A stretch of 64,000 nucleotides of DNA from an uncultured Candidatus Saccharibacteria bacterium (GTDB lineage: Bacteria > Patescibacteriota > Minisyncoccia > Phycocordibacterales > DATDWN01). The stretch lies in the NCBI GenBank assembly GCA_964426735.1, contig CAYRRP010000002.1, positions 6,582 to 70,581 on the forward strand. The letters are read 5' to 3'. This document shows, piece after piece, positions 1 to 64,000 of this stretch (position 1 is the stretch's first letter; the number at the start of each line of letters is the position of its first letter). Below the pieces are notes generated by a model. The model worked only from the letters and a program-made list of their open reading frames with translations. It searched no databases and was not told the origin of the DNA. The position numbers were made by a program, and so were the translations under genes.

Positions 1-665
1 TACCATACGCCGAGGTCAAAGTCCACGTGGTTCATGAGTCTGTATATACCAGGAGCATCTTTTGGTGCGGTACCAAGTAGTACCATTTGAAACTGCATTA
101 CTTTTCGCAGAATTTCAGATTTGAAGGTGCGGTTAATAATTTTCTCCATATTGTTGAAAATTTCTAACTTTCTTCCTTCTCGCATAGTGCGTTTATTGAA
201 AAAATCAAAAATAGAATCATAGTTTTTATACATAAATTCTTTTTTTGCAATTTCGTACTGTCGCTTTGATTCATCGAGATACTCGGCAAGTTTCTGTGAA
301 GAACCTGGCTCGATTGATTCAAAAAGCTCAGCATTCTTTGCTCTATCTGAGTAGAAATCATAGTGTCGCCCTTCACTTTTTAGAAAGACTCGATATGAAG
401 GAGAGAGGCGTGAAAGGTGAAGGTAGTCATGGATATTTTCTCCAAGTATATTAAAAAAATCTTCAAATACTTCAGGCATCATGTACCACGATGGCCCCAT
501 ATCAAAGGTATAACCAGCTTCTTGTATGAGTCGCGCTCTTCCTCCGACCTGGTCATTTTTCTCGTATACATGTACCTCGAAACCTTTTTTGGCAAGCAGT
601 GCTGCGAGAGAAATCCCACCAAATCCTGCGCCAATGATCACTACTTTTTGTTTAGTATAAGACAT
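1..665 (-). CDS. FAD-dependent phytoene desaturase-like oxidoreductase (CrtI/CrtN family), N-terminal part; gene runs off window start
   Basis: Reverse-complement translation from ATG at 665 gives MSYTKQKVVIIGAGFGGISLAALLAKKGFEVHVYEKNDQVGGRARLIQEAGYTFDMGPSWYMMPEVFEDFF...LGTAPKDAPGIYRLMNHVDFDLGVWY with no stop down to position 1. This is the GxGxxG dinucleotide fold plus the FDxGPSWY(M/L)MP(E/D)VFE motif of CrtI-type desaturases. It overlaps the crtB-like gene by 14 nt. Confidence 0.7.
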   Translation of the reverse strand, partial: MSYTKQKVVIIGAGFGGISLAALLAKKGFEVHVYEKNDQVGGRARLIQEAGYTFDMGPSWYMMPEVFEDFFNILGENIHDYLHLSRLSPSYRVFLKSEGRHYDFYSDRAKNAELFESIEPGSSQKLAEYLDESKRQYEIAKKEFMYKNYDSIFDFFNKRTMREGRKLEIFNNMEKIINRTFKSEILRKVMQFQMVLLGTAPKDAPGIYRLMNHVDFDLGVW

Positions 666-1500
666 ATGTTTTTAGTATCAGCCATAATTTTTCTAATGTT
701 GTTGAGCGAACTCGTTTCTCGAATATATTGTATTGGTTCTGTTCAATTTTATCTAATATTTTTTCATAAAGACGTGATGCAAGTCGCACAGGGAACTGTC
801 CTTTGTGAGAAAGCATGCAGATTCCAAGCTCAGCTTCTTTAAATAACTGACGTGCGCGGTGTACTTCAAATTTCATGAGATTAATAAACTCGGGAGTTGT
901 TTCTTGTCGTGCAATCATGGCTTCAGTTACATTGAAACGATTCATGTCTTCTTGGGGTATGTATATACGACCTCGGTCTTGATAATCTTCTCGTATGTCA
1001 CGAAGGAAGTTTGTTAGTTGCATAGCTTCTCCGAGTGATGCTGCGTGCGGAAGTGCATGCGGGTCGTAATATCCAATAATATAGGTAAGCATGAGTCCTA
1101 CGGTTTCTGCTGAGCCGTGCATATATGCTTTCAGGTCGGCGTATGTAGCATACCGTGAGACAGTTACATCTTGAATCATTGCATCAATAAACGTCTGACT
1201 CAGATCAAAAGGAATATCATATCGTCTAAATATTTCAGCGGTTGCAGTAAGAAGAGGATTGTCGGTTGTACGACGGTGGTATGCATGCTCCCATTCGGTT
1301 TTCCATTGGAGGAGTTTTGCACGAGGATTACTTCCTGGTTCTGGGTTATCAACAAATTCATCAGGTGTGCGTACGAATGCGTAGAGGATAAAAACAGCCT
1401 CTTTTATTTCTTTAGGGAAGAAGAGGGTTGCTATGTAGTAACTCGTTCCATGTTTTTTTTCGATATGCTCGGCTTGTGCGAGTGTTTCTTGGTGTATCAT
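652..1500 (-). CDS. phytoene/squalene synthase family protein (CrtB/HpnD-like)
   Basis: 282 aa. YAFVRTPDEFVD and the DIREDYQDRGRIYIP segment are typical of the trans-isoprenyl diphosphate synthase head-to-head family. Overlaps both flanking genes (operon). Confidence 0.75.
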   Translation of the reverse strand: MIHQETLAQAEHIEKKHGTSYYIATLFFPKEIKEAVFILYAFVRTPDEFVDNPEPGSNPRAKLLQWKTEWEHAYHRRTTDNPLLTATAEIFRRYDIPFDLSQTFIDAMIQDVTVSRYATYADLKAYMHGSAETVGLMLTYIIGYYDPHALPHAASLGEAMQLTNFLRDIREDYQDRGRIYIPQEDMNRFNVTEAMIARQETTPEFINLMKFEVHRARQLFKEAELGICMLSHKGQFPVRLASRLYEKILDKIEQNQYNIFEKRVRSTTLEKLWLILKTYVLY

Positions 1501-2612
1501 AATGTTCTATTTCGTAAGAGTGAGATGATTGATGTAAATACAAAAGATATGTGACTGTCGAGGTGTGCATCGGCAACCAAATGTTCAGCTTGGGTAATAT
1601 ATTCTTGAACAAGTGCTTGAGCGTATGCAATACTTCCAGAGTCAGTAAAAACTTTTCGAACAGTTTCTGGATCAAGTGAGCTTTTAGGTGCGCCACAGAG
1701 TGCATCCAGTTGATCTCTGTACAAAGGAGCAGATTTTTCACGTATATAGGCGGTGAGTACCGTATGTTGATTTTCTTGAAGATCCGTAAACATTTCTTTT
1801 TTTGTATCCTTAGGATTGCCAATTATATCAAGAAGGTCATCTTGTACTTGAAACAGCATACCGATTATTTCTCCAAAACGAAGTGAAACATCAATAAGGT
1901 CTTCACGTCCTGCAATAAGTGCTCCGATATGTAGAGGACGTGCAAAAGAGTAGTATGCAGTTTTCAATCTATTTTTCTCTATGATAGATGAAAGTGGTGC
2001 GTTTGTTTCTGTGGTGAGGTGTATATCAAGCATTTGACCAATACATACCTCATCAACAAGTGTAGTAAATACGTACCGTATATTCTGTCGTATCTCCGGT
2101 GTGCTCCATGAGGTAGTGTTGAGCAGCTCAAATACATAGTTAAATACAATATCACCTGCTAAAATTGCTTGATTTTCACTTGCTCGCTCGATATTTTTTT
2201 CAACACGCTTGTTGGTAAGAAGTGCATGGGTATAGGTGTGTATAGTCGGCGTACCATGTCGTACAAGCGCTTCATCCATAATGTCATCATGGATAAGACA
2301 AAATACGTGAAAGAGCTCAACTGCGACAAGGAGCGGAGCGATATCTTCAATTGATGCTTCTGTGTGGGTAGATTTGTATAATGACCATATAATAAATGGA
2401 CGTAATCGTTTGCCACCAGTACTTACATTTTGTATATGTGACAAAATCGAGAGTACTGTTTCTTCGGATGTAATATTTTTATATGCGGTGTATTTTGACG
2501 CAAGATGGCGAGCAAGAAGTGGATCGAATGTTTGTTTGAACAACGCTATATCCATAGGCAATATTGTTCTTACTGTATCGTATTTAAGGTTTTTTGTATA
2601 CACAGTTTGCAT
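1497..2612 (-). CDS. polyprenyl (geranylgeranyl) diphosphate synthase (CrtE/IdsA-like)
   Basis: 371 aa with both aspartate-rich motifs, LIHDDIMD and QVQDDLLD. Shares 4-bp ATGA overlap with the crtB-like gene. Confidence 0.75.
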   Translation of the reverse strand: MQTVYTKNLKYDTVRTILPMDIALFKQTFDPLLARHLASKYTAYKNITSEETVLSILSHIQNVSTGGKRLRPFIIWSLYKSTHTEASIEDIAPLLVAVELFHVFCLIHDDIMDEALVRHGTPTIHTYTHALLTNKRVEKNIERASENQAILAGDIVFNYVFELLNTTSWSTPEIRQNIRYVFTTLVDEVCIGQMLDIHLTTETNAPLSSIIEKNRLKTAYYSFARPLHIGALIAGREDLIDVSLRFGEIIGMLFQVQDDLLDIIGNPKDTKKEMFTDLQENQHTVLTAYIREKSAPLYRDQLDALCGAPKSSLDPETVRKVFTDSGSIAYAQALVQEYITQAEHLVADAHLDSHISFVFTSIISLLRNRTL

Positions 2613-2623
2613 AGGTCACTCTG

Positions 2624-2920
2624 GTGTATACTGTATATATGGATACAATATTCAAAGCGGATATCTTTTTTGTAATCACTACTGTGGTGGTGTGTGTACT
2701 TGGTCTACTTATTGCATTGGTACTTATATATCTCATCCGTATATTACGTGATGTAAAAAAACTCTCTCGAAAAGTACGACAAGAAGGGGAAGCGTTGGTT
2801 GAGGATATTGAGGGCTTGCGTGAAAATATAAAAAAGAACACAATTAAACTATCGGACATCCTTTCTTTTGGGTTTCTCAGGAAAAAGGTAGTACGAAAAA
2901 ACATTAAAAAAAGTAATTAA
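2624..2920 (+). CDS. small membrane protein (DUF948-like)
   Basis: 98 aa with an N-terminal TM helix followed by a charged coiled segment. Confidence 0.45.
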   Translation: MYTVYMDTIFKADIFFVITTVVVCVLGLLIALVLIYLIRILRDVKKLSRKVRQEGEALVEDIEGLRENIKKNTIKLSDILSFGFLRKKVVRKNIKKSN

Positions 2921-2932
2921 TACATTTATCTC

Positions 2933-3298
2933 ATGGCAAAGAAACAAGAAAGTGGTGTTGCAGTAGCGGTAGGTCTCGGAGCTCTTGCGGCTCTCTCAGC
3001 GGGGGCATACTTTTTGTATGGAACTAAAGAGGGCGCAAAAAAACGAGTAAAAATTAAAGGATGGATGTTGAAGGCAAAAGGGGAAGTATTGGAAAAAATG
3101 GAGTCTTTGAAAGATGTAAATGAAGAAACATACAATAAAGTACTTTCTACTGTTATGAAAAAGTACGAAGGACTTAAGAATGTTGATCAAAATGAAGTTG
3201 CAGAATTAGTAACTGATCTTAAAAAGCACTGGAAGAATATAAAAAAACACATCGATGGTGCAACAAAACTAAAAAAAGCTGTAGCAAAGAAAAAGTAA
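2933..3298 (+). CDS. YtxH-like small lysine-rich protein
   Basis: 121 aa with a short hydrophobic N-terminus (AVAVGLGALAALSAGAYFLYG) and a K/E-rich helical remainder. Confidence 0.45.
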   Translation: MAKKQESGVAVAVGLGALAALSAGAYFLYGTKEGAKKRVKIKGWMLKAKGEVLEKMESLKDVNEETYNKVLSTVMKKYEGLKNVDQNEVAELVTDLKKHWKNIKKHIDGATKLKKAVAKKK

Positions 3299-3318
3299 AA
3301 AACTTTTACTTCGAACAA

Positions 3319-3346
3319 AAAGACCGTTTATTACGGTCTTTTTGTT
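3319..3346 (+). terminator. rho-independent terminator
   Basis: Stem aaagaccgt/acggtcttt followed by a T-run. Confidence 0.6.
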
Positions 3347-3367
3347 TATACAAGTCTCTGGTATAGT

Positions 3368-3820
3368 GTGTGGCGGGAGGAAAAAGCTATGGCAGTAACA
3401 TTACTGAGACTGTGGGACATTAACTTGAAAGGTTATAAGATTGTACGGTATTCAAATTCGTGTCCTGCAGACTTGAAATCACTCGAACCCGTCAGATTTA
3501 GCGGTGAGACCTTAGAGCACGCTCTTGCGTCAACAGAAGGTTATGATTCGACAAATTTAACCCTTATCGGTTTAGCTCGAGTTAGTAAAGAAATCAAAAA
3601 AATTCACAAGTCACAGGTACCAGATTTCTTTTTTGAGCAGCGCTGCTGGGTGCCTCGGCGGTTTATTGCGGGGGGAACCTTGTTGGTGTATAAGGGTGAG
3701 AAGTATGCACTCGCTTTTTATTTTATTGGCCATGAATGGTTCGTCCGGCCAGTAGTTCTTTCCATGAAAAATACACCGGATTACTATTTTCTGGTGGTGA
3801 AGAAGGAGGGGTCTGCATGA
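3368..3820 (+). CDS. hypothetical protein (possible start at 3389)
   Basis: 150-aa ORF with no recognised motif. The stop codon lies in the loop of the downstream hairpin. Confidence 0.4.
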   Translation: MWREEKAMAVTLLRLWDINLKGYKIVRYSNSCPADLKSLEPVRFSGETLEHALASTEGYDSTNLTLIGLARVSKEIKKIHKSQVPDFFFEQRCWVPRRFIAGGTLLVYKGEKYALAFYFIGHEWFVRPVVLSMKNTPDYYFLVVKKEGSA

Positions 3821-3836
3821 TGCAGACCCTTTTTTG
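3808..3836. terminator. terminator hairpin gggtctgca-tga-tgcagaccc + T6; convergent genes on both sides
   Basis: Perfect 9-bp stem followed by tttttt. Confidence 0.65.
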
Positions 3837-3839
3837 TTA

Positions 3840-5030
3840 TTAGCGTGTATCTTTGAGGGCAAGTGACCAGTATGTTCCAAGTATTACTGTAATTCCAAGC
3901 AGGAGGAATATGTAATTGTATGGTAAAAATCTCAGTGCGAATGTTGCAACGATAGGTCCAATAATAAAACCAAGTGGGCGAGTGGTTCGGTATATACTGA
4001 TTTCATCAGTTTGACTTTGATTTACTTGTTTAAAGAAGAAACTATCTGAGGTGATTTCAACAAAGGAAGCCCCAGTACGTGTAAGGAATAGGAGTGAAGT
4101 CCAGAGAATAAAGTTGTTGGTGGTGATGAAGCTGATGCAGATTGTTGCAAGACCCATGATTATAAGTCCTATAGTGAGTATTTCTTTCTCACCGTATTTA
4201 GTGTCAGCAAGTTTGCCGATAGGAAGCTCAAATAATGCAAATGGAAGAAGCATGATAGTAAACATAATACCGATTTGTTCCCATGAGAATCCGATATGCA
4301 TGTTCAGATGTACAGGCATATAAATAATCATAATTGCATAGAACAATTGAAGGATGAGGTGACACATGAATACTTTCGATAGGTTTGCTATTTCTATGAA
4401 TGTAACCACCGTCTCACGTACTTTAATGTGTGCAATAGGTACATCTGTATAATTTTTAAAATATCGTCTGGTGAGGATGAAGAGTGGTATAAGACAAAGG
4501 AGTGATATGAAGTACACTCGATCAAATTGATCTTTTGCTAAAATAAAACCTACAAGCATTGGTGCGATTACGAGAGTAATGTTTGCAAGGGTAAGATATG
4601 TACCTCGAATTCCACCAGTTTTTGTTTCATCGGTTGATTCACTTTCGAGGAAGACATCGAGATTGAAAAGAATAAGAGGAACGACAATTTGATGGATAAG
4701 GAAATAGATACCAATCAGTGTGGGGTTTTGTGAAAATATCAGGCCAGTTACTGCAAGAGCTTCGAGTGTGATCGCACTCAGTATAATTTTATAGTTGCCA
4801 ACTTTGTTGAGTATTTTTGATATATTGAGAAGGAGCACAAGGTTTATGAGTGACCCTATGGTGTAGAGGTTACTTACTTGATCATCGGTAAAAAAATGAG
4901 ACAGAAAGGATGAGTTTATGTAAATAATAAAGTAATAATGGAAGGATAGAAATATGTTGGCAAGATATACAACAGTGAGTAATTTATGTTGACGCACCCG
5001 TTCAGTTAATTTCGTAAGAATAAAATCCAT
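3840..5030 (-). CDS. MFS-type transporter (start taken at internal Met MDFILTK)
   Basis: About 12 hydrophobic segments. The longer ORF (to 5141) overlaps the IS transposase gene, so the internal ATG at 5030 is preferred. Confidence 0.6.
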   Translation of the reverse strand: MDFILTKLTERVRQHKLLTVVYLANIFLSFHYYFIIYINSSFLSHFFTDDQVSNLYTIGSLINLVLLLNISKILNKVGNYKIILSAITLEALAVTGLIFSQNPTLIGIYFLIHQIVVPLILFNLDVFLESESTDETKTGGIRGTYLTLANITLVIAPMLVGFILAKDQFDRVYFISLLCLIPLFILTRRYFKNYTDVPIAHIKVRETVVTFIEIANLSKVFMCHLILQLFYAIMIIYMPVHLNMHIGFSWEQIGIMFTIMLLPFALFELPIGKLADTKYGEKEILTIGLIIMGLATICISFITTNNFILWTSLLFLTRTGASFVEITSDSFFFKQVNQSQTDEISIYRTTRPLGFIIGPIVATFALRFLPYNYIFLLLGITVILGTYWSLALKDTR

Positions 5031-5127
5031 ATTTGTATAGTATAACGGAAAATGATGCTTGGACAAAACTAAGTGAGTACTACGGATCTCCCCACCATAC
5101 ACCTTTCCGGAGTTTTCCAAAAGTGTT

Positions 5128-6060
5128 TTAGGTACACACATTTGTCACCTCTAATTCTAACATTTCATTAGGTGTTTTCCCATTTAAACCACAATGTTCT
5201 AAATTGTTGTAGTACTCATTCCATGTTTTCAATTTCTCTTGCAAGTCATTCATTGATTTGAATTTGTGTTTTTCGTAGAATTTCTCTTGATCTTCTCTGT
5301 GACTTCTTTCCACTGTCCCGTTTTGTGCAGGTTTGCCAGGATCAATGAGGTAGTGAATGATATTGTGTTCTGTACAAAATGTATCAAGTCCATGGAGTGT
5401 TTTGACTGAAACATCACTTCTTTTGTTTGTTCCGAGGTAGTAGTTGGTGAACATACTTCCATTGTCTGTTTTAATTGCATGTATCTTGTACTTAAATTGC
5501 TTGATGACGTCTTCTAGAAACAAAACTGAGTGGTATGATGTCTGTTCATCATATATTGCAAGATACCTCCATCGAGAAGCTGTATCAATGGCTGTATACT
5601 GAAAATATCGTTTTCCTGCAATCTTTCCTGGTACATACTTCACATCAATCTCAATGAGTTCACCTGGTTTTCTTTCAGCTTTGATATATTTGTATTTGAT
5701 TTTCTTTACTCTGTATTTTCGTACTAAATTCTCTGATTTCAATATCTTTCCAATTGTTCTTTCGTGAATGACAACTCCTTCCTTTGCTAGTTTCCACTTT
5801 AGCTTGAGTGCACAGAGTTTAGTTTTCTTTCGGAGATCAACCACTCTCTCTTTTAGTTGAATCTGTGATTCCTTTGGATTTGTCTTTGGTCTTGTTGATT
5901 TTGGTATGAGTCCTTTCTCTCCTTTGTCACGGTATTCTTTGAGCCACCTCTTGAGGGTTCTTCCATTGTGAGGAAAGATCTTGATTACATCTTTTAGCCT
6001 AGCTCCATCCTCGACCATTTGTACCCATCTTAAACGTTCTTCTTGTATGTTTTTTGGCAT
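5128..6060 (-). CDS. DDE transposase, IS481/IS3-superfamily integrase core
   Basis: N-terminal HTH-like region followed by the catalytic DDE region (IDVKYVPG..., TDNG, VERSHRED). Confidence 0.75.
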   Translation of the reverse strand: MPKNIQEERLRWVQMVEDGARLKDVIKIFPHNGRTLKRWLKEYRDKGEKGLIPKSTRPKTNPKESQIQLKERVVDLRKKTKLCALKLKWKLAKEGVVIHERTIGKILKSENLVRKYRVKKIKYKYIKAERKPGELIEIDVKYVPGKIAGKRYFQYTAIDTASRWRYLAIYDEQTSYHSVLFLEDVIKQFKYKIHAIKTDNGSMFTNYYLGTNKRSDVSVKTLHGLDTFCTEHNIIHYLIDPGKPAQNGTVERSHREDQEKFYEKHKFKSMNDLQEKLKTWNEYYNNLEHCGLNGKTPNEMLELEVTNVCT

Positions 6061-6112
6061 ATGTGTACACATGAGTTAACTCTACTAAAAAGTGACATAT
6101 GTGTGTGCACAT
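5128..6112 (-). mobile_element. IS481-family-like insertion sequence (single DDE transposase gene, imperfect terminal IRs)
   Basis: Transposase ORF 5128-6060 has an rve-type integrase core: KTDNGSMF ... VERSHRE. Terminal IRs are gtacacacatttgtcac (5132-5148) and gtgacatatgtgtgtgcac (6092-6110, reverse complement). Length about 1 kb. Confidence 0.7.
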
Positions 6113-6124
6113 TACCAAAGTTTA

Positions 6125-6153
6125 TTGACAAAATGGTGCTATGTGTTATATAA
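6125..6153 (+). promoter_or_regulatory. sigma70-like promoter for flp (TTGACA-16/17-TATATA/ATATAA), followed by SD caggaggg
   Basis: Sequence read directly. Lies between the IS right end and the ATG at 6172. Confidence 0.5.
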
Positions 6154-6171
6154 CATATACAGGAGGGTGAT

Positions 6172-6414
6172 ATGAAACTCACTCGAATTCTTTCCCGTTT
6201 AGTTCGGGCCACCACCGGTCAGGACCTCATTGAATACGCGTTGATGGCCGGCTTCATTCTGGTTGCTGCTGGGGCGATCCTGCCAGGAGTTGCCAACAGT
6301 CTCAGTCATCTGTGGCACAAAGCAACTTGTGCTAATCACCAGGTGGAGAAGAGCGTTGATGGCAGCTATTCTTGTGCGCTCTCTGTGTCCGTTCCTGTGC
6401 GAGGGTCACGATAA
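6172..6414 (+). CDS. flp: Flp/Fap family type IVb pilin
   Basis: TTGQDLIEYALMAGFILVAAGAI is the Flp prepilin G/xxxxEY processing motif plus hydrophobic stretch. The gene is markedly GC-rich compared with its surroundings. Confidence 0.7.
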   Translation: MKLTRILSRLVRATTGQDLIEYALMAGFILVAAGAILPGVANSLSHLWHKATCANHQVEKSVDGSYSCALSVSVPVRGSR

Positions 6415-6516
6415 TGGATTCGACCATGGTACGTGCCGTCTGCGCACTGTTGGCTGTAGTTTTCTTGGTAATTATTGTTGTCCGTCGACGTAATGACGAA
6501 GAAGAATAATTGCCCA

Positions 6517-6554
6517 AAACGCCTGCGAGGGAAACCTCGCAGGCGTTTTTCTGT
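6517..6554. terminator. strong bidirectional terminator aaacgcctgcgagg-gaaa-cctcgcaggcgttttt
   Basis: 14-bp GC-rich stem with a T-run on the + strand and an A/T context on the - strand. Sits between flp (+) and rnj (-). Confidence 0.7.
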
Positions 6555-6582
6555 TTACTGTTGACTAATGACTGTTGTCTTT

Positions 6583-8409
6583 CTAGACTCCAAGGATTAC
6601 TGGAATCACAATTGGTTTCTTTGCGGTCTTTTGGTAGAGGTAGCGGCCGACATTGTCCGCAACATTTGCTTTGACGTAGTCAAAGTTGATTGGGTTCATA
6701 CCTTTGGTTGTATCCTCAACTGTTTTTTTGATAATCTGGCGTGTCTGGTTTAAGAGATCTTGCGATTCTCGCAAATACACAAATCCTCGAGAAATAATAT
6801 CGGGAGATTTTTTGAGTTTACCTGTTTTTGCATTCACGCTTGCAACAATCATGAAGATACCATCTTGAGCGAGTGTTTTTCGATCTCGAATCACGAGCTC
6901 TTGTACATCACCAATAGAGAATCCATCCACCATCACGACATTGTCAGGAGCAGATTCTTTGAGACGAACAAATTTAGTTCCACCATCTTGGATTTCAAGG
7001 ATTGCACCATTGTCAGGAACAATAACATTCTCGGGAGGCATACCGATAATTGATTTTGCAAGATCTTCATGTACACGAAGCATGTAGTGACTCCCGTGCA
7101 TTGGCATAAAGAACTTCGCTTTTATTTTTTTATGTAACCATTCGAGCTCTCCTCGGTTTCCGTGTCCAGTTGAGTGGATATATACATCAGATGATCGATA
7201 GTGGATGATTTTTGCACCTTGTCGAGCAAGATTATCTTTAAGTTTCTGTACAGCTTTTTCGTTACCCGGAATAATAGAAGAAGAGAGAAGGACAGTATCC
7301 CGAGGAGTTACTTTAAAGTATTTATGAGTCTTGTTTGACATACGCATCAGTGCCGCAAACTCATCTCCTTGTGCACCTGTTGCGAGCACTACAATACGAT
7401 CAGGAGGGTAGTTTTCCATATCATCTGAGGTGATGATTGTGTCTTTTTTTACTTTCAACATATCGATTGTACGAACAATATCGATATTGTTTTTCATACT
7501 TCTTCCTTCAACAACAACTTTCTTTCCATACCGCTCAGCGATTTCAATGATTTTCATCACGCGTTCGAGCTGTGATGCAAACGTACCGATAATGAGACGA
7601 CTTTTTGTGTTTTTAATAATCTCTTCCAAGTTTTGATGTACTAGACGTTCTGGTGTAGAAAAACCTTGGTTATCAACATTTGTTGAGTCCATCATGAGGA
7701 AGAGTACTTTTTCTTTTTCAAAACGAGAAAATTCTTTTTCTTCTGCTTCGGTAGGAACACCATCAACATGATCAAGTTTGATATCGCCAGGTGTGACGAG
7801 TGCACCATATGGTGTATCGATAATAATACCCATTGAGTCTGGAATAGTGTGAGTCACAGCAAAGAAACGCACTTTAAGTTTTCCGAGAAGAATCGCATCT
7901 TCTTTTTCCACGACTCGAATATCGAGCGCTGGGAGATGAGGGAACTCTTCTTGGCGTTTTTTAACCATAATAGAGGTCAATGCACGAGTGTAGAGTGGTG
8001 GGTTACCGATTCGATCCATGATGTATGGAATACCACCAATATGATCGAGGTGTCCGTGAGTGATAATCACTCCACGAATCTTATCTTTTCGATCCTCAAG
8101 GTATTTTGTGTTAGGAAGAATGTAGTCTACACCTGGTGTATCATCATCTTTAAACTGAAAACCCATATCGATAACTATAATATCGTCTTTGTACTCGATA
8201 AGGGTCATGTTTTTTCCAATCTCTTCTACTCCACCAAGTGGAATAATACGGATTGAATCTCCGGCAGGAGGGATCACATCGTCTTGTTTTTTAGTAAGAC
8301 GTACGTGAGGTGTATGTGGACGACCAAAACTTCTTCGTGGAGAACGTATTGCGCGATGTGTTTCGCGAGGAGTATGTGGTGTTTCGTTATGTGTATCTGA
8401 CTGGTTCAT
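6583..8409 (-). CDS. rnj: ribonuclease J (metallo-beta-lactamase/beta-CASP RNase)
   Basis: 608 aa. HGHLDHIGG zinc motif and overall RNase J organisation, plus an about 60-aa basic N-terminal extension. Confidence 0.85.
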   Translation of the reverse strand: MNQSDTHNETPHTPRETHRAIRSPRRSFGRPHTPHVRLTKKQDDVIPPAGDSIRIIPLGGVEEIGKNMTLIEYKDDIIVIDMGFQFKDDDTPGVDYILPNTKYLEDRKDKIRGVIITHGHLDHIGGIPYIMDRIGNPPLYTRALTSIMVKKRQEEFPHLPALDIRVVEKEDAILLGKLKVRFFAVTHTIPDSMGIIIDTPYGALVTPGDIKLDHVDGVPTEAEEKEFSRFEKEKVLFLMMDSTNVDNQGFSTPERLVHQNLEEIIKNTKSRLIIGTFASQLERVMKIIEIAERYGKKVVVEGRSMKNNIDIVRTIDMLKVKKDTIITSDDMENYPPDRIVVLATGAQGDEFAALMRMSNKTHKYFKVTPRDTVLLSSSIIPGNEKAVQKLKDNLARQGAKIIHYRSSDVYIHSTGHGNRGELEWLHKKIKAKFFMPMHGSHYMLRVHEDLAKSIIGMPPENVIVPDNGAILEIQDGGTKFVRLKESAPDNVVMVDGFSIGDVQELVIRDRKTLAQDGIFMIVASVNAKTGKLKKSPDIISRGFVYLRESQDLLNQTRQIIKKTVEDTTKGMNPINFDYVKANVADNVGRYLYQKTAKKPIVIPVILGV

Positions 8410-8429
8410 ATGTGTGTTGTTACGTTGGG

Positions 8430-10172
8430 TTAATGTTTAATAAAGAATTTCCATACATCGTTTGTATTGATATACCACTCGTGTACATTGAGGAATCGTT
8501 CTCCAGAAATGGTGAGTTGACCAAGTGTAATGTTTTTAACTCGTGTCGGTGTGATATATATAAAGTAAGGTGCATACAAGAAGACGGCAGGAGTATCATT
8601 TTTAATTTCTGTTTCAAATGAAGAAAGATACTTTTTCTTGATGGTTTCATCGGTTGTTTTTCGGTAATCTTCGAGGAGTTTGTCGGTTTTTGGGTTTGCG
8701 TATAATGCAATGTTGAGTCCGGGATCACTTCGTTGTGATGAGTGCCAAAATGGATACACATCGAGATCTCTTCCAAGGACTTCTCCGAAGAGAAGAGAAT
8801 CATATTTACGAGGGCGAATGATATTCTGATTTAGATCACCGACTTCAAAAATTTTTACCTCTACTCGTGCACCAAGTTGTTGCCAACGAGTCTGTATATT
8901 TTGCGCAAGCGCTTTGAGTTCTGGTGCATCGGAAGTAGAAATAGAGAAAGAAAGTATTTCAGTGTCTTTGCCGGTCTTTTTTTCGTATACTCCCTGATCA
9001 TTAAATGCCCAGCCTGCCTTCTCGAGGATTGCACGAGCGTCACTTAAGCGCTCTTCAGGTGTTGTCTCGGTACGGTCGGTTGTGTTGGTATGAAGTGGGC
9101 CGTTGAGTGCTTGCCCGTATCCGACAAGAACTTCTTGAATGATTTGATTTTTATCAATCACACGATCAAGTGCAAGGCGTACTTCCTTGTTTACCAATAC
9201 GGGATTCTCGTTTTGGTTGAAGAATACGCCAAAGACGCGAGGAAGAGGTTGGGTAATCGTACGTGCATTGCTTGTGCTTAGAAGTGCAACATTTTGTGGG
9301 GATATACTATTGATACTTTCTACATCTCCATTTTCAAATCCATCAAGCAAATTTTTTTCATTTGTATAAAATTTTAATACAAGAGTGTCGATGTATGGTC
9401 TACCAAGTGAATATTTTTTGAATGCATGAAGAGTGTATGTAGTTGGGAGACCAGATGCATTTGTTGCAAATGAGTCGACTGAATATGGCCCACTTCCTAC
9501 TGGTTTGGTGTTGAATGTGCTAAATGGGAAACTTTCAGTATCTACATTTTTCCAAATATGCTTTGGTAAAATACCGAGTGTGGTATTTTGAATAAAAGGT
9601 GAGTATGCTTGCTTGAGTGTAAATCTCACTGTGTGTTCGTCAATCTTTTCAACCTTTACTCCATCCCAGTTACTTCGGCGAGGACTTTTTAAAAATGCAT
9701 CTTGTGCTTTTTGGACAGTAAATTCGACATCGTCAGCAGTGACAGGTGTGCCGTCGTGAAATACAGCAGTCTTTTTTAATGTAAATGTATAGATTAATCC
9801 ATCTTCTGAAATAGAATATTCCTGAGCAAGGTCTGGATGTAGACCGCCGTCAGATGTAGCTTTCATGAGTCCAGAGTATACGAGAGATGTGAGGTCTCGG
9901 TCTGCGTCAGAAATCGCAAGAATAGGGTTTATAAATCGAGGTGAACCTACAATACCTTCAGTAATACTTCCACCATAGTCAGGTACTTCTACAAGAAAAG
10001 ATTTGTTGAGTGTGTAAAGTAAAATAAGTCCAGAAATAATACAGATGATACTGATACATGCAAAAAGTATCTTTTCTGTAATAGAAAATGATGAAATAAG
10101 AGATCGTATAGTAGTATAATGAGACACTATCCACCGCTTGTGCGCTTGAGTGTCAGGTAGGTTATTTTCCAC
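8430..10172 (-). CDS. ABC transporter substrate-binding protein, family 5 (oligopeptide/nickel type), N-terminally membrane anchored
   Basis: 580 aa with an N-terminal TM helix and an SBP_bac_5-like body. Confidence 0.6.
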   Translation of the reverse strand: MENNLPDTQAHKRWIVSHYTTIRSLISSFSITEKILFACISIICIISGLILLYTLNKSFLVEVPDYGGSITEGIVGSPRFINPILAISDADRDLTSLVYSGLMKATSDGGLHPDLAQEYSISEDGLIYTFTLKKTAVFHDGTPVTADDVEFTVQKAQDAFLKSPRRSNWDGVKVEKIDEHTVRFTLKQAYSPFIQNTTLGILPKHIWKNVDTESFPFSTFNTKPVGSGPYSVDSFATNASGLPTTYTLHAFKKYSLGRPYIDTLVLKFYTNEKNLLDGFENGDVESINSISPQNVALLSTSNARTITQPLPRVFGVFFNQNENPVLVNKEVRLALDRVIDKNQIIQEVLVGYGQALNGPLHTNTTDRTETTPEERLSDARAILEKAGWAFNDQGVYEKKTGKDTEILSFSISTSDAPELKALAQNIQTRWQQLGARVEVKIFEVGDLNQNIIRPRKYDSLLFGEVLGRDLDVYPFWHSSQRSDPGLNIALYANPKTDKLLEDYRKTTDETIKKKYLSSFETEIKNDTPAVFLYAPYFIYITPTRVKNITLGQLTISGERFLNVHEWYINTNDVWKFFIKH

Positions 10173-10227
10173 GAAAAATTGTGTTAATAAGTTAAAACAC
10201 TGAGTAGTCTAAAAAAGACGAGAATGG

Positions 10228-10458
10228 TTAGTTCAGTCGAAGTATAGCAAATGAAAGGGCAGTAAAAATCACTGCAATAACAATAGTTGCAATAAATACT
10301 ACTTTCTCACCTCCTCGTTTTGTATGATGTCCAGACGAGAAACTATCGCCTCCAAAAGCACCTCCAAGGCCAGCTTCTGATCTCTGGAGCAGTACACCTC
10401 CGATGAGGAGTACAGATAGTGCAATCTGAACATACGGAATTAAGTTAACAATACTCAT
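10228..10458 (-). CDS. secG: preprotein translocase subunit SecG
   Basis: 76 aa with two TM segments and the LLQRSEAGLGGAFGG glycine-rich loop. Confidence 0.7.
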   Translation of the reverse strand: MSIVNLIPYVQIALSVLLIGGVLLQRSEAGLGGAFGGDSFSSGHHTKRGGEKVVFIATIVIAVIFTALSFAILRLN

Positions 10459-10559
10459 GTTGGGAACAGTATAGCAGATAGGGAATAAAAGGGTATATTG
10501 ACAATGTGTGTTTAAATGTTATTGTTAAATAAGTATTTTCACGAATCAAGGAGATATTT

Positions 10560-10964
10560 ATGGAATTACCGTTGACAGGCACTATCCTGGAAAGACATCT
10601 TTCCTCTATGGTGAGGGAGTTTATGGGAGGTGCCGAGGTCGCTCATGTTGTACTTTGGGGTACTCGAGATGAGTTTGGTACCAATATAAGAACCATATGT
10701 CTTACAGAAGAGCAGGCTGGACTTGCTGTTATGAAAATTCATCAAGGGGAGGATCATGGAGCTGATTTTGGTTTTCTTCCAGAAAACCTGTACATCATTG
10801 TTCTTGATCTTGATCAAACTGAATTGGTCGAATTCCTTGTTTGGGTATTTAGGAACAAGGAACATTTTGACTTTTCAAAATTTGGAGTATCGGCTGCAGG
10901 CGAAGGGTGTGGGTTGGTACCATTCATTTTTGAAAACGGGGCTTTCGAATATATAGACAAATAG
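10560..10964 (+). CDS. hypothetical protein
   Basis: 134-aa ORF with no recognised motif. Confidence 0.4.
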   Translation: MELPLTGTILERHLSSMVREFMGGAEVAHVVLWGTRDEFGTNIRTICLTEEQAGLAVMKIHQGEDHGADFGFLPENLYIIVLDLDQTELVEFLVWVFRNKEHFDFSKFGVSAAGEGCGLVPFIFENGAFEYIDK

Positions 10965-10988
10965 TATCTTCTAATGGAACAGTTTGTG

Positions 10989-11016
10989 CCCCGCCGGCTT
11001 CGGCGGGGCATTTTGT
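10989..11016 (+). terminator. rho-independent terminator gccccgccg-gctt-cggcggggc + T-run
   Basis: Perfect 9-bp GC stem. Confidence 0.7.
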
Positions 11017-11044
11017 TGACTTGTTAACAATCAAAAATTATACT
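11016..11044 (+). promoter_or_regulatory. groESL promoter TTGACT-17-TATACT
   Basis: Consensus spacing. The 5'UTR that follows contains gcgtacattagta (see findings). No CIRCE element is present. Confidence 0.55.
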
Positions 11045-11083
11045 GTATGCGTACATTAGTAATATTAATAAGCAAAAGATAAT

Positions 11084-11407
11084 ATGAAAAAAACAGAGAC
11101 GAAAAAAACGACCATACAACCTCTCGGAAATCGTGTGCTTATACGGCCTTTTACGAAAGAAGAGGTTACAAAGAAAAATAATTTTGGCATTATCTTGCCT
11201 GATTCTGATGCGAAACAGAAAATGGAACAAGGGACTGTCATTGCTACAGGTCCTGGGCTTTATGTAGACGGCAAACTGGTGAAGGTTTCTGTGCAGAAGG
11301 GAGATGTCGTAGCGTTTTCAAAATACGGTTTTGATGATATTGAGGTAGATGGGGAAATATTGTATTTGATTAAGGAAGAAAACATGCTTGCTATTTTAAA
11401 AAATTAA
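11084..11407 (+). CDS. groES: co-chaperonin GroES
   Basis: 107 aa starting MKKT...IQPLGNRVLIRP. Confidence 0.9.
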   Translation: MKKTETKKTTIQPLGNRVLIRPFTKEEVTKKNNFGIILPDSDAKQKMEQGTVIATGPGLYVDGKLVKVSVQKGDVVAFSKYGFDDIEVDGEILYLIKEENMLAILKN

Positions 11408-11453
11408 TTGAATTTAAAGCTCTTGTTTATGCGAGCCGTAGCTTTAAAGCTAA

Positions 11454-13097
<1,644 letters not shown>

Positions 13098-13116
13098 AGG
13101 TAGAGGTTTGATGTAA

Positions 13117-13152
13117 GAATTTAGAAATACCACCCCAAGGGTACCCCTTGGG
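13117..13152 (+). terminator. hairpin ataccaccccaaggg-tac-cccttggggtggtat, weak T tail
   Basis: 15-bp palindromic stem after groEL. Confidence 0.5.
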
Positions 13153-13205
13153 GTGGTATTTACGTAATAATAAAAATATGATATGGTATTGAAGGAGACC
13201 ATGCA

Positions 13206-13682
13206 TTGAAACTTGCAGGATTTTTCATTATTTTTGCCGTTAGTTTAACGGCAGGTAGCTTGGGTGTAGTTGGGTGCGACGAGCATCCAAACTATACCGC
13301 TCAGATACCGTGCGGTCATCTGAGTAATCTTTCGGGGGTAACTCTGGAAGATCTAGCTTCCGAGTTCCCTCAAAACGTCATTGTTTTTTCCGACCAGTGG
13401 GTCGGGTATCTGGATCCGGTCTTACCGGCTCTCCAAATTATCTGGACCACTCGGTGGACAGAGTGGGTGGTAAAAGAGGAGCCAAATTTTGAACGATTTG
13501 TCCCTCCACCACCTCCACCACCTTGTATTACTGGGTGCGATCCGCCCCCACCACCTCCACCTCCGCCTCCTCCGCCGCCAGCGGTAGAGGTTCCAGAGGG
13601 GAATCAAGTTGTACTTGTTCTTGCAGGACTGATACTCATCGTCTATCTCTATCAGTCCCAATCGCCAGAGAAAAGGAGATAG
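13206..13682 (+). CDS. secreted/C-terminally anchored proline-rich protein (TTG start predicted)
   Basis: Signal-peptide-like N-terminus, a P7 then P20 polyproline tract (the ccacc/ccgcc repeat at 13504-13580) and a C-terminal hydrophobic helix followed by KRR. Confidence 0.45.
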   Translation: MKLAGFFIIFAVSLTAGSLGVVGCDEHPNYTAQIPCGHLSNLSGVTLEDLASEFPQNVIVFSDQWVGYLDPVLPALQIIWTTRWTEWVVKEEPNFERFVPPPPPPPCITGCDPPPPPPPPPPPPPAVEVPEGNQVVLVLAGLILIVYLYQSQSPEKRR

Positions 13683-13690
13683 ATTCTGTA

Positions 13691-13729
13691 CCGGCTCAGG
13701 TGTGTCACACACCTGAGCCGGCTTTTTTA
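13691..13729 (+). terminator. rho-independent terminator ccggctcaggtgtg-tcac-acacctgagccgg + T6
   Basis: Long perfect stem followed by tttttt. Confidence 0.75.
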
Positions 13730-13767
13730 TGGTATAATGGAAGAAATTATTTTTAATACAAACAAAT

Positions 13768-14352
13768 ATGCAAGAGAAAAATTTTATACAACGAAATCTT
13801 GGATGGATTATCCCAGTGGGTATTATTGTGGTGTTGGTGATGTGGGGAGTGTCTGTATACAACGGACTTATCTCACAAAATGTTGCTATTGATGCACAAT
13901 GGGCACAAGTGGAAAATCAACTCCAGCGACGTTTTGATCTTATTCCAAACCTTGTGGCTACAGTGAAAGGTATCGCAGGTCAGGAGCAAGAAGTGTTTGG
14001 TGCGATTGCGGAAGCTCGTACACGATATAGTGGAGCAGCGACAGTAGATGCAAAGGCACAAGCTGCAGGTCAAGTAGAGTCAGCTCTCGGACGACTTTTG
14101 GTTATTGCAGAAAACTATCCGCAACTACAATCATCGCAAGCATTTCGAGATCTTATGATTCAACTCGAAGGTACAGAAAATCGTATTGCAACAGAGCGTA
14201 TGAATTATAATAATCAGGTGAAAGTATTGAATGCTTCAGTAAAACGACTTCCGACTTTGTTGTTTGCTCGAATATTTGGTATCAATGAACGAGCGTATTT
14301 TGAAGTAAGTGCGGAAGCTCAAACTAATCCTACGGTAGATTTCAAAAACTAA
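13768..14352 (+). CDS. lemA: LemA family protein
   Basis: 194 aa with an N-terminal TM helix and a LemA-like body (…QLQRRFDLIPNLV…). Confidence 0.75.
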   Translation: MQEKNFIQRNLGWIIPVGIIVVLVMWGVSVYNGLISQNVAIDAQWAQVENQLQRRFDLIPNLVATVKGIAGQEQEVFGAIAEARTRYSGAATVDAKAQAAGQVESALGRLLVIAENYPQLQSSQAFRDLMIQLEGTENRIATERMNYNNQVKVLNASVKRLPTLLFARIFGINERAYFEVSAEAQTNPTVDFKN

Positions 14353-14371
14353 TTTTTCTGAGGATTTTCTC

Positions 14372-15247
14372 ATGAAAAAAATTATTAGTACACTTTTGTT
14401 TGTATTTCTCATGCTCCCGACTAGCGTAGGAGCATTTGACGTACCTGCCAAACCATCAAGTTATGTAGCAGATTATGCAGGATTGCTCTCAGAAGATGAA
14501 AAGAATACTCTTGAGCAAAAACTAAATATATTTGAACAAACATCTACCAATGAAATTGCTGTGGTTACGATTGCCTCGCTCAATGGTGAAGAAATTGCCG
14601 ATGTTGCTCAACAAATATTTACTGCATGGGGGATTGGTAAGAAAGATAAAAATAATGGAGTACTCTTACTTATTTCCCTTTCAGATCGGAAGACTCGTAT
14701 TCAGACAGGTTATGGTGTGGAAGGTGCCCTTACTGACTTGGGCACCTCGTATATTCAAAGTGATTTGATTACCCCTGCATTTCGTGCCGGTGAGTATGGA
14801 AAAGGAATCAGTGATGCGGTTGATGCAATGATTGAAGCGCTTGGTGGTGCTTCTATTGTGCCTGAAGATTATACTCCAGAAAAGACAAGTAAGATGCCGT
14901 GGGACTTTATATTTATTGCAGGGTTTATTGTGATTCAGTGGATGGCAGCAATACTAGCGAAATCAAAATCTTGGTGGGGAGGAGGGGTGCTCGGTGGTGT
15001 GGTTATGCTGATTGTTATGTGGTTTACAGGTATTTTCTCGATTCCGTTTTTCATCGCGTCAATCGTGTTTGGATTATTATTTGATTTTATTGTTTCTCGT
15101 GCATACGCTAAACATAAAACAAGTGGCACTGCACTTCCATGGTTTATCGGTGGAGGTAGAGGTGGTGGGAGTTCTTTTGGAGGCGGAGGCTTTGGTGGTT
15201 TTGGAGGAGGCTCTTCAGGAGGAGGTGGTTCGAGTGGGAGCTGGTAG
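14372..15247 (+). CDS. TPM-domain (TLP18.3/Psb32-like) membrane protein with glycine-rich tail
   Basis: Signal peptide, TPM domain, TM helices and a GGGRGGGSSFGGGGFGG tail. This is the classic lemA-TPM gene pair. Confidence 0.7.
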   Translation: MKKIISTLLFVFLMLPTSVGAFDVPAKPSSYVADYAGLLSEDEKNTLEQKLNIFEQTSTNEIAVVTIASLNGEEIADVAQQIFTAWGIGKKDKNNGVLLLISLSDRKTRIQTGYGVEGALTDLGTSYIQSDLITPAFRAGEYGKGISDAVDAMIEALGGASIVPEDYTPEKTSKMPWDFIFIAGFIVIQWMAAILAKSKSWWGGGVLGGVVMLIVMWFTGIFSIPFFIASIVFGLLFDFIVSRAYAKHKTSGTALPWFIGGGRGGGSSFGGGGFGGFGGGSSGGGGSSGSW

Positions 15248-15274
15248 TATACTATTAATCATTTTAATGTATAT

Positions 15275-15778
15275 ATGAAAAAATATAATATTCCAGAAAT
15301 AAAAGATAAAGAGTTACATCGGATAGTAACCACCACTATTATTTATAAAAAAAATAAAGGTCAGTATATATATCTGATTACAAAACGTTCAGCTCAGAAG
15401 AAAGTGCATCCAAATAAGTGGACAGTTCCAGGGGGAGGACTCTCAACAGATGACTATGTTCATCTTACACCAAGTACAACAGGTGCTCCTCAGTGGTATG
15501 GAGCATTGAATAATTCTTTACTTCGAGAAATAAAAGAAGAAGTCGGTTTAAAAATTGGCAAACCAGAGTTTCTTGTCGATCTTACGTTTATTCGTCCTGA
15601 TGGTATACCTGTTATTGTGTTTAGTTATTTTGCTCAGTATATTTCTGGTCAGGTAAAATTAGATGAAGATGCAGTTGATTTTAAATGGGTGACGCTCAAA
15701 GAAGCGAAGAAATATGATTTGATAGATGGTATTTGGGAGGAGATAAGAGATACCGAGAAGATTTTGAAAAAGAGATAA
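15275..15778 (+). CDS. NUDIX hydrolase
   Basis: Nudix box GGGLSTDD...REIKEEVGL. Confidence 0.7.
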   Translation: MKKYNIPEIKDKELHRIVTTTIIYKKNKGQYIYLITKRSAQKKVHPNKWTVPGGGLSTDDYVHLTPSTTGAPQWYGALNNSLLREIKEEVGLKIGKPEFLVDLTFIRPDGIPVIVFSYFAQYISGQVKLDEDAVDFKWVTLKEAKKYDLIDGIWEEIRDTEKILKKR

Positions 15779-15786
15779 GGAGGTAG

Positions 15787-15873
15787 GGAGGATTCGTATA
15801 GCGGTCTAGTGCGCTCGCTTGGAAAGCGGGTAGGGAAGAAATTCCCTCAGGAGTTCGAATCTCCTATCCTCCG
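15787..15873 (+). tRNA. tRNA-Ser (anticodon GGA), class II with long variable arm
   Basis: Acceptor GGAGGAT/ATCCTCC, anticodon loop TTGGAAA, variable arm AGGGAA-GAAA-TTCCCT, T-loop TTCGAAT. No encoded CCA. Confidence 0.8.
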
Positions 15874-15891
15874 CTAAAATTCGAAGTGCTG

Positions 15892-15925
15892 GCATAAAAA
15901 TGAGGGAGTTGTTGAAACTCCCTCA
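15892..15925 (-). terminator. terminator for the minus-strand gene 15956-16276 (gagggag-N9-ctccctc, T-run on minus strand)
   Basis: Hairpin read directly. Overlaps the first copy of the 26-bp direct repeat. Confidence 0.5.
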
Positions 15926-15955
15926 CGGTCTTCTGTAACATATCCAAGGTAAGAT

Positions 15956-16276
15956 CTAGTTGAGTTTTGGGTCGAAAAACCCTATAAGAGACAGTCCTTC
16001 AGTGGACCCTTTCTCTGAAAGATGTGCGAGCACTCTGATTTTTTCAGTTTCAGCTTCGACATCAGTCTCGAAGGTCTGAATAAACTTTTTTTGTTCTCCG
16101 CAGTGTTCGGGTTGTGGCGATGCTCCAAGAAAATATTTGAAATTAGATCCGTTCTCACGAACGTGGATACCAATCGCAAAATTTCCTCTCTTTAAAACTT
16201 CTCTACAAACCTTACATCCCTGAACGATACCCTCCGGATGCTCTACGACCAACACTTCACATTCATTATTTTTCAT
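15956..16276 (-). CDS. hypothetical protein
   Basis: 106 aa with several Cys (CKVCREV..., EHCGEQ). No recognised family. Confidence 0.4.
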   Translation of the reverse strand: MKNNECEVLVVEHPEGIVQGCKVCREVLKRGNFAIGIHVRENGSNFKYFLGASPQPEHCGEQKKFIQTFETDVEAETEKIRVLAHLSEKGSTEGLSLIGFFDPKLN

Positions 16277-16406
16277 AACGCTTTCCTTTTGGTTTGAAAT
16301 GAACTACTTCACTGAATTGAGTATAGCTGGGACAAAAGCATAAGTGAAGTTTTATATCAAATAAATAATATTTGTATCTTTTTGTTATATATGATATTTT
16401 TTTATT

Positions 16407-17051
16407 ATGATCAAAATAAACGATGTAGTTCAGTATATTTTATATAAAGACGAAGAAGCTCTCACCGCTCTGGCAAAGGGTTATATGAATTTATCTAAAT
16501 ATGCTAAACAAATTCAGGGGGAAGTTAGGGAAAAATCAAAAAAAGAAGTGGGTATTCCGGGGATTGTAGTTTCGTTATCTCGTCTAGCCCAAAAAACCAA
16601 TTCTAAGCATCCACTGATCCAAGATGTTCAAATAAAAAATATTACAACAAAAACTCCTCTTTCAGAGATTGTGTACAGTAAGACCACTGAATCAATCTCA
16701 AAACTTTCCAAAATATACGACAAAGCTAAAACTGGTGCTGATGATTTTTTCACAATAACACTCTCTACAAATGAAATTACAGTTATCTGTAGTGATAGAA
16801 TAAAAGCAGAAATTGAGAGAACACTAAAAGAAAAGCCAGTAATGACTGTAAAAAATCTTGCTTCTATTGGTCTGTCTATCGATCCAAAATACTATCCAAT
16901 GCCAAATATAACCTATTCCTTAATTAGAAGAATCGCACAAAAGAGAATACCCTTGGCAGAAACTATTACTACCCGCACAGAAATTATTTTTGTGTTTGAA
17001 CAAAAATATTTAGCTGAGATGGTTGATTTGTTCATTGTTAAAGAAAACTAG
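16407..17051 (+). CDS. hypothetical protein
   Basis: 214-aa ORF with no recognised motif. Confidence 0.4.
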   Translation: MIKINDVVQYILYKDEEALTALAKGYMNLSKYAKQIQGEVREKSKKEVGIPGIVVSLSRLAQKTNSKHPLIQDVQIKNITTKTPLSEIVYSKTTESISKLSKIYDKAKTGADDFFTITLSTNEITVICSDRIKAEIERTLKEKPVMTVKNLASIGLSIDPKYYPMPNITYSLIRRIAQKRIPLAETITTRTEIIFVFEQKYLAEMVDLFIVKEN

Positions 17052-17214
17052 CCGTCCATCAAAGAACCAGAAAAACCAAAGTTCGAAGTGTTGGCATAAA
17101 AATGGTAGAAAGGGAATTTCTGACCCAAATGAACTTGAAAGGTACATAATAAATATTTACAAAACACTACTCACGCGTGGTATAAAAGGCACTTATGTTT
17201 ATGTTGTTGATTAA
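17023..17214 (+). pseudogene. C-terminal remnant of a DUF2075-like (Schlafen/RecD-like ATPase family) gene
   Basis: The 63-aa ORF ends ...TLLTRGIKGTYVYVVD, which resembles the conserved C-terminal signature of DUF2075 proteins. No upstream body exists, and the second copy of the 26-bp direct repeat lies inside it. Confidence 0.35.
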
Positions 17215-17313
17215 AATTTAAGAAATTGTTTAAACCAAGTTGTAAATAAAACCTCGATCTCAATTCAAAAAGAAATTACTCCAGGAATAATAAAATCTCC
17301 ATATGTTGGTGAA

Positions 17314-17694
17314 ATGGTTAGTGTTCCATTGGTTGGGTCTGCGCCTTGTGGGGAACCACTTTTGGGAGAAAGTAATATTGAGGAAATGATACAAGTCGAA
17401 AAAAACAAAATTAAACCCGGGACCAAATATTTTATTGTTAGAGCTAGTGGAGATTCCATGAATAAAGCGGGAATAGATGATGGTGGTCTTGTTCTCTGTC
17501 GGTATGCTGAAAAAGGGGAAACTGGTGATAGAGTCGTTGCATTACTTGGTGGTGAAAATGTAACGATAAAATATTATGATAAGAAGGATGGTCGTAGAAT
17601 TTTGTTGCCAAAAAGTACCAACCCCGATCATCAGCCGATTGTCCCAGAAGAAGGAGATACTGTTCAAGGTGTAGTTCAGGAAATTTTGAAATAA
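17314..17694 (+). CDS. umuD: S24 family peptidase, UmuD-like (no DNA-binding domain)
   Basis: 126 aa with VRASGDSMNKAGIDDGGLVLC (catalytic Ser in GDSM) and a downstream Lys. There is an in-frame stop 72 nt upstream, so no LexA-type HTH. Confidence 0.7.
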   Translation: MVSVPLVGSAPCGEPLLGESNIEEMIQVEKNKIKPGTKYFIVRASGDSMNKAGIDDGGLVLCRYAEKGETGDRVVALLGGENVTIKYYDKKDGRRILLPKSTNPDHQPIVPEEGDTVQGVVQEILK

Positions 17695-17852
17695 ATTTTA
17701 ACACAGCCATGTATGATTCGAGACTTTTGTTGGATATTATAAATAGTGGCTTACCCTGTCTTCCTGGCTAAATCTCCCTGTCCCCGCAAAATCGTGATAG
17801 TACGAGATAAGTCTAAAAAAGGCCCCAATTGAGTGCTTTTTAAACTTGATAA

Positions 17853-18986
17853 ATGTATGATGAGTTTATGGCAAAATGCATCTACTGCTTAAAAGATGAG
17901 ATAGGGACAACTTTTCTAAGCAGGGAACATGTTATTCCTCAGTCTTTTGGCACTTTTACCCCGTTAAATCCAAATATAAAAGGTGATGTTGTCTGCGATA
18001 GTTGTAATACAAAAATCCTAAGTCCTCTGGAAACTAATTTCATTGAAGATTCAATGGAGGGTTTTTTCGCACAACGATTAAATCTGAACAATAGAAACAG
18101 TATCACAATGAGAAATGGAAACTTTAAGATTGATACAGATAGCGGTTTTGGTCATGATTTCTTTAATCAAATGGTTTTTCCACTTAAACCAGAAAACGAT
18201 AAGCTCGTTCCTTATCCAAAAACTCAAATAAAATTTCGAGGGCTCGGAGGTCAATCTTGTCGAGTGTTCTTTCCAGAAGCACTAAAACAAATCAAAAAAG
18301 ACTCAAAAGAGTTTTTGAAACTTTCTGCTGACATGAAGAAACTAAGTCAAAAAGATCTCTGTATTTTCGCTGAGACGCATGAGGATATGAATGAGGTCGT
18401 CGTACTTTTAAAGGAGTACGGTGTGATTTACAACGAAAAAGAGCGTTATCACAAACCTTTTGAAGAAGGTGTGAAGTACGAATTGTCAGAAGACTATTCT
18501 TGTACAGTAAATCATAATATTGGTCGTGTCCTAGCAAAGATTGCACTGAATTATTTTGTGTATTGTTGTATACAAGACAGTCAAAAATCACTTCTGCTAT
18601 TGCCAGGTTTTGATCCAATAAGAAACTATATATTTAAAGGGGATGGAAAAATGCGAGACTTCATTGTTTCTGTTAATGAGAAGCCTATTACTTATTATGA
18701 AAATGAAAATGATGAGAGGATCATTTCGCATATCATTAATTTTATTGAAGAAAATGGAATGGTTGTTGCAAGAATGACATTCTTTGGTTGTCCTGCAATC
18801 TACAAAATTATTTTAGGTGAGATGCCAAACGGAATACCTGTCAAAAACTTTGGGTGTGGGCATTTATTCGATCCTTTTTCAAAAAGAATTATCAATATGG
18901 CAAATAAACCCACGCCAGAGGAGCTAACTTCTGAACAAGTGAGGGTAACTTTCGGTATACAAAAAAGATATCGTTTTGGCACATAA
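17853..18986 (+). CDS. HNH-motif nuclease domain protein with large unknown C-terminal region
   Basis: N-terminal KCIYCL...SREHVIPQSFG...DVVCDSCN gives the CxxC...(E)H...N...CxxC HNH signature. The remaining 280 aa or so are unrecognised. Confidence 0.55.
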   Translation: MYDEFMAKCIYCLKDEIGTTFLSREHVIPQSFGTFTPLNPNIKGDVVCDSCNTKILSPLETNFIEDSMEGFFAQRLNLNNRNSITMRNGNFKIDTDSGFGHDFFNQMVFPLKPENDKLVPYPKTQIKFRGLGGQSCRVFFPEALKQIKKDSKEFLKLSADMKKLSQKDLCIFAETHEDMNEVVVLLKEYGVIYNEKERYHKPFEEGVKYELSEDYSCTVNHNIGRVLAKIALNYFVYCCIQDSQKSLLLLPGFDPIRNYIFKGDGKMRDFIVSVNEKPITYYENENDERIISHIINFIEENGMVVARMTFFGCPAIYKIILGEMPNGIPVKNFGCGHLFDPFSKRIINMANKPTPEELTSEQVRVTFGIQKRYRFGT

Positions 18987-19055
18987 TGATCGGGTTTTTG
19001 AAGGTACTCTAAAAAAGTAGATTGCAAATTCGCCTGTAAACCTTATGATGAAAGA

Positions 19056-19964
19056 GTGAAAAAGCGTCACCACACCGTGCCGAGATGTTACCTAGAAAAC
19101 TTCACTGACCATGATGGTTTTGTTTGGGTTTTGGATACAAAAGACAATATATTCCGTATTAAGCCTGAAAATATTCTCCTTGAAAATCACTTCTACACTA
19201 TCACACTCAAGGACGGTGAAAAGAGCTTCGTAGTTGAAGATACTCTGGCCAATATTGAAGGAGCGTACATTGCAATCTTTCAGAATAAAATTGAAAAAGA
19301 GCTTCCTCTTACTGATGAAGAAAGAGCAAGAGTTGCTGTTTTTATAGCTGCGCTTTATATAAGAACTTCACCGTATAGAGAGGGTCTTCGCAGTGCGTTT
19401 GGAACGCTCAGAAGGGGTATGGAAGATTGGAAAAAGCAGTTTGAGACAATGAGTAAAGAATCGAAAAGGGCTATGGCTGCTATCCAATCTTCCGGCAAAG
19501 ATGAATTAATCAGTATTGATGATTTGGATAAGTACTTAGAGAATTTTAATGAACATCATTCTGTAAACGTGATTGAACAGTTGCCTGAGATTGCCCAAAT
19601 CATATTTGATATGAAGTGGGCTATCTGGAGAGATATTAATAGTAATTTTGTTACAAGCGATGATCCTGTTGTGCTTTTGCGGCCAGAGTCAATTAAAAAA
19701 TATGGAGCAAATGCAATTGGTAGCAAACCAGGGCTTCTTTATAAAGATACTGAGTTAACACTTCCTCTATCGAAAGATAGATTGCTTTTAGCAGGATGGA
19801 TACTGAACAAAAATTCTTATATAGATGTTCCTGATGATATTGTCCGGAGGATAAACCACAGAACGATAACAGGATCTTCAGATAGAATTATTACTAAATC
19901 TCAAAAGGATGCTGAAACAATAAGAGATAAATATACCGAAACTGTAAATAAGACAGAAAAATGA
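19056..19964 (+). CDS. DUF4238-like protein
   Basis: The N-terminus MKKRHHTVPRCYLENFTD matches, from memory, the HHxVPxxYLxxF start of the DUF4238 family. Confidence 0.45.
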   Translation: MKKRHHTVPRCYLENFTDHDGFVWVLDTKDNIFRIKPENILLENHFYTITLKDGEKSFVVEDTLANIEGAYIAIFQNKIEKELPLTDEERARVAVFIAALYIRTSPYREGLRSAFGTLRRGMEDWKKQFETMSKESKRAMAAIQSSGKDELISIDDLDKYLENFNEHHSVNVIEQLPEIAQIIFDMKWAIWRDINSNFVTSDDPVVLLRPESIKKYGANAIGSKPGLLYKDTELTLPLSKDRLLLAGWILNKNSYIDVPDDIVRRINHRTITGSSDRIITKSQKDAETIRDKYTETVNKTEK

Positions 19965-20632
19965 ATGATGAATTTCTGCAAAAAAGAATAGCTGAAACAA
20001 AACACGAAATCTTTCCAATTGACAGGCTTTTATCATTGGAAAGCGTCTACCTCATATTCCAAGAAGAATACGTGAAGGTTGAAGATAAAAATCTTTTATT
20101 CAAAGATTCTAAATATCAGCGCTTGCGAGAAGGTTACTTTTCGATGTTTGTTGCCGTTTCTCTTCAAGATAACTCGGTTTCGAGGAAAAGGCACTATCTT
20201 ATTTTCCCCTCAGATCCTAGTAACGATGTCTATATTAGCTACAGATTGAATGAGGAGAAAGAGTCGATACCGAAGTTAATAGCCTACGAATTTGATATTA
20301 AAGAATATACGAACTGGTCGCTAAACTTTGAAGAATTCACCAAGAAAAGTATAATTCCAAAAATTGGTATCTATAATATCGCTATACCCATTTATAGAAA
20401 AATGGACGGACAGGATCTGCAGTTGTTGGTCGATTATTTGAAAGCAAACAAGCTCATAAGAAGAATATGGATACTCGGACTCCCATCAGATACCGTGAAA
20501 AATTATGATATTTCTGATGTAACTATTGTTGATAAAGACGGTATTATTTATCATAAGACGATAAACCTAAGTGAATGGATAGATAAAACCGAAGTGCCTA
20601 TAATTTTTCAAGATATCATTAGGTTTAAATAA
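19961..20632 (+). CDS. hypothetical protein, translationally coupled to preceding gene
   Basis: ATGA start/stop overlap. 223 aa with no recognised motif. Confidence 0.45.
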   Translation: MNDEFLQKRIAETKHEIFPIDRLLSLESVYLIFQEEYVKVEDKNLLFKDSKYQRLREGYFSMFVAVSLQDNSVSRKRHYLIFPSDPSNDVYISYRLNEEKESIPKLIAYEFDIKEYTNWSLNFEEFTKKSIIPKIGIYNIAIPIYRKMDGQDLQLLVDYLKANKLIRRIWILGLPSDTVKNYDISDVTIVDKDGIIYHKTINLSEWIDKTEVPIIFQDIIRFK

Positions 20633-20747
20633 ATTATTCAGACTGTAAAAAATAAGGATAAGGCTTTTTTGGATCGGTGGAGAAGTTGTAGTATAGAAAA
20701 ATAATACGCCAAAGAGTATAGTTCTCCACAGGTGATATCTTGTTTCG

Positions 20748-20771
20748 GTGAACGAATGTTCACTGTATAAT
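20748..20771 (+). promoter_or_regulatory. Cheo-box-like LexA operator candidate GTGAAC-gaat-GTTCAC overlapping a TGTATAAT -10 element
   Basis: GAAC-N4-GTTC at 20750-20761 and TATAAT at 20766-20771. Lies at the predicted start of the Y-family polymerase gene. Confidence 0.45.
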
Positions 20772-22010
20772 GTAGGTGTGTCAAAGAACAGAGTAATTTT
20801 TCATATGGATGGGGATGCTTTTTTTGTTGGATGTGAGGTGGCAAAAAATCCAAAACTAAAAGGTCTTCCTGTTGTCACCGGGCAGGAGCGCGGGATTGTT
20901 TCTGCGCTTTCATACGAAGCCAAAGCACTTGGCATAATCCGTGGTATGCCTATTTTTCGCGTAAAGAAAAATTTCCCAAACGTTTTAGTGTTGCCAGGTG
21001 ACTATGCGTCCTATGTCATGTATTCAGAAAAAATGTTTGATATTGTGCGCCGGTATGCAGACGATGTGGAGGAATACAGTATAGACGAATGTTTTGCAGA
21101 CCTGACAGGGCTCGACAGACCGCTCCATATGACATACACACAAATAGCCGAGAGAATTAAAAAAGAAGTAGTGGCAGAACTCGGACTTTCGGTTTCTGTC
21201 GGACTCGCTCCGACAAAAGTTTTAGCAAAAGTTGCATCGAAATGGAAAAAACCAGATGGACTTACGGTGATTGACTTAGGACATATAACACAGTTTCTGA
21301 CAGAGACACCGATAGGTAAAATCTGGGGTATAGGGCCACGCACCGCAGAGCGTTTACAGAGATTGGGGATAAAAACAGCGGGAGACTTTGCCGGCAAAGA
21401 TATGACGTGGGTCAAAAATAATTTATCTAAACCATATATAGAAATATGGATGGAGTTAAATGGGGTGTGCGTACACCACGTCGACCCAAACCCAAAAACA
21501 ACATATTCCTCGGTGCAGAAAACGAGAACTTTTTATCCGACAACAAACGACAAGGTTTTTCTCCTTTCGCAGATATCCAAACATACAGAGGAGGCTTGTC
21601 GTAAAGCGAGACACTACAACCTCGTTCCCAAAAAATTTTCTTTCTTTTTGAAAAGTCATGATTTTACATATTATTCACACACAGTAGTGTTAGAGGTACC
21701 TACACATGCACCAGAAACGTTGGTCAGTATCGCACGGTCTCACCTCGACAAAGCTTGGCGTCCAGGTGTGCAGTTTCGGACCACAGGCGTGACTCTTTCA
21801 GAACTCGAGCCCGAGGGTGTAAAACAAGGTGACTTGTTTGGTGCGATTGAAAAAGCAACAAAGTTTGAGATCATACACAAACAAATAGATAGTCTAGAAA
21901 AAAAGTTTGGTAAAGGTGTAGTGCATCTCGGCAGTACAGACAAAGCAATAAAAAACAGAACCCTCGGTACCGACTCGGACGATCTTTCTCGCGACTTGCT
22001 GTTTTTGTAA
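20748..22010 (+). CDS. umuC: Y-family DNA polymerase (UmuC/DinB-like); start codon uncertain (GTG 20748, GTG 20778 or later)
   Basis: VIFHMDGDAFFVGCEV is the h-h-D-x-D-x-F-F-a-x-x-E palm motif. A little finger domain follows. Confidence 0.8.
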   Translation: MNECSLYNVGVSKNRVIFHMDGDAFFVGCEVAKNPKLKGLPVVTGQERGIVSALSYEAKALGIIRGMPIFRVKKNFPNVLVLPGDYASYVMYSEKMFDIVRRYADDVEEYSIDECFADLTGLDRPLHMTYTQIAERIKKEVVAELGLSVSVGLAPTKVLAKVASKWKKPDGLTVIDLGHITQFLTETPIGKIWGIGPRTAERLQRLGIKTAGDFAGKDMTWVKNNLSKPYIEIWMELNGVCVHHVDPNPKTTYSSVQKTRTFYPTTNDKVFLLSQISKHTEEACRKARHYNLVPKKFSFFLKSHDFTYYSHTVVLEVPTHAPETLVSIARSHLDKAWRPGVQFRTTGVTLSELEPEGVKQGDLFGAIEKATKFEIIHKQIDSLEKKFGKGVVHLGSTDKAIKNRTLGTDSDDLSRDLLFL

Positions 22011-22044
22011 GAGAGTATCTGCACCAGGAAACTGGTCATCTGGC
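21987..22044. repeat. 58-bp direct repeat, copy 1 (last 8 codons of umuC-like gene plus 34 bp downstream)
   Basis: tctcgcgacttgctgtttttgtaagagagtatctgcaccaggaaactggtcatctggc. Copy 2 is at 23058-23115, with a single mismatch. Confidence 0.85.
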
Positions 22045-22093
22045 ACTGATTATTAGTGTCGCTGACTGTTGCTATTTTTAAATAAGGTTACCA

Positions 22094-22122
22094 TTGACAT
22101 AACGCTATCCGTATGCTAAGAT
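22094..22122 (+). promoter_or_regulatory. consensus promoter TTGACA-17-TAAGAT upstream of GC-rich gene, with SD aaggag 8 nt before ATG 22198
   Basis: Sequence read directly. Confidence 0.55.
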
Positions 22123-22197
22123 AGCGCAGGATTCATGAGCTATTTCTGGCTCAAAAAATGCATATTCCCAAACCCAAACGAAAGAAGGAGACAAGCT

Positions 22198-22932
22198 ATG
22201 GCAACCGATGGTCCTGATCCCGCACCCTGTAAGCCTGATATTCTCAAGAAAGGCAGGGGTGTCTGTGTCCTCGACGGTAGTTCCAACGCTGTAGAGCGTT
22301 GGGTACAGTCTGTCGCTAAGAAAGCTAACGCTCAAGTCGACTGGCATTACAGTGGTGGACGAGCGAACGTTCTGCATCTCGGTGACGACACAAGTCGTCA
22401 GCGCGTTCTGAACGCAATCAGTGAGCTCAGAGGTGAACTCAAAGGTCGGATTCTCAGCGTCGACGGTCCTGCCCTCTATAGTAACGATATCGAAGATCCC
22501 GAAGCAAGCGGCGCAGTCGTTCGTGAAGTCGACGGCCAACTGGTGCTCGATGATCCGATCGCCGTCGCGGTGATCAGGGTGGTGGAGAAACACAACTGCC
22601 GTAACACACTGGAACTGAACGCCGATCGCGTCAAGCACTTCAAGCGTCGGCTGACGGAGCGTGGCATGACTCCAGATCAAGCGGTGATCGTTCTCCTGAA
22701 CGTCGACGACGTTCACGGCGGTCCGCTCGCGAACGCTCTGATGCCCGGACACAACTGGCAGGAAATCCGTGACAAGGGAGAAGTCCCTTTCGCGCGAGGA
22801 CTCGCCATGCGAGACGGCATTCAGAAAGCGCTCGGTGCTTTCGACAAGGACGCCGCGACGAAGTTGCAGAGCATCAGCGACGTAGCTGTCGTGGTAGTTG
22901 ACCACGGTGTCGCCGAAGTATTCGCGGCCTAA
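22198..22932 (+). CDS. hypothetical protein encoded by a GC-rich (foreign-composition) insert
   Basis: 244 aa. Strong third-position G/C bias in this frame, and a good SD and promoter. The antisense ORF 22105-23043 is judged an artefact of GC richness. Confidence 0.55.
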   Translation: MATDGPDPAPCKPDILKKGRGVCVLDGSSNAVERWVQSVAKKANAQVDWHYSGGRANVLHLGDDTSRQRVLNAISELRGELKGRILSVDGPALYSNDIEDPEASGAVVREVDGQLVLDDPIAVAVIRVVEKHNCRNTLELNADRVKHFKRRLTERGMTPDQAVIVLLNVDDVHGGPLANALMPGHNWQEIRDKGEVPFARGLAMRDGIQKALGAFDKDAATKLQSISDVAVVVVDHGVAEVFAA

Positions 22933-23057
22933 CCGCAAAACTTCGCAATGGCACAATGGGCGCACGACCTTCGGGTACGTGCGCCTTTTCTTATACCACA
23001 TCCAATGAACGAAGCCACAGAGTTTAGAGTAACCATCAGACACGGAGAGGAAGCGTC

Positions 23058-23115
23058 TCTCGCGACTTACTGTTTTTGTAAGAGAGTATCTGCACCAGGA
23101 AACTGGTCATCTGGC
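23058..23115. repeat. 58-bp direct repeat, copy 2
   Basis: Identical to 21987-22044 except one base (g/a). Confidence 0.85.
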
Positions 23116-23189
23116 GGGGTATTGTGTTTAATATGAAAAAACTCCTGTATGGAGTGGGAGTTTTTTCATGAGAGAAAATAGTGAGGTGT

Positions 23190-23804
23190 TTACTTGATTG
23201 TTGGCGGTTGTATGCCAGCATCATCGAGGAGTTTTTTTGCTTCATCCATCTTGCCTTGTTTGATCAGTGTACGAGCTTGTTTCATTACCTCTTTTTGCGC
23301 ATCAGTGAGATTTGCAAAACGTGGGTGAGCTCCTTCTACAAAGAGACCTTTGTATTCTGGAATTTTAATACCCGCATCGGTCAGCAACTTCTTTGCTTCC
23401 TCAGGTTTTCCAGCATCAGTGAGAGCTTTTGCTTGCTTTAGTGTTTCTTTTTGTGCATCAGTGAGGTTCTGGAAAAAACCTTTCATATGTTCATGGTCTG
23501 GTTTTTTTAAACCAAGCTCAGTCATGATTTTTTCTGCACCTGCCTTATCACCATTTTTACGAAGTGTATGAGCTTCGACGAGTTTGTTGAATATAGCCTC
23601 AGTAATTTCGATATCGTCAAATCGTGGATGGGTCGAAGTGAGTGTTTTAAATGTTGCATAATCACCTGAGTCGAGAGCGCTTTCAAATGCTTCTCTGTTT
23701 GGTCGATTTTTATTTGTGGTTGGATTACTTGCAGCGCTTACCAAAAAAGGGAGTGATGCTGCGCCAACAAAAACCAGTGTCATAAGAGCTTTTCTTTTTT
23801 TCAT
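23190..23804 (-). CDS. secreted protein with tandem about 40-aa helical repeats
   Basis: Signal peptide MKKRKALMTLVFVGAASLPFLVSAAS. Repeated NLTDAQKE(T/V)(L/M)KQA(K/R)(A/T)L...GK..EAKKLL(T/D)DAGI units. Confidence 0.5.
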   Translation of the reverse strand: MKKRKALMTLVFVGAASLPFLVSAASNPTTNKNRPNREAFESALDSGDYATFKTLTSTHPRFDDIEITEAIFNKLVEAHTLRKNGDKAGAEKIMTELGLKKPDHEHMKGFFQNLTDAQKETLKQAKALTDAGKPEEAKKLLTDAGIKIPEYKGLFVEGAHPRFANLTDAQKEVMKQARTLIKQGKMDEAKKLLDDAGIQPPTIK

Positions 23805-24001
23805 GGTAGTTATAACTTTCATATGTGGCAAATTTATTTGTCGAGCCGCAGTAAAATAGAGTAAACTATATTTTCTTTGCTCTTCGCTGACTTTGCTCAA
23901 ATCTGAAAGTTCTCATTAATAAGTAAGTAATATGTTTGTTGGATGATCACTTCCAACATATACTCATACGTCTATGAAAAAAATTTCTTTCACGATATTT
24001 G

Positions 24002-24781
24002 TTATTGCGCCATCAGTATGAGTTTGTCACAAGGGTTTGGGTCTGTACTAGTGCTGAGAAGCATCATTTTTGGTCGAGGGTGTACTGGTGGTACGCCTGG
24101 TCGAAGTGAAAGATTCCATGGCAGTATGATGCATACAAGGAAGTTTTCATCGTCGATTTGTTTTCCTATAAATCGAGACATTCGATCATGTGTGATTGTT
24201 GTTGTAGGAATAAGTGAAGTATTAAGAACCCATTGTTTATTATTTAAGTCAGTGAGCATAGTAACATCATGTTCAATAGTAACTAGTCCAGCAAGATGTC
24301 CTCTCTCAGGATGTGACCAGATTTCTTTGTGCTGACGTTCGACAGGATATCGTATGACCGGATTTTTATATCCATACATATCTATAACATAGAGTAGTGT
24401 GCCAAAACTAATACTGATAAGAAGGCTTGCACCGAGAACTTTTTTTGAATCAAAACGATATCCTTTTGGAGTGAGACGAAGTGTGTGGACGATTACTCCT
24501 GTGAATAAGAGAAATGATCCAATCCAAATAAGAGGCATTGTTTGAAGTAAAAATTGAAGTTTATTTGGTGCGATAAAACGTTCATACTCGAATCCTGCAT
24601 GTTTAATTCCAAATAACATACCTGCCCATGCGCATGCTCCAACAAGTGTTACCAGTGTTCCAGGTATCCAGAGGAGGGTGTGCTGCAGTTTGAAACGCCA
24701 TTGAGGTAGAGGTGTTATATTCTCAGCTTCTATTTTTGAAAATATACTTTCTTTTAAATTGTTGTGTGTATTATTGGTCAT
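24002..24781 (-). CDS. membrane protein, putative anti-sigma factor partner of ECF sigma
   Basis: Overlaps the sigma gene by 11 nt. Has 3-4 TM helices. Confidence 0.4.
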   Translation of the reverse strand: MTNNTHNNLKESIFSKIEAENITPLPQWRFKLQHTLLWIPGTLVTLVGACAWAGMLFGIKHAGFEYERFIAPNKLQFLLQTMPLIWIGSFLLFTGVIVHTLRLTPKGYRFDSKKVLGASLLISISFGTLLYVIDMYGYKNPVIRYPVERQHKEIWSHPERGHLAGLVTIEHDVTMLTDLNNKQWVLNTSLIPTTTITHDRMSRFIGKQIDDENFLVCIILPWNLSLRPGVPPVHPRPKMMLLSTSTDPNPCDKLILMAQ

Positions 24782-25337
24782 GATGGTGAAGTAAATCTTT
24801 TAGAATCTTTTTTGCTCGGTTGAGATGAATTGCAACGGTTCCTGGTGGTATCTGTAGAATATCAGCGATTTCTTCATAACTTTTTTCTTCATAAAACCGG
24901 AGTTCTATAATATCCTGATATTTTTTATCGAGAGTCTCCAAAGCTTTCTTGAGTAGCACCTTTTGCTCTTCATGGAGTGCAACAGAAGATGTATCATCAG
25001 TTGCAGTCAATGAATGAAAAATCGTTTCATCTGCATCGAATGATACAGATGGTTCGCGTTTTTTCTTACGATACCAGTCAATCATTTCATTGTAAGCAAT
25101 ACGATATATCCACGAAGAAAACCGAAGGCTTGGATCGAAATCCTTCATGTTTTTATACACCTTGATAAAAATATTTTGAAGAAGATCGTCTTGGTCTGCG
25201 GTTGATGCATGTGATTTTCTCCCTATATATGCTCTGAGTTTAGGTTCGTATCGCTCAATAATATGAGCAAAAAACTCTCTGTCAGTGAGAGATTGTTTAA
25301 GTATTTCTTCGTCAGTGAGGTGTGAGGCAGAGTCCAT
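24771..25337 (-). CDS. RNA polymerase sigma-70 family, ECF subfamily
   Basis: A region 2 followed by a region 4 with IPPGTVAIHLNRAKKILK. Confidence 0.75.
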   Translation of the reverse strand: MDSASHLTDEEILKQSLTDREFFAHIIERYEPKLRAYIGRKSHASTADQDDLLQNIFIKVYKNMKDFDPSLRFSSWIYRIAYNEMIDWYRKKKREPSVSFDADETIFHSLTATDDTSSVALHEEQKVLLKKALETLDKKYQDIIELRFYEEKSYEEIADILQIPPGTVAIHLNRAKKILKDLLHHHDQ

Positions 25338-25427
25338 TCTCTCTAGTATATACGAAAAGTAACATGATTTTCTTTCAGAAGCAGTGTTTGTATATTTTCA
25401 AGAGTCTTCTGATATACTAGAGTCTAT

Positions 25428-26681
25428 ATGAATAAAAAACCTCATGTGGTGATTGTTGGAGCAGGATTTGGTGGTGTCTACACAGCTAAAGCACTGATTC
25501 CGTATGTAAAAAAAGGTGTACTCGATGTAACTATTATTAATAAAACAAATTATTTTTTATTTACCCCGTTGCTTCATGAGGTTGCAACAGGGGGACTCGG
25601 AGGACGTTCGGTGACTGAACCAATCAGGCATATTTTTGCAGGTACTGGAGTGGTATTTCATCAGGGTACAGTAGAAGCGTTATCTCCGAAGGAGCATACC
25701 CTTGTAGTAGATGGAAAAAGTATTTCATATGATTATGCAATAATTGCTACAGGTGCAGTCACCAATTTTTATGGAATTCCTGGTGCACAAGAACACTCTC
25801 TTGTACTCAAAAATCTTGCTGATGCAATAGAGATACGTGAACGTATTATCGATGCAGTTGAAGACGCGTCGTGTATTGAGTCTGCTCTCGAACGAAAGAA
25901 AAAACTTTCTTTTGTGGTGGTTGGTGGAGGAGCTACGGGAGTGGAGATGGTGGCTGAAATGGCAGAATTTATCAATACACTCTATGATCTGTATTTTAAA
26001 GACGTGAGTGCGATTCAGAAAAAAGATATTTCGCTTCATTTGGTAAATACAGGGCCAGACCTTTTGGCAATGCTTCATCCGAGTCTTCGAGTTAAAACAG
26101 CTTCACGGTTGACTGCGCTCGGAGTACAACTTCATATGAATATGTCAGTAACAGAAATTACTGCAGAAAAAGTGCTCTTTAAAGATGGGAGTTCGATTGA
26201 TACATCGTTTGTATTTTGGGCGGGAGGTGTCACACCGAGTGTGCCAAAGTTTAATTCATTTGAACCTACCGTGGTTGCAGGGAAACTTGCAACAAATACA
26301 TTTTTGCAATTGAACGGTGATCCTCATGTGTTTGTATTAGGAGATAGTGCGTTGGTAGAGACTGCAGATGGAAAGGGGTATCCAGCACTTGCACAAATTG
26401 CAGCGCGACAAGCTGAAGTTGTTGCATATAATGTTCTTGCATTACTTTCACACAAACCACTAAAAACATTTATGTATAACATACGAGGGACATTGGTATC
26501 TCTCGGTCAGTGGTATGCAGTTGGGGAGATGTTTGGATTGCGATTTTCAGGAAAATTGATGTGGTGGATCTGGCGTACAGTGTATCTGTTCAATTTCCAT
26601 TCATGGACAAAGCGGTTCAAGATTGCATTTGAGTGGACTGAAGCTCTTTTTTCTCCCCGAGATATCACAAAGTTGAGATAA
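25428..26681 (+). CDS. ndh: type II NADH dehydrogenase (NDH-2) / pyridine nucleotide-disulfide oxidoreductase
   Basis: VVIVGAGFGG and a second GGGATGVE dinucleotide fold. Confidence 0.75.
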   Translation: MNKKPHVVIVGAGFGGVYTAKALIPYVKKGVLDVTIINKTNYFLFTPLLHEVATGGLGGRSVTEPIRHIFAGTGVVFHQGTVEALSPKEHTLVVDGKSISYDYAIIATGAVTNFYGIPGAQEHSLVLKNLADAIEIRERIIDAVEDASCIESALERKKKLSFVVVGGGATGVEMVAEMAEFINTLYDLYFKDVSAIQKKDISLHLVNTGPDLLAMLHPSLRVKTASRLTALGVQLHMNMSVTEITAEKVLFKDGSSIDTSFVFWAGGVTPSVPKFNSFEPTVVAGKLATNTFLQLNGDPHVFVLGDSALVETADGKGYPALAQIAARQAEVVAYNVLALLSHKPLKTFMYNIRGTLVSLGQWYAVGEMFGLRFSGKLMWWIWRTVYLFNFHSWTKRFKIAFEWTEALFSPRDITKLR

Positions 26682-26707
26682 ATATTACACCACACTTTTA
26701 AAAAAAA

Positions 26708-26743
26708 GAAGGGCACCTTCCTCGCGAGGAAGGTGCCCTTCTG
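26708..26743. terminator. bidirectional terminator gaagggcaccttcctcg-cg-aggaaggtgcccttc flanked by A7 / T-rich
   Basis: 17-bp stem. Confidence 0.7.
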
Positions 26744-26767
26744 GTTTGGTGGGAATTTGGGTAAGTT

Positions 26768-26793
26768 AAAAGCCCCGGGGTTGCCGGGGCTTT
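26768..26793 (-). terminator. terminator for PEP-CTERM gene (aaagccccgg-ggttg-ccggggcttt)
   Basis: 10-bp stem with a T-run on the minus strand. Confidence 0.6.
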
Positions 26794-26815
26794 GTTGGGT
26801 TCGAAAGAACGGTTG

Positions 26816-27394
26816 TTACGTGCGGCGCCGGAGTGCTGCGATGCCGATGAGCCCTGCGCCCATGAGGACGAAGGACATCGGTTCGGGTACCTGGGATGTC
26901 ATGTTACCTGACCATGCAACGGTGGTGTCGGGGTTGTATCCACCAGCGTACTGAGCTGATATTGCCCCGGTGACAACTGTCGGGTCGAAACCATTCCCTG
27001 TAACTGTGCCGGTGAACGCGGCCGACAGAAAGTCAACCCCGCCTGGTAGACTCGTGAGTACCCAGACATTCGCCCCTTGCCAGGAGGTCACATCGACGGT
27101 GAATCCGTTGAAAGTGAGAAAGCCTGGCATCGGGATGTTGCCGAGGATGTTGGTTGCGGTTCCGCCGCTCCCGAGGGAGCTGCTGAAATCGCCGGTAGCC
27201 GGGGTTACGACAGTGAACGACGGGGTACCGATGAAGGTACCACTGTTCATGTTATTGATTTTGATGTTCGCCACCGGTGAGCCGAAGTTCACCGTGCCGT
27301 AGATTGGTGCGGCGGTTGCCGCCGGTGAGAAGAGGCCGAAGCCAATGACTGCGATCATGGCCAGGAGGCCATTTTTTAAAAAGTTTTTTACCAC
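26816..27394 (-). CDS. PEP-CTERM sorting-domain secreted protein
   Basis: Signal peptide. C-terminus VPEPMSFVLMGAGLIGIAALRRRT (PEP motif + TM + basic tail). GC-rich. Confidence 0.7.
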   Translation of the reverse strand: MVKNFLKNGLLAMIAVIGFGLFSPAATAAPIYGTVNFGSPVANIKINNMNSGTFIGTPSFTVVTPATGDFSSSLGSGGTATNILGNIPMPGFLTFNGFTVDVTSWQGANVWVLTSLPGGVDFLSAAFTGTVTGNGFDPTVVTGAISAQYAGGYNPDTTVAWSGNMTSQVPEPMSFVLMGAGLIGIAALRRRT

Positions 27395-27527
27395 TTTTTA
27401 CTCCGATTTTTTTTTCAATGTACATTGTCACCGACCTGCTTCGAAAACAGTTCGATAGACATTGCCGTCAAAGACACTATCATGTTTTATTTAATACGTC
27501 AAGTATTTTTTAAACTTTTTTTGTATG

Positions 27528-27566
27528 AAAAAAATAATCCCCGGTCACGTAAGTGACCGGGGATTG
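27528..27566 (-). terminator. terminator atccccggtcac-gtaa-gtgaccggggat + T-run (minus strand)
   Basis: 12-bp stem. Confidence 0.65.
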
Positions 27567-27592
27567 GTTGGGTTTGAAAGAACTGGTTTTTG

Positions 27593-28378
27593 TTACGCGC
27601 CGTTGTGATGACGGCGCCGGAAGAGCGCAATGCCGACAAGGCCTGCGCCCATGAGGACGAGGGTTATCGGTTCAGGGACTCCAGTTTGTTGGTCGGGTGG
27701 ACCTTGCATTACTACAAACGCCTTGTTAGCCGCGTTATTGCCGGACGCCATGTTGCTGGTTCCGTCGAAGAACACGAGTTCCCAAATGGTGCTGGGGACG
27801 AATGCTACCACATCACCGACTCCGTTGGTCGGATCGAGGATGCTGTAGAGCACGTTCGGTACTGACGGGTCACGCCAGTACATATTAAGGAGTCCTTCGA
27901 GGAGGGAAATTCTGACTACCAGTTCAGCGGAGTTTGACCCACTGTTTTGTTGAAACCTAAACCCAGCTGCGCCACCAGCATTGGTACCAAAGTATTGGCT
28001 GTTGGCCGGCGTCCAGTTTGGACTGGTCGAACTGCCCGTGAACCCTCCAGTTCCGTAGGCGTAGCTGGCTAAGTTCATGATTTGTGTACTGTACGGAGAG
28101 TTCCCGTCCAGATACGGCAGACCGTCTTGGTTGGGTGTAAACCCGGGTTGCCAAGATCCTACGGTATTACCTGACCCGATGAGGCCGAAGTTCCCGGTCA
28201 TCAGAATGGTCATGCTTGTGTAGGTGCACGCGTTTGCAATTGCACAGAGCTGAGGTAGAGCTTGAGCTCCAACCAAAAGCGGACTGTTGTTGGTGTACGG
28301 CGCCGCCTGCAGGGAGCAGGTGAGTGCCGTAGTGATAAGAAGAATGGCAAATGCCATCTTCTGGTTTTTGATAAACAT
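27593..28378 (-). CDS. PEP-CTERM sorting-domain secreted protein (paralog); start taken at MFIKNQKMAFAILL
   Basis: C-terminus GVPEPITLVLMGAGLVGIALFRRRHHNGA. GC-rich. Confidence 0.7.
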   Translation of the reverse strand: MFIKNQKMAFAILLITTALTCSLQAAPYTNNSPLLVGAQALPQLCAIANACTYTSMTILMTGNFGLIGSGNTVGSWQPGFTPNQDGLPYLDGNSPYSTQIMNLASYAYGTGGFTGSSTSPNWTPANSQYFGTNAGGAAGFRFQQNSGSNSAELVVRISLLEGLLNMYWRDPSVPNVLYSILDPTNGVGDVVAFVPSTIWELVFFDGTSNMASGNNAANKAFVVMQGPPDQQTGVPEPITLVLMGAGLVGIALFRRRHHNGA

Positions 28379-28529
28379 ACTACATCTCCAACGTCGTTGA
28401 ATTGAGGCGTTCATCGCCTCGTTTTGTCTGCCGGAAACCTTAGCACACCTCTTTGTGTATGTAAATAGACTTATTGACAAAGTTATATATAAATAGTAGT
28501 GTTGTTTTCAATTAATAATAGAGGATTAT

Positions 28530-31500
28530 ATGTACGCACCACACACCATGTCTAAGAAAATTTTTGCTTTTATTGCGCTTTTTAGTGTTTTGTTTTTGAA
28601 TACACAAACACTGATTGCTTTTGCAGATACACCTGCTGATCAGGATACGTACACACACTATGGATCAGTAGTGAAAGATAGTTATGTTGATGAAGATGTA
28701 ACATCAAATCATGACACAGCGAATTATGGTCACCTCTCAAGTATTGATGTAAAATCAGAGACTTCAAAAAATCGTCGAGTGTTGGTGCAATACGATCTTT
28801 CTTTTCTCGCTCCTTCACAAGAAATCGAATCTGCAGAAATGTTTGTGTATATGAGTAATGAGGCGAGTTCAAATTCAAATCGAACATATGGTGTGTCTCA
28901 AATCCTCGCTTCATGGGTTGAAGGGAATGGTGGTACTGATAATAATCCGGTAAATGAAGTGCGATGGGCTAATAAACCAACAGCATCTACAACTCCTACT
29001 TCAACAACTAGTATTACTCCAGGTGTTAAGTGGGTAAGTTTTGATGTGACTGCTGATGTAAAAAATCTTGCGAAAGGTGTTGGTGTAAATGCGGGGTGGA
29101 TGATACAGGATGTGAATGAAAATTCAGGTACTGATTATTTGGCAGAATTTCGTTCAAAAGAATATTCAGGTACTTCTTGTGCACCATCTCCAAGTCCATG
29201 GGGTTGTAAGCCGTATATCAAAGTCGTATATAAACAATACAATGGAGGTATTTTTGGTACAGTATGGAATGATGTAAATCATGATGGTATTAAAGATGAA
29301 GGTGAGCTTCCAAAACAAGGTGAAGTGATTGCTCTTACGGGTCCAATTGCAACAACTACCGTAACTAATACAGATGGTATTTATTATATTCCAACAGGCC
29401 TTCCATCTGGTACATATACAGTATGTCGAGATAGTTCTAATACAACTGTACAAACAGCGCCTGTTTCTGGTGTGGATTGTGCAAATGGAGCATATGGTAC
29501 TTCAGTTTCTGTGGTTGGAGTCGATGGTCTTTCTATAGGTCCTGATTTCGGTGTATTCCAAGGCGGATCAGTAAAAGTGGTGTTGAATACAAATCCAACT
29601 CTTACAGAAGATTCATTTGCATTTAGTCTTATTAAAGATGAAACTACTGTTTCAAGTCATACATTTTTTCCAGGTAATACGGAGTATGTGTTTAATGGGA
29701 TAATTCCCGGAGATTACTCACTTTCTCAAAGTATGTCATCATGGTGGGCACTTGGAGATAGTGTGTGTATGCAAGGTGAAAATTCATACGCATCATCTTC
29801 ATTTCCAATTAGTGCTGGTATTGAAACTGTGTGTACATTCTCAAATGTTAAAAAATCATCTCTTTCGGTAACAAATTATACAGAACCAGTGCAGGGTACC
29901 TATTCATTTACACTTTCTCAACCGTCAGAGTCGGGAGATACTCTTGTGTATGATCCAGTGATTATTGGACATGCTGAATCACACGTATTTACAGGTATTA
30001 CACCAGGTACATACAATCTACTTGAAATTATTGACGGCGGTCCATCGGGTGAAACAGCGGTGTGCTTTATTGGAGATACTATGGTTGATCCAAGAGTTGA
30101 ATCAATCACTATTCCTGCAGGGGTAAGTGTTCAGTGTACGTACAATCACGGAGATTTTGCAGTGATTCAAGGAAGTGTATTTAATGATATGAGTGCAAAC
30201 GCTACACTTGATGAATCTGATAATGCACTCTCTGGATGGATTGTAAAATTATTTAAGATAACAGAGGAGATGGTTACTACCGGTGAAGGTGAGTCTATGG
30301 TTACAAATCCTGTTACTGTGGTTACTGAGGTTGGTTCAAAGATTACAACAGGTGCAGGATATATCTTCGGTCAGCTCAATCCTGGTATATACAAAGTATG
30401 TGAAGAAGTGCAATCAGGTTGGACACAGTCTATGCCAACAACAGGTGAAGATTGTTCAGGTTCATACGGACATTTTATTACGCTTAATTTCGGTGATGTT
30501 GTTACAAAACATTTTGGCAATTTCTCTAAAGGTGAAGTGGCTGGTATTGTGTTTGCTGATACAAACAACAATGGAGTAAAAGATGAAACAGAAGTTGGTC
30601 TTTCTAATACTCCAGTGCATCTCGGCGGTACTACACTATATACAAGTGGAAATGGTGAATATCATTTCACAAACGTAACACCTGGAGAATATACACTTAC
30701 TGTAAGTGCTCCCGCATACTCTTCGTATTCACTACCTGTGTCAGGAAACTACTTAGTGGGTGTGTTGTCAGGAGGGAACTATGTTCATAAAGACTTCGGT
30801 ATCTTTACTGACACAGACACTCCATCTCTTCCTGTACACCAAACCCCTGCTTCTGGTGCTGTCGTTCGTGCTCTTGGACTTATCCTTGATTGGTCAGATT
30901 CAATTGATCCATCTCTTTCAGGTGTGTCATATCACTATCAATCATCAGTTTCATCTGCGACAACAACAGGTAACGCACTTTCAACTCCAATATATGGAAC
31001 AACACTTTCTGCTTCACAGATCGATGCATCAGGTACAAGTGAAGGTATGTATTTCTGGCAGGTGAAAGCATGTGATACTGCGTACAACTGTACTTCATGG
31101 ACAAACCCATGGTCTGTAACTGTTGATACAACTGCTCCAGTTTCTACATTTACATCTCCAAATCCTGATTCAAATATTGAAGACGAACATATTGTAATTG
31201 CAGGATCGACAACTGATGCACATATGGTTGCAAGTACAACTCTTGCGTACGCTCCATATATCCAAGCTACAGAAGAAACAGCAGCATCATGTGGTGCATA
31301 CAACACGATCGTATCTTTGGTAAATGGAGTGGCTTCAACAACATTTAACTGGAGTTATAACTGGACACCTGAAACTGATGGTGTGTATTGTCTCACGGCG
31401 CATGGTCAGGATGAAGCGGGAAATACAGAAGCGAGTCCATTTATTACCAATGTTACCTTTAAGAAAAAAGTTGTAACAACAACAGGTGGTGGTGCTTCAG

Positions 31501-31937
31501 GTGGTTCGACTGAAGGTGGTTCGACCAATACTTCTGGGTCAGCATCAAATGGCCCTATCGTAGGATCATTTGGTGGTGGAACAGGAGGTGGTGCACCAGT
31601 AACACTCGCAGTTGGTGGAAGTCCTGATGGTGCAGTAATACCAACACAAACATCTGGTACAGAACAATCATCATATCAATCTATCGAAGATACATCTCGC
31701 GGATTTTCCGGAAACATATACACAGGAGGATCTACAAATGATGCAGGACTTACCGATGCTCCTCGTGCTTCAACTACACGTATTCAAGAAAATAATGAGG
31801 GAGATAGTGAATCTAACAACAATGTTGCAGCGGTTTCATTTGCAGGAGAGTGGAATAATTGGTATTGGTTGTGGTTACTCCTTCTCATTTGTATCATTCT
31901 TGGTGTATACTACTCTACACGACGCGAAAATAAATAA
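28530..31937 (+). CDS. large cell-surface protein: signal peptide, DNRLRE-like N-terminal domain, multiple SdrD-B/Cna-B-like repeats, Ig-like regions, G/S/T-rich stalk and C-terminal TM anchor
   Basis: 1135 aa. Repeats of the form G.V(W/F)NDxNxxGxKDxxExGL..V.V.L.G....T.T...G.Y.F..L.PG.YTV. C-terminal WYWLWLLLLICIILGVYYSTRRENK. Confidence 0.6.
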   Translation: MYAPHTMSKKIFAFIALFSVLFLNTQTLIAFADTPADQDTYTHYGSVVKDSYVDEDVTSNHDTANYGHLSSIDVKSETSKNRRVLVQYDLSFLAPSQEIESAEMFVYMSNEASSNSNRTYGVSQILASWVEGNGGTDNNPVNEVRWANKPTASTTPTSTTSITPGVKWVSFDVTADVKNLAKGVGVNAGWMIQDVNENSGTDYLAEFRSKEYSGTSCAPSPSPWGCKPYIKVVYKQYNGGIFGTVWNDVNHDGIKDEGELPKQGEVIALTGPIATTTVTNTDGIYYIPTGLPSGTYTVCRDSSNTTVQTAPVSGVDCANGAYGTSVSVVGVDGLSIGPDFGVFQGGSVKVVLNTNPTLTEDSFAFSLIKDETTVSSHTFFPGNTEYVFNGIIPGDYSLSQSMSSWWALGDSVCMQGENSYASSSFPISAGIETVCTFSNVKKSSLSVTNYTEPVQGTYSFTLSQPSESGDTLVYDPVIIGHAESHVFTGITPGTYNLLEIIDGGPSGETAVCFIGDTMVDPRVESITIPAGVSVQCTYNHGDFAVIQGSVFNDMSANATLDESDNALSGWIVKLFKITEEMVTTGEGESMVTNPVTVVTEVGSKITTGAGYIFGQLNPGIYKVCEEVQSGWTQSMPTTGEDCSGSYGHFITLNFGDVVTKHFGNFSKGEVAGIVFADTNNNGVKDETEVGLSNTPVHLGGTTLYTSGNGEYHFTNVTPGEYTLTVSAPAYSSYSLPVSGNYLVGVLSGGNYVHKDFGIFTDTDTPSLPVHQTPASGAVVRALGLILDWSDSIDPSLSGVSYHYQSSVSSATTTGNALSTPIYGTTLSASQIDASGTSEGMYFWQVKACDTAYNCTSWTNPWSVTVDTTAPVSTFTSPNPDSNIEDEHIVIAGSTTDAHMVASTTLAYAPYIQATEETAASCGAYNTIVSLVNGVASTTFNWSYNWTPETDGVYCLTAHGQDEAGNTEASPFITNVTFKKKVVTTTGGGASGGSTEGGSTNTSGSASNGPIVGSFGGGTGGGAPVTLAVGGSPDGAVIPTQTSGTEQSSYQSIEDTSRGFSGNIYTGGSTNDAGLTDAPRASTTRIQENNEGDSESNNNVAAVSFAGEWNNWYWLWLLLLICIILGVYYSTRRENK

Positions 31938-32085
31938 AATCAATCCATCTACTTTGTCGCAGTGCAGATTTTATAGCTCACCGTACAGCCAAGTACGGCT
32001 CGCTCCAAAATCCTTCTGCTTCGCGTATCTGAACCGATTTTACTTATTTACGTGGCTGTTTAGTAGCTAAGTTACATAACACGTA

Positions 32086-32784
32086 ATGAAAAATATTATC
32101 TTAAGTTTAATTGTTATTGCATTGGTTGGATTTGCAGGGTACAAAGTATTTGGTACACCAAAAGAAAGTGTACCTGCTACAGAGAATGCAACAACGACAC
32201 CTGTTGTTACAGAAACAATAGAAAAGGATGTGTACGTCGTTGATACTGCAACCAGTACGATTACATGGAAAGGAGCATTTGTATCAGGAGCAAAATCTCA
32301 TATAGGTACTATTATGCTCAAGTCAGGAAAAGGAAAGTTTGAAAATGCAACAATCACTACAGGTGAATTTGTGATTGATATGGCATCGATTAAAGAAAGT
32401 GAAGGAAATGCTCAACTTGAGACTCATTTGAAATCAGATGATTTCTTTAATGTAGAAAAATTCCCTGAAGCAAAGTTTGAATTACTTTCTTTTACACCAG
32501 CAAAAACAGCAGGTGACTTTACTGCAAAAGGAAAACTCACTATTCGCGATGTAACAAAAGATTTTTCTTTCCCTGTTACAGTTACGGTAGAAGGTCAAAA
32601 TATGCTTCGAGTGAATGGAAAGATTACATTTAATCGCGCTGATTATAATGTAAAATATGGTTCAAGCTCATTCTTTAAAGGATTGGGTGATAAAGTGATT
32701 TCAGATAAAGTTGAACTTACATTGAATCTTCTTACAAAACCAATCGAAATATCAGAACAAGTGCCTCCCAGTAGTGTCCAATAA
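32086..32784 (+). CDS. YceI-like periplasmic/polyisoprenoid-binding family protein
   Basis: N-terminal TM helix and a YceI-like beta-barrel body (...TITWKGAF..., ...FNRADYNVKYG...). Confidence 0.6.
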   Translation: MKNIILSLIVIALVGFAGYKVFGTPKESVPATENATTTPVVTETIEKDVYVVDTATSTITWKGAFVSGAKSHIGTIMLKSGKGKFENATITTGEFVIDMASIKESEGNAQLETHLKSDDFFNVEKFPEAKFELLSFTPAKTAGDFTAKGKLTIRDVTKDFSFPVTVTVEGQNMLRVNGKITFNRADYNVKYGSSSFFKGLGDKVISDKVELTLNLLTKPIEISEQVPPSSVQ

Positions 32785-33268
32785 TACAAACACAAAAAAC
32801 ATCAAAATGGTCACACTTGAAACAAATTACGGAAATATTACATTCGAGTTGTATCGTGCAGATGCACCAAAAACTGTGGAGAATTTCACAACACTTGCAG
32901 GTAAAGGTTTCTACGATGGACTTACGTTTCATCGTGTGATCAAAGGATTTATGATCCAAGGTGGAGATCCAAATGGAAATGGTACCGGAGGTCCAGGATA
33001 CAAGTTTGACGATGAACTCAACCCAAACACTGCATCGTATAAAGCAGGGTATAAGAAAGGGGTTGTAGCGATGGCAAATGCAGGTCCAAACACCAACGGT
33101 AGTCAGTTCTTCATTATGCATGCAGACTACCCACTTCCAAATGCGTATACTATCTTTGGTAAAGTAGTGGAAGGTCAGGATGTGGTAGATAAGATTGCAA
33201 ATGTGAAAACGGGGGCTAATGATAAGCCAGTTTCTCCAGTTGTGATTAAATCAGTAACGTTGAAGTAA
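32774..33268 (+). CDS. ppiB: peptidyl-prolyl cis-trans isomerase, cyclophilin type (start possibly 32807)
   Basis: FHRVIKGFMIQGGDP...GTGGPGYKFDDE...SQFFI. Confidence 0.85.
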   Translation: MSNNTNTKNIKMVTLETNYGNITFELYRADAPKTVENFTTLAGKGFYDGLTFHRVIKGFMIQGGDPNGNGTGGPGYKFDDELNPNTASYKAGYKKGVVAMANAGPNTNGSQFFIMHADYPLPNAYTIFGKVVEGQDVVDKIANVKTGANDKPVSPVVIKSVTLK

Positions 33269-33282
33269 ATAGCAAAAAACTC

Positions 33283-33310
33283 ACACTCCGTGTGAGTTTT
33301 TTGTACGGTT
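33283..33310 (+). terminator. terminator aaaaaactcacac-tccg-tgtgagtttttt
   Basis: Perfect stem followed by T6. Confidence 0.75.
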
Positions 33311-33427
33311 GACTTGTGGGACGATGTGGCGTATCATTATAGGTAATGTAAGTTCTCGTAGTTTTCGTGAGAAAAGGAGAGAGGCTAGTCGCCTTACAGT
33401 TTACAATAAAGACTAGTTAAAAAGAAA

Positions 33428-33742
33428 ATGGCACAGAAGTTGTACGTAGGAGGTATTGCATATGCTACAAGCGATGCAGCATTAAAAGACGCATTTGCTC
33501 AGGCAGGTAATGTAGTATCAGCTACAATTATCATGGACAAAATGACAGGCCGATCAAAAGGTTTCGGTTTCGTAGAAATGGCATCTGATGCGGAAGCACA
33601 GGCAGCGATTGATATGTGGAACGGAAAAGAACTTGACGGACGAAAACTTACTGTAAATGAAGCTCGACCAATGGAACCACGAGCTCCACGAACAGGAGGA
33701 TCATTTGACCGAGGTAATGACCGAGGAGGTCGTTCATGGTAA
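33428..33742 (+). CDS. RRM-type RNA-binding protein
   Basis: RNP-2 LYVGGI and RNP-1 KGFGFVEM. RG-rich tail. Confidence 0.8.
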   Translation: MAQKLYVGGIAYATSDAALKDAFAQAGNVVSATIIMDKMTGRSKGFGFVEMASDAEAQAAIDMWNGKELDGRKLTVNEARPMEPRAPRTGGSFDRGNDRGGRSW

Positions 33743-33882
33743 ATTAAAACTTCAAATCTGACGAACTCCTTTGTTGAGTTTCGGTAAAATAATTGTCATC
33801 GTACATTAGTACGTCTCCAATTATTTTCCTTACTCGCCTCGGATTTCATTCAGATTGTGAAATTTTAAGAATACTTAAAAAC

Positions 33883-33910
33883 AAAAAGCACCCGAAAGGG
33901 TGCTTTTTGT
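33883..33910 (+). terminator. terminator aaaaagcaccc-gaaa-gggtgcttttt
   Basis: Sits about 140 nt after the RRM gene. The intervening region contains a hairpin carrying the GTAC motif. Confidence 0.65.
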
Positions 33911-34008
33911 TGCATTTTTTTATCCACCGAAAAAGCTTCACAAATTTAAAAAAAGGAGTACTATACAAACTTTGCGGGTTTCATTCTTAATCATTAATTT
34001 ACGTTTTC

Positions 34009-35652
34009 ATGCAATCATTTATTTCGCGTATTCTTGTCAAAATAAAACATAATTGGCAGTCAGGTTTAACCGTATCTTTGGTCTCTATTCCACTTTCAGT
34101 GTCCCTTGCGGTGGCATCAAACAGTACGCCAACAGCGGGTATTATTACTGCGGTGTGGGCAGGACTTATGGCATCATTGTTTGGAGGAAGTAATTACAAT
34201 ATTGTAGGTCCAACAGGCGCACTCTCAGGAATTCTTGCAGCGTACGCACTTACTCATGGGGCAGATGCGCTTTCGATGCTTGCTATCGTCTCTGCGGTGT
34301 TTATTTTTGTGTCGTATGTTTTCAAACTTGAGCGATATCTCGTATTTATTCCTGCATCAACTGTGCATGGCTTCACCTTAGGTGTTGCATTCATTATCGG
34401 ACTCAACCAGATGAACTTTGCACTCGGTCTCTCAGGACTTGAGAAGCACTCTGAGTTTATTTCAAATGTACTCGAATCATTTGCTCATATCGGTCAAACA
34501 TCACTTCCTACATTTGGCATTTTTGTACTCTTTTTGGTTGGACTGTTTACTCTTTTGAAGCTTACACCAAAACTTCCTGGGGCGATTACACTTACACCGA
34601 TTGGAATTTTTCTCGGCTATTTATCGACTGTAGGAAAACTTCCCTTTGAATTAAAAACTTTGGGAATGCAGTATGCAGACATTGCTCCGAAGATAGTACA
34701 ACCATTTCATTTTTTCCTGGACTCATCATTGCTCCTTCCTGCACTTACGGTAGCGGTTGTGGCGATTCTTGAAACAATGATTTCTGCAAAAATTGCAGAC
34801 GGTATGACTGGTACAAAGTATCAACCTCGAAAGGAAATGTTTGGTCTTGGTATTGCCAATGCAGTCTCAGGACTTTTCGGAGGTATTCCTGCGACCGCAG
34901 CGCTTGCGCGTACGTCACTTAATGTGAAGACAAAAGCAAATGATAAGATGTCGGCAACTATTTCAAGTATTTGTATTGCACTCATTTCATTTGTATTTTT
35001 GACATACTTTAAATACATTCCACTTGCAGTGATTGCAGCGATTCTCGTCTTTGTTGCGGTGCGTATGGTGGAGATAGTGCATTTTTACCGTATGTTTAGT
35101 TTTGATAAAAAAAGTTTCAGCATTTCAATCTTGGTCGCCATCGTTACTATTTATGAAGATCCGATTGTGGGTATCCTTTTCGGTACCGCAGTTGCACTTC
35201 TTCTGTTTGTGGAGAAGTTATCAAAAGGGCAGTTTGAGCTCATGATCAACAATGCAGAACAGAAGGTGACTGATCATGTGGTTGGGGAAGATATCGATGA
35301 CGAAAATATCTGTAAAGACTGTCATACTCTCGTGTACTCAATCAAAGGTCAGCTTGCGTATGTCAATGCTCAAGCACACATCTCTCGATTTGAAACAAAG
35401 CTGAATGCAGATTTTGAAAATGTTGTCCTTCGTATGCGAGAACTTTTCTTTATCGATCTCGATGGTGTGGATGCATTTGAAGAGATTGTGACATTGATCG
35501 AGTCTCAGGGTAAGCAAGTGCTTTTGACAGGGGTCAATCCATTGATCGAAAAGTCACTCGAAGAAAGTAAGGCATTCCAGCGTATACGAGATACAAAACG
35601 AGTATTTCCGCATACTCGTGAGGCGCTTCAAAAACTTGGGTACACTCTCTAA
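34009..35652 (+). CDS. SulP family anion transporter with C-terminal STAS domain
   Basis: 547 aa, 10-12 TM helices, STAS-like tail. Confidence 0.75.
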   Translation: MQSFISRILVKIKHNWQSGLTVSLVSIPLSVSLAVASNSTPTAGIITAVWAGLMASLFGGSNYNIVGPTGALSGILAAYALTHGADALSMLAIVSAVFIFVSYVFKLERYLVFIPASTVHGFTLGVAFIIGLNQMNFALGLSGLEKHSEFISNVLESFAHIGQTSLPTFGIFVLFLVGLFTLLKLTPKLPGAITLTPIGIFLGYLSTVGKLPFELKTLGMQYADIAPKIVQPFHFFLDSSLLLPALTVAVVAILETMISAKIADGMTGTKYQPRKEMFGLGIANAVSGLFGGIPATAALARTSLNVKTKANDKMSATISSICIALISFVFLTYFKYIPLAVIAAILVFVAVRMVEIVHFYRMFSFDKKSFSISILVAIVTIYEDPIVGILFGTAVALLLFVEKLSKGQFELMINNAEQKVTDHVVGEDIDDENICKDCHTLVYSIKGQLAYVNAQAHISRFETKLNADFENVVLRMRELFFIDLDGVDAFEEIVTLIESQGKQVLLTGVNPLIEKSLEESKAFQRIRDTKRVFPHTREALQKLGYTL

Positions 35653-35656
35653 TTAT

Positions 35657-35688
35657 CAAAACTACTCCATGATGGAGTAGTTTTGATA
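35657..35688 (+). terminator. palindromic terminator caaaactactccat/atggagtagttttg
   Basis: 14-bp perfect palindrome followed by a T-run. Confidence 0.7.
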
Positions 35689-35698
35689 TACTAAGAGG

Positions 35699-36148
35699 AT
35701 GAAAAAAATACTTATTGCTCTATGCTGTGTGATCGTATGTATTGGTGTATTGTATGGTATACGTACATCACATACAGTATCGGTGGTTTCGTATAATACG
35801 AAAGAAGTGATGCTGGGTAATACAGTGTATACTCTTGAGATTGCTGATACTGATTTGTTGCGAGAGAAAGGGCTTTCGTATCGACCATCTCTTGATGCTC
35901 GTACAGGAATGCTTTTTGTGTTTACAGTCCCAAGTAGACTGAAATTTTGGATGAAAGATATGAACTTTCCTTTAGATATTATCTGGCTTGATGCTGATAA
36001 AAAAATAGTACATATTGAGCATTCACTTTCACCGGCGACCTACCCACAGTCCTTTGGTCCAGAAACTCCAACTCAATACGTAATCGAAATCCCTGCGGGG
36101 GATACGATAAAACGAGGACTTGTGATTGGAGATATGATGTCATTTTAA
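35699..36148 (+). CDS. DUF192 domain protein
   Basis: FWMKDMNFPLDIIWLD. Confidence 0.6.
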   Translation: MKKILIALCCVIVCIGVLYGIRTSHTVSVVSYNTKEVMLGNTVYTLEIADTDLLREKGLSYRPSLDARTGMLFVFTVPSRLKFWMKDMNFPLDIIWLDADKKIVHIEHSLSPATYPQSFGPETPTQYVIEIPAGDTIKRGLVIGDMMSF

Positions 36149-36384
36149 ACAAGTGGTCACCAAGTGGGTTAAAAGTCCTTATCTAAGGGCTTTTTTTGGC
36201 GAAAAATTTTACATTGCACAGCTTTTGTATCGCGGTGGGAAATGAAGTGAGTTTTCCACTCTTTTTTCAAGATTTTTTGGAAGGTTTTAAGGTAAAATAA
36301 TTGTCCAACCATATTTTTCACTAAAAAAAGTAAAAAATAAGGTAAAAACATATTAATTATTAAGTTAGTTTAGTAATACTTTCT

Positions 36385-39171
36385 ATGAGCATCAATGTAA
36401 AACGTCATGACGGTACTGTAGTGCCCTTTAATGCTGATAAGATCAATCGATCGATTGAACGAGCATGTAAAGGGCTTTTTGATCCAGTTGCAAAAGTTAC
36501 TCAGATTGCAACCGAAACGCGACTTACGCTCTATGATGGTATTACGACAGAAGAGATGGATCAGGCGACCATCAACGCTGCGGTGCAGAATATTATTTCT
36601 GATATTGAATATGATGTGGTCGCAACACGGCTTCTTTTGAAAACTGTGTATCGTCGAGTGGTGGGTGAATACGACAAAGATGATATTGCTGATCTCGAAC
36701 AAAAACACAAAGAAGCGTTTGTCCGGTTTATCAATGAAGGTGTTGCTGATAGACGACTTCATCCCGCGATGAAGAGTCGATTCAACCTTGATACGATAAC
36801 CGCTGCACTTCGTATAGAACGAGATGAGTTGTTCCAATACGCAGGACTTGATAGTTTATTATCTCGATATGCAATGAAGCATATTGATCAGACACCTCGA
36901 GAAACTCCACAGTTTTTCTTTATGCGTATTGCGATGGGTCTTGCATACAATGAACAATCTCCAACAGAGATGGCTATTAAGTTTTACAATAAAATGTCAA
37001 AACTTCAGTATGTTGCAGGAGGTTCAACGAACCTTGCTGCAGGAACTATAAACCCAGCACTTTCAAACTGCTACCTTCTTGAAATCCATGATGATATGGC
37101 TCATATCGCAAAATCAGTGTCAGATGTTATGTTGCTTTCAAAAGGTTCAGGAGGTATTGGTGCGTCAGTGACCAAACTTCGAGCATCAGGTTCACCGCTT
37201 AAGTCAAATAATGGTATTTCAACAGGGCCGACACCATTTGCAAAAATTATTGATACAGCGATTCGTGCAATTCAGCGAGGTGGAAAAAAGAAAGGAGCAT
37301 TGTGTTTCTACATGGAAAACTGGCATATTGATTTTCCAGAATTTCTCGATTGGAAGCATAATGCAGGAGATGATTACATGAGAATGCGTACTGCAAACAC
37401 TGCGGTATTTATGACTGATGAGTTTATGAAGCGAGTGCAAAATGGTGAAGAATGGTATATGTTTGACCCTGCAGAAACAGCAGACCTCAATGAACTCTAC
37501 GGAAAAGCATTTTCAAAACGATATGCAGAGTATATTGAGATGGCAAATGCAGGAAAATTAAGAACTTTTAAAAAAGTACCCGCAAAAGAACAGTATCGAC
37601 AGATTCTTGTTGCATTGCAAACCACTTCACATCCGTGGCTTACATGGAAAGATACTATCAACCTTCGCGCACTCAACAACAATACAGGAACGATTCATAT
37701 GAGTAATCTCTGTACAGAGATTTGTTTGCCGCAAGACAAAGATAATGTTGCGGTATGTAACCTTGCCTCATTAAACCTCGCTGCGCATATCAAAAATAAA
37801 GAAATTAATTGGTCGCTTCTCGAAGAGTCGGTGCGTCTTGCAGTGCGTCAGCTCGATAACCTGATTGATATTAACGTGCTCCCAATTCCTGAAGCAGAAA
37901 AATCAGATAAAGAAAATCGGGCGATTGGTCTCGGAGTGATGGGATTTTCAGATACGATTGAACAACTTGGTATGTCATATGATGCCGAGCATGCATGGGA
38001 TTTTGCTGATCGAATTTTTGAGTTTATTTCATATATGGCAATTGATGAATCAGCAAACTTGGCACAAGAACGAGGAAGTTATACTCATTTTGCAGGTTCA
38101 GAATGGTCAAAAGGCAAAGTGCCATTTGATACGATTGCAAAAGTGGAAGCGGAGCGAGGTCGTCCACTTACGGTAGATAAAGAAAGTAAGCACAAGGGTT
38201 TAAATTGGGATGTGCTCCGAGTAAAGGTGCAAAAAGGTATTCGAAATGCAACTCTTATGGCTGTGGCACCGAACGCAAATATCGGTCTGGTGGCTGCAAC
38301 TACGCCAGGTATTGATGCACGTTTTGCACAAATCTTTTCTCGAAATAAAATCTCAGGAAAATATATCGATATCAATCATAACCTTGTGAAAGATTTGAAG
38401 AATATGGGAATCTGGGAAAAAGTGAAAGGGGAGATTGTTGAACGACAAGGTGATATTGCAGATATTGCAGGGATTCCTCAACACATCAAAGATATCTACA
38501 AAACTTCATTTACCACTTCACCATATGCATATATTGAGGTAGCTGCTCGAGCTCAGAAATGGGTAGATCAAGGGCTTTCTCGAAACATGTATCTTGAAAC
38601 ACGTGATATTGATGAGACAATGAAGATATATCAGACTGCATGGGAGAAAGGTGTGAAGACTACATACTACCTCCATATGAAGCCTCGTCATACCGCTGAA
38701 CAATCAACTGTCGCAGTTAATAAGGCACAACAGATTGGTAAGACTGGTTTTGCAGCACTTGGTTTGAAAAAAGAAAGTGGCGCATTTGCGATGCCACTCC
38801 AGAAGTCACTTGATTCAGTAGAAGTACAGCCAAGTGTACCAGTTTCTGTTCCTACACCAGCACCGACTATAGCAAAAGAAAGTGAAGCTTTGGTAACAGC
38901 AGAAAAAATATTACAAAATGCACACGTACAAGCTCCGTATGTGTCTCCAGAAACGATAGTTCGAAGTAGCGGTTTTGCTTCGGTTGCCCCCGCACCAGTC
39001 TTGCAGACAACAACAGAAAAGAGTAATGTAGGTGCACCAGAGGTTATGAGTATGCCTCTTATGGAGAAAGTGCTTGTTGCAAAAGCAACTCCTGCGGTCA
39101 CAGTCAGTGATGCGGTGAAGGTGTGTCCTATAGACCCCGCCGAGCGAGCACAATGCGATAGTTGCCAGTAG
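36385..39171 (+). CDS. nrdA: class I ribonucleoside-diphosphate reductase alpha subunit with N-terminal ATP-cone and an about 170-aa low-complexity C-terminal extension
   Basis: ATP-cone (VKRHDGTVVPFNADKI), catalytic NLCTEI, and a C-terminal Cys cluster CPIDPAERAQCDSCQ. Confidence 0.9.
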   Translation: MSINVKRHDGTVVPFNADKINRSIERACKGLFDPVAKVTQIATETRLTLYDGITTEEMDQATINAAVQNIISDIEYDVVATRLLLKTVYRRVVGEYDKDDIADLEQKHKEAFVRFINEGVADRRLHPAMKSRFNLDTITAALRIERDELFQYAGLDSLLSRYAMKHIDQTPRETPQFFFMRIAMGLAYNEQSPTEMAIKFYNKMSKLQYVAGGSTNLAAGTINPALSNCYLLEIHDDMAHIAKSVSDVMLLSKGSGGIGASVTKLRASGSPLKSNNGISTGPTPFAKIIDTAIRAIQRGGKKKGALCFYMENWHIDFPEFLDWKHNAGDDYMRMRTANTAVFMTDEFMKRVQNGEEWYMFDPAETADLNELYGKAFSKRYAEYIEMANAGKLRTFKKVPAKEQYRQILVALQTTSHPWLTWKDTINLRALNNNTGTIHMSNLCTEICLPQDKDNVAVCNLASLNLAAHIKNKEINWSLLEESVRLAVRQLDNLIDINVLPIPEAEKSDKENRAIGLGVMGFSDTIEQLGMSYDAEHAWDFADRIFEFISYMAIDESANLAQERGSYTHFAGSEWSKGKVPFDTIAKVEAERGRPLTVDKESKHKGLNWDVLRVKVQKGIRNATLMAVAPNANIGLVAATTPGIDARFAQIFSRNKISGKYIDINHNLVKDLKNMGIWEKVKGEIVERQGDIADIAGIPQHIKDIYKTSFTTSPYAYIEVAARAQKWVDQGLSRNMYLETRDIDETMKIYQTAWEKGVKTTYYLHMKPRHTAEQSTVAVNKAQQIGKTGFAALGLKKESGAFAMPLQKSLDSVEVQPSVPVSVPTPAPTIAKESEALVTAEKILQNAHVQAPYVSPETIVRSSGFASVAPAPVLQTTTEKSNVGAPEVMSMPLMEKVLVAKATPAVTVSDAVKVCPIDPAERAQCDSCQ

Positions 39172-39399
39172 AAGAGACTACAACATTCATTTTTTCACTT
39201 AGTCCTCGCCTTTTGAGAGATACGGCATAATTTTTTGACCTTCCGCAAACTCGCTTCGCTTCGGTCCTGAGTACAAGACTTGGTGCTCACGGTCTAAAAA
39301 AATTATTGATATCTCTTGCAAAAGTCTGCGAAATCGTTCAAAAATGAATATTGCATTCTCTGTGGTAAATTATTTATTTATTAATTAATCATAAAACAT

Positions 39400-40431
39400 A
39401 TGGCATTAATTGGAAAAGCGTCACCAGAAGATATGAACCTACATCCACTTAATTATAAGTGGGCGTATGATCTCTATAACCAAGCAGTGCGAAATACTTG
39501 GTTTCCTCATGAAATTGCACTCAACGAAGACCTTCAGGATTTCGAGCAGATGACTCCTGATGAGCAGCATGCAGTGAAGTTTTTGATGGCATTTTTCAAC
39601 CCTGCAGAGCTTATCGTAAACCGCTCAATCGCGCTTGGTATTTACCCATATCTCAAATCTCCAGAGTGTCACCTCTATCTTGCAAAGCAGATGTGGGAAG
39701 AAGCAAACCACTGTGTAGCGTTTGAGTATGTACTTGAAACTTTTCCGTTTGATCGCGAAAAGATTTTCAACCTGCACCTTGAAGTCCCTTCGATGCTTGC
39801 AAAGGAAAACTACATCAACAAGTACATGAAGCGAATGACTGAAGACAGTCTTGATATTGAGACTGTAGACGGGAAGAAAGACTTCATCAGAAACTTGGTA
39901 GCAACAAATATCGTGATGGAAGGTATTTGGTTTTATTCAGGCTTCATGGTGGCACTTTCGTTCCGCCAGCGAAACCAACTCCGAAACTTTGGCTCAATGA
40001 TTAACTGGGTGCTTCGAGACGAATCACTTCATCTAAAGTTTGGTATGAACTTGATTCATAATATTCTTGAAGAAAATGCAGAACTTCTCACTGAAGAGTT
40101 TGCGGCAGAAATTCGAAACATTGTTATCGAAGGAGTAGATCGAGAAACAGATTACAATAAAGATTTGTTCCCAAATGGAATTCTCGGGCTCAACGCTGAT
40201 TATGTAAACCAGTACGTGCAGTATGTGGCTGACCGACGTCTTGAAGAGCTTGGGCTACCAAAACACTACGGTGCAACAAATCCTGCGAAGTGGATGTCGA
40301 CTGCTACTGATGTGTTTGAGCTTGTAAACTTCTTTGAAGCTCAAAATACAAGCTATGAAGTAGATGGACGGGCGCACCAGTCAAAGAAAGAAGGTGATAC
40401 TCCACAGGCACCAACTGCTCCAACGGAATAA
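39400..40431 (+). CDS. nrdB: ribonucleoside-diphosphate reductase beta subunit
   Basis: Di-iron ligand region ...EEANHCVAFEYV... and the tyrosyl radical region. Confidence 0.9.
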   Translation: MALIGKASPEDMNLHPLNYKWAYDLYNQAVRNTWFPHEIALNEDLQDFEQMTPDEQHAVKFLMAFFNPAELIVNRSIALGIYPYLKSPECHLYLAKQMWEEANHCVAFEYVLETFPFDREKIFNLHLEVPSMLAKENYINKYMKRMTEDSLDIETVDGKKDFIRNLVATNIVMEGIWFYSGFMVALSFRQRNQLRNFGSMINWVLRDESLHLKFGMNLIHNILEENAELLTEEFAAEIRNIVIEGVDRETDYNKDLFPNGILGLNADYVNQYVQYVADRRLEELGLPKHYGATNPAKWMSTATDVFELVNFFEAQNTSYEVDGRAHQSKKEGDTPQAPTAPTE

Positions 40432-40545
40432 GGTATAAAAAATGGCTCAAATGAGCCATTTTTTAGTATCCCTGAAGGAAATTAAATTGCGTTTTGATAG
40501 ATTGCTTAACCGAAGGTTTTATACTAGTATCGTTAAAGGAGGCAG

Positions 40546-40776
40546 TTGATGTCGCAAAGGTCTGAAGAATATACGTTTGATTTTGGGAGTGTGAATCATG
40601 TTTCAGGGAACACGTTTGATCTGAAAGTAACTGTTGTGTTCCATGATGGAAGATTTACACTACGAGCGATTCGTGATGGTAAGGGAGGTACTTTTGAAGA
40701 ATTACCACAACGGGTCATGGAAAAACTCTTAACACACTCTCTTAAGGAGGTTGTGTTCGACTACTACACTCAGTAG
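40546..40776 (+). CDS. hypothetical small protein
   Basis: 76-aa ORF followed by a strong terminator. Confidence 0.4.
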   Translation: MMSQRSEEYTFDFGSVNHVSGNTFDLKVTVVFHDGRFTLRAIRDGKGGTFEELPQRVMEKLLTHSLKEVVFDYYTQ

Positions 40777-40777
40777 A

Positions 40778-40812
40778 AAATCCCCCGAGCCTAGCTCGGG
40801 GGATTTCGTTAT
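40778..40812 (+). terminator. terminator aaatcccccgagc-ctag-ctcgggggattt
   Basis: 13-bp stem. Confidence 0.7.
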
Positions 40813-40870
40813 ACATCCACATAAGAGACATGATATAATGTCGGCATATTCACTTTAATTTGAAATACGA

Positions 40871-41899
40871 ATGAAGAAACTACGAATTGGTATCAATGGT
40901 GCAGGGCGAATCGGGCGAGCATTTTTGAAAATTGCCGAAAAGCGAGATGAGCTTGAGGTGGTTGCTATCAACGACCTTGGAAATATCGACAATATTGCAT
41001 ACCTTTTGAAATACGATACAGCATACGGACGAAGTGGACTTGATGTGAAAGTATCTGATGATAAAAAAACGCTCATGATTGATGGGCGGGAAGTAAAGTT
41101 CTTGTCTGAAAAAGACCCATCACTGCTTCCGTGGAAAGATTTAGATATCGATGTGGCTGTTGAATCTACAGGTTTCTTTACTTCATTTGAAAAAGCACGC
41201 ATGCATGTGACTGCGGGTGCAAAAAAAGTGGTTATCAGTGCTCCTGCAAAAGATGGAGCAAGTGCGGCAGATGAAGGAACCATACTTATGGGTATCAACT
41301 GCGATACGCTCAAAGATATGGTCGTGACTTCAAATGCATCATGTACCACAAATGGTGGAAGTCCAGTGATTGATATTTTGGATAAGGCGATTGGTATCGA
41401 AAAAGCAGTCCTCAATACCGTACATGCATACACCGCAAGTCAGGGAATCGTGGATGGACCAAATGCAAAAGATTTCAAAGAGGGACGAGCTGGTGCACAA
41501 AATATCGTACCAACATCAACTGGTGCGGCGATTGCTCTCACAAAAGTAATGACGAGTCTTACTGGAAAATTTGATGGTATCTCACTTCGTGTACCAGTAA
41601 TCTCTGGTTCAATGGCAGATATTACGTTTATTGCAAAGAAAAATACAACAGTTGAAGAAGTAAACAAAGCGCTTGAGGAAGCATCAAAAACTGACCATTG
41701 GAAAAATGTATTTGGTGTTGTAAAAGATCCAGTAGTTTCTACTGACATTCTTGGTCTTCCGTATGCATCGATTGCAGACCTTGGGCTTACACGAGTGGTA
41801 GATGGCAACCTTGTGAAGGTGCTTGCATGGTATGACAATGAGATGGGGTATACTCACTCACTGGTTGAACATGTTATTAAAACAGGGAGCTTTTTATAG
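40871..41899 (+). CDS. gap: glyceraldehyde-3-phosphate dehydrogenase
   Basis: INGAGRIGR, catalytic SNASCTTN, and WYDNEMGY. Confidence 0.9.
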   Translation: MKKLRIGINGAGRIGRAFLKIAEKRDELEVVAINDLGNIDNIAYLLKYDTAYGRSGLDVKVSDDKKTLMIDGREVKFLSEKDPSLLPWKDLDIDVAVESTGFFTSFEKARMHVTAGAKKVVISAPAKDGASAADEGTILMGINCDTLKDMVVTSNASCTTNGGSPVIDILDKAIGIEKAVLNTVHAYTASQGIVDGPNAKDFKEGRAGAQNIVPTSTGAAIALTKVMTSLTGKFDGISLRVPVISGSMADITFIAKKNTTVEEVNKALEEASKTDHWKNVFGVVKDPVVSTDILGLPYASIADLGLTRVVDGNLVKVLAWYDNEMGYTHSLVEHVIKTGSFL

Positions 41900-41928
41900 T
41901 CATGAGTAGACAGTAAACAGTCAATAGA

Positions 41929-42282
41929 ATGAAAGGAGGCTATAAAGATCTATTGGTGTGGCAAAAAGCAATGAAGCTTGTTTTGCTGGTTTACGAATAT
42001 ACAAAAGACTTCCCGGCTTCAGAAAATTTTGGTTTAACTTCTCAGATAAGAAGATCAGTTGTTTCTATACCTTCAAATATTGCAGAAGGAAGTAAGAGGA
42101 AAACCAAAAAAGATTTTCAACAATTTATCTCAATTGCACTTGGTTCAGGTGCTGAGCTAGAAACTCAAATTGAGATATCAAAACAGCTAAAATATGGAAA
42201 TAATGTTAAAATAAAGGAGATAGAAAATTTATCAAATGAGGTTATGAGAATGCTGTTTGCTTTATTTAAAGTGAACTATTGA
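41929..42282 (+). CDS. four-helix-bundle protein (TIGR02436-like, so-called 23S rRNA intervening sequence protein family)
   Basis: 117 aa with ...SIPSNIAEGS..R..KDF..F..IALGS..ELETQ.... Confidence 0.6.
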   Translation: MKGGYKDLLVWQKAMKLVLLVYEYTKDFPASENFGLTSQIRRSVVSIPSNIAEGSKRKTKKDFQQFISIALGSGAELETQIEISKQLKYGNNVKIKEIENLSNEVMRMLFALFKVNY

Positions 42283-42308
42283 CTTATGACTGTTAACTAA
42301 AGACTACC

Positions 42309-42767
42309 GTGACTATTTATTTAGCTTCAGATCATGCAGGTTTTACACTCAAAGAATCAGTTCACAAAGTACTTAAAGAACTTGAGTATGAAGTGATAGA
42401 TTTGGGTGCGGAGAAAGAAATTCCTGGCGACGATTATCCAGAAATAATTGCTCGTGCAGCACAGAAAGTATCTGAAAATCCAGAACAAGATAAAGCAATC
42501 ATTTTCGGTGGTTCAGGACAAGGTGAAGCAATCGTTGCAAATAAATTTCCAGGAGTACGTGCGGTAGTTTTCTATGGTGGCGCCCTTGATATTATTACTC
42601 TTTCACGAGAACATAATGATGCAAACATACTCTCGCTTGCAGGACGTTTTGTGACAGAAGATGAAGCAAAAGAAGTGGTTGGTTTGTGGTTAGCAACTGC
42701 TTTCTCTCGAGAAGAACGACATGTACGTCGAATTACTCAAATTAAAGATATTGAATTGAACGTATGA
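42309..42767 (+). CDS. rpiB: ribose-5-phosphate isomerase B
   Basis: 152 aa, RpiB/LacAB fold signature (IYLASDHAG...GGSGQGEAI). Confidence 0.8.
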   Translation: MTIYLASDHAGFTLKESVHKVLKELEYEVIDLGAEKEIPGDDYPEIIARAAQKVSENPEQDKAIIFGGSGQGEAIVANKFPGVRAVVFYGGALDIITLSREHNDANILSLAGRFVTEDEAKEVVGLWLATAFSREERHVRRITQIKDIELNV

Positions 42768-43426
42768 CTATAGTAGTACCTGCAATAATCACAAAAAATT
42801 TCAAACTTCTCGAAGAGAAAGTGTCTCTCGTGAAAGATTTTGTTGAGTATGTTCAGGTGGATATTACCGATGGAAAGTTTACTCACAACATAACCTGGCC
42901 ATATGTAGGAGATACTGGTGAGTATGCACAGCTTGTCCAAGAAGAAATCGGTTTGCCTTTTTGGGAAGAAGTTGATTATGAATTTCATCTGATGGTAGAA
43001 AAGCCAGAACTCACTGTCTCTGATTGGATCAAAGCTGGTGCGTCTCGTATCATTATTCAGTTTGAGAGTACTACAGAGATGCGTGCAATTATTGATATGT
43101 GCCACGCTGCTTCTGTGGAAGTAGGTATTGCGTTAAAACCTTCTACAGATAGTGAGCTTCTTGTTCCGTTTATTTCTGATATCTGTTGTATTCAGTGTAT
43201 GGGAAATGAAGAGCTTGGAAGACATGGTGCTCCACTTGATATGTCTGTCTTAGAGAAGATTAAAATGCTTCGAGAAAAATATCCAAACATGAATATTGCA
43301 ATTGATATTGGTGTGCACGAAGATACTGTAAACGATTTGGTGGATGCAGGTGCCGACACACTTGTTGCAGGTTCAGCAATTTTTGATGCAGAGAATATAG
43401 AACAAGCAATACGAGATCTGGAATAA
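42764..43426 (+). CDS. rpe: ribulose-phosphate 3-epimerase-like (divergent)
   Basis: TIM-barrel RPE family features (VDITDG..., ...FHLMV..., ...IDIGV...). TGA/ATG overlap with rpiB. Confidence 0.6.
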   Translation: MTIVVPAIITKNFKLLEEKVSLVKDFVEYVQVDITDGKFTHNITWPYVGDTGEYAQLVQEEIGLPFWEEVDYEFHLMVEKPELTVSDWIKAGASRIIIQFESTTEMRAIIDMCHAASVEVGIALKPSTDSELLVPFISDICCIQCMGNEELGRHGAPLDMSVLEKIKMLREKYPNMNIAIDIGVHEDTVNDLVDAGADTLVAGSAIFDAENIEQAIRDLE

Positions 43427-43440
43427 AAAGCGAAAACCCG

Positions 43441-43474
43441 CCACAGAATATGTTGCGGGTTTCTTTAGGGTTGT
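43441..43474. terminator. terminator aaacccgc-N13-gcgggttt
   Basis: 8-bp stem. A possible 43-aa membrane peptide ORF (43466-43596, minus strand) abuts it. Confidence 0.5.
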
Positions 43475-43690
43475 TTTTTGGAACGAGCTTCGTGTTGTCG
43501 GATAAGGAGCCAGAGGATTGCTGGGATACCAACAACGGAGAATGCTAAAAAGCAAAACCCCATATTGGTATAATGGAATGTAGGTTCAAGTGGCATTCTG
43601 TGTATACAATAAATGTAAAAGTGTTATTAGTCAACCTATCCACATGCTGTACAAGTAAAAGGAGTTATTTTTTTGGTATACTTACGTTGT

Positions 43691-44584
43691 ATGGATCTCA
43701 CTCCTGAAAAAATTTTGTTCTTGAAAGAAAAAGCAAATGACATCCGTATCTCAATTATTGAGATGCTTGTTGCTGCAGGTTCAGGACATTCTGCAGGGCC
43801 TTTAGGTATGACGGATATTTTTACAGCACTCTATTTTCATATTCTTAAGCACGAACCAAAAAATCCGTTCTGGGAAGATCGTGATAGGCTTGTACTTTCA
43901 AATGGACATATTTGTCCAGTGATGTATGCAACCATGGCTCATGCTGGATATTTTCCTACATCAGAGCTACTTACATTGCGCAAGTTTAAATCTCGACTTC
44001 AGGGTCATCCTCATCGAGAGTTTTATCCGTATGCAGAGACTTCATCAGGCCCACTTGGTTCAGGTCTTTCTCAGGCAGTAGGTATGGCTATCGCTGATCG
44101 GATGGATCATGGTCTCACATCAAGTCGATTTTTCTACTGCTTACTCGGTGATGGAGAACTTAATGAAGGGCAAAACTGGGAGGCTATCATGCTTGCAGCA
44201 AAAGAGCGTCTCGGTAAACTTATCGTATTTGTTGATCGCAATAATATTCAGATCGATGGATATACCGAAGATGTGATGCCTCTTGAGTCTCTCACACATA
44301 AGTTTGAAAGCTTCGGATGGCATACAGAAGAAATCGATGGGCATAATATGGGCTCTATTGTAGAAGCGGTGGGTCGCGCTCAAGCAGTCTTTGATGGGCC
44401 GAGTGTTATTATTGCTCGGACGATACCAGGAAAAGGTGTGTCATATATGGAACGTGACTTCAAGTGGCACGGTAATCCTCCAGGGACAGATATAAAAGGT
44501 GAACCACCAAAAGAAGATCAGGCGAATATTGCACTTCGAGAGTTGCGTACACTCAGTGGTCAGATCACATCAGAACATCAATAA
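43691..44584 (+). CDS. transketolase, N-terminal (TPP-binding) subunit of a split enzyme
   Basis: SGHSAGPLGMTDIF...GDGELNEG. Confidence 0.8.
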   Translation: MDLTPEKILFLKEKANDIRISIIEMLVAAGSGHSAGPLGMTDIFTALYFHILKHEPKNPFWEDRDRLVLSNGHICPVMYATMAHAGYFPTSELLTLRKFKSRLQGHPHREFYPYAETSSGPLGSGLSQAVGMAIADRMDHGLTSSRFFYCLLGDGELNEGQNWEAIMLAAKERLGKLIVFVDRNNIQIDGYTEDVMPLESLTHKFESFGWHTEEIDGHNMGSIVEAVGRAQAVFDGPSVIIARTIPGKGVSYMERDFKWHGNPPGTDIKGEPPKEDQANIALRELRTLSGQITSEHQ

Positions 44585-44585
44585 T

Positions 44586-45581
44586 ATGATAAATTCTCTC
44601 CAATTTTTAAATAAAAAAATATTTGATAAAGATGTTGAAAAAGTTCCAATTCGAAAAGGTTTTGGGGAGGGTTTAGTGTTGGCAGGTGAAGCGGATGCTC
44701 GGGTAGTAGGGTTGTGTGCAGACCTCACCGAGTCTACACAAATGCATTTGTTTAAAGAAAAATTTCCTGAACGTTTTATTGAAATCGGTGTAGCAGAACA
44801 AAACCTTGCATCGGTTGCATCAGGTTTGTCGGCGATGGGGAAGGTGCCCTTCATTACCAGTTATGCAATGTTTTCTCCAGGGAGAAATTGGGAACAAATC
44901 CGTACAACTATTTGTTATAACAATCGACAGGTGATTATTGCAGGTTCTCATGCAGGTGTTTCAGTGGGGCCGGACGGAGGGACACATCAGGCGATTGAGG
45001 ATATTGCTATTACGCGAGTGATACCCAACCTTACTGTAATTTCTCCATGTGATTATATTGAAGCAAGGAAAGTTGTACGTGCTTCTGTTACGCTCGGTTC
45101 ACCGGTGTATATTCGACTCGCGCGAGAAAAGACTCCTGTTATTACTACAGATGAATCTCCGTTTGAAATTGGAAAAGCAAATCTTTTGTATGGTACAGAA
45201 GATGTAAAAGCTGATGTCGGTATTATTGCGACAGGTGCGCTGGTACATAAAGCATTACTTGTTGCAGAGACATTGAAAAAAGAAAAAATATCAGTAAAAG
45301 TGTTAAATGTTCATACGATTAAACCACTTGATACTGATGCAGTACTCACACTTGCAAAAGATTGTGGAGCTATTGTCACTGTAGAAGAACATCAGATTGT
45401 GGGAGGATTGGGTAGTGCGATATCAGAGTATCTTTCATCTGTATATCCAACACCAATTGAATTTATTGGTGTGCATGATCAGTTTGGACAATCAGGGACT
45501 CCAGATGAATTGATTGAGTATTATGGTATGGGAGAGTTTTCGATTGCAAATGCTGTACGAGTAGTACTCAAAAGAAAGTAA
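44586..45581 (+). CDS. transketolase, C-terminal (pyrimidine-binding/C-terminal domain) subunit
   Basis: Begins 1 nt after the stop of the N-terminal subunit gene. ...FIEIGVAEQN... Confidence 0.8.
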   Translation: MINSLQFLNKKIFDKDVEKVPIRKGFGEGLVLAGEADARVVGLCADLTESTQMHLFKEKFPERFIEIGVAEQNLASVASGLSAMGKVPFITSYAMFSPGRNWEQIRTTICYNNRQVIIAGSHAGVSVGPDGGTHQAIEDIAITRVIPNLTVISPCDYIEARKVVRASVTLGSPVYIRLAREKTPVITTDESPFEIGKANLLYGTEDVKADVGIIATGALVHKALLVAETLKKEKISVKVLNVHTIKPLDTDAVLTLAKDCGAIVTVEEHQIVGGLGSAISEYLSSVYPTPIEFIGVHDQFGQSGTPDELIEYYGMGEFSIANAVRVVLKRK

Positions 45582-45593
45582 TCGTGGTAGTGT

Positions 45594-45812
45594 GTGGCAA
45601 GGAGGATTCACATGGATATTGTTCTTGATCATTGCTACCGGAAACATTCTACAAAGAGAGTGTACATTCTTACTGAGATTGAAAGAGATAATAGAGGTGT
45701 TGAGTACGTGACGTTATCTGAGCAGGGTAATTTGAATGTTCGATACATCACAATGAGAGATTTTTGTGCTCAATATAAAAAATTGCGTACTCCAAAAAAC
45801 AAAAAGACCTGA
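45594..45812 (+). CDS. hypothetical small basic protein
   Basis: 72-aa ORF. Confidence 0.35.
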   Translation: MARRIHMDIVLDHCYRKHSTKRVYILTEIERDNRGVEYVTLSEQGNLNVRYITMRDFCAQYKKLRTPKNKKT

Positions 45813-45831
45813 GGTTACCAACCCAGGTCTT
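45804..45831. terminator. bidirectional terminator aagacctg-N12-caggtctt with T-runs on minus side
   Basis: Lies between convergent genes. Confidence 0.65.
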
Positions 45832-45835
45832 TCAG

Positions 45836-46828
45836 CTATAGAGTATGAGGAGTGTACTCTGCCGGGGCATCTGTGAGGTATGCTTCCAGTTTTTCTCGAG
45901 AGAGTAGTCCTCGTTGAGCTCCGACTTGTTGCACAACGGATATTGAGTTGATTGGCCCCCACATGAGAGCTTCTTTTACTGATAGTCCGTGAGCAAGTGC
46001 TGAAACCACTGTGGATGCAAATGCATCACCTGCTCCAGTACGCTCAACTGGTTCATGTGGGTATGTTGGGATAAACCAAGACTCATTTCCATCGTATGCA
46101 TATGCACCTTCAATACCATCGGTGATAAAGACGTATCGTGGGCCAAGTGAAGCAATACCTTTAAGAAGAGATTTGATATCACGTGAGGTAACTGAAAGGA
46201 TTTTTTGAGCCTCTTCTACGTTGCAGAAAAAGATTTCGGTGTGTTGGTAAATATCTTTCAGTGTATCTTTGCCGAGGCGTATTTGAAATGTTCCTGGTTG
46301 GAATACAAGTTTAGTTTCTGAGTTGTTTTTGATAAATGATGCGATTTCATTATGAAATGCAAGAGAGTTTTCTCCCAGTGATGAGAGGTAAATATAGCGA
46401 GGTTTGCCAATGTCTCCAAGTGAATAATCAAACTGCTCATGTTTGATAAGAATTGTTCGTTCTACGTCGTACCATAAGACGTAATGATAGTTGGTTTTCT
46501 TACCTTTTTCTGTTCGCACAAAATCAGTAATAACTTTATTTCTTTTGAGTTCTTCGATGCAGTCAATACCGTCTGTATCATCTCCTACATATGAAAGGAG
46601 TGCTGAATTGAGTCCCAGTCGAGCTGCAGAGACCGCTGCATTTGCACTATTTCCTACAGCTTTGATCACATCTACAGATTCGTAGGGAATCTTTTCTCCA
46701 AATGGAACACAAAGCTTGCAGTTTGTATGATCAATTTCACAATTGACAGTAGCTTCTTTGAGTCGAATAAATGCATCGGTTACAATGTCGCCAATGCAGA
46801 GAACATCTATGTTTTTTTCTTTACTCAT
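45836..46828 (-). CDS. PfkB-family carbohydrate kinase (ribokinase-like)
   Basis: N-terminal GDIVTD and C-terminal GAGDAF anion-hole motif. Confidence 0.75.
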   Translation of the reverse strand: MSKEKNIDVLCIGDIVTDAFIRLKEATVNCEIDHTNCKLCVPFGEKIPYESVDVIKAVGNSANAAVSAARLGLNSALLSYVGDDTDGIDCIEELKRNKVITDFVRTEKGKKTNYHYVLWYDVERTILIKHEQFDYSLGDIGKPRYIYLSSLGENSLAFHNEIASFIKNNSETKLVFQPGTFQIRLGKDTLKDIYQHTEIFFCNVEEAQKILSVTSRDIKSLLKGIASLGPRYVFITDGIEGAYAYDGNESWFIPTYPHEPVERTGAGDAFASTVVSALAHGLSVKEALMWGPINSISVVQQVGAQRGLLSREKLEAYLTDAPAEYTPHTL

Positions 46829-46863
46829 ATTCCTTTAGTATATCATTGTGGTATACTTTTTGC

Positions 46864-47730
46864 ATGAAAACATTACGTGAATATGTCCGCGAGGCGGAAG
46901 AAAAAAAAGTTGCAATTGGCCATTTTAATATTTCAAATCTCGAAGGATTGTGGGGAGTGTTCCGTGCAGCATATTCACTCAACGTTCCGGTTATTATCGG
47001 AGTGTCAGAAGGTGAACGTGATTTTATGGGGGTGCGTCAGGTGAAAGCGTTGGTTGAGTCTCTTCAAAAAGAATATAATTACCCAATCTTTCTCAATGCT
47101 GATCATACCTATTCATTTGAACGAGTAAAGGAAGTGATTGATGCAGGATATGACTCTGTAATTTTTGATGGTGCAAACATTTCTTTTGAAGAAAATATAA
47201 AGTTGGCAAAACAATGTGTAGACTACGCTCGAGCATCAGGACGAGATGTATTGGTGGAAGGTGAGCTTGGATATATTGGACAGTCATCAAAGATTTTGGA
47301 TGAAATACCAGAAGGTGTTTCGTTTGATGATGCATCACTCACGTCTCCGGAGAAAGCAAAAGAATTTGTAGATGCGACAGGTGTCGATATGCTTGCTCCT
47401 GCGGTGGGAAATGTTCATGGTATGCTCCGAGGCGGGGTTGATCCGAAGCTTCGTATTGATGTGGTTAAAAGTGTCAAAGAAGCAGTAGGTGTTCCGCTTG
47501 TACTGCATGGGGGATCAGGAAATTCAGGTGAAGATTTCCAAAGTGCAATTAAAGAAGGGGTGGCGATTGTACATATCAACACTGAGCTTCGAGTGGCATA
47601 TAAAAAAGGGTTACAGTTGGCCCTTCAAGAAAATCCTGATGAAGTTGCTCCGTATAAATTTTTGCGAGAAGCTGTAAAAGAGGTACAAGCTGTCGCTGAA
47701 GCAAAACTGAGACTTTTTAATAATTTGTAA
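46864..47730 (+). CDS. fba: class II fructose-bisphosphate aldolase
   Basis: ...VAIGHFN..., ...NADHTYSFE..., ...LHGGSG... Confidence 0.85.
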   Translation: MKTLREYVREAEEKKVAIGHFNISNLEGLWGVFRAAYSLNVPVIIGVSEGERDFMGVRQVKALVESLQKEYNYPIFLNADHTYSFERVKEVIDAGYDSVIFDGANISFEENIKLAKQCVDYARASGRDVLVEGELGYIGQSSKILDEIPEGVSFDDASLTSPEKAKEFVDATGVDMLAPAVGNVHGMLRGGVDPKLRIDVVKSVKEAVGVPLVLHGGSGNSGEDFQSAIKEGVAIVHINTELRVAYKKGLQLALQENPDEVAPYKFLREAVKEVQAVAEAKLRLFNNL

Positions 47731-47742
47731 TTATATTCGGTT

Positions 47743-48717
47743 ATGAAAAAAATATACATCACCCGAAAAATTCCTGATATTGGGATATCAATGCTCACAG
47801 AAAAAGGATATGAGGTGGATATTAACCCACATGATAGACCGCTTACAAAAACAGAGTTGGTAGAAGCGGTGTCACAAAAACCATATGATGCTGTGCTTTC
47901 GCTTTTAACTGATCAGATTGATGCTGAAGTATTTGATGCTGTACCTTCAGCAAAGATTTTTGCAAATTATGCGGTAGGATTTAATAATTTTAATAGCACT
48001 GATGCACAGGCTCGAGGAATTACCCTTACAAATACACCAGGGATGTCAGCAGATACGGTCGGTGAACACACGGTCGCGATGCTACTTGCACTCACTAGTC
48101 GTATCCTCGAAGGTGATGCATATGTACGAGCAGGTAAGTATACAGGATGGGATCCGATGCTTCTTATGGGCACAGATCTCGAGGATCTAACAGTTGCGAT
48201 CGTGGGTGGTGGGCGTATTGGGTATCGTGCTGCACATATTTTACATAAAGGTTTTGGAATGAAAGTTGCATACTATGATGTTAAAAAGAATGAACAGTTT
48301 GAAAAAGATTTTAATGCTGTGTTCTATGAACAACTTGATGATGCGTTGAAAGTTGCTGATATTGTATCTCTTCATGTACCGCTTCTTGATTCAACACATC
48401 ATTTGATAGATGCCCGAAGGCTTTCTTTGATGAAACCAACAGCTTTTCTTATCAATACAGCACGAGGACCTGTGGTGGATGAGACTGCTCTTGTGGAAGC
48501 ATTGAAAAAGAAAATAATTGCAGGTGCTGGACTTGATGTGTTTGAACATGAGCCCGCACTTGCACCAGGACTGACAGAACTTCCTAATGTTGTACTTACT
48601 CCACATATTGCATCTTCAACTGTTAAAACAAGAAATCAAATGGCTGTCCGAGCAGCTACAAATATCATAGATTTTCTCGAAGGTAATGTACCAGCTGATG
48701 TTATAGTGGAAAACTAA
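47743..48717 (+). CDS. D-isomer-specific 2-hydroxyacid dehydrogenase (glycerate/phosphoglycerate dehydrogenase-like)
   Basis: NAD-binding GGGRIGYRAA and the catalytic R..E..H region. Confidence 0.75.
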   Translation: MKKIYITRKIPDIGISMLTEKGYEVDINPHDRPLTKTELVEAVSQKPYDAVLSLLTDQIDAEVFDAVPSAKIFANYAVGFNNFNSTDAQARGITLTNTPGMSADTVGEHTVAMLLALTSRILEGDAYVRAGKYTGWDPMLLMGTDLEDLTVAIVGGGRIGYRAAHILHKGFGMKVAYYDVKKNEQFEKDFNAVFYEQLDDALKVADIVSLHVPLLDSTHHLIDARRLSLMKPTAFLINTARGPVVDETALVEALKKKIIAGAGLDVFEHEPALAPGLTELPNVVLTPHIASSTVKTRNQMAVRAATNIIDFLEGNVPADVIVEN

Positions 48718-48748
48718 AGATACAGACTAGTTTCTACAGTGCTATACT

Positions 48749-49273
48749 ATGTATATGTTTTTACGAGCAAGACAAAAAGGTTTTACATTTATTGAGCTTG
48801 CGGTAGCGATCGCTATTATCGGTACATTGTCTGCTCTTATTTTTTCTGGGGCAGCGGCTTCTCGCAAATCTGCACGAGTCGCTCAGCGTGTCTCTGATAT
48901 GAAAAAAGTGCAAGCTGCTCTTGATTTGTATTACGCAAAAAATAAATCGTATCCGGTCACAAATGCCTGGAGGGGTATTTGTTACTCATACAATGGTGGT
49001 GGTGCGTATACAAAAGCAAATGGTTCGTGGATACCAGGTCTTTCTCCAGACTATATACAGTCTGTACCCACCGATCCTCAAAGTAGTCCTTCGTATGACG
49101 CAAATTGCTACCTCTATTTTTCAAACGGAACAGATTATGCTTTTTTGGTTCATCAGGTAACTGAACTTTCAAACGGTAGTTCAGGTGCGTCGTATGCCAA
49201 GTATCCAGAATTTTTTGACCCAGTTCGTCCTACGTGGGCATGGAAAGTATCCTCACCTGGCGGTAATTTTTAA
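48749..49273 (+). CDS. type IV pilin-like / pseudopilin protein (prepilin N-terminal methylation motif)
   Basis: KGFTFIELAVAIAIIG. Confidence 0.7.
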   Translation: MYMFLRARQKGFTFIELAVAIAIIGTLSALIFSGAAASRKSARVAQRVSDMKKVQAALDLYYAKNKSYPVTNAWRGICYSYNGGGAYTKANGSWIPGLSPDYIQSVPTDPQSSPSYDANCYLYFSNGTDYAFLVHQVTELSNGSSGASYAKYPEFFDPVRPTWAWKVSSPGGNF

Positions 49274-49280
49274 TTATTAT

Positions 49281-49820
49281 ATGAAATATATATCATCACA
49301 AAAAAATAAAGGTTTTACACTTGTCGAGTTGCTTGTGAGTATTGCTATTATTGGACTCCTGAGTACAGTCGTGTTTGCATCGTATTCTCAGGCACAAAAA
49401 AAGGCTCGTATCGCAAGACGGGTGTCTGATTTGAAGCAAGTACAAACCGCTCTCGCATATTATTATGCAGTGAATAAATCATATCCAAATACAAGTTGGG
49501 AATGGAGAAGTACGTGTAGTTCGTGGGGATCATATGCTCCGAATAATGTAATTCCTGGTTTAGTACCAAATTATATTGCAAACATACCTGCTGATCCGCA
49601 AACAAATGCGGCCGCAAATACATCGTGTTATATTTATGCATCAAATGGAACGGATTATTTCTTTAAGGCATATAATATAGCTGAATTTTCACATGCTGAT
49701 TATTTGTCAAAACCAGAGTTGGTGGATCCTGCAATGGATGGTGGGGCAAATCTTCAAATTGTTGACGGTGTAACTCCATGGGCGTGGAAGGTGTATACTC
49801 CTGGTATTGCTGGGTGGTAG
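49281..49820 (+). CDS. type IV pilin-like protein, paralog of preceding gene
   Basis: KGFTLVELLVSIAIIGL. Shares the ...YYYAxNKSYP... and C-terminal PWAWKVxxPG segments with its neighbour. Confidence 0.7.
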   Translation: MKYISSQKNKGFTLVELLVSIAIIGLLSTVVFASYSQAQKKARIARRVSDLKQVQTALAYYYAVNKSYPNTSWEWRSTCSSWGSYAPNNVIPGLVPNYIANIPADPQTNAAANTSCYIYASNGTDYFFKAYNIAEFSHADYLSKPELVDPAMDGGANLQIVDGVTPWAWKVYTPGIAGW

Positions 49821-49868
49821 GCTGTTTTACTCCTTGCATAAAGTCTAGTTTTCTGTATAATTGCACCC

Positions 49869-50519
49869 ATGGTAACTCTTAATTATGTAGATAGAAAAGA
49901 AGTGGGTAATTCGACTGGGCTTCGTGCACAGGGTCTTATTCCTGCGGTATTTTATGGTAAAAAACAAGCTTCGACTCCTGTTGCTGTACAGCGAAGTGAG
50001 TTTTTGAAAGTGTGGAAAGCGGTAGGTGAATCAGGTGTTATCTCACTTGTTGGACCTTCTGGTACAGTGGATGTGTTGATTCAGGAAGTAGATACCGACC
50101 CTGTTACAGAAATACCTCAGCATGCAGACTTTTACGTGTTTGAAAAAGGAAAGAAGATTGAAGTTTCAATTCCACTCGTCTTTACTGGTGTATCTCCTGC
50201 AGTAAAAGATCTCTCAGGAAACTTGGTGAAAGTAATGCATGATATTACTATCGAAGCATCTCCAGAAAATCTTCCTCATGAAATTGAAGTAGATATTTCT
50301 GCACTTATTGACTTCGATTCAGTTATTCTTGCTAAAAACCTCGCTCTTCCAAAAGGTGTATCGCTTGTTGGTGATGAGGATGAAGTAGTTGCATCAGTAT
50401 CTGCTCCACGTGGTGATGAACCAGAAGAGCCTACTGTGGCACCAGACCTTTCAGCTATTGAGGTGGTTAAGAAAGGTAAGAAAGACGAAGAAGGTGCTGA
50501 GGGTGCTGTCGCTGAGTAA
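49869..50519 (+). CDS. rplY: 50S ribosomal protein L25 / general stress protein Ctc
   Basis: 216 aa with an L25 beta-barrel N-domain and an acidic tail. TATAAT at 49853-49858 sits only 10 nt before the ATG. Confidence 0.8.
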   Translation: MVTLNYVDRKEVGNSTGLRAQGLIPAVFYGKKQASTPVAVQRSEFLKVWKAVGESGVISLVGPSGTVDVLIQEVDTDPVTEIPQHADFYVFEKGKKIEVSIPLVFTGVSPAVKDLSGNLVKVMHDITIEASPENLPHEIEVDISALIDFDSVILAKNLALPKGVSLVGDEDEVVASVSAPRGDEPEEPTVAPDLSAIEVVKKGKKDEEGAEGAVAE

Positions 50520-50561
50520 CTCCGCTCCAAGAGTAATCTCATTGTTTAAAATTAAAATCTG

Positions 50562-50591
50562 AAAAAAGAGGCAACAAAGCCTCTTTTTTGC
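50562..50591 (+). terminator. terminator aaaaaagaggc-aacaaa-gcctctttttt
   Basis: Perfect stem followed by a T-run. Confidence 0.75.
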
Positions 50592-50688
50592 TATCGACCA
50601 GAGGTGTCTTTTTAGGCTATAATAGAGACTGATCTTTTCCTTCTCCCGTTCGGTCTGTCTGAGTTATATAATCAAGATCATTTCCTTT

Positions 50689-52050
50689 ATGAAATCTAAA
50701 GTAACATACATAGTCTTTTTTTGTCTTTTTTTGTTTTCAATCATGGTTCCTTTATCTGTTGGAGCACAGCAAACACCAGAACAAATTGCTGCACAAGAAG
50801 CTCAGTGGAAAGCAGAACTTGAGGCGACAGAAAAAGATATTGCAAAATGGCAAGATATTTTAAATAACACAAAAAAGGGTACAGCCTCTTTGCAAAAAGA
50901 AGCTGATATGTTGAATGCAAAAATAAATGAAGCAAAAGCATTTATTAAAAAAAGAAACATTGCGATTGAGCAGCTTCGTAGAGACATAGACAATAAAACA
51001 AAAACAATCGGTACCCTTGAAGAAAAAATTAAAAATAGTCAGGATTCACTTGCTCAGCTTATCCGAAAGACCCATGAAATAGACTCGTATACATTACCTG
51101 AGGTTATCTTAGCTAAGAAAGATCTGTCAGATTTTTTTAGTGATGCTGATTCATTTAACACTATCAATAAATCTCTCAAAGAGTTACTTGATGATATTAG
51201 AGAGACAAAAAATCTTACGGAAAAAGAGCGAGAATTGCTCGATAAAAAGAAGAACGAAGAGATTGATATAAAAGCAAATGTTGAAGCTCAAAAACGGCAG
51301 GTTGAGAAAAACGAACAAGAAAAACAATACCTAATCAAAGTAAACAAAACCCAAGAAAAAAGTTATGAGCAGGTGATCAAAGAGCGTCAAAAGAAAGCAG
51401 CCGAGATTCGTGCAGCACTGTTTGCATTGCGTGATACCGCAGCGATTCCATTTGGTACCGCATATCAGTATGCACTTGAAGCAGAAAAAGCGACTGGTAT
51501 TAGACCTGCATTCCTTTTGGCGATTTTGACACAAGAAACAAATCTCGGAAAAAACCAAGGTTCATGTAATAAACCAGATAGTCCAGTTGAGAAACAGTGG
51601 CAAGCGATTATGCCTGGTCCAGAAGATATTAAAAAAGGACTTTCAAAACGAGATGATGAAAGTGCGTTTTTACGTATCGTAGAATCCCTTGGTGTTGGAC
51701 CTCGAGATCGAGTATTGTCATGTCCGATTGGTGGTACCGGATGGGGAGGGGCGATGGGACCTTCGCAGTTTATCCCGACCACATGGGAAGCATATGCACC
51801 ACGTGTAGCACAAGCATTGGGTAAAACAATCACAAACCCATGGAATGCAGAAGATGCATTCGTGGCTTCATCTATTTATCTCACAGATCTCGGTGCAGCG
51901 GCACAGACATATACAGCAGAGCGAACAGCGGCACTGAAGTACTACGCAGGAGGGAACTGGAATAAAAAAGCGAATGCATTTTATGGGGATCAGGTGATGG
52001 CGAAAGCGAAAGTCATCCAGGAGACCATGATCGACCCTCTTAACTTCTAA
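50689..52050 (+). CDS. secreted coiled-coil protein with C-terminal MltB-like lytic transglycosylase domain
   Basis: Signal peptide, about 250 aa of coiled coil, then ...ILTQETNLG... and ...GAMGPSQFIPTTW.... Confidence 0.6.
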   Translation: MKSKVTYIVFFCLFLFSIMVPLSVGAQQTPEQIAAQEAQWKAELEATEKDIAKWQDILNNTKKGTASLQKEADMLNAKINEAKAFIKKRNIAIEQLRRDIDNKTKTIGTLEEKIKNSQDSLAQLIRKTHEIDSYTLPEVILAKKDLSDFFSDADSFNTINKSLKELLDDIRETKNLTEKERELLDKKKNEEIDIKANVEAQKRQVEKNEQEKQYLIKVNKTQEKSYEQVIKERQKKAAEIRAALFALRDTAAIPFGTAYQYALEAEKATGIRPAFLLAILTQETNLGKNQGSCNKPDSPVEKQWQAIMPGPEDIKKGLSKRDDESAFLRIVESLGVGPRDRVLSCPIGGTGWGGAMGPSQFIPTTWEAYAPRVAQALGKTITNPWNAEDAFVASSIYLTDLGAAAQTYTAERTAALKYYAGGNWNKKANAFYGDQVMAKAKVIQETMIDPLNF

Positions 52051-52061
52051 CCGCTCTGATC

Positions 52062-52166
52062 TTTTTCACCAATCTCATCGTCTAAAATGTAGTAAAATAT
52101 TTTCCGCCGTACGCATAGTACGTCTATAAATATTTTCTACATTTTATACGCGACCTTGGTGAAAAA
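52062..52166. repeat. about 105-bp imperfect palindrome (AT-rich 40-bp arms) with 25-nt loop containing CGTACGCATAGTACGTCT
   Basis: Arms tttttcaccaatctcatcgtctaaaatgtagtaaaatattt / aaatattttctacattttatacgcgaccttggtgaaaaa. The tract polarity is wrong for an intrinsic terminator. Confidence 0.6.
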
Positions 52167-52324
52167 TCTACAGAGCTTTCATTCTAAAAAAATTAAGTGA
52201 TAACTTAACCAAAAAGAGTCTTAAGATAAGGCTTTTTTGGTACTTGACAAATAGGTATTTGATTGTGTATAATATATTGGTAGGCAAAAAAGCCAAAGTC
52301 CTTTGAATTCATCAACGAGGAGTT

Positions 52325-52837
52325 GTGATGCAGCAAGTATTTACGCCCCAAGAATTTTTGAGCTACCTGAACCGGTATCTCAAGGTAAAACGCCCGAACC
52401 TGATCGAAGAAAAAAGTCGGGAAGAACGAGCTAGTAAAGACGTTCCTTTGTTTCCTCTCGACACTCTCGATTTCAACAAGGATGTTGATCTCGTTATTTG
52501 CGGTCCTTGCTCCACCGGCGTGCTTGACTGGATGGCATACAACGAAGACTTTCCGATGGGAAAATGCATGGTCAAGGCGGGGGAACCTGATAGGTCTTGG
52601 CTTCATTCAGCTCTTTCCCGACAAGAAAAGTCGGTGAAAAATATCGTTGTTTATGCTACCTGCTGCGGTTGCTATACGGACAGATACAAGACCCTGCTTG
52701 CACAAGTGTTTTCAGAGATCAATTGGCACTTTCCGTACGTTCGGGATTTGTGCGACAATAATAACCCTGATCGGATTGCGGAAGGATTGCTTAAAGCCGG
52801 CATTCTCAAGATTGTTCCGGCTCCTGTAGTCGCCTAA
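52325..52837 (+). CDS. hypothetical Cys-rich protein (CGPC ... CCGC), locally elevated GC
   Basis: 170-aa ORF with no recognised family. Confidence 0.4.
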   Translation: MMQQVFTPQEFLSYLNRYLKVKRPNLIEEKSREERASKDVPLFPLDTLDFNKDVDLVICGPCSTGVLDWMAYNEDFPMGKCMVKAGEPDRSWLHSALSRQEKSVKNIVVYATCCGCYTDRYKTLLAQVFSEINWHFPYVRDLCDNNNPDRIAEGLLKAGILKIVPAPVVA

Positions 52838-52853
52838 CCGATTTCGTCAACCC

Positions 52854-52899
52854 CGTACCAAACAAGCCTTGTGCCTGTTTGGACGGGGTTTTGTTTTAT
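52854..52899 (+). terminator. terminator ccccgtaccaaacaag-N9-ctgtttggacgggg + T-run
   Basis: 15-bp stem with one bulge. Confidence 0.7.
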
Positions 52900-52928
52900 A
52901 TAAAATCACAGAGTCTATTTTAGTCATT

Positions 52929-53096
52929 GAGCAAGTCCACCAATGCACCTAATCGGAGCCCCCGCAGGGTCTGAGCCGGTGTTGTCAATGACCCGAAGCT
53001 TTGCTGAGGGCTCTTGACAACTCAGGCCCGAGGACAGCCAAAAGTGCTCGCTGGAGACTTTTGGGCAGCTCCGATTAGGTGCATTGGTGGACTCGC
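52929..53096. repeat. 168-nt GC-rich structured element with perfect 26-bp terminal inverted repeats (MITE-like or structured ncRNA), immediately upstream of rpmE
   Basis: agtccaccaatgcacctaatcggagc (52934-52959) is the exact reverse complement of 53068-53093. The interior has a second nested hairpin (ctgag..ttgtcaa / ttgacaa..ctcag). Confidence 0.6.
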
Positions 53097-53156
53097 GGAG
53101 GTCAGACTAAAGGGGAAGTTGCAAAAATAAGGAATTTTTGGTACAGTATTCGGGCA

Positions 53157-53414
53157 ATGAAAAAAGACATACATCCTAAGAACTACCGAGACGTTTTGTT
53201 TATCGACAACTCAAACAGTGCTGAGTTTATTATCTCGTCTGCGGTAAAGACTAATGAGACTGGAAAAGCTAAAGATGGTAAAGAATACCCTATTTTCCGA
53301 GTAGAAATCTCTAGCGCATCACATCCTTTTTATACAGGAAATGAGAAAACTCTCGACACCGCTGGTCGTGTAGAACGCTTTAAAGCAAAACAGGCAAAAG
53401 CTAAAACTAAGTAG
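53157..53414 (+). CDS. rpmE: 50S ribosomal protein L31 (type B, no CxxC zinc motif)
   Basis: MKKDIHPKNYRDV start; 85 aa. Confidence 0.85.
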   Translation: MKKDIHPKNYRDVLFIDNSNSAEFIISSAVKTNETGKAKDGKEYPIFRVEISSASHPFYTGNEKTLDTAGRVERFKAKQAKAKTK

Positions 53415-53425
53415 ATAGTCCATCA

Positions 53426-53490
53426 AGTCTATAAAGTCCATACAGTCAGAAGCACTAATGCTCATGACTTTATGGACTTTTGACTTTATA
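53426..53490 (+). terminator. nested hairpin terminator region (agtctataaagtc ... gactttatagact; inner gtccata/tatggac + tttt)
   Basis: 13-bp outer perfect IR plus an inner stem followed by a T-run. Confidence 0.5.
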
Positions 53491-53509
53491 GACTTTAGAC
53501 TATACACAT

Positions 53510-54481
53510 ATGGACGATCAGTTTAAAGACAATCCAAAGACCGCATATCTCTATGAGATGTATACTAAGCTTCAGAAAGATGAAGAGGATATTCTCGTAC
53601 TTGAGAGCGACCCTTCGATGGTTGAAATGGTAAAGACAGAAAAGGCTAACATTGAAGCTCAAAAAACTGCGTTGATGGATCAAATGAAAGAGATTATTGA
53701 GTCTGAAAAGAAAGAAGAGGAGTTTCCTAATGAAATTATTCTTGAGGTGCGTGCCGGTGCAGGAGGAGAGGAAGCGTCACTATTTGCCGAAGAACTTGCT
53801 CATATGTATAGCAGATACGCTGAAACCCAAGGGTGGAGTGTTGCGGTGATTGATGAGTCGAGAAGTGCAGTGGGAGGTTACAAAGAAGCATCGTTTGAAA
53901 TCAGAGGACGAGATGTATACAAAAAACTTCGCTATGAGACAGGAGTGCATCGAGTTCAACGTGTACCAGCGACAGAGAAGATGGGGCGAGTGCATACATC
54001 GACTGCATCGGTAGCGATTTTGCCTGTACGAAAGAAGACCAATATTTATATCAACCCTGCTGACTTGGAGATGGAATTTTCACGCTCAGGAGGTGCGGGA
54101 GGACAAAACGTAAACAAAGTAGAGACAGCGGTGCGTATCATCCATAAGCCAACAGGTATTGATGTACGCTCTACAGCCGAGCGAAGTCAGCTCAAAAATC
54201 GTGAAAAAGCGATGAGTATTTTGACTGCCAAACTCCAAGTGCTCAAAGATGAAGAGGAAGCTCGAAAGTTTTCAGCTGAACGAAAAGATCAGATTGGTAC
54301 TGCCGATCGGTCAGAGAAAATCCGTACCTACAATATCCTCCAGGATCGTATCACTGACCACCGTATCCGAGTATCGTGGCACAATATTACAAAGATTTTA
54401 GAAGGTGAAATGGAAGGTATTATCGAAGCTTTTGAGAACTTTAATGGACAAGTAGTGGAAGGGGGTCAAGAAGAGGATTAA
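53510..54481 (+). CDS. prfA: peptide chain release factor 1
   Basis: PAT tripeptide ([17 protein letters not shown]) and GGQ ([11 protein letters not shown]). Confidence 0.85.
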
Positions 54482-54624
54482 AGTAGCTGGATTAAGGATT
54501 AATGAGGGAGAAAATACACGAATTATGAATTTAATTTATTCTTTAATCTGTAATCCTTAATCAAAAATCTAGCGTATAATGCTATTGCAAATACCTGCCT
54601 AGTTTGGTATAGTACTCCGTACAT

Positions 54625-55335
54625 ATGGAAAAAAACATCACTTCAGGTCAGAACACGGTAGACGCACTCTTTGCAGTAGGGGCTCATTTTGGCTTCGTAA
54701 AATCTCGACGACATCCGTCACATAAACCGTTTATTTTTGGTACAAAAAATAAGATTGAAATTTTTGACCTTGAAAAAACAAAAGTATCTTTCGATAAAGC
54801 ACTTGAATTCGTAAAAGAGCTTGGGGCAAAAAACGCACCAATCCTTTTTGTGAGTGGTAAAAGTGAAGCAAAAGAAGCTATTGAAAAAGCAGGAACAACT
54901 CTTGGTTTTCCTTATGTTGCCGGACGATGGTTGGGAGGAACACTGACAAACTTTCCTGAAATCAGAAAGCGAGTAAACAAACTCGAGGATCTTCTTTCTC
55001 AGAAAGAAAAAGGTGAGCTTGCAAAATATACTAAAAAAGAACGACTTTTGATTGATCGAGAAATCGAACGAATGAAAATCTTTTTCACAGGCCTTTCAAA
55101 TCTTAAAGAAATGCCAAAAGCACTGTTTATTGTAGATACAAAACGTGAGTATTCGGCTGTAGCAGAAGCAAAAGCACTTAATATTCCAATAATCTCTCTT
55201 GTTGGGTCAGATTGTAACTTAACTGAAAGCTCATACCCAATTCCGGGGAATGATGCATCAAAAGCAAGTATTTCATATTTTATAGATCAGATTATTAGTG
55301 CGTATCGAGCAGGTCAACTTTCAAAGACTCAGTAA
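54625..55335 (+). CDS. rpsB: 30S ribosomal protein S2
   Basis: ...LFAVGAHFG..., ...RWLGGTLTN.... Confidence 0.9.
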   Translation: MEKNITSGQNTVDALFAVGAHFGFVKSRRHPSHKPFIFGTKNKIEIFDLEKTKVSFDKALEFVKELGAKNAPILFVSGKSEAKEAIEKAGTTLGFPYVAGRWLGGTLTNFPEIRKRVNKLEDLLSQKEKGELAKYTKKERLLIDREIERMKIFFTGLSNLKEMPKALFIVDTKREYSAVAEAKALNIPIISLVGSDCNLTESSYPIPGNDASKASISYFIDQIISAYRAGQLSKTQ

Positions 55336-55379
55336 TACTTGTTTTCTTTAGGTTTATTTATTTGTTAATTTAAAATTCT

Positions 55380-55964
55380 ATGGAAATCACAACAGAACTT
55401 ATCAAAACACTTCGAGATCAAACAGGGGTGTCTGTTATGCAATGTAAAAAAGCTCTTGAGGAGGCAGGAGGAGATATGGATAAGGCTGTGATTATTCTCA
55501 AAAAAAGAAGTGCTGAGACTGCTCAGAAAAAAAGTGATCGTGAACTCGGTGCGGGTGTAGTGGAGAGCTATATTCATAGTACAAAAACTGTAGGCGCAAT
55601 GGTTGAGCTTATGTGTGAGACTGATTTCGTATCTGGAAATGAAGAGTTTAAAAAACTTGCATACGATATCGCAATGCATGTTGCTGCAACAAATCCAAGT
55701 GTACTTACAAAAGAAGAAATTTCTGAAGAGGCTAAAGCAAAAGCACTTGAGGTATTTGCACCTGAAGTAGAAGGTAAGCCAGAAGAACTTAAAGCAAAGA
55801 TTCTTGAAGGTAAACTTGATTCATTTTTTAATGAACAGGTTCTTCTTGATCAAGCGTTTATAAAAAACAGCGAGGTGACTATTCGAGGTTTGATTGAACA
55901 AGGTACTCAAAAATTTGGAGAAAAAATACAACTCACACGATTTGTTCGGTTCTCAATTAAGTAA
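55380..55964 (+). CDS. tsf: elongation factor Ts (short form)
   Basis: LIKTLRDQTGVSVMQCKKAL (UBA-like N-terminus) ...GAMVELMCETDFV.... Confidence 0.85.
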   Translation: MEITTELIKTLRDQTGVSVMQCKKALEEAGGDMDKAVIILKKRSAETAQKKSDRELGAGVVESYIHSTKTVGAMVELMCETDFVSGNEEFKKLAYDIAMHVAATNPSVLTKEEISEEAKAKALEVFAPEVEGKPEELKAKILEGKLDSFFNEQVLLDQAFIKNSEVTIRGLIEQGTQKFGEKIQLTRFVRFSIK

Positions 55965-55973
55965 TTTAATTCT

Positions 55974-56384
55974 ATGACAATTACAGTGTTCATATCGTCT
56001 TTTGTGGCATTACTTGCCATGATTGGAACGAAAATGATTGAACAGAGACTCGGATCATTTCCGCTGTGGACTCGTCTCGTGTCAAAAACTGATGAGGTTG
56101 TACATGATGTAGTAAATCGGGTTATCGGTAAGTATCAACTATGGAAGAAAATTACATATCTTTTTGTATTTAATTTTTTACCGTCGTATGCATATGAGTT
56201 GCTCGTAAAGATGAAGGATTATGTGTATAAGAAGTACTATGAATCTCAGTCAAAGCTAAAAGGGAATAAACGTATGCTTCGTGCCAACGGATCAGTATCG
56301 TCATTTTTACAGGAGATTAGTTCAGAACCAAAAAAAGAAGAAGTAGTAAATGATAATGAGGTGGCTGATGTAGAGTTGAAATAA
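55974..56384 (+). CDS. hypothetical membrane-associated protein
   Basis: 136-aa ORF with a hydrophobic N-terminus. Confidence 0.35.
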   Translation: MTITVFISSFVALLAMIGTKMIEQRLGSFPLWTRLVSKTDEVVHDVVNRVIGKYQLWKKITYLFVFNFLPSYAYELLVKMKDYVYKKYYESQSKLKGNKRMLRANGSVSSFLQEISSEPKKEEVVNDNEVADVELK

Positions 56385-56427
56385 AGTTTTTTGTTTGATA
56401 AACTAGTTTAGTTAAACGTGAAATATG

Positions 56428-56503
56428 CCACTTTAGCTCAGTTGGTAGAGCAGCCGTTTTGTAAACGGCAGGTCGTCAGTTCAAGCCTGACAAGTGGCTC
56501 CAG
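56428..56503 (+). tRNA. tRNA-Thr (anticodon UGU), CCA encoded
   Basis: GCCACTT acceptor, D-loop AGTTGGTA, anticodon loop TTTGTAA, T-loop TTCAAGC, then T-CCA. Confidence 0.85.
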
Positions 56504-58033
56504 AACCTGACTTTCTTCAGGAATCACGGAGGATGCGTGGGCTCGCTGTAAATAGACCCAAGGATTATCGCTAGGATTTAGAACATGGTTTGGGGAAATC
56601 GGCGCGATGACGCGCAAGGTTTTGTTTTGGAGAAGGAGGTTCGAGCCAAAGACTTTTTTGGCAGCGACCTTTTTATGCAAAAGGTCGCAATCCAATGCGA
56701 TTTTTTCCATATCCACGGCCTCTTTTATCCATTTTTGCATCGGTTCGAGCCAATGATTCTGCTTTTGTTCTATGGAAGATATTTCCTCCTCCAGTGACTT
56801 TTTCTCGGATAGCAATTTAGCTTTTTCACAACGATAGACTTCCTTATCAATATCCTGTTCCAAGTATCCGTCCAAAAGTCGCTGGAGCTTAACCGAAATA
56901 TCTTTTATCCTTTTTTGATTTTTTTCTACAAAAGCAGAAACAGATTGGGCGGAGTTTGTTCTATCATGTTCTAATTTGGTATTCAAATAGTCCGCCCAAT
57001 CTTTCGGCATAGAAACTTTTTGAAGTAAAGAGGAAATTTGCGCGTCTAATGATTCCTGGCGAACACAGGGTTCAGGACACTTCATATCTTTCCGTTTCTT
57101 AGTGCAGTGATAATACGTATAGAAGTGTTCCTGACCGTTCAACTGCTTTTTAACCCTGTATTCGCCAGTAATCATCATTCCACAAGACGCGCAGGTTATA
57201 AGTCCGCAGAATACCTGAGGCTGATTTTTCTGCTTGAAACGCGGACGGCTTTTTTGCTTCAAAATTTCCTGAACTCTATCAAAAAGTTTCTTTGACACGA
57301 TTGGCTCATGATTGCCTTCGTGAATTTCTCCAGCGTATCTGAAGTGTCCGTAGTAAAAGGGGTTAGAGAGTATAAATGTCGCTCGGGAGATGTGAATTCT
57401 CTGTCCGATCTTTGTGATGAGGCGGTTTTGCTCCAAAAAGACCCCAATTCGTTCGAGCGTTTGATCGCCCTTAGAATACATCTCAAACGCTTGGCGAATC
57501 ACAGGCGCTTGCTTCCTATCTACTACAACAGTCTTAGACCGTGAATCGTTCAAATACCCGATAGGAGCAAGCGACGGATATTCGCCACGACGAACTTTTT
57601 GGCGCAAACCGCGCTTAGTGTTCTCGGACAGGGAATCCACATAGTATTTGCTCTGCCCGAAAGCGATACTTAACATAAATTTACCCTGTGGCGTGGACTC
57701 AAACCAAAAGCTGGGGAATTTCAAACCGACGATTACACTTGTATCAAGCAAATATATTATTCTTCCACCATCAACAGAATTACGAGCGAGACGGTCTGGA
57801 TGCCAAGAGAGAATAGAGTCTGCTTCGCCCGCTTCAATTTGTAAAAGCATATCGTTAAACATTGGTCTGCCAGGAATTTTGGCACTTTGCTTTTCAATAA
57901 ACTCGCGAGCGATATCCAAACCTTCTCTCTTGGCAAAGTCGCGTAACTCTTGCAACTGTGCCTCGATGGATAATATTTGCTTGTCCTCTACGTCGGTTGA
58001 TTTGCGTGCATACAAAAAGAATTTTTGAGCCAT
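56438..58033 (-). CDS. large serine recombinase (resolvase catalytic domain + recombinase domain + zinc ribbon + coiled coil); 3' end uncertain because the ORF reads through IR-L and antisense tRNA-Thr
   Basis: N-terminus FLYARKSTDVEDKQILSIEAQ (catalytic Ser), ...DRLARN..., zinc ribbon CGLITCASCG...YYHCTKKRKDMKCPEP. Confidence 0.8.
   Translation of the reverse strand: MAQKFFLYARKSTDVEDKQILSIEAQLQELRDFAKREGLDIAREFIEKQSAKIPGRPMFNDMLLQIEAGEADSILSWHPDRLARNSVDGGRIIYLLDTSVIVGLKFPSFWFESTPQGKFMLSIAFGQSKYYVDSLSENTKRGLRQKVRRGEYPSLAPIGYLNDSRSKTVVVDRKQAPVIRQAFEMYSKGDQTLERIGVFLEQNRLITKIGQRIHISRATFILSNPFYYGHFRYAGEIHEGNHEPIVSKKLFDRVQEILKQKSRPRFKQKNQPQVFCGLITCASCGMMITGEYRVKKQLNGQEHFYTYYHCTKKRKDMKCPEPCVRQESLDAQISSLLQKVSMPKDWADYLNTKLEHDRTNSAQSVSAFVEKNQKRIKDISVKLQRLLDGYLEQDIDKEVYRCEKAKLLSEKKSLEEEISSIEQKQNHWLEPMQKWIKEAVDMEKIALDCDLLHKKVAAKKVFGSNLLLQNKTLRVIAPISPNHVLNPSDNPWVYLQRAHASSVIPEESQVLEPLVRLELTTCRLQNGCSTN
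56499..56706. repeat. left inverted repeat (IR-L) of the serine-recombinase element; begins inside tRNA-Thr 3' end (ctcca); carries a 45-bp insertion (56646-56690) that forms a perfect 10-bp hairpin
   Basis: The reverse complement of 58063-58226 matches 56499-56645 and 56691-56706 with zero mismatches. Confidence 0.85.
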
Positions 58034-58062
58034 ATATTTTATTAGTTAAAAATTATTTTTGT

Positions 58063-58226
58063 AAAAAAAGTAAAAATCGCATTGGATATCGAACCTCCTT
58101 CTCCAAAACAAAACCTTGCGCGTCATCGCGCCGATTTCCCCAAACCATGTTCTAAATCCTAGCGATAATCCTTGGGTCTATTTACAGCGAGCCCACGCAT
58201 CCTCCGTGATTCCTGAAGAAAGTCAG
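58063..58226. repeat. right inverted repeat (IR-R) of the serine-recombinase element
   Basis: Perfect reverse-complement match to IR-L, minus the 45-bp insertion. Confidence 0.85.
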
Positions 58227-58504
58227 GTTCTGGAGTGTCTTTATGACTCCGCTAGAACTTTCTTCATTAAACTTGTTTAATGAATTCCGTCCCGTCACAG
58301 TGTCCGTTCCACCGAACACAGGATGTGTTCGGCTCCACTCCCACTGTTCCGCTCCGCCCTCGCCCCGCCACCTTGAACCATGCTAGGTTTGTTTCGCGCG
58401 GATTTCTTTTGAGTTGTATGTCGGTGGGCGGGTCTCGGGCGGGGAACTGTTACGATATATCATAACATTGTGATAGACTGTAACAATGAGATATACTGTG
58501 GATA

Positions 58505-58711
58505 ATGAAAAAAGAGGCTGCAAAACTGGGGTTAAATCTGAAAAGAATTAGGACAGAAAAAGCAATATCTCAAGGAGATATTGCTCGCGAATTAAAGGTT
58601 AGCCGTGGTTTTATTAGCACTATTGAAAATGGAAAAACGAACCCGACACTTTCAACTATTTCTAAAATCGCTAAAGCACTGGGGATTTCAATTGATGAAC
58701 TTTTGAAATAA
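58505..58711 (+). CDS. XRE-family helix-turn-helix transcriptional regulator
   Basis: 68 aa with ISQGDIARELKVSRGFISTIENGKTNPTLSTISKIAKALG. Confidence 0.7.
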   Translation: MKKEAAKLGLNLKRIRTEKAISQGDIARELKVSRGFISTIENGKTNPTLSTISKIAKALGISIDELLK

Positions 58712-59005
58712 AAGATCACGACAAAATCCATCCTCTGTCTACCGGAAATTTGCTGGCTCAAACTGGGGATGATTTAACCTTTTAATATCAATTTAAAGTA
58801 GGTGAAATCCAAAAGCATTGACTCCTCTGAGTTCATATTGATATCTTAAGAATGTATAACTTGTAAGTATCAGTGAAGATTTATACATTTCCGCTTTACC
58901 GTAATTACATACTGAACATCAGAATTTTTAGCTTAATATAAGATTTATTTTATCGATTAATTCAAATCTAACTTCTCAAGTTCGATCTATTGAAGTAAAA
59001 CACAC

Positions 59006-59671
59006 ATGAAAACACTTAAAACTACGCTTTGCGTAATGGTTATTATTTTTGCTGCGAATTTATTTTTTGTTAAAACTACTTACGCACAAGTAGCAGTTGG
59101 TTCAGATAAGATTAGCACTTATGTAGTCCGGCAAGGAGATACTATTGGTGAAATTGCAGAAAAATTTGGTATTAACATTAAAACACTTTTGTTGGCAAAT
59201 GATATTAAAATAGCATCAAAAATAAAGATAGGACAAAAACTGTTAATACCGCCTGTTTCAAGTCAAGGCCTCGGAAAAAAAGTCTCTAACAACTTAATTA
59301 AAACTACTAAAGGTATCGGAAAAAAGGTTGCTTCCTTTTTTGTAAAACCCGTCAAGGCTGCTACAAAAACCCAAGGAATTCATGGAAAGAATGGGGTTGA
59401 TCTTGCTGCGAAGGAGGATACTCCTATTCTCGCTGCTGCTAACGGAAAAGTGACAGTGAGCCAAACTGGATGGAATGGTGGGTATGGTAATTATGTCGTT
59501 ATAACTCATAACAATGGACTTCAAACATTGTACGCTCACAATAATGAAAATCTGGTCTCTGTCGGAGACAAGGTCATTCAGGGACAAATCATTGCCCATA
59601 TGGGTTCTACAGGTAAATCTACAGGTAGCCACGTTCATTTTGAGGTGAGAGGTGGGAAGAACCCATTCTAG
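59006..59671 (+). CDS. LysM domain + M23 family metallopeptidase
   Basis: Signal peptide, LysM (YVVRQGDTIGEIAEKFGI...), and M23 motifs H..GVDLAA and GSHVHFEV. Confidence 0.75.
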   Translation: MKTLKTTLCVMVIIFAANLFFVKTTYAQVAVGSDKISTYVVRQGDTIGEIAEKFGINIKTLLLANDIKIASKIKIGQKLLIPPVSSQGLGKKVSNNLIKTTKGIGKKVASFFVKPVKAATKTQGIHGKNGVDLAAKEDTPILAAANGKVTVSQTGWNGGYGNYVVITHNNGLQTLYAHNNENLVSVGDKVIQGQIIAHMGSTGKSTGSHVHFEVRGGKNPF

Positions 59672-59717
59672 ATTTGAGTTTATTTAGAAATGCTGTAATG
59701 GATATATATTAATTGAT

Positions 59718-60125
59718 GTGATAATATTCTTCTATCAAATTATGTTTAAAAAGCATACAAGTCTAAAAGAAAGATTTTTGGGTGCCACTTTACTTGTTGC
59801 CCTTACAGTCTTTTTATCTTTCGGACATATATTACTGTCACCGTCTGTTGCATTCGCGAATGATAAGGTGCATAAGGATGAAGTACCACACGCTCCAGAT
59901 GCAGAAGAACATTCACCCTGTCCAACCGAGTTACATCTAACCATAAGTAATCGAGCAACATCCGATGACGACCAAAACTCTATTCCTAAGATTGATTATT
60001 TTCCTGTCACATTCTATTCAAACAGTACTTGTCTTGAAGACCATCTAATATCTTCGTACTTTTTCCCAATTGAAAAACTTCCACCCAGGCTTCCACAACA
60101 TCAAAAAACAAATCTGTTGATTTAG
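59718..60125 (+). CDS. hypothetical secreted/membrane protein
   Basis: 135-aa ORF with a hydrophobic N-terminus. Confidence 0.35.
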   Translation: MIIFFYQIMFKKHTSLKERFLGATLLVALTVFLSFGHILLSPSVAFANDKVHKDEVPHAPDAEEHSPCPTELHLTISNRATSDDDQNSIPKIDYFPVTFYSNSTCLEDHLISSYFFPIEKLPPRLPQHQKTNLLI

Positions 60126-60202
60126 AAGAGTCCTAACACCTCGCGGCATATATATGCACGAGTTTGTTTCTATTATTTAGCGAACTCTAATCTAAAACAA
60201 CT

Positions 60203-61105
60203 ATGAATAAATTAATTTATATTATTATCGGCATCCTAGTGATAGGAGGCGGAACATATTATATAACTACACAAAATAAGACTGAATCAGTGGCTTCTGA
60301 GGTTAGCAAAGAGGAATCGAAAGACTCTGTGACCAAAGAAAATATGAATGCTAACAACATGATGGCATCAGATATGGCTGTTCTTGCAGGAACGCGGGTT
60401 ATTTTGAAAAATTCGTCCTTCAAAGCCGGAAGTCAGAATATTCCATTTGAACTCTACGGCAAGGACGGACATCTATTTAGCGATGCTGAGTTAAAAATTA
60501 CCCATGAAAAAAAGATGCATTTCATTATGGTTTCATCTGATTTTTCAGATTACCAACACGTACATCCAGAATTCAAAGATAAATTATGGCAGGCACCAGT
60601 TATCCTAAAGAACAATATTGCATATCAAGCTTATGTCGATATTGATTCTGAAGCTGGCTTAGAAACTCTACGACTTCCTATAACTGTCGGTACTCCACAA
60701 ACAGTGTCAAAAGTCTCACAAAAAGAAACAACACTTACTAAGGATGGTATTGAAGTAAAAATGAAGGCAGAAAATGGTTTTGTCGCAGGTAAAGAAAATC
60801 TTGTTATTTTCACTGTTTCAAAGGCAGGTAAAACAATTATTCCTCAAAATTACCTAGGCGCAAAAGGTCACGTAGTAGCACTTGGGGATGATCCAAACAC
60901 ATTCATACACGGACATCCTGATGATCATGGAGATAATGAAATTCACTTCGCCTTTGGTTTTAAAAAGGCCGGAATATACACACTCTTTGCGCAATTCCAA
61001 GTTGAAGGTGTAGTTCGCACATATCCTTTTACTGTGACAGTAACTGGCGCAATAAGTTCTATCGATGAGAGTAAGCCTCATACCGATACCGTTCAACATA
61101 ACTAA
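60203..61105 (+). CDS. membrane-anchored periplasmic protein with two His-rich segments (HVHPEF; HGHPDDHGDNEIHF), candidate metal-binding partner of the downstream efflux system
   Basis: N-terminal TM helix and paired His-rich motifs. Its position is upstream of a CusBA-like pair. Confidence 0.4.
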   Translation: MNKLIYIIIGILVIGGGTYYITTQNKTESVASEVSKEESKDSVTKENMNANNMMASDMAVLAGTRVILKNSSFKAGSQNIPFELYGKDGHLFSDAELKITHEKKMHFIMVSSDFSDYQHVHPEFKDKLWQAPVILKNNIAYQAYVDIDSEAGLETLRLPITVGTPQTVSKVSQKETTLTKDGIEVKMKAENGFVAGKENLVIFTVSKAGKTIIPQNYLGAKGHVVALGDDPNTFIHGHPDDHGDNEIHFAFGFKKAGIYTLFAQFQVEGVVRTYPFTVTVTGAISSIDESKPHTDTVQHN

Positions 61106-61113
61106 ATAAATAT

Positions 61114-62919
61114 ATGAATGAAAAAATCTCTTTATATAAAAGCAGGTCTTTTGAGGTATTGCAAAAACTTTCTAAAACTCAAAAAACTTCTTTAATAATT
61201 ATAAGCACGGTTGTGGTCACAGGGTTAACAGGTGTTCTTGTGTACGCAGACGAGGGGCATGATAGCCCAGAACCAGTGGTACAACAATCTGAACAAGTTC
61301 TAGTAAGAAAAGTGGGTGATGTCGACCCTGATGCAATATCACAAGAAGGACTCAGTAGCTTCTACGGTGAAATAATATCAAAAGATATTGCTTCAATTAA
61401 CGCCTCACGTGAGGGTGTTATTAGTTCTTGGAATGTATCGGTGGGAGACAGAGTTTCAGCTGGGTCAGTTCTCGGTTATGTAACAGTTACCGGAGTGTCT
61501 CCTGAGCAACAGATGGCATTGGCTGAGCAACAAGCAAACGCCTTAAAAGCGCAACTTGATTTAGAGACGGCGAATAAGATTTCAATTCAAACTGAGTCAG
61601 TCTTTGATCAAATTGCAGAATCACTTAAATCTGTAGCAAACAAACAAAGATCAATTTACGATGGCTCAGACGGCACTTTTTCCTCTACATATCAAACAGA
61701 GCTACAAACTATTACCCAACTACAAACACAACTATCAAACAAATTACAAGATTTCGGAAATACTGCCTTAAATGAAATATATCCGCTTGTCGGGGGTTCT
61801 CAGGATAACTCACCATTTAATCAAAACTATTCCCCGACAAGTCTTATCTGGGCGTTTGGAGTGAAAAAGGACTCATTAAGAAATTCCTATGCACCTTTAA
61901 GTATTTTACTTGCGGAAAAAGTTAAGGCTCGAACAGTCACCGATCAAGATATTCGAAATTACTTAGACAAAACAATAGAAATGGTAGAGGCTTCTATTGC
62001 TATAGAAAATTTGGATCTAAAAAAAATTACTGAATCTGTAAAAAATTTACAAACTGAATTACGAGATATTAGTAGTGAACTTGCTCAAGCAACAATCGAC
62101 AAAGCCTCTAAAGAACGTGAACGAAGTCAGATAGACATTGAACTCTCAAGAAGTCTTGTTGGTTTTGAAAGTGACCTCAGTTTAAAAAAACTTGAGCAAC
62201 TTTCTGCGAGTGAGCGTGCAAAAAATGAAGCCAAGGGTGCACAACTCTTAGCACAAAAATTGGCAGTGAGTGCAGGTGGAGTAATTCCTATCCTTGCTGC
62301 TAAATCAGGGGTTGTGGCCACAATTGAAAAAAACGTCGGTGAATATATCACCATATCGGACCGTATAGGGTTTATATCTAACGCTAACCCACGAAAAAAC
62401 GTACGGTTCAGCATACCTGCTTCATGGAAGGATATAAGTAAGGGAGACACTCTCTTGATTTCTTGGAGACCAGAATATTCTATGGGAAGCGCTGTTATTA
62501 CAGGCATTAGTACAATTATTGATGAGAGAGGTGGTTATCAGGCTGAAGCTGTAATTTCCCAAGGTACAGTTTTCCCTGTTGGGGCATCAGTAAGAATTAT
62601 TCCAGAAAATTCTAAAAAAGGCGTATTCGTAAACAGGAAAGCCGTAGTATTTGAAGGAGTGCAACCATATGTATGGATAATTACAGAAAGTGATGCAGTG
62701 CGAAAACAAGAAGTAAAAATAGGAAGAGGCCTTGGCGAGTATGTTGAAATACTCTCAGGTCTTGAAAGAGAATTCTCATACCTTGTTATCCTTGATCCTT
62801 TAGTACAAATTAATTCAGGCATGATGCTTTCAGAAATTCTTAAAACAGAGCCAAAGGTCGAATCTGCTACTCCAGTAAAAATTCAAGACGAGAGTCAGCC
62901 TCACGGTCATGATGAATAA
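61114..62919 (+). CDS. efflux RND periplasmic adaptor (membrane fusion protein) with extended coiled-coil region
   Basis: 601 aa with an N-terminal TM helix, a biotinyl-lipoyl-like segment (GVISSWNVSVGDRVSAGSVLGYV), a long coiled coil and a C-terminal beta-barrel. His-rich tail (QPHGHDE). Confidence 0.6.
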   Translation: MNEKISLYKSRSFEVLQKLSKTQKTSLIIISTVVVTGLTGVLVYADEGHDSPEPVVQQSEQVLVRKVGDVDPDAISQEGLSSFYGEIISKDIASINASREGVISSWNVSVGDRVSAGSVLGYVTVTGVSPEQQMALAEQQANALKAQLDLETANKISIQTESVFDQIAESLKSVANKQRSIYDGSDGTFSSTYQTELQTITQLQTQLSNKLQDFGNTALNEIYPLVGGSQDNSPFNQNYSPTSLIWAFGVKKDSLRNSYAPLSILLAEKVKARTVTDQDIRNYLDKTIEMVEASIAIENLDLKKITESVKNLQTELRDISSELAQATIDKASKERERSQIDIELSRSLVGFESDLSLKKLEQLSASERAKNEAKGAQLLAQKLAVSAGGVIPILAAKSGVVATIEKNVGEYITISDRIGFISNANPRKNVRFSIPASWKDISKGDTLLISWRPEYSMGSAVITGISTIIDERGGYQAEAVISQGTVFPVGASVRIIPENSKKGVFVNRKAVVFEGVQPYVWIITESDAVRKQEVKIGRGLGEYVEILSGLEREFSYLVILDPLVQINSGMMLSEILKTEPKVESATPVKIQDESQPHGHDE

Positions 62920-62924
62920 ATTCT

Positions 62925-64000
62925 ATGTTTAAAAAAATAGTTAGTTGGTCAACCATTAATAGGAATAAAACAATTTTCCTGGGATTACTAGTTACTCTCT
63001 TAGGAGTATATGCAGGCATGAATATGGAGGTTGATGTTTTGCCTAATATCAACAAACCCACCGTAATAGTTTTCGCAGAAGCAGACGGTCTTGCGCCCGA
63101 AGAAGTCGAAAAGGCAGTACTCGTACCGCTTGAAAATGCAGTTCTTGGCACTGCAGGTGTTGAAAGAGTTCGTGGAACAGCGTCTTTCGCATTAGGGATC
63201 GTCAATATCGAATTTCCATTTGGAAGTGATATTTACAAAAATCGACAATTAGTCCAAGAACGGATCTCCGCTGTTGCAGTACCTCCCAATGTAAAAGTTT
63301 CACTCGGGCCTGTTTCTTCTGTGATGGGTGAAATTATGTGGGCGGGTGTGAAAAGTAACTCTAATATCTCGCCGACTGATTTACGAACATATGTGGATTT
63401 CACTCTAAAACCAAACTTACTCAAGGTAAAAGGTATTTCTGATGTAATTGTTATGGGTGGAGATGTTCTTGAATGGCAGGTCAGACTCAATGCGGATGCT
63501 CTAAGTAAATACAAGATTACTCAAGAAGAAATAAATCTCGTACTGGAAAGAAATCTGCAAAATGCATCTGCAGGCATAATACAACAACAGAACAAAGAGT
63601 ACCCCGTTAGAATATTTGTGGCACCGAAAGAAATTAGTGAATTAGCAGATATTGCGATTCATACAGAAAATGGCCCTGTAAGATTAGGTGAGATTGCCTC
63701 CTTCGTAGAAGGGGCAAGTATAGTTCGAGGTGGTGCTTCTGTTGATGGTAGTCAGGGAATAATTCTTAGAATATTCAAACAACCTAATGCGGAAACGTTA
63801 AAAGTGACTAAGGAAGTGGATAGTCTTTTTGTAAATTTACAAAAAACAGCTCCAGCGGGAATTACACTACGAACAGATTTGTTTAGACAAGAATGGTTTA
63901 TTTCCGCCGGTCTATCGAACGTAGAAAAGGCATTAGTTGAGGCACTTATAATTGTTGCCGTTATTGTCTTTCTATTTTTAGTGAAATGGAAACCTACCCT
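62925..64000 (+). CDS. CusA/CzcA-family heavy-metal efflux RND transporter, N-terminal part (runs off window end)
   Basis: Translation MFKKIVSWSTINRNKTIFLGLLVTLLGVYAGMNMEVDVLPNINKPTVIVFAEADGLAPEEVEKAVLVPLENAVLG... continues with no stop to the end of the window. Confidence 0.75.
   Translation, partial: MFKKIVSWSTINRNKTIFLGLLVTLLGVYAGMNMEVDVLPNINKPTVIVFAEADGLAPEEVEKAVLVPLENAVLGTAGVERVRGTASFALGIVNIEFPFGSDIYKNRQLVQERISAVAVPPNVKVSLGPVSSVMGEIMWAGVKSNSNISPTDLRTYVDFTLKPNLLKVKGISDVIVMGGDVLEWQVRLNADALSKYKITQEEINLVLERNLQNASAGIIQQQNKEYPVRIFVAPKEISELADIAIHTENGPVRLGEIASFVEGASIVRGGASVDGSQGIILRIFKQPNAETLKVTKEVDSLFVNLQKTAPAGITLRTDLFRQEWFISAGLSNVEKALVEALIIVAVIVFLFLVKWKPT

Follow-up and report, generated by a model that had tools for sequence, protein, structure and literature searches.

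Background

In experiments DUF4238 has proved to be an anti-phage system on its own: the single gene protects against T7 (PMC9122126). No mechanism for DUF4238 has been described in the literature. Nhi and Nhi-like defence proteins carry DUF2075 as their helicase domain. PrrC is a latent nuclease embedded in the EcoprrI type I restriction-modification (RM) locus, and both HNH and PD-(D/E)xK-type nuclease families also occur in homing endonucleases. Here we analyse a stretch of Patescibacteria chromosome of 64 kb (the window) in which a DUF4238 gene, two predicted nuclease genes and the remains of a DUF2075 helicase gene lie close together. The five open reading frames (ORFs) called by an earlier, sequence-only reading are all present where it placed them, and the motifs it quoted are real.

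From a tRNA-Ser gene (at 15.8 kb) up to about 23.1 kb the chromosome probably forms a variable island of defence or "immigration-control" genes, whose gene-sized cassettes were joined piecemeal. The island is a patchwork of anti-phage-type nuclease genes; neither a single three-gene system nor an insertion into umuDC is supported.

Layout and borders of the probable island

Read from left to right, the island would open with a 1.2-kb insert between att-like repeats. Next would come what is left of the 3' end of a DUF2075 (Nhi-type) helicase gene, together with its LexA-like S24 domain gene, which is still conserved; an HNH_5 nuclease that stands alone and has a novel C-terminal domain; an operon in which a DUF4238 defence protein is translationally coupled to a small PD-(D/E)xK nuclease that we call G4; and a Y-family polymerase with its own promoter, under the control of a LexA box. 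The G+C content of the island is 0.34-0.36, against about 0.40 for the window. Its left end has the following features (related loci and contigs are given by their L numbers throughout).

15787..15874, + strand: tRNA-Ser(GGA), found with ARAGORN, the left anchor of the variable region
15876..15902, + strand: 27-nt direct repeat, copy 1, att-like, directly 3' of the tRNA-Ser gene and 93% identical to copy 2
15903..17077, no strand: 1.2-kb segment between the 27-nt repeats, with two family-less ORFs
15956-16276, - strand: ORF of 106 aa in this segment
16407-17051, + strand: ORF of 214 aa in this segment
17078..17104, + strand: 27-nt direct repeat, copy 2; from 17101 onwards the relative L067 is homologous

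The 23-nt core of the 27-nt repeat has two matches in the 64-kb window where none is expected. Neither the 106-aa nor the 214-aa ORF matches a family in Pfam, NCBIfam, PHROG or PADLOC at a significant E-value. The right-hand edge of the variable region is marked by a second repeat pair.

21987-22044 and 23058-23115, no strand: 58-nt direct repeats, 98% identical

The 1013-nt segment between these repeats (21987..23115) has a G+C content of 54%, and the Logan contig L001 stops within copy 1. In other genomes recombinases adjoin the homologous cassettes, and homologues of the HNH, DUF4238 and G4 genes sit among RM systems, retrons, serine or tyrosine recombinases and prophage genes. The sequence-only reading is supported in part: the three genes are nuclease genes of the defence type, and their surroundings are variable and mobile.

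The S24 gene and the helicase remnant

17089..17214, + strand: what remains of the C-terminal part of a DUF2075 / SLFN-g3-type helicase gene, cut off at its 5' end (Pfam SLFN-g3_helicase, E 1.1e-7)
17215..17694, + strand: stand-alone S24 peptidase, LexA C-terminal-domain-like, ORF from ATG 17314 (Pfam, NCBIfam)

The helicase remnant matches profile positions 309-354 of the 354 in SLFN-g3_helicase, and L067 retains the remaining part of the gene, frameshifted. The stop codon of the remnant (17212-17214) is also the in-frame stop ahead of the S24 gene; it lies 99 nt upstream of the ATG, not 72 nt as had been stated. This TAA is GAA in L067, where helicase and S24 domain share one reading frame. 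The ORF at 17314-17694 is indeed an S24 peptidase (Peptidase_S24, E 2.7e-20) with the GDSM serine already pointed out and a lysine in VTIK; a cleavage-site-like CG and the Ser/Lys dyad can be read from the sequence. Its dN/dS against L067 is 0.046, which is strong purifying selection, and the 33-codon linker ahead of the ATG (17215-17313) also evolves like coding sequence (dN/dS 0.13). Downstream of the S24 gene L067, the one relative recovered, has different genes than the window, and the polymerase is absent from the 1.7 kb between its S24 gene and the contig end. The label "umuD-like" is not established, as the NCBIfam LexA model outscores the UmuD model (73 bits vs 54 bits, both under the curated cut-offs). 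The supposed umuD is a LexA-C-terminal-like S24 domain, and the gene to which it is linked is a DUF2075 (Nhi-type) helicase gene that has decayed.

The polymerase and its predicted promoter

20748..20771, + strand: predicted SOS-regulated promoter of the polymerase, with a 16-nt perfect palindrome, GTGAACGAATGTTCAC, followed by TATAAT at 20766-20771
20805..22010, + strand: Y-family DNA polymerase, 401 aa (Pfam IMS, IMS_HHH, IMS_C)

All three Pfam domains agree with the earlier assignment of 20748-22010 to a Y-family polymerase. The protein most likely starts at ATG 20805 (401 aa) and not at 20748, because in the longer ORF the IMS domain does not start until residue 20, and the full-length cluster mates are all 401-437 aa. 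The designation "umuC-like" is not established either: Pol IV / DinB models outscore UmuC on NCBIfam (PRK01810 at 253 bits vs UmuC at 179 bits, both under the curated cut-offs). The palindrome GTGAACGAATGTTCAC, in the spacer between G4 and the polymerase, is a Cheo-type LexA box (GAAC-N4-GTTC), and exact sites of this form occur just twice in the 64 kb. No LexA-type box lies upstream of the S24, HNH or DUF4238 genes, which speaks against the proposal that the cassette is co-regulated with the SOS response. Promoter and terminator scans of the locus gave background levels, and a strong terminator between the genes was not detected.

The predicted nuclease genes

17771..18990, + strand: HNH_5 nuclease with a leader of about 80 nt, an independently mobile unit; ORF 17853-18986
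19021..20637, + strand: DUF4238 and G4 two-gene block, kept as one unit in L024/L025 (blastn)
19056..19964, + strand: DUF4238 protein, GTG start, N-terminus MKKRHHTVP (Pfam DUF4238)
19961..20632, + strand: G4, 223 aa, a predicted PD-(D/E)xK-type nuclease of a rare, unclassified family

The N-terminal HNH signature that had been read in the first of these genes is sound, since HNH_5 scores above the Pfam gathering score (31.4 bits vs 27.5) and the CIYC, EHVIP and CDSCN residues are invariant across 27 homologues. We found no structural match for the conserved C-terminal domain of about 300 aa. The protein has no significant match in PADLOC (PtuB is matched by 4 of the 27 members, at best with E 0.019), and the nearest profile is PHROG 35254, of unknown function. 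Relatives of 47-87% identity occur without DUF4238 and G4, beside a serine recombinase and a type III-like or type I RM system, and another is carried as a moron within the tail module of a prophage. We infer nuclease activity and an anti-phage role for the proteins of this locus, as well as any physical interaction between them; the HNH protein would act alone, as an innate-immunity nuclease against incoming phage or plasmid DNA.

The identity of the second gene, which had been proposed from its opening residues, is confirmed over the whole length by Pfam DUF4238 (E 3e-39) and by the PADLOC DUF4238 model (DUF4238-Pers, E 4e-14 over 280 of 309 positions). The MKKRHHTVP N-terminus is common to the DUF4238 homologues in the alignment.

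G4 matches no Pfam, NCBIfam, PHROGs or PADLOC family and has no detectable sequence relationship to PDB entries. The family is rare, with 42 representatives among 1.84 billion proteins. The protein had been described as lacking any recognisable motif, but E57...D89...D112-x-K114 is invariant in 28 homologues. The predicted fold is restriction-endonuclease-like, with an alpha-beta-beta-beta-alpha-beta core, and the model places the E...D...(D/E)xK residues on helix 1 and on strands 2 and 3. G4 would be a Mg-dependent DNA endonuclease.

Modularity of the cassettes

The coupling of the second and third genes by an ATGA overlap was correctly noted. In L024 the overlap is 8 nt, and blastn aligns this locus at 72% identity across 1628 nt covering both genes. 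The two overlapping genes have been kept together, as a block of 1.6 kb, in two neighbourhoods that are unrelated to each other. Within the G4 clade of at least 72% identity, DUF4238 is adjacent in 7 of 8 loci, with three subfamilies and both gene orders represented. DUF4238 precedes G4 in the window, L024 and L032, and follows it in L003, L010, L028 and L031. Every DUF4238 ORF in 661 kb of loci (those retrieved with DUF4238 excluded) directly adjoins G4. DUF4238 also occurs without G4, in L026 and L027.

A co-directional gene ends at most 15 nt upstream of G4 in about 19 of about 35 distinct loci. Its immediate 5' neighbours include DUF4238, HNH_5-CTD relatives, NERD-like proteins (preceded at a greater distance by DUF5677), a 169-aa ORF of a retron VII-A2 locus, trypsin-like proteases, HsdM, an EcoRI-type methylase and a HEPN-like protein. 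On the 3' side, L051 has a GmrSD_N-HNH gene immediately after G4. G4 directly follows HNH_5-CTD relatives in two distant loci, L042 (13-nt overlap) and L054 (3-nt gap), and these are just 26-29% identical to the HNH protein of the window. Since G4 is recurrently coupled to DUF4238 and, in these two loci, to HNH_5-CTD relatives, the three families are not a random assortment. Tight spacing itself is weak evidence for functional coupling because Patescibacteria genomes are compact.

Nucleotide homology to other genomes ends precisely where genes do, which divides the locus into independent units. The blastn blocks cover 17771-18990 (HNH, L019), 19021-20637 (the pair, L024), 19057-19943 (DUF4238 alone, L026/L027) and about 19957-20632 (G4 alone, six loci). 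The full trio of HNH, DUF4238 and G4 was seen only in L001, L002 and L065, contigs that belong to the same lineage as the window. Our verdict is that DUF4238-G4 is a two-gene version of a known defence system, with a previously unclassified nuclease as partner. Within the pair, DUF4238 would supply the activity that protects E. coli from T7 in the single-gene system and G4 would add or execute cleavage; the pair would work independently of the HNH protein, likewise in innate immunity, as nucleases that attack phage or plasmid DNA entering the cell. As a portable last gene, G4 would also join other defence genes at their 3' side. The HNH, DUF4238 and G4 families were not found in IMG/VR viral contigs except for N-terminal HNH matches, so independent phage-derived support is thin.

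Alternative explanations

G4 could instead be a restriction endonuclease that works alone, as a modification-dependent (type IV) enzyme or as the R subunit of a type II RM system with its methylase elsewhere; DUF4238 would then lie beside it only through a shared insertion hotspot. Distant members directly after an EcoRI-type methylase (L052) and between hsdM and hsdS (L015) fit this, as does partnerless G4 in L011, L014, L016 and L030. We think it unlikely, since a methylase adjoins G4 in only 2 of about 35 loci, whereas the adjacency of DUF4238 is highly specific, with no DUF4238 ORF elsewhere in the flanks, and the overlapping pair recurs as a block. It is a little less likely still that the three genes form one integrated system, as had been proposed, in which HNH_5-CTD and DUF4238 are alternative or cooperating sensor-nuclease subunits acting through a shared G4 nuclease. 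The trio is co-directional with short spacers and G4 is coupled to both kinds of partner, but the restriction of the trio to one lineage, the HNH relatives that lack both partners, the distance of those that precede G4, and the end of homology between the HNH and DUF4238 genes (18990 and 19021) all argue for separate units. Nor does hhalign relate the HNH C-terminal domain to DUF4238 (probability 0.2%).

The idea that a cassette split a umuD-umuC translesion operon and thereby came under SOS control we regard as very improbable. It draws on the intact Ser/Lys dyad with a CG cleavage-type site upstream, the same-strand polymerase downstream with its LexA-type box, and the lack of a detected strong terminator between the genes. 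Against it, the S24 gene is contiguous with the helicase remnant in both the window and L067, other genes follow it in L067, and the polymerase is closer to Pol IV than to UmuC, with an operator and -10 element of its own downstream of the cassette; the S24, HNH and DUF4238 genes have no LexA box ahead of them. Slightly more improbable again is that the HNH gene and G4 are selfish mobile genes, homing-endonuclease-like or addictive, with no function in host defence. Cassette limits at gene borders, the prophage moron and the use of both nuclease families by homing endonucleases would suit such genes. Their insertion sites are many unrelated defence loci with no conserved target gene, though, no intron or intein context was seen, and G4 was not found in IMG/VR.

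Comparison with known systems

The window shares with Rst_DUF4238 (PADLOC "DUF4238"; Rousset et al. 2022, P2-prophage hotspot; PMC9122126) the same full-length domain, in surroundings that are mobile and rich in defence genes. The published system has one gene and E. coli as its host, whereas here the host belongs to the Patescibacteria and the gene is ATGA-coupled to a PD-(D/E)xK-type partner in a pair that recurs in L024. In its predicted core and E...D...(D/E)xK pattern G4 resembles the type IV catalytic domains of MspJI and AspBHI, the type IIS enzyme PaqCI, HamA of Hachiman and CdiA-CT toxins, but it has no modification-reading domain, helicase partner or toxin-delivery domain. Like the latent PrrC-type nucleases it can lie between hsdM and hsdS, and it is the last gene after many other defence genes; unlike them it is a PD-(D/E)xK protein and not an anticodon nuclease or ABC-ATPase protein.

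The HNH protein shares the N-terminal CxxC...EH...CxxCN zinc-finger HNH motif of Septu PtuB, Zorya ZorE and McrA (His-Me finger; for the classification of His-Me nucleases see PMC5714182). It differs from these in having no ATPase partner and in its structurally unmatched C-terminal domain. The locus as a whole recalls the umuDC and mucAB operons and lexA-dinB, which likewise combine an S24 autoprotease-type gene with a Y-family polymerase in the same orientation and have a LexA-type operator at the polymerase. Here the two are 3.1 kb apart, the S24 gene goes with the remains of a helicase gene, the polymerase is nearer to Pol IV, and their adjacency is not seen in L067, the single relative recovered.

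The island and its edges

The region between 15.8 and 23.1 kb is a tRNA-adjacent variable island. All five co-directional open reading frames (ORFs) described from the sequence alone are present there, and the features of the region are these:

15787-15874, tRNA-Ser(GGA) gene
17078-17104, second copy of a 27-nt repeat
17089-17214, end of a helicase gene
17314-17694, co-directional ORF, S24 peptidase gene
17853-18986, co-directional ORF, HNH gene
19056-19964, co-directional ORF, DUF4238 gene
19961-20632, co-directional ORF, gene for the 223-aa protein we call G4
20748-22010, co-directional ORF, Y-family polymerase gene
21987-23115, 58-nt direct repeats and the segment they flank

G+C is 0.34-0.36 across 16-21 kb versus about 0.40 elsewhere in the window. 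The first copy of the 27-nt repeat lies directly 3' of the tRNA gene; 0 matches are expected by chance. Between the two copies lies a 1.2-kb insert whose two ORFs, of 106 and 214 aa, belong to no family; 15787-17104 resembles a small integrated element with its attL/attR but no integrase. At the other edge the 58-nt repeats, 98% identical, hold the 3' end of the polymerase gene and flank a 1013-nt segment of 54% G+C, against about 39% for the genome. This segment follows directly after the polymerase stop codon and has long ORFs on both strands, 265 aa (+) and 312 aa (-), neither with a Pfam family; a blastn search against plasmids gave no match to it. A Logan contig ends inside the first 58-nt repeat, which suggests either a strain-variable insertion or an assembly join.

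Beyond 23.2 kb the genes are ordinary chromosomal ones: a TPR protein, NDH-2, PEP-CTERM and surface proteins, and what we take, reading the ORFs by eye, to be an ECF sigma/anti-sigma pair. Two PEP-CTERM-tailed proteins on the minus strand (26816-28480) sit in a patch of 0.46-0.51 G+C and look unusual for Patescibacteria. Logan runs SRR14271366, SRR14271372 and SRR14271373 contain identical contigs, and homologues carry labels such as Saccharibacteria, Paceibacterota, Minisyncoccia and Parcubacteria. The source is an uncultured Patescibacteria (CPR) population.

The S24 gene and its helicase

The S24 gene had been called umuD-like. The S24 domain is certainly there (Peptidase_S24, E 2.7e-20), with its CG site and Ser/Lys dyad, but in NCBIfam the protein scores 73 bits on the LexA model TIGR00498 against 54 bits on the UmuD model NF007621, both under the cut-offs. 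The in-frame stop placed 72 nt before its ATG really lies 99 nt upstream, at 17212-17214. Directly upstream of the gene, a DUF2075 / SLFN-g3 helicase survives as its final ~41 residues, covering Pfam profile positions 309-354 of 354 only. Nhi and Nhi-like anti-phage proteins have DUF2075 as their helicase domain. We reject 17089-17214 as an intact protein of that kind, as it is a C-terminal stump here and the helicase of the one relative is frameshifted.

That relative, on a fetched contig (L067; all L-numbers are handles of fetched contigs or loci with homologues), is the sole S24 relative recovered and is ~90% identical. The rest of the helicase precedes its S24 gene, broken by at least 4 frameshifts. 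It has GAA at the site of the window's TAA stop, so there the S24 domain continues the reading frame of the helicase C-terminus. Homology to the window covers 17101-17669 only, starting at copy 2 of the 27-nt repeat and ending at the S24 stop. No polymerase follows the S24 gene within the 1.7 kb to the contig end, a limited test of whether relatives keep the two genes side by side; what follows is a 218-aa protein and small ORFs. The 218-aa ORF (L067 8510-9166) starts 35 nt after the S24 gene and has a weak C-terminal HNH match (E 4e-4), so that an HNH-type gene comes after S24 in both genomes; the two HNH proteins are unrelated in architecture.

The S24 ORF has a dN/dS of 0.046, which is strong purifying selection, and the stretch of 33 "non-coding" codons ahead of the ATG also shows a coding-like pattern of change (dN/dS 0.13). 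Because of this selection and the context in L067, we believe the S24 domain to be a working protein whose history lies with the helicase gene, and not demonstrably with the polymerase. Across window 17089-17694 and L067 6848-8474 the helicase part is degraded in both genomes and the S24 part conserved. The DUF2075 helicase and the LexA-like S24 domain may form a tight gene pair, or a fusion of a helicase with a self-cleaving peptidase. This could link a defence helicase to the sensing of RecA filaments, and a RecA-filament-triggered, self-cleaving defence switch is a side possibility.

The polymerase and its predicted operator

The polymerase has the IMS, IMS_HHH and IMS_C domains of the Y-family. 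It had been called umuC-like; its best NCBIfam matches are Pol IV models (253-204 bits), ahead of UmuC PRK03609 at 179 bits, all under cut-offs. It most probably starts at ATG 20805, giving 401 aa. Upstream is a perfect 16-nt palindrome, GTGAACGAATGTTCAC (20748-20763), which we predict to be a LexA box of the Cheo (Gram-positive) type. It is abutted by TATAAT at 20766-20771, 34 nt before that ATG. Exact GAAC-N4-GTTC occurs at two sites in 64 kb versus 1.05 expected, CTGT-N8-ACAG has no occurrence in the window, and SOS boxes are not enriched across it, so the site is credible for its position and extended palindrome alone. It is plausible that the polymerase is an SOS gene with its own predicted promoter downstream of the cassette, and the box would imply that this lineage has a LexA regulon using a Cheo-type operator. 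A promoter and terminator scan stayed at shuffled background and gave no transcript-unit evidence.

The HNH gene

The N-terminal HNH signature of the first cassette gene is borne out. It matches HNH_5 at 31.4 bits versus a gathering score of 27.5 (Pfam), and C9, C12, E25, H26, C48, C51 and N52 are invariant in an alignment of 27 homologues. With the catalytic His, the Asn and the zinc-binding Cys pairs of the beta-beta-alpha-metal motif all present, the protein is by motif a predicted HNH_5 / His-Me finger nuclease. A conserved C-terminal region of ~300 aa follows, in which K229, N233, Y234, G336 and H337 are invariant in the same homologues. We rejected homology of this region to DUF4238, an idea that arose because EHVIPQSFG in the HNH protein resembles HHTVPRCYL in DUF4238 (hhalign probability 0.2%, E 0.28). 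PDB sequence searches with profiles of the HNH, DUF4238 and G4 families returned nothing meaningful. An IMG/VR scan returned N-terminal motif matches only for the HNH family, and no G4, no member of the window's DUF4238 subfamily and no close polymerase relative.

Relatives of the HNH protein at 47-87% identity occur with neither DUF4238 nor G4. One (L019) adjoins a convergent serine recombinase and a methylase/ResIII pair, and its blastn match to the window is exactly 17771-18990, the HNH gene plus ~80 nt of leader. Another (L020) adjoins an unknown 339-aa protein, a serine recombinase and a type I restriction-modification (RM) system with an AAA_15 gene. The third (L023) is a moron in a prophage, between endolysin and tape-measure genes.

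DUF4238 and G4

The assignment of the second gene to DUF4238 is confirmed. The protein is a full-length DUF4238 by its match to PF14022 (E 3.1e-39), in which residues 4-283 cover profile positions 1-280 of 281. It also matches PADLOC PDLC03000, DUF4238-Pers, the defence profile derived from the validated protein (E 4.1e-14; profile positions 5-290 of 309). The ATGA overlap joining it to the G4 gene is as had been claimed; the two also overlap in another locus, L024.

The third gene had been said to lack any recognisable motif. It does have one: E57, D89, D112, K114 and E115 are invariant in an alignment of 28 homologues, where they fall in the motifs QRLREGYF, NDVY and FDIKEYT, giving a clear E57...D89...D112-x-K114 pattern. 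In the AlphaFold model (pLDDT 85.9, pTM 0.85) E57 lies in helix 50-71, D89 just before or at the start of strand 90-95, and D112-I-K114 at the end of strand 106-113. In this model the layout matches the canonical PD-(D/E)xK one, with an acidic residue on helix 1, D at a strand start and (D/E)xK on the next strand, and the predicted fold is restriction-endonuclease-like. By sequence profile G4 belongs to no named family in Pfam, NCBIfam, PHROGs or PADLOC and has no match in PDB; hhalign of G4 against DUF4238 gave nothing. Among 1.84 billion cluster representatives, a profile search turned up 42 family members; nearly all are ~220 aa long, with no clear fusion to a further domain. At most 2 of 28 members share any Pfam or PADLOC family, and none of these matches is significant.

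We gathered ~35 distinct G4 loci and analysed their neighbours. At ~19 a co-directional gene ends no more than 15 nt from the G4 start, and which gene this is varies. Serine recombinases, a tyrosine integrase or an IS200-type gene adjoin several loci.

Genes beside G4 at individual loci
Upstream: DUF4238 (window, L024, L032)
Upstream: HNH_5-CTD relatives, that is the HNH_5 domain with the C-terminal domain (L042, with an HTH gene before it; L054)
Upstream: NERD-like 569-aa protein, with DUF5677 before it (L010, L028, L031)
Upstream: 169-aa ORF after the RT gene in a type VII-A2 retron locus (L004)
Upstream: trypsin-like peptidases (L012, L049)
Upstream: HsdM, with hsdS after G4 (L015)
Upstream: EcoRI-type methylase (L052)
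Upstream: HEPN-like protein (L055)
Directly downstream: GmrSD_N-HNH gene (L051)

The retron locus (L004 5678-9251; also L005, L006 and L033) has a type VII-A2 RT (PADLOC, 7.8e-87) in a Patescibacteria contig. Beside the RT are the 169-aa ORF, which is weakly HEPN-like, then G4 and a putative DUF3800 gene recognised by eye from its N-terminal sequence, with a ParB-methylase and a serine recombinase nearby. That G4 so often comes last in line after defence genes of many kinds suggests either a portable effector or a restriction nuclease, type IV-like, that rides other operons.

The pairing with DUF4238 goes beyond shared residence in an island. When 661 kb of fetched loci were scanned with an iterated DUF4238 profile, every DUF4238 ORF directly adjoined G4, except in the loci fetched by DUF4238. 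Eight loci make up the G4 clade with at least 72% identity to the window protein, and in seven of them a DUF4238 gene adjoins G4. These DUF4238 genes fall into three subfamilies, 23-65% identical mutually; some lie upstream of G4, others downstream. At the eighth locus (L030) the sequence just ahead of G4 is the leader found before DUF4238 in L024; comparing L030 88-843 with L024 7007-8672, it looks as though a DUF4238 gene had cleanly entered or left between leader and G4.

DUF4238 also occurs alone: L026 and L027 carry relatives 80-88% identical to the window's, without G4, matching window 19057-19943 at 85% and 78% nucleotide identity (blastn). In both (8001-9903 in each) it is followed by a convergent, 3'-overlapping, family-less 333-aa ORF, common to two different chromosomal neighbourhoods. 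This ORF may be an alternative DUF4238 partner.

How the island was probably assembled

The best-supported reading, and the one we lean towards, is a small defence island assembled from independent cassettes. The first would be a decayed Nhi-type helicase gene with its surviving LexA-like S24 gene, the second a stand-alone HNH_5 nuclease with a novel C-terminal domain, and the third a DUF4238-G4 operon. Nuclease activities, an anti-phage role and protein-protein contact are what we infer for these genes. Within the operon, G4 would be a Mg-dependent DNA endonuclease supplying or reinforcing the killing step. The L024/L025 pair forms one continuous 1.6-kb homology block with window 19021-20637 (72% nucleotide identity) in an unrelated neighbourhood, adjoining a recombinase fragment, and G4 alone (~19957-20632) is matched in six loci by blastn. 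Because homology blocks end at gene borders, the genes also occur separately and the trio is restricted to the window's own lineage, we read the cassette as HNH and DUF4238-G4, gene-sized modules that appear to recombine at gene borders.

The three genes might instead be one true three-component system. They do stand together, but only in contigs of the window's own lineage, and the pair and the single genes are found separately elsewhere, so the proposal of a single system is not supported. The idea of a umuDC operon split by a cassette under SOS control draws on the S24 and polymerase genes lying on one strand around the trio. Against it, the polymerase's own operator and -10 element lie 3' of the cassette, which counts against co-regulation through that operator; no LexA-type box precedes the S24, HNH or DUF4238 genes; and S24 is linked to the helicase remnant. 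Neither the insertion into umuDC nor the SOS co-regulation is upheld.

G4 could also be a solitary restriction enzyme. One distant G4 gene is flanked by the hsdM and hsdS genes of a type I RM locus (L015 102-4153) and another comes directly after an EcoRI-type methylase (L052 130-1989), settings reminiscent of latent nucleases inside RM operons or of a bona fide R subunit. These two are the only G4 loci with a neighbouring methylase, and the window has none between 15.8 and 23 kb, so G4 here is probably not the R subunit of a type II RM system. Purely selfish nuclease genes are a further, unlikely rival.

A bolder reading, which we think rather unlikely, is that G4 proteins make up a new, almost Patescibacteria-specific family of portable PD-(D/E)xK effector nucleases serving as the common last gene of unrelated sensors. 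The sensors that recruit G4 would be those of DUF4238, HNH_5-CTD, retron, trypsin-like protease, NERD-like and methylase loci, and DUF4238 and G4 together would make a true two-component immune system. If this is true, the role of DUF4238 is to sense infection and license a partner nuclease.

Comparison with known systems

DUF4238 is already known, HNH and PD-(D/E)xK are known superfamilies, and defence islands beside tRNA genes are common. What is new is the G4 family, its recurrent specific pairing with DUF4238, the unmatched HNH C-terminal domain and the nucleotide-resolved boundaries of the cassettes. Neither G4 nor the HNH_5 C-terminal domain is represented in Pfam, PADLOC 2.0 or solved structures, so current defence-annotation tools would miss both. 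The boundaries give a nucleotide-level view of gene-sized cassette shuffling in the defence islands of Patescibacteria, a group whose immune repertoire is poorly charted.

In a umuDC-type operon the S24 and polymerase genes are adjacent and co-transcribed, whereas the polymerase here has its own predicted operator and -10 element. It is important to realize that an S24 peptidase and a Y-family polymerase on one strand are not proof of a umuDC operon. Septu (PtuB) and Zorya (ZorE) carry cognate ATPase or partner genes, whereas no ATPase gene adjoins the window's HNH gene. PADLOC gives the window protein no match, the best for any family member being PtuB at E 0.019, so we reject it as one of these or another catalogued HNH defence component. 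The closest comparison is with the single-gene DUF4238 system. The only DUF4238 protein tested, from an E. coli P2 hotspot, protects E. coli against T7 (PMC9122126). DUF4238 is thus a validated anti-phage protein whose mechanism is unclassified in the literature, and a natural nuclease partner would be a concrete handle on how it acts. The DUF4238-G4 operon would be a two-gene variant of that system.

Follow-up and report, generated by a model that had tools for sequence, protein, structure and literature searches.

A candidate LexA operator at the promoter of a gene for a Y-family translesion polymerase from the Patescibacteria

The 16-bp box GTGAAC-N4-GTTCAC at positions 20748-20763 of the DNA analyzed here (a stretch of 64 kb, the whole of which is referred to below as the window) is most likely a LexA operator situated within the promoter of a gene coding for a Y-family translesion DNA polymerase. 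The box is conserved at this polymerase gene and recurs ahead of full-length lexA genes in Patescibacteria, and it is from this twofold distribution that we identify the site as a LexA operator. We infer that LexA, encoded elsewhere in the genome, binds here and that expression of the error-prone polymerase very probably increases after DNA damage in this organism. On this model, a LexA dimer seated on the promoter spacer would block RNA polymerase, DNA damage would provoke RecA-stimulated self-cleavage of LexA and thereby free the promoter, and transcription would begin at or beside the GTG codon at 20778, yielding a leaderless mRNA translated from its 5' end.

Letters and geometry of the box and its promoter

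The elements of the promoter and the gene that it serves are the following, in order of position.

20740..20747, + strand: weak -35 region (TTGTTT at 20740-20745, 20 nt from the -10 element)
20748..20763, no strand assigned (.): candidate LexA operator (SOS box), GTGAAC-GAAT-GTTCAC, with the core GAAC-N4-GTTC at 20750-20761
20764..20771, + strand: extended -10 element TGTATAAT, directly adjoining the box, with TATAAT at 20766-20771
20778..20780, + strand: GTG, probable start codon, at which transcription is also predicted to start; it begins 7 nt past the final base of the -10 element
20778..22010, + strand: 410-aa translesion DNA polymerase of the Y family, DinB/Pol IV-like (Pfam, PDB, and alignment A1)

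Read directly from the sequence, positions 20748-20763 are GTGAACgaatGTTCAC, a 16-base palindrome, and the sequence of this region is cggtGAACgaatGTTCactgtataatgtaggtGTG. This agrees with a preliminary description of the same DNA, which had placed a GAAC-N4-GTTC palindrome (gtGAACgaatGTTCac) at 20748-20763, a -10 element at 20764-20771, and a GTG at 20778. The dyad, GTGAACGAATGTTCAC, has the GAAC-N4-GTTC form and lacks the CGAAC..GTTCG flanks of the Firmicutes version; its arms read TGAAC..GTTCA (GTGAAC..GTTCAC in full) in all 27 sites from the clade of the window, which makes this a lineage-specific variant of the arms. The TATAAT hexamer begins 4 nt past the GTTC core, the extended element touches the 16-mer without a gap, and 6 bases (gtaggt) then lead to the GTG at 20778. 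Relative to the transcription start predicted at that codon, the box spans about -30 to -15 and overlaps the region contacted by RNA polymerase, a placement shared by all related loci.

The remainder of the promoter is less conventional. Hexamers lying 17 to 18 nt upstream of the -10 element match TTGACA poorly, and a scan of the window with a generic sigma-70 consensus did not call the polymerase promoter because its -35 region is weak. A TG extension of the -10 element can compensate for a weak -35 region, and the TG-extended -10 is common to the window and its closest relatives (L001 and L214-L218). We treat the site as a putative extended -10 promoter, an assignment backed by this kind of conservation.

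Within the window, the bare core GAAC-N4-GTTC matches twice against an expectation of 1.05, a count equaled by 30 of 100 shuffles, and the second match, at 27770, falls within a coding region without a promoter. The full 16-bp box matches once, compared with no match in 100 shuffles; if up to two mismatches are allowed, it matches four times against 2.2 expected, which is the chance level. A position weight matrix built from 41 related sites assigned the site at 20748 a score of 27.4 bits, slightly above the median of its training set (26.8 bits), and the next best match in the window reached 16.7 bits and is intragenic. Neither pattern nor matrix scans recovered a second box elsewhere in the 64-kb window, and none stands upstream of the nrdAB genes contained in it. 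Given that the 8-base core occurs at chance frequency, the significance of the site lies in its extended arms, its promoter context, and, above all, its conservation across species. As a separate observation, the second-best matrix match, at 27275-27294 (CGGTGAGCCGAAGTTCACCG; 14 to 17 bits), carries a mismatch in one arm and lies inside a G+C-rich open reading frame (ORF); no -10 element is found near it, and it is probably nonfunctional.

Conservation at orthologous polymerases and lexA genes

Using the alignment of the polymerase family (A1), we gathered 80 species-level genome loci that encode a relative of the polymerase. Together with the window they amount to 1.21 Mb, in which the exact box occurs 36 times against about 0.06 occurrences expected from base composition, and nearly all 36 lie in promoters, ahead of either the polymerase or the gene preceding it. 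In 29 of 52 upstream regions of orthologous polymerases, the box is found at the same place, against the -10 hexamer. At roughly half of the loci whose polymerases share 57 to 83% protein identity, GTGAAC-N4-GTTCAC adjoins (T/C)TATAAT or TGTATAAT upstream of the gene, and in all related loci the -10 hexamer follows the box after 0 to 2 nt. Across 27 genomes of the clade, the arms hardly vary at any of their 12 positions, the 4-nt spacer between them takes 22 different forms, and next to no information is contained in positions -20 to -7; these 27 sites were chosen for resembling the pattern, the unbiased figure being the 29 of 52 loci given above. The closest relatives, namely, Gr01-1014_46 (L214/L215) and L216-218, carry the box without a mismatch, around different spacers (TATA and CATA) and in unrelated upstream sequence. 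In conjunction with the lexA promoters described below, this recurrence bears out the earlier proposal of a LexA-type SOS box at this position.

The same comparison decides against reading the palindrome as a chance match or as a structural RNA or terminator hairpin of the upstream gene, which we consider vanishingly improbable. Such a reading could appeal to the chance frequency of the 8-base core in the window and to the ability of any palindrome to fold into a hairpin. However, the full box is absent from every one of the 100 shuffles, it occupies the same promoter position at 29 orthologous loci with unrelated upstream genes, and its arms are invariant in sequence rather than covarying. 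Moreover, the hairpin is not followed by a T-run, no terminator is called there, and the fold does not stand out (z = -1.8, with 13 of 200 shuffles folding equally well). We take this reading to be effectively refuted by the cross-species conservation.

At more distant loci (L050-L078, with polymerases 47 to 50% identical to that of the window), the box is found about 650 nt upstream of the polymerase, ahead of a gene for a protein of 187 to 190 aa. Its promoter has the layout TTGACA-(g)-box-(c)-TATA(A/C)T, in which a consensus TTGACA touches the box. In a PDB search this protein aligns to residues 26 to 197 of Escherichia coli LexA, including the winged helix-turn-helix (wHTH) domain (E=3e-21), and the recognition part of the wHTH reads GFRSKNA against GFRSPNA in E. 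coli LexA. It further possesses an A-G cleavage site and a Ser/Lys dyad (alignment A2), scores 110.8 bits against the TIGR00498 lexA model, whose cutoff is 110.95, and has homologues annotated as LexA by both NCBI and JGI. Pfam detected Peptidase_S24 alone in the 188-aa proteins and did not recognize a LexA DNA-binding domain in them; a 197-aa variant additionally matches PF01726 (LexA_DNA_bind; E=4e-4).

We also made an open scan of metagenome contigs for the box followed within 0 to 2 nt by TATAAT, which recovered at least 120 loci; among those listed, a downstream gene could be assigned in 112. The pattern demanded the -10 hexamer, and the sample is nonrandom. Among the matches listed, the gene directly behind the box is a full-length lexA in 38 of the 112, a short or truncated S24 gene in 11, a Y-family polymerase in 10, a member of a single family of approximately 65-aa proteins in at least 26, and some other gene in 27. 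The predominance of lexA is the classic signature of autoregulation. Among those listed lexA genes that have enough downstream DNA, the polymerase follows in 24 of 30, and lexA stands alone in the remaining 6.

The above distribution is also the principal evidence on whether the box might serve a factor other than LexA that shares the GAAC-N4-GTTC dyad, a reading that we hold to be very unlikely. In its favor, the binding of LexA to the box is deduced from sequence, and the 27 other genes among the listed metagenome matches are neither SOS-typical nor of the S24 type (e.g., TetR-like, integrase-like, and Rha-like proteins). Against this, lexA is the commonest gene directly behind the box among the matches listed; the dyad equals a motif of Gram-positive bacteria, GAAC-N4-GTTC being well established as the sequence recognized by LexA in Firmicutes and Actinobacteria (PMC3323433; PMC11442139); and the gene under its control is a canonical SOS gene, given that the core LexA regulon across phyla comprises lexA, recA, dinB, and umuDC (PMC8565304). 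The LexA operator is hence retained as the preferred reading.

Several further observations were made on genes found behind the box. The approximately 65-aa proteins are characterized by the motif LNxxIDxKIIxGxxYxxEARRHK and belong to the commonest genes directly behind the box in Patescibacteria-like contigs. Examples are found at L149 (134-), L183 (466-), L193 (202-), and L072 (8916-9134), in the last of which the gene precedes lexA and the polymerase, and there are about 26 further metagenome loci. Pfam gave no match to the family, which has no member in the window and may represent an undescribed SOS gene. In two other loci, L134 (693-) and L152 (9631-), 97-aa LexA remnants lie behind perfect boxes upstream of the polymerase; they are devoid of the wHTH domain, the cleavage site, and the catalytic serine, with GDHL replacing GDSM. 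The 13 matches to the box in viral contigs were uninformative, most of them representing one repeated segment without an ORF behind it. A near-identical segment, caacNataGTGAACTTTGGTTCACC(G/A)TATAATtgtaccaac, is common to about ten viral contigs from IMG/VR and a single metagenome contig (L081, L082, L085-L091, L093, and L105), most of them with no ORF following.

The polymerase gene and its start

The polymerase contains the IMS (PF00817), IMS_HHH (PF11798), and IMS_C (PF11799) domains, and the catalytic acidic residues D11, D103, and E104 do not vary in alignment A1 of the family. Among the solved structures of the PDB, it matches DNA polymerase IV chains best (E=2e-47). It falls short of the NCBIfam cutoffs, scoring 252.5 bits against 399 for NF002492, the best model, and 179 against 431 for the UmuC model NF002955. 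On the basis of these comparisons, we classify it as a Y-family polymerase closest to Pol IV, without an equivalog assignment. Its homologues are named as proteins of Parcubacteria, Paceibacterota, or Patescibacteria; the best match is 93% identical, and that of Parcubacteria bacterium Gr01-1014_46 (GCA_007376085.1) is 86% identical. The window itself comes from a genome of the Parcubacteria (Paceibacteria).

The position of the start codon was examined across the 52 orthologous loci, accepting a -10 hexamer if it agreed with TATAAT in at least five of six positions. An in-frame ATG or GTG lies 5 to 8 nt past the hexamer in 47 of them (ATG in 32 and GTG in 15), and the gap is exactly 6 nt in 43, including all 29 loci that bear the box. 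The N terminus itself is variable, with the number of codons from the start to the conserved DGDAFF motif ranging from 8 to 28 across orthologues. Transcription typically starts about 7 nt after the -10 element, and in the window the last base of TATAAT is 20771 and the first of GTG is 20778. A fixed distance from the -10 element to the start, combined with a variable N terminus, points to a leaderless transcript. The position equivalent to GTG 20778 is ATG in L214 and GTG in L216. Further, homology to solved Pol IV structures starts at RVIFH, which corresponds to residue 3 of E. coli DinB and to the fifth residue if translation begins at GTG 20778. Taken together, the constant 6-nt gap, the start codons of the closest relatives, and the extent of the homology support GTG 20778 as the likely true start of a leaderless mRNA, as the preliminary description had suspected.

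Two other starts deserve mention. The mechanical ORF does begin within the dyad, whose three leading bases are GTG 20748, just as the preliminary description had pointed out. This codon lies inside the operator and upstream of the -10 element, and it is out of frame in relatives such as L002. Many gene calls in the databases (P0001-P0006 and others) instead give a protein of 401 aa from an internal ATG at 20805 (MDGD...), nine codons late. As the homology to Pol IV begins at residue 5 from GTG 20778, a start at this ATG would delete strand beta1. The probable explanation for such late starts is that gene finders do not model a leaderless start.

Similar arrangements recur elsewhere in the window. 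TATA(A/C)T is found 6 to 7 nt before the ATG of a long ORF at 35687-35701, 46852-46866, 48743-48757, and 49856-49871, as well as on the minus strand at 25337-25350. Spacings of 6 and 7 nt between a -10 element and ATG are overrepresented in the window, with 15 and 11 cases, respectively, against about 6 at other spacings. This pattern suggests that leaderless mRNAs may be common in this organism.

Cognate repressor, gene neighborhood, and relation to known SOS systems

Searches with tblastn found no full-length lexA anywhere in the 64 kb, nor did they find one less than 10 kb from the polymerase in any genome of its clade, and a comparison of all ORFs of the window with the metagenome loci likewise found no lexA-bearing contigs of close relatives. 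As far as it can be tested with these data, the earlier suggestion that the cognate repressor would have to be encoded elsewhere holds. The same results are compatible with a different history, in which lexA was lost, the palindrome is the relic of an ancestral LexA site, and the polymerase is expressed constitutively from the extended -10 element; on balance we judge this unlikely. It would account for the lack of lexA near the polymerase in the clade. Additionally, the box is missing from approximately 20 of 49 clade genomes, which implies that the regulation is dispensable in this lineage. Some polymerase promoters retain a half-site only, as in L012 (about position 2600, 'tcctcaTTCACcTATAAT'), consistent with decay of an SOS circuit, and the degenerate 97-aa LexA remnants of L134 and L152 still lie behind perfect boxes. 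However, the box of the window is perfect at all 12 arm positions, and each of the closest relatives also has a perfect box despite differing spacers and unrelated upstream flanks. Perfect arms beside freely varying spacers and flanks argue for ongoing purifying selection rather than drift, and stand-alone lexA genes with the same box do exist in the phylum. We accordingly favor an operator still bound by a LexA encoded elsewhere in the genome.

The preliminary description had also noted a LexA-like protein without a DNA-binding domain in the window. The product of this ORF (17314-17694) does contain only an S24 domain by Pfam, but its likeness to LexA did not hold up. Its nearest relatives (66 to 77% identity) carry the domain at the C terminus of proteins of up to 677 aa. 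A 63-codon ORF (17023-17214) precedes it in the same frame, and a single reading frame through 17023-17694 is colinear with the approximately 190 C-terminal residues of the 677-aa protein P0241, with 77% identity over the S24 part. P0241 combines a weak GIY-YIG match, an SLFN-g3 (DUF2075) helicase domain, and the S24 domain; the copy in the window has an in-frame stop at 17212-17214 and is missing the first approximately 485 codons. From this colinearity, 17023-17694 appears to be the 3' remnant of a gene for a Schlafen-type helicase-S24 fusion. We could thus rule out both UmuD and a truncated LexA as identities of the S24 ORF, which is the decayed 3' end of such a fusion. The intact fusion, which attaches a self-cleaving S24 domain to a nuclease-helicase, may be responsive to DNA damage in its own right.

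The DNA preceding the polymerase has little in common with that of related loci. The backbone shared with the closest relatives runs LemA ... polymerase ... PPIase, RRM, DUF192, nrdA, nrdB, gap, and in none of the related loci are the S24 remnant, HNH_5, DUF4238, or the 223-aa ORF found near the polymerase. The island of the window (15900-20632; low G+C content, 0.35) comprises HNH_5, DUF4238 (PADLOC DUF4238-Pers, E=4e-14), and the 223-aa gene of unknown function. At the corresponding position, Gr01-1014_46 has a type I restriction-modification system (L214, 1825-9899) and L216 a block with MethyltransfD12 and T5orf172 (2453-9895). Gene content thus indicates that the segment just upstream of the polymerase is a strain-variable island unrelated to it. 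Since the upstream cassette is such an island, coupling by readthrough is no conserved feature, though some readthrough may occur, no terminator being called between 20632 and the box. The preliminary description had raised readthrough from this cassette into the polymerase; the replacement of the cassette by unrelated genes in the closest relatives speaks against it as a conserved feature, and an operon of cassette and polymerase was set aside for the same reason, as the cassette varies and is absent from the related loci.

Other features of the window were recorded alongside. A 23-bp direct repeat, TTCGAAGTG(C/T)TGGCATAAAAATG, occurs at 15881-15903, right after a tRNA-Ser gene (15787-15874), and at 17081-17103, exactly where the helicase-S24 homology begins; the repeat resembles the trace left by an insertion or recombination event beside the tRNA gene. 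Downstream of the polymerase, 22105-23043 has a G+C content of 0.46 against approximately 0.39 and contains long overlapping ORFs of 265 aa (+) and 312 aa (-); the segment has no Pfam or PADLOC match, and nothing equivalent to it occurs in the related loci. At 22094-22122 lies a promoter close to consensus (TTGACA-17-TAAGAT). The remaining window consists of housekeeping genes, including those for GroEL, RNase J, nrdAB, gap, and a split transketolase.

Among the closest known systems is the Cheo-type box of Bacillus subtilis, Staphylococcus aureus, and Mycobacterium tuberculosis, which has the same 4-4-4 dyad, GAAC-N4-GTTC (PMC3323433, PMC11442139), and, as here, lies in promoters of lexA and error-prone polymerase genes. 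The mechanism would be the same as well, with occlusion of the promoter relieved by RecA-stimulated self-cleavage of LexA. The Cheo-type box differs in its flanks (CGAAC..GTTCG as opposed to GTGAAC..GTTCAC), and the present site differs from it in its Patescibacteria (CPR) host, in the fixed position of the operator, which fills the spacer between the -35 and -10 elements, and in the predicted leaderless mRNA. The arrangement also resembles that of dinB (Pol IV) and umuDC (Pol V) of E. coli, where LexA represses a Y-family polymerase gene by acting at that gene's own promoter, as we propose here. However, the E. coli box is CTGT-N8-ACAG rather than GAAC-N4-GTTC, there is no UmuD partner comparable to that of umuDC (the nearby S24 ORF being the remnant of an unrelated gene), and in distant Patescibacteria, unlike in E. 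coli, the polymerase is cotranscribed with lexA. Leaderless mRNAs of Actinobacteria and Deinococcus likewise have the -10 element 6 to 7 nt before ATG or GTG, leaving no room for a Shine-Dalgarno sequence; those belong to other phyla, and in the present case the leaderless state is predicted from conserved spacing. Work in mycobacteria indicates that both ATG and GTG function as start codons of leaderless mRNAs.

An SOS network of Patescibacteria, that is, of the same superphylum and under the same regulator as the one considered here, was reportedly described by Sanchez-Osuna, Barbe and Erill in 2017 (Environ Microbiol 19:3465), with translesion polymerases said to be among its targets. One passage of PMC7739468 cites that study among direct-repeat LexA motifs, and a passage of PMC8565304 cites it as well. 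Some of what was reported in 2017 may therefore differ from the palindrome described in this work.

The above geometry also invites a broader, more tentative reading, which we put forward as a possibility somewhat short of an even chance. The SOS regulon of Patescibacteria could constitute a single module of fixed geometry (TTGACA, 0 to 1 nt, GTGAAC-N4-GTTCAC, 0 to 2 nt, TATAAT, 6 nt, start codon) that makes leaderless mRNAs, with LexA on the spacer as the sole control and the approximately 65-aa family as an effector target. If so, there would be no layer of control in the 5' untranslated region, the site in the window would be one instance of the module, and the approximately 65-aa proteins would possibly be the SOS effector of the lineage, e.g., a division inhibitor. 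The general understanding of the SOS response is unchanged by the present site, regulation through LexA boxes being itself well known. Its interest lies in providing a well-supported example of regulation in the CPR/Patescibacteria, a largely uncultured group with few described regulatory sites; further, it would correct the start of the polymerase gene, and it points to leaderless translation in this lineage.

Follow-up and report, generated by a model that had tools for sequence, protein, structure and literature searches.

A one-gene, GC-rich cassette between duplicated ends of a DNA polymerase gene in Patescibacteria: a footprint consistent with insertion with long target duplication

We analyzed a 64-kb stretch of DNA from an ultra-small bacterium (CPR/Patescibacteria), hereafter referred to as the window, in which a Y-family DNA polymerase gene is followed by a foreign segment bracketed by a 58-nt direct repeat (Table 1). 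The polymerase open frame begins at 20748, and an exact look-up of the ORF from that position returned no record; the 401-aa protein starts at the ATG at 20805, and its homologues, named DNA polymerase IV at source, are also 401 aa long and start with MDGDAFF. The C-terminus (...SRDLLFL*) is likewise present in relatives. The left repeat copy consists of the final 24 nt of the polymerase CDS, including the stop codon, and 34 nt of native 3' flank. Both copies lie exactly where the first-pass annotation of this DNA had placed them, and they are identical at 57 of 58 positions, with a sole mismatch (G/A at repeat position 11) that represents a synonymous TTG/TTA leucine change within the polymerase tail. 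The sequence has only these two copies in the 64-kb window, which contains no other direct repeat that is both long and near-perfect; a chance origin is thus negligible. Folding of the repeat is no more stable than that of shuffled sequence (z = 0.35), and neither arm-type nor inverted-repeat structure was found in it. The insertion parted the native terminator from the polymerase gene; in the sister locus L084, this terminator is kept 3' of additional genes.

Table 1. Features of the polymerase locus and the inserted cassette (window coordinates)
Feature	Position	Strand	Remarks
Y-family DNA polymerase gene (PolIV/UmuC-like)	20805..22010	+	Pfam IMS, IMS_C, IMS_HHH
Left copy of the 58-nt direct repeat	21987..22044	+	orthologous to the L097 single copy and the L084 left copy
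AT-rich 49-nt leader (GC 0.33), from left repeat to conserved cassette	22045..22093	+	
Cassette promoter TTGACA-17-TAAGAT, TG before the -10	22094..22122	+	10/12 consensus matches
5'-UTR module AGGATT..GAGCT(loop)GGCTC, small 5' hairpin	22128..22152	+	hairpin in fold
Shine-Dalgarno AAGGAG, 7 nt 5' of the ATG	22185..22190	+	kept in homologous loci
CDS of the 244-aa two-domain protein	22198..22932	+	unannotated family
Intrinsic terminator, GGGCGCACG..CGTGCGCC then T-run	22958..22992	+	
Conserved cassette 3' tail, truncated in the window copy	22993..23057	+	
Right copy of the 58-nt direct repeat, non-functional polymerase 3' end plus flank	23058..23115	+	
Native terminator, bidirectional, between polymerase locus and convergent gene 23190-23900(-)	23136..23166	.	

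Positions 22045-23057 make up a self-contained, one-gene expression cassette of horizontal origin. Its promoter is followed by a 5'-UTR hairpin, a Shine-Dalgarno sequence, the 244-aa CDS, a terminator and, last, a tail that is truncated. The AT-rich leader at its left end is common only to the syntenic sister L084 (80% identity). The near-consensus promoter and the Shine-Dalgarno sequence described in the first-pass annotation were both recovered; the 5'-UTR module between them is present in all close cassette copies, with a second copy before the next gene in L006. The start codon at 22198 is supported by the homologues, all of which begin with MATDGP and are ~244 aa long. The cassette terminator is kept in distant family members, including stand-alone genes for the C-terminal domain. 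No inverted repeats other than this terminator were detected in 22933-23115, and the insert carries no terminal inverted repeats; searches of the insert and related loci against Rfam gave no significant match. The 244-aa protein is the only ORF of the insert and no recombinase gene lies within or beside it, in agreement with the earlier observation that the segment lacks an integrase.

Composition sets the insert CDS apart from the window. No 735-nt window has a higher GC content than this CDS, which reaches 0.571 compared with a mean of 0.400 over the 64 kb (sd 0.038, z = 4.5) and also ranks among the top tetranucleotide outliers; the windowed statistics proposed in the earlier annotation do distinguish it from the background. 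The accompanying description of third codon positions as almost all G/C was overstated, as 60% was measured (GC1 0.71, GC2 0.40, GC3 0.60; polymerase GC3 0.40). The contrast with the surroundings was overstated as well: no other 735-nt stretch is as GC-rich, but two islands of similar GC (0.53-0.57), which contain PEP-CTERM genes, lie at 26.8-28.5 kb, only 3.7 kb from the insert.

A foreign composition and short unitigs that break at the repeat would also be seen if a GC-rich contig of another organism had been spliced into a CPR contig at a common k-mer, but such an assembly artefact is effectively refuted. Independent k=31 unitigs from other runs (L061 and L062) stop inside the repeat, as a true 47-nt exact repeat predicts, and in L084 the polymerase gene, the cassette and the downstream genes are covered by one uninterrupted k=31 unitig of 7.6 kb, in which the repeats are too diverged to act as a graph repeat. 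The repeat is therefore not an artefact of assembly. Moreover, the cassette has diverged together with the polymerase gene (see below), and members of the 244-aa protein family reside within long CPR contigs in 53 genomes.

We then compared the same site in relatives. The close relative L097 (polymerase 92.5% identical at the nucleotide level), which was reached via its polymerase homologue, has the gene end and the 34-nt flank once and no cassette, the single repeat copy being followed by a native leader and a 76-aa gene; an empty site of the kind that the first-pass annotation had proposed to look for thus exists. The non-coding part of the repeat in L097 is only ~65-70% identical to that of the window. 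Because the three lineages (window, L084 and L097) are nearly equidistant, L097 could represent a secondary loss instead of the ancestral empty site. Scans of JGI metagenomes for empty sites with the polymerase 3' end and the downstream terminator gave 0 matches. We also considered whether the 49-nt leader repeats the native one, in which case the duplication would extend to ~107 nt; this was rejected, as the alignment was no better than that of shuffled sequence.

The sister L084 carries the cassette at the same site, with a decayed repeat whose copies match at 26 of 30 positions. At third codon positions, the window and L084 have an identity of 0.861 in the cassette and 0.844 in the polymerase gene, and this co-divergence indicates that the insertion is old and predates the split of the two lineages. 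The repeats themselves tell of later events. At repeat positions 28-30 both window copies read AGT and both L084 copies read GAT, and the orthologous non-coding part of the repeat differs by ~30% among the three lineages, whereas the two window copies agree at 57 of 58 positions. Near-identical copies in the window need an extra step, which could be gene conversion or, equally, cycles of recombinase-driven excision and re-integration. Another route to fresh identity would be a Campbell-type spread, in which one original event was followed by the re-entry of a transformed circle or linear fragment, with the cassette and the repeat, through RecA at the 58-bp homology. This route would explain the identity in the window relative to the 26/30 match in L084, and the AGT and GAT variants point to lineage-specific homogenization; three near-equidistant lineages would fit recombining populations, and both competence and homologous recombination have been reported for Patescibacteria. 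However, efficient RecA recombination has a lower length limit close to 58 bp, the origin of the first duplication is left unexplained, and on present data the outcome is indistinguishable from plain gene conversion. We regard this route as quite unlikely.

The cassette also occurs elsewhere, in near-identical form (89-91% nucleotide identity), at two other unrelated sites. The identity spans window positions 22094-23059 in L001-5, L085-87 and L088-89, and the flanks are unrelated. On the left, the common DNA begins with the promoter -35 in three independent contexts, a fixed limit that we counted against illegitimate insertion. On the right, its limit varies among the sites (L001 coordinates 2885, 2909 and at least 3168), and the window copy was therefore cut inside a longer conserved unit: in L001, L085 and L088 the tail runs on as GGAAGCGCCTC followed by GGTCGCCGTGAGG..., and in L085 it continues for at least 283 nt. 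Microhomology at the junctions amounts to 2-9 nt only. The right junction, GGAAGCG(C/T)C-TC-TCGCGAC, has only 2-3 nt in common with the donor (...CC-TC-GGTCGCC; common nucleotides set off by hyphens), and at the left junction the insert opens with ACTGATTAT and the native flank after the L097 repeat reads ACTGAGTAT, a match of 8 of 9. No att core common to the cassette copies at different sites was found.

These junctions bear on the reading of the 58 nt as attL/attR, which the first-pass annotation had offered as site-specific integration. Under that reading the cassette would be an integrase-less, CIME- or satellite-like element, moved as a 1071-bp circle by a recombinase encoded elsewhere in the genome or on a helper phage or island. 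A repeat that includes a gene 3' end and leaves the gene intact is typical for integrases, the near-identity of the copies despite an old insertion is explicable by excision and integration cycles, an insert-free one-copy allele exists (L097), and the k=31 graph fits a circle plus an empty site equally well. Large serine recombinases, moreover, adjoin tRNA genes in the window and in L006; serine integrases are not known to leave 58-bp identities. The att reading nevertheless lacks support on several points, and we consider it unlikely. No att-like sequence links this copy to those at other sites, the insert is truncated on the right within sequence that continues in other copies, and the repeat lacks arm-type or inverted-repeat structure. 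No tyrosine integrase was seen among the ORFs of the 64-kb window, which were partly inspected by eye; the recombinases seen there are limited to an IS481-like (rve) transposase at a distance of 16 kb and a large serine recombinase at 33 kb. None of the 25 families listed, of the 133 matched, for genes near members of the 244-aa protein family (139 neighbor genes) is a recombinase.

Other polymerase relatives (83-86% amino acid identity) have different DNA directly 3' of the stop codon, and in those with other inserts (L090 and L091) no second copy of the polymerase gene end was found, and we therefore rejected this 3' end as a general att site. The polymerase 3' site is a variable hotspot rather than a dedicated att site. 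L090 has a GC-rich gene for 530 aa between two exact copies of a 20-nt repeat, in which the final 19 nt of a peptidase gene are contained; this is the same footprint with a different GC-rich cargo.

We further focused on the 244-aa protein, which had been called unrecognized and indeed belongs to no curated family: searches of Pfam, NCBIfam, PHROGs, PADLOC and PDB sequences, and a PDB profile search, gave no match. The N-terminal domain (~residues 1-105) is ferredoxin-like, and the C-terminal domain (~residues 106-244) is an alpha/beta domain. AF2 models reached a pLDDT of 89 over the full length and of 95.8 in the C-terminal domain; the structure search proposed earlier thus yielded a confidently predicted C-terminal domain with no solved-structure match in a Foldseek search of the PDB. 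We found 662 homologues, and the family forms at least 1359 clusters at 50% identity and is almost confined to Patescibacteria. The gene travels among Patescibacteria genomes. Codon-position identity between the window and L084 (0.96/1.00/0.86) indicates purifying selection on the protein. Both domains also exist as stand-alone genes and occur on huge-phage records and a plasmid record. No common partner emerged from the 139 genes that adjoin family members in 53 genomes, and guilt by association was dropped in the absence of conserved neighbors.

Flanking direct repeats of at least 20 nt were present at 9 of 45 family loci, compared with 6 of 750 control segments (p ~ 1e-10), an enrichment that could indicate a dedicated mechanism; many of these repeats are duplicated promoter or leader modules. 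A conserved junction or leader motif, GGTTCnAACATCGTCC, adjoins family members in at least 7 genomes, and in L012 and L048 family members stand in arrays of small genes with repeated sequences between them. The repeat at L029 was considered as a tRNA 3' end and rejected, given that ARAGORN finds no tRNA and the repeat belongs to the promoter/leader motif class. Contigs of ~1 kb that carry the gene were likewise set aside as proof of circles; the median contig of the collection is ~1 kb. We see it as improbable that these loci define a new class of minimal Patescibacteria mobile units, namely recombinase-free single genes, each with a promoter and a terminator of its own, which would spread with long variable target duplications or into repeat-delimited small-gene arrays by a dedicated mechanism that the 244-aa family itself encodes or that works through the junction motif.

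The repeat enrichment would also suit an autonomous selfish element, in which the 244-aa protein, possibly with a new fold, would cut the target with a wide stagger or otherwise promote its own insertion. The gene is solitary, is found at many unrelated sites with a promoter and a terminator of its own, is highly conserved, keeps its GC-rich composition in AT-rich hosts and has its domains on phage and plasmid records, and a metal site might be built from conserved Asp, His and Cys residues. Against this, stand-alone genes for either domain occur in the same contexts, so that no single domain tracks the footprint, and L090 has the footprint with another cargo. The protein bears no likeness to a nuclease, recombinase or HUH fold, the insertion has been static since before the lineage split, and there is one copy per window. 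An autonomous element of this type is highly improbable. The idea of an HUH or rolling-circle mechanism, which a fixed left end and a variable right end might evoke, found neither structural nor sequence support and was discarded.

Weighing this evidence, we moderately favor an illegitimate insertion with long target duplication, the repeats of which were later homogenized by gene conversion. The cassette would have entered intergenic DNA just 3' of the polymerase gene by illegitimate recombination with microhomology-level junctions; 58 nt of target sequence would have been duplicated, comprising 24 nt from the gene end and 34 nt of flank, and no element-encoded or att-specific recombinase would have taken part. 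The DNA probably arrived through natural transformation; Patescibacteria are reported to be competent via ComEC and pili (PMC12455944). The duplication may have formed when a break with a wide stagger was filled in, or when synthesis switched template and returned to the target; gene conversion, or re-integration mediated by the repeats, may later have re-equalized the window copies. Recombination of one copy with the other could in turn remove the cassette precisely. The enzymology of insertion, the entry by transformation and the gene conversion are what we infer from the footprint. No mechanism has yet been established for long target duplications, and the label therefore denotes a footprint more than an enzymology. 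Of the earlier claims, a target duplication at a gene 3' end holds, in that this is a genuine foreign, self-expressed insertion whose target was duplicated.

How bacteria gain genes through long target duplications is poorly understood; nearly all documented examples involve restriction-modification (RM) genes, and cleavage of DNA by the cargo had been invoked as the explanation. The window case offers a cargo other than RM genes, an allele with an empty site, a sister copy whose repeat has decayed and, in a relative, a further example with another cargo. Together these suggest that such a footprint generally results when naturally competent, streamlined bacteria capture foreign DNA. The empty site, the fresh-looking repeats and the decayed repeats form a tractable natural series. 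Furthermore, the case flags a large, strongly conserved, MGE-associated family that lacks annotation, with a C-terminal domain that is confidently predicted and has no solved match.

Among known systems, insertion sequences and MITEs also duplicate the target on both sides of the insert. Their duplications are of a fixed 2-14 nt, compared with 58 nt in the window, and the window insert differs further in having no terminal inverted repeats, no transposase and a right end that varies between copies. Integron cassettes share the ~1-kb mobile unit with one gene and no recombinase, and related members of the 244-aa family reside in small-gene arrays with repeated spacers (L012 and L048). The window unit, however, has its own promoter and terminator and a target-derived repeat, and it lacks attC (no RYYYAAC...GTTRRRY imperfect palindrome) and attI; IntI was not found in the 64-kb window. 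CIMEs are integrase-less, att-flanked elements mobilized in trans, and they resemble the window case as small inserts between direct repeats at a gene 3' end with no recombinase of their own. They differ in that the independent copies studied here have neither a conserved att core nor constant ends, the right end is truncated, and no cognate integrase was found within 64 kb.

The closest parallel is insertion with long target duplication, which Nobusato et al. reportedly described in 2000. Such duplications range from 30 to >400 bp, are variable and unique, often overlap a gene 3' end, and occur without mobility genes, mostly in naturally competent bacteria (PMC2853133). The window case shares with those described by Furuta, Abe and Kobayashi (2010; PMC2853133) a unique, target-derived repeat of tens of bp (58 nt here, hence longer than 30 bp, and 46-47 bp in several published cases), the overlap with a gene 3' end, a differing GC content, no transposase or integrase, competent hosts and a related genome with one copy and no insert (here L097). 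In the published cases, for which an RM cargo served as a screening criterion, the cargo consists of restriction-modification genes, and their DNA breakage was proposed as the cause; the window insert carries a single non-RM gene, with no methylase or nuclease family detected in it, in a Patescibacteria host, and it is old with homogenized repeats. The earlier suggestion of a new kind of small cassette thus stands in part: the cargo and the host group are new for long target duplication, and the footprint is already known (PMC2853133).

Downstream of the Y-family polymerase gene, 1013 nt are enclosed by a 58-nt direct repeat whose copies differ at one base (57/58), a synonymous TTG/TTA change; the left copy consists of the last 24 nt of the polymerase CDS and the following 34 nt. 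Both copies were located where the first-pass annotation had placed them, with the one mismatch it counted, and no further long near-perfect direct repeats were found elsewhere in the 64-kb window. The polymerase gene matches Pfam IMS, IMS_C and IMS_HHH, and its 401-aa homologues are called DNA polymerase IV in their source records. Between the copies lies one real gene, which encodes a 244-aa protein and has the promoter and SD described at first pass. Its GC content of 0.571 is the highest of the window's 735-nt stretches (z = 4.5; window GC low, 0.40) and it is also a tetranucleotide outlier, in agreement with the proposed compositional distinctness. Third positions said to be almost all G/C turned out to have a GC3 of 0.60, and "far more GC-rich than anything nearby" stood for the top-ranking stretch but not for two tandem PEP-CTERM sorting-signal genes 3.7 kb away, which are about equal. 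These two genes have similar terminators and 3' ends (similar stretches of 34 nt and 68 nt) and form additional GC-rich single-gene islands in the 0.40-GC genome, with no flanking target duplication seen. A 312-aa antisense ORF across the cassette (22105-23043(-)) is not a gene and arises only because the sense frame is GC-rich. The tRNA-Ser and lower-GC block directly 5' of the polymerase gene are likely a defence or accessory island; relatives carry restriction-modification (RM) genes at that position.

Coordinates of the features described, on the window and on comparison loci (L-numbers) or database records
Feature	Sequence	Position	Remarks
IS481-like transposase	window	5128-6072(-)	HTH_28/HTH_32 + rve
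tRNA-Ser, then low-GC block	window	15787-20632	GC 0.31-0.36
UmuD/LexA-like S24 peptidase	window	17314-17694	within low-GC block
HNH_5 protein	window	17853-18986	within low-GC block
DUF4238 protein	window	19056-19964	within low-GC block; PADLOC DUF4238-Pers match
223-aa protein without assignment	window		within low-GC block
Left repeat copy	window	21987-22044
49-nt leader	window	22045-22093	AT-rich; common only to window and L084
Cassette promoter	window		TTGACA-17-TAAGAT, TG preceding -10
Cassette SD	window		AAGGAG
244-aa CDS	window	22198-22932
Intrinsic terminator	window	22958-22992
Right repeat copy	window	23058-23115
PEP-CTERM gene	window	26816-27394(-)	GC 0.57
PEP-CTERM gene	window	27593-28480(-)	GC 0.53
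Large serine recombinase	window	~56427-58033	gene 56438-58033; overlaps/abuts tRNA-Thr
283-nt extension	L001	2886-3168	3' of cassette tail; counterpart in L085
Cassette	L006	3815-5292	immediately 3' of tRNA-Ala
Large serine recombinase	L006	6928-8420	overlaps/abuts tRNA-Val
LOOT RNA	L012	1034-1146	Rfam RF03000, 72.6 bits; 3 kb 5' of family gene
Tandem units, non-coding stretch	L085	745-1700
20-nt direct repeat	L090	6732-6751, 8548-8567
147-aa protein gene	L090	5256-5699(-)
147-aa protein gene	L091	6293-6736(-)
Domain homologue	LR756500.1	113374-113727	"uncultured phage"
Domain homologue	LR756511.1	39803-40030	"uncultured phage"
Domain homologue	NZ_CP016621.1	120016-120374	Microvirga ossetica plasmid
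GGTTCnAACATCGTCC motif	L011
GGTTCnAACATCGTCC motif	L012	3002, 3384, 3880, 4820
GGTTCnAACATCGTCC motif	L016	731
GGTTCnAACATCGTCC motif	L017	3510, 4392
GGTTCnAACATCGTCC motif	L029	3921, 4539
GGTTCnAACATCGTCC motif	L044	6058
GGTTCnAACATCGTCC motif	L048	4421, 5120

The exact 244-aa protein was found on a 1085-nt k = 31 unitig of another run (L061), equivalent to window 22015-23099, and a second unitig (L062) begins at window 23086. These break points are those predicted for a true genomic repeat with a 47-nt perfectly identical part. In a de Bruijn graph by itself, an integrated cassette would look the same as a circle alongside an empty site. The sister lineage L084 has diverged repeats, and there polymerase, cassette and downstream genes all lie on one 7.6-kb unitig. 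Given both the break points and this unitig, an assembly artefact is hardly credible.

We compared the window with L084 and the relative L097, the three polymerase genes being nearly equidistant (92.5-94% nt identity). L097 carries the gene end and 34-nt flank once; a native leader and then a 76-aa gene come next, with the cassette missing, and L097 thus represents the empty-site allele that the first-pass annotation had advised looking for. L084 comprises polymerase, flank, 49-nt leader, cassette, a second gene end (26/30 to its own left copy, then breaking off), ~600 nt with a NUDIX gene, the native leader and the 76-aa gene already seen in L097, and the terminator that follows the window's right repeat; the window has polymerase, flank, leader, cassette, a complete second gene end with flank, and terminator. 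Third-codon identity between window and L084 is similar for cassette (0.861) and polymerase (0.844), indicating that the cassette co-diverged with its neighbour and that the insertion is older than the window/L084 split. In farther polymerase relatives (83-86% aa identity; L090, L091-96) the C-terminus is kept, the DNA becomes entirely different at the very first base past the stop codon, and the polymerase gene end does not recur. On sequence comparison, the polymerase 3' flank is a hypervariable hotspot; a dedicated attachment site was rejected, because relatives have other DNA there and no duplicated gene end. Another single-gene GC-rich island in this hotspot, near the polymerase gene, encodes a secreted 147-aa protein (L090 and L091; GC3 0.76-0.80 in genomes of 0.3-0.4 GC).

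Outside the coding part, orthologous copies of the repeat at the three loci differ by ~30%, against 0/34 positions between the two window copies, and repeat positions 28-30 read AGT in both window copies and GAT in both L084 copies. The copies thus evolve in concert, and the source could be gene conversion, recombinase cycling, or a cassette-plus-repeat molecule recently re-integrated by RecA. Re-entry of such a molecule by RecA recombination, with Campbell-type spread among relatives, could account for the near-identity of such old repeats, and we consider it unlikely as the explanation of the locus. The terminator hairpin of the L084 76-aa gene has a 3' half that matches the final 13 nt of the window repeat together with the GGGG behind them, so the right copy may be a deletion hybrid that was afterwards copied into the left one.

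Window 22094-23059 recurs at 89-91% identity in two other, unrelated chromosomal contexts, one 3' of a 345-aa gene (L001-5/L088-89) and one in L085-87. The common unit starts 0-17 nt from the -35 hexamer in 3/3 contexts and consists of promoter, conserved 5'-UTR hairpin module, SD, CDS, terminator and tail. Its right limit varies: window and L084 end at ...GGAAGCG(C/T)C, and L001, L088 and L085 go on with TCGGTCGCCGTGAGG..., L001 and L085 being homologous for 283 nt further, which indicates that the window copy was cut inside a longer conserved unit. This extension, absent from the window copy, contains a long inverted repeat (AAAACCAAAAATTTCCTT...AAGGAAATTTTTTGGTTTT). In L006, a second, exact 25-nt copy of the promoter and 5'-hairpin module precedes the following gene, a 127-aa ORF that is unrelated and has no family. 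In L085, a 62-nt repeat flanks a 2.2-kb GC-rich block containing the cassette; the same block holds three tandem ~38-nt units (CTGAAAGAGATCTAAAAGGGTACCTGACCCCCTTAACC) and a ~300-nt non-coding stretch with a promoter-like site at one end and a terminator hairpin at the other, which had no Rfam match and may be an RNA gene of a new kind.

At the right junction, donor ...GCGCC-TC-GGTCGCC and target ...ATCTT-TC-TCGCGAC give ...GCG(C/T)C-TC-TCGCGAC, a microhomology of 2-3 nt; at the left, the insert starts with ACTGATTAT, an 8/9 match to the L097 native sequence after the duplicated segment (ACTGAGTAT). The insert has no terminal inverted repeats, and inverted-repeat or hairpin content of the 58-nt repeat is no higher than chance (z = 0.35). 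As claimed at first pass, the insert carries no integrase, the 244-aa protein without family match being its sole real product, and no tyrosine integrase was seen in the 64-kb window. A trans-acting integrase that mobilises a CIME-like element would explain why the gene end is intact and why the repeats are identical, and is possible but doubtful in view of the variable right end, the lack of a core common to the copies, and other inserts in the polymerase hotspot without a duplicated gene end. Of the original proposal, "site-specific integration or target duplication", these observations favour the second half. The window also encodes an IS481-like transposase and a large serine recombinase, the latter in a tRNA-associated arrangement found in two CPR (Patescibacteria) genomes with that of L006. 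To our knowledge, neither rve transposases nor large serine recombinases leave 58-bp identities.

The 244-aa protein was rightly called unrecognised, with no match in Pfam, NCBIfam, PHROG, PADLOC or PDB sequences. Its homologues (n = 662, identity 58-95%) are nearly all ~244 aa, and an exhaustive profile search yielded 1359 clusters at 50% identity; species-representative genomes hold 53 family loci, most of which, where titled with a taxon, belong to Patescibacteria/CPR groups (a few bins are otherwise labelled). Residues 1 to ~105 and ~106-244 also exist as separate genes, of ~100-120 aa (N-domain) and 145-155 aa (C-domain). AlphaFold models are confident (pLDDT 89 for the full protein, 95.8 for the C-domain); for the N-domain they predict a generic fold of beta-alpha-beta-beta-alpha-beta type (ferredoxin-like), to which PDB entries match only weakly, and the C-domain model had no Foldseek match in PDB at E < 1. 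Codon-position identities to L084 of 0.96, 1.00 and 0.86 argue that the gene is under purifying selection. Family genes nearly always exceed their flanks in GC (GC3 up to 0.85, host GC 0.33-0.45), domain homologues (33-58% identity) occur on a plasmid, on IMG/VR contigs of 88-407 kb (L064-L070) and in "uncultured phage" records (462 and 595 kb), and the 139 neighbour genes at species-representative loci include no common partner. On this GC contrast, these records and the lack of a shared neighbour, the gene is an accessory unit that stands alone and is linked to mobile elements. Recombinase families were absent from the 25 families listed of 133 matched among these neighbours.

Repeats of 20 nt or more flank 9/45 family loci versus 6/750 controls (p ~1e-10), an enrichment that would fit a protein that mobilises itself. 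However, many such repeats are promoter/leader modules duplicated before successive small genes (L006, L012 with four copies, L011, L017, L029, L048), and the same contexts are seen for single-domain genes and an unrelated cargo, making self-mobilisation improbable. These modules have in common a cross-genome motif, GGTTCnAACATCGTCC(c/a)A..CCAGC, which at least 7 CPR genomes carry directly 3' of an extended -10 box before successive small genes, family members included. The motif does not occur in the window, has no Rfam match, and could be an operator, a common 5' leader or a cassette junction.

Overall, the feature is real and well delimited, with a known footprint of unsolved mechanism. We lean, with slightly better than even confidence, towards a microhomology-joined, target-duplicating event, an "insertion with long target duplication". 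Foreign DNA would have been taken up and, through microhomologies, joined to the ends of a break staggered by 58 nt; alternatively, a template switch would have copied the 58 nt again. In either case the repeats would later have been homogenised. Long target duplications, described for RM genes, have unique, target-derived repeats of >30 bp, lack mobility genes, often overlap a gene 3' end (examples of 46 bp, 15 bp of it in the gene), correspond to one repeat copy without insert in a related genome, and occur mostly in naturally competent bacteria (PMC2853133). For Patescibacteria, competence via ComEC and pili and homologous recombination have been reported (PMC12455944), and the window carries pilin-like genes. 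L090 has GC-rich DNA of 1.8 kb, coding for a 530-aa alpha/beta-hydrolase-like protein, between two exact direct copies of a 20-nt sequence that takes in the final 19 nt of a Peptidase_M10 gene, stop included; this second instance of the footprint, with other cargo, supports its generality. If the family or a junction motif defines a dedicated cassette system, the finding would be much more significant. Compared with published long target duplications, the present case differs in its non-RM cargo, its CPR host, the age of the insertion and the homogenisation of its repeats.

Follow-up and report, generated by a model that had tools for sequence, protein, structure and literature searches.

Directly upstream of rpmE, the gene for ribosomal protein L31, the window (the whole 64-kb stretch of DNA analyzed here) carries a GC-rich sequence closed by long inverted arms, and the question raised by this locus is whether the sequence is mobile DNA or a structured RNA. 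A first-pass annotation had weighed a miniature inverted-repeat transposable element (MITE), a 6S-like RNA and a leader RNA. Judged by the relatives of its RpmE and PrfA proteins, the window belongs to the Paceibacteria (Parcubacteria, CPR) and is close to Zambryskibacteria and Taylorbacteria. To our knowledge, almost no ncRNAs beyond the universal ones have been described in CPR/Patescibacteria, whose genomes are small and poorly understood.

A perfect inverted repeat closes a branched interior

The arms form a perfect 26-nt inverted repeat, as first described, AGTCCACCAATGCACCTAATCGGAGC and GCTCCGATTAGGTGCATTGGTGGACT, at positions 52934-52959 and 53068-53093, and no such match occurred in 100 dinucleotide shuffles of the 64-kb window. 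If one A/C mismatch is accepted, the arms lengthen to 29 pairs (52931-52959 and 53068-53096). The span originally assigned, 52929-53096, is therefore set about 2-5 nt too far left at its left end; the first description is otherwise correct. The interior measures 108 nt (52960-53067) and contains the second strong hairpin reported earlier, here called hairpin A, together with a further small one, hairpin B. The two hairpins and the closing helix make up a three-way junction, in which the long closing duplex is coaxial with the long hairpin A and the short hairpin B leaves from the 3' strand (Table 1). Hairpin B was considered as an internal terminator and ruled out, the U-run being missing in two homologous copies (L104 and L105).

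The plus strand of the element folds at -103.2 kcal/mol, compared with -60.1 +/- 4.4 for shuffled sequences (z = -9.8), and the opposite strand forms an equally strong fold (z = -11.2). Because both strands fold equally well and the arms are perfect and free of G.U pairs, the window copy has the look of a DNA-level palindrome. The GC fraction of the element is 0.57-0.59 and that of its flanks 0.38-0.43, and 60-63 nt separate its end from the rpmE ATG at 53157; both the GC-rich island in AT-rich surroundings and the 60-nt distance had been recognized in the first-pass annotation.

Table 1. Features of the element, its surroundings and the second family member, in window coordinates unless a relative is named
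Feature	Position	Strand	Remarks
Accessory Cys-rich ORF, 169 aa	52328..52837	+	Variable slot between SLT gene and rpmE
Intrinsic terminator of accessory ORF	52849..52897	+	Hairpin plus T-run; kept in L107, L108 and L016
Closing helix, 5' arm	52931..52959	+	Perfect over 52934-52959; 29 rungs with A/C mismatch
5' junction strand, CCCCGCAGG	52960..52968	+	CCGCAGG (52962-52968) the same in 4/4 type-1 lineages
Hairpin A	52967..53029	+	Lower stem covaries; conserved U.G pair
Hairpin A, asymmetric bulge	52978-52980	+	Invariant GGU
Hairpin A, upper stem		+	UUGUCAA-N-GACCC / GGGCUC-UUGACAA, invariant
Hairpin A, apical loop, GAAGCUUUGCUGA	52995-53007	+	13 nt
3' junction strand	53028..53037	+	Invariant motif CCGAGGAC at 53028-53035
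Hairpin B	53038..53064	+	Covarying stem
Hairpin B, loop region, UCGCUGGA	53048-53055	+	UCGCYGGA, invariant; tetraloop GCYG
Closing helix, 3' arm	53068..53096	+	Inverted-repeat match to 5' arm
rpmE promoter	53119..53147	+	TTGCAA, 17-nt spacer, TGG-TACAGT (extended -10; TTGCAA-17-TGGTACAGT)
rpmE promoter instances	window 53119-53159; L020 2945-3003; L112 2700-2740
rpmE, ribosomal protein L31, 85 aa	53157..53414	+
Type-2 family member	~39173..39361	-	Fills nrdA-nrdB intergenic region

The rpmE locus and its promoter

Some 25 of the fetched relatives share the gene order L25 - SLT-domain protein - rpmE - prfA - rpsB, and most of these have only 30-80 nt between the end of the SLT gene and rpmE. 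In these short-spacer relatives, the SLT stop codon is overlapped by a promoter of the form TAGACA-17-TGGTAGAGT, with ~9 nt between the end of its -10 box and the ATG. The window has a promoter of the same kind downstream of the element, with a -10 box that ends 9 nt before the ATG, and in all Paceibacteria examined the rpmE promoter (TTGCAA or TAGACA, 17 nt, TGG-TAsAGT) ends at about this distance. The promoter was called by reading the sequence, and a promoter scan did not call it. With the -10 box ~9 nt before the start codon, the mRNA from which L31 is translated probably has no leader or next to none.

The window has an additional 1.1 kb of DNA between the SLT gene and this promoter, composed of the 169-aa ORF, its terminator and the element, the terminator parting the element from the upstream gene. 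The slot (window 52051-53118, and its equivalents in L107, L108, L110 and L113) is hypervariable, and the ORFs found there in close relatives are mutually unrelated: one of 169 aa and rich in cysteine, one of 192 aa, one of 196 aa, and one of 83 aa on the other strand. The same conserved terminator follows the slot ORF in the window, L107 and L108, and it is also present behind a homologue of the 169-aa ORF in an unrelated context (L016). Past the terminator, and in the rpmE slot alone, a TAnAAT box is a recurring feature. A tie between the element and the 169-aa ORF was ruled out, as the only six homologues of this ORF are located in other contexts without the element.

Homologues at other loci preserve the fold

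An nhmmer search matched the interior of the element to a Paceibacterota MAG (L027), at another location and with a different closing stem. A covariance model was built from the window and L027 sequences, and a pattern scan of JGI metagenomes yielded three distinct homologues, namely L102 (identical to L027), L103/L105 and L104. Besides the window lineage, at least three Paceibacteria lineages therefore have elements of this kind, which we refer to as type 1, and the gene context differs in each. The window copy lies between the terminator of the 169-aa ORF and the rpmE promoter, the L102/L027 copy between an rve transposase fragment and the convergent 3' end of prfA, the L105 copy between msrB and a permease gene, and the L104 copy between a hisS-like gene and rpsU. 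All four copies run in the direction of the upstream gene, and three of them begin 10-20 nt past its stop codon (hisS, msrB and the transposase).

The type-1 alignment consists of four distinct sequences, three of them retrieved by a search pattern that fixes the hairpin A apex. Across these four, standard pairs occupy 95.9% of cells and 18 of 43 pairs differ on both sides, so that the structural selection suggested in the first-pass annotation is supported by compensatory changes in other lineages. The covariation score is 0.465, against 0.20 for column shuffles (0 of 500 reach the observed value) and at most 0.13 for slid registers. Five positions have G.U pairs, including one conserved U.G in hairpin A, and these favor the plus strand as the one that is folded. 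The invariant blocks are CCGCAGG, GGU, UUGUCAA-N-GACCC..AGCUU..AGGGCUC-UUGACAA, CCGAGGAC and UCGC.GGA. Invariance of the hairpin A apex is partly a matter of ascertainment because the apex was in the search pattern; CCGCAGG, GGU, CCGAGGAC and UCGC.GGA were not. Outside the pattern, 16 of 36 unpaired columns and 29 of 73 paired columns are conserved, which is no clear excess in the unpaired ones.

A closing helix of ~24-30 rungs is present in every type-1 copy, and its sequence varies between lineages. Only the inner 12 bp are homologous among copies, the outer part being lineage specific. The helix is composed of 26-29 perfect pairs in the window, 13 perfect plus 9 further pairs in L104, and 15 pairs, an internal loop and then 7-8 pairs in L102 and L105. 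No convincing promoter is common to the family members.

The metagenomes SRR14271366, SRR14271372 and SRR14271373 contain this same locus in identical form. No identical copy of the element was found at another place: a scan of the GTDB species representatives and IMG/VR for the exact arm gave no match, scans of viral contigs with five patterns, drawn from the arm and from the cores of types 1, 2 and 3, gave three chance matches only, and BLAST against phage and plasmid collections gave no match. The further copies that were found, a search for copies having been suggested at the outset, are diverged homologues elsewhere and a paralogue of another type in the window. It had also been argued that a single-copy sequence without an Rfam match and absent upstream of rpmE in relatives would be a unique recent insertion and not a functional RNA. 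This description does apply to the exact sequence, but the homologues at other loci and the related paralogue in the window make the conclusion of a unique insertion wrong.

A second family member between nrdA and nrdB

The paralogue was identified by all-against-all nhmmer comparison (E = 4e-19 to L107) and belongs to what we designate type 2. It begins 1-2 nt past the nrdA stop codon, and its minus strand, which folds 12.5 kcal/mol better, is antisense to nrdA and nrdB. A long closing stem containing G.U pairs leads to the junction UUCGCAGAC...GGCGAGGAC and the core CCGUGAGCAC..GUCUUGUACUCAGGAC..GAGUUUGCGG. Relative to L107 and L108, 14 of 60 pairs show compensatory change and the G.U-rich core helix is kept. 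The arms of the type-1 and type-2 members of the window are unrelated. Motif and folding scans of all window intergenic regions of at least 120 nt revealed no third member; 6415-6582 and 62930-63240 were considered and rejected, being one plain terminator and one unstructured sequence.

A small ORF at 41929-42282, located between the GAPDH gene and rpiB and 2.6 kb from the type-2 element, matches the '23S rRNA intervening sequence protein' family (E = 8e-40) and is weakly bAvd-like.

Different types replace one another in close relatives

Among fetched genomes with 86-96% PrfA identity, none has a type-1 element upstream of rpmE, and the type-1 covariance model finds this position occupied only in the window lineage, plus a partial copy in L017. 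What these relatives carry in the same slot, flanked by the same terminator and the same promoter, are other long structured elements; in L112 (82% PrfA identity) the slot is empty. Close relatives thus have different types in one slot, or the same type at different loci.

In type 2 (L107, L108), a closing stem of 17-21 bp leads to the junction UUCGCAGR...GGCGAGGAC. The motif pair is that of type 1, with the counterpart of CCGCAGG reading UCGCAGR, and it occurs nowhere else in a regex-plus-stem screen of all retrieved sequence. A long arm that covaries is a further part of type 2, as is a core helix, CCGUGAGC/GUUUGCGG, in which three G.U pairs are invariant. Type 3 (L110/L111 and L113/L114) has GAGUUUGCG in common with type 2, and a hairpin with a GUACUC loop is kept in the type-3 copy of L110 and not in that of L113. 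Its CCC-GAAGC...UUUGCGAGA-GGG resembles the type-1 apical loop, GAAGC|UUUGCUGA, with an inserted module. Both types 2 and 3 show compensatory changes and invariant G.U helices. In L017 (96% RpmE identity), the 3' half of type 1 is fused to a type 4 module, which is also found in L023 and L112, and the 9.5-kb L105 contig carries one type 1 and one type 3 element ~6 kb apart. The numbers of distinct sequences are four for type 1, three for type 2 and three for type 3, and the links between types are motifs in common read by eye together with a co-occurrence screen. Rapid turnover of this kind, together with the L017 hybrid, would be unusual for an RNA with a housekeeping role.

At L110:1215-1250, and likewise in L111, a fragment (CAUUCGCAGACUUUU) identical to the type-2 5' junction is found upstream of the type 3 element and lacks a 3' counterpart. 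An earlier type-2 copy, broken by a later arrival, seems to have left this remnant.

Proposed reading: a modular RNA family

Covarying helices, strand-specific G.U pairs and an invariant junction and loops indicate selection on a folded single strand, most simply RNA, and the varied loci, the replacement of types in one slot, the hybrids and the empty sites point to an accessory, mobile or recombined element over a housekeeping RNA. We favor, tentatively and at somewhat short of even confidence, the reading that the element is type 1 of an uncatalogued, modular and fast-moving family of small structured RNAs specific to the Paceibacteria, in which the long duplex probably serves as a stalk for processing and stability and a partner would bind at the conserved junction and loops. 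The element would be read from the plus strand, and transcription could start at a weak promoter belonging to the element (TAAAAT, 52901-52906) or read through from the upstream gene. The long, near-perfect duplex, free in its sequence, would serve processing and stability; as a candidate substrate of the canonical RNase III kind, comparable to the stalks of rRNA and of 23S intervening sequences, it is predicted to be cleaved and to free a core of ~110-135 nt. The invariant junction and loops may then offer a binding surface to a common protein or RNA partner, and the family as a whole would reside in the flexible gene pool and be moved by recombination.

Intervening sequences of 23S rRNA and rRNA processing stalks likewise have a long near-perfect duplex of free sequence, at the base of which RNase III cuts them out. 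Like the element, these intervening sequences are stem-loops with a long variable duplex, sporadic in occurrence and hypervariable between strains. However, they are located inside rRNA genes and have no conserved branched core, whereas the element is intergenic and its cleavage is predicted. Large orphan ncRNA motifs that came out of comparative genomics, such as the Weinberg/Breaker sets (PMC5737381), are also GC-rich islands in AT-rich intergenic regions with covarying helices and invariant junction nucleotides; the present family differs in having no entry in Rfam 15 and in that its structural types swap modules and positions over short evolutionary distances.

A bolder version of the small RNA reading, in which we place little confidence, would make the family a new class of mobile modular RNA genes in CPR, self-contained cassettes that trade domains and slots by recombination under a fast-evolving interaction, whose other party might be phage, a host organism or an effector, RNA-guided or RNA-binding, encoded at another place, with the CGCAGG/CGAGGAC junction acting as effector handle. 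Against the small RNA reading in general, no protein gene was found to co-occur with the family: neither window copy has a reverse transcriptase or Cas gene nearby, and the copies are not accompanied by any other RNA-associated gene.

The family would be a new class of RNA or, failing that, a novel sort of selfish element on which selection for the folded single strand has acted. It marks hypervariable slots in otherwise highly syntenic ribosomal gene clusters, at SLT|rpmE and nrdA|nrdB in the window and at prfA|rpsB in relatives, and the covariance model can be used to annotate thousands of MAGs.

Mobile DNA and cis-acting hairpins as alternatives

The alternative that survives best is that of a non-autonomous foldback DNA element, MITE-like or REPIN-like, with the arms as its ends and the RNA structure incidental or of use to a mobilisation intermediate only. 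In favor of it, the family is dispersed over unrelated intergenic regions (with two members in the window and two on the L105 contig), close relatives have one type at different loci and different types at one locus, presence and absence vary (empty sites in ~25 relatives), and there are a hybrid or nested copy in L017 and the broken type-2 5' half upstream of type 3 in L110. The perfect 26-bp arms of the window copy and the rve transposase adjoining one copy (L027/L102) are in keeping with it, and since a genuine MITE with a target-site duplication is present at the rpmE start of L027, such elements do occur in the group. The details of the copies, however, are not those of a MITE. No target-site duplication is found in the flanks of the window, L102, L105 or L104 copies. 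Conserved terminal repeats are lacking, as the type-1 arms differ completely once past the inner 12 bp; conservation is stronger in the interior than at the termini, which is the reverse of a MITE; and the arms of the two window members have nothing in common. No near-identical copies were found in the window, which has one type-1 and one diverged type-2 copy in 64 kb, the GTDB representatives or IMG/VR, and compensatory changes with strand-specific G.U pairs favor selection on a folded single strand. The MITE of the first-pass annotation is not upheld by these observations, and we regard the wider foldback reading as rather unlikely, though a serious rival.

Established families of intergenic repeats offer a similar contrast. 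The ends of Correia elements are inverted repeats of 26 bp, and these elements are substrates of RNase III. Like the present element, ERIC/IRU, REP-BIME, Correia/NEMIS and REPIN sequences are non-coding, 100-200 nt in length, mostly palindromic, intergenic and dispersed, often situated just past stop codons, built as mosaics of modules, variable between strains and folded into RNA hairpins. However, their termini are conserved, each genome holds similar copies by the tens to hundreds, and Correia elements and other MITEs have target-site duplications, none of which is seen at the type-1 copies. In the present family the termini differ, the junction and loops are invariant, and the copies are few and anciently diverged.

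Membership in the neighboring rve (IS3/IS481-like) insertion sequence was ruled out, because L116 has a homologous transposase with 71% identity and no element; three of the four type-1 copies, moreover, have no transposase nearby. A retron msr-msd is likewise no match, for the inverted repeats are present but no reverse transcriptase gene is located beside any copy, nor is there one among the 54 of 64 window ORFs of at least 80 aa that were scanned against Pfam. Integron attC sites are imperfect palindromes with R''/R' core sites (RYYYAAC and GTTRRRY) toward the outer ends and with extrahelical bases, and the arms here are perfect and without extrahelical bases. A near match, ACCTAAT / ATTAGGT, is found mid-arm in the window copy only and is absent from the homologues, and no integron integrase is among the scanned window ORFs.

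A further reading, which we judge slightly less likely again but still a serious rival, takes the element for a cis-acting intercistronic or 3'-UTR hairpin of the neighboring mRNAs, where cutting by RNase III or a block to exonucleases would uncouple or stabilize transcripts, as in REP/BIME, ERIC and the RNase III sites of T7. The placement of three of the four type-1 copies 10-20 nt past the stop codon of a codirectional gene suits this reading, but in the window a strong conserved terminator separates the upstream gene from the element. Similarly, the type-2 copy of the window starts 1-2 nt past the nrdA stop codon and fills the nrdA-nrdB spacer, but its better-folding strand, supported by G.U pairs, is antisense to both genes. 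The closing duplex of 24-30 bp in every type-1 copy and the lack of a promoter common to the copies are also compatible with a cis-acting role; a plain stabilizing hairpin, however, would have no need of an invariant three-way junction, bulge or loops.

Known RNA classes

The Rfam scan that had been proposed at the outset returned no family: in Rfam 15 the best match to the element is a plant miRNA precursor, at 17 bits against a threshold of 160 bits, the whole window gave two tRNAs only, and related loci carrying the other types gave nothing relevant. A K-turn reading of the junction, compared by eye, did not fit, nor did the hammerhead core, SRP helix 8, RNase P CR-I or 5S rRNA, and none of these has Rfam support.

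A divergent 6S-like RNA that would mimic an open promoter and sequester RNA polymerase is very improbable. The element resembles 6S RNA (RF00013) in size (160-190 nt), in its rod of a long closing and a long terminal helix and in the hairpin on the 3' side of the central region, and literature searches on 6S or structured RNAs in CPR found nothing relevant and, in the library covered, no mention of a 6S RNA together with the Candidate Phyla Radiation. The center of the element is a three-way junction, however, with only 1-3 unpaired nucleotides on the 5' strand and hence no open bubble to act as template. The 6S covariance model does not match the element at E <= 10 with permissive filters, nor the other types, and other families give only spurious weak matches. 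Several types and copies, absence or replacement in close relatives and a perfect, bulge-free duplex of 26 bp also speak against the 6S-like RNA that had been suggested.

An L31 autoregulatory leader, as a specific form of the leader RNA put forward in the first-pass annotation, deserves next to no credence, for although the element lies 60 nt upstream of rpmE, another type-1 copy (L104) precedes rpsU and close relatives also have structured elements upstream of rpmE, the promoter read at 53119-53147 is downstream of the element and would leave the rpmE mRNA almost free of a leader, the ~25 Paceibacteria with this gene order mostly have a spacer of just 30-80 nt and so lack the element, the remaining type-1 copies are found beside a permease gene or at the 3' end of prfA, and no Rfam L31 leader matches.

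Other features of the window and its relatives

The MITE-like insertion of L027 (DATDWZ010000024.1; L027:2869-3001) is 133 nt long; its terminal inverted repeats (TCCCGTTAGAGAT / ATCTCTAACGGGA) measure 13 bp, and the target sequence duplicated is TGAA. It is situated exactly at the rpmE start codon and parts rpmE from the conserved promoter, the ATG having been rebuilt from the last A of the insertion and the duplicated TG.

In the window, a full-length rve-type transposase gene (5128-6072, minus strand; HTH_28, HTH_32, rve and rve_3 domains) overlaps the end of an MFS transporter gene. It is of the same broad kind as the fragment in L027/L102 and adjoins neither window element. A gene for a large serine recombinase (56438-58033, minus strand), whose product has Resolvase, Recombinase and Zn-ribbon domains, extends into the 3' part of a tRNA gene at 56427-56499, which suggests an integrated element that begins at this tRNA. 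Beyond the recombinase (56427-58033) there are several ORFs without Pfam matches and two genes resembling M23/LysM peptidases. On the L105 contig, the interval 3831-5167 has long overlapping ORFs on both strands and an apparent GC content much above that of the rest of the contig, and may be a chimeric assembly or foreign DNA. Finally, a 23-nt inverted repeat without a spacer and with 91% complementarity (AAAAAAGAAGGGCACCTTCCTCG / CGAGGAAGGTGCCCTTCTGGTTT) is located between convergent genes at window positions 26702-26747, and is probably a bidirectional terminator.
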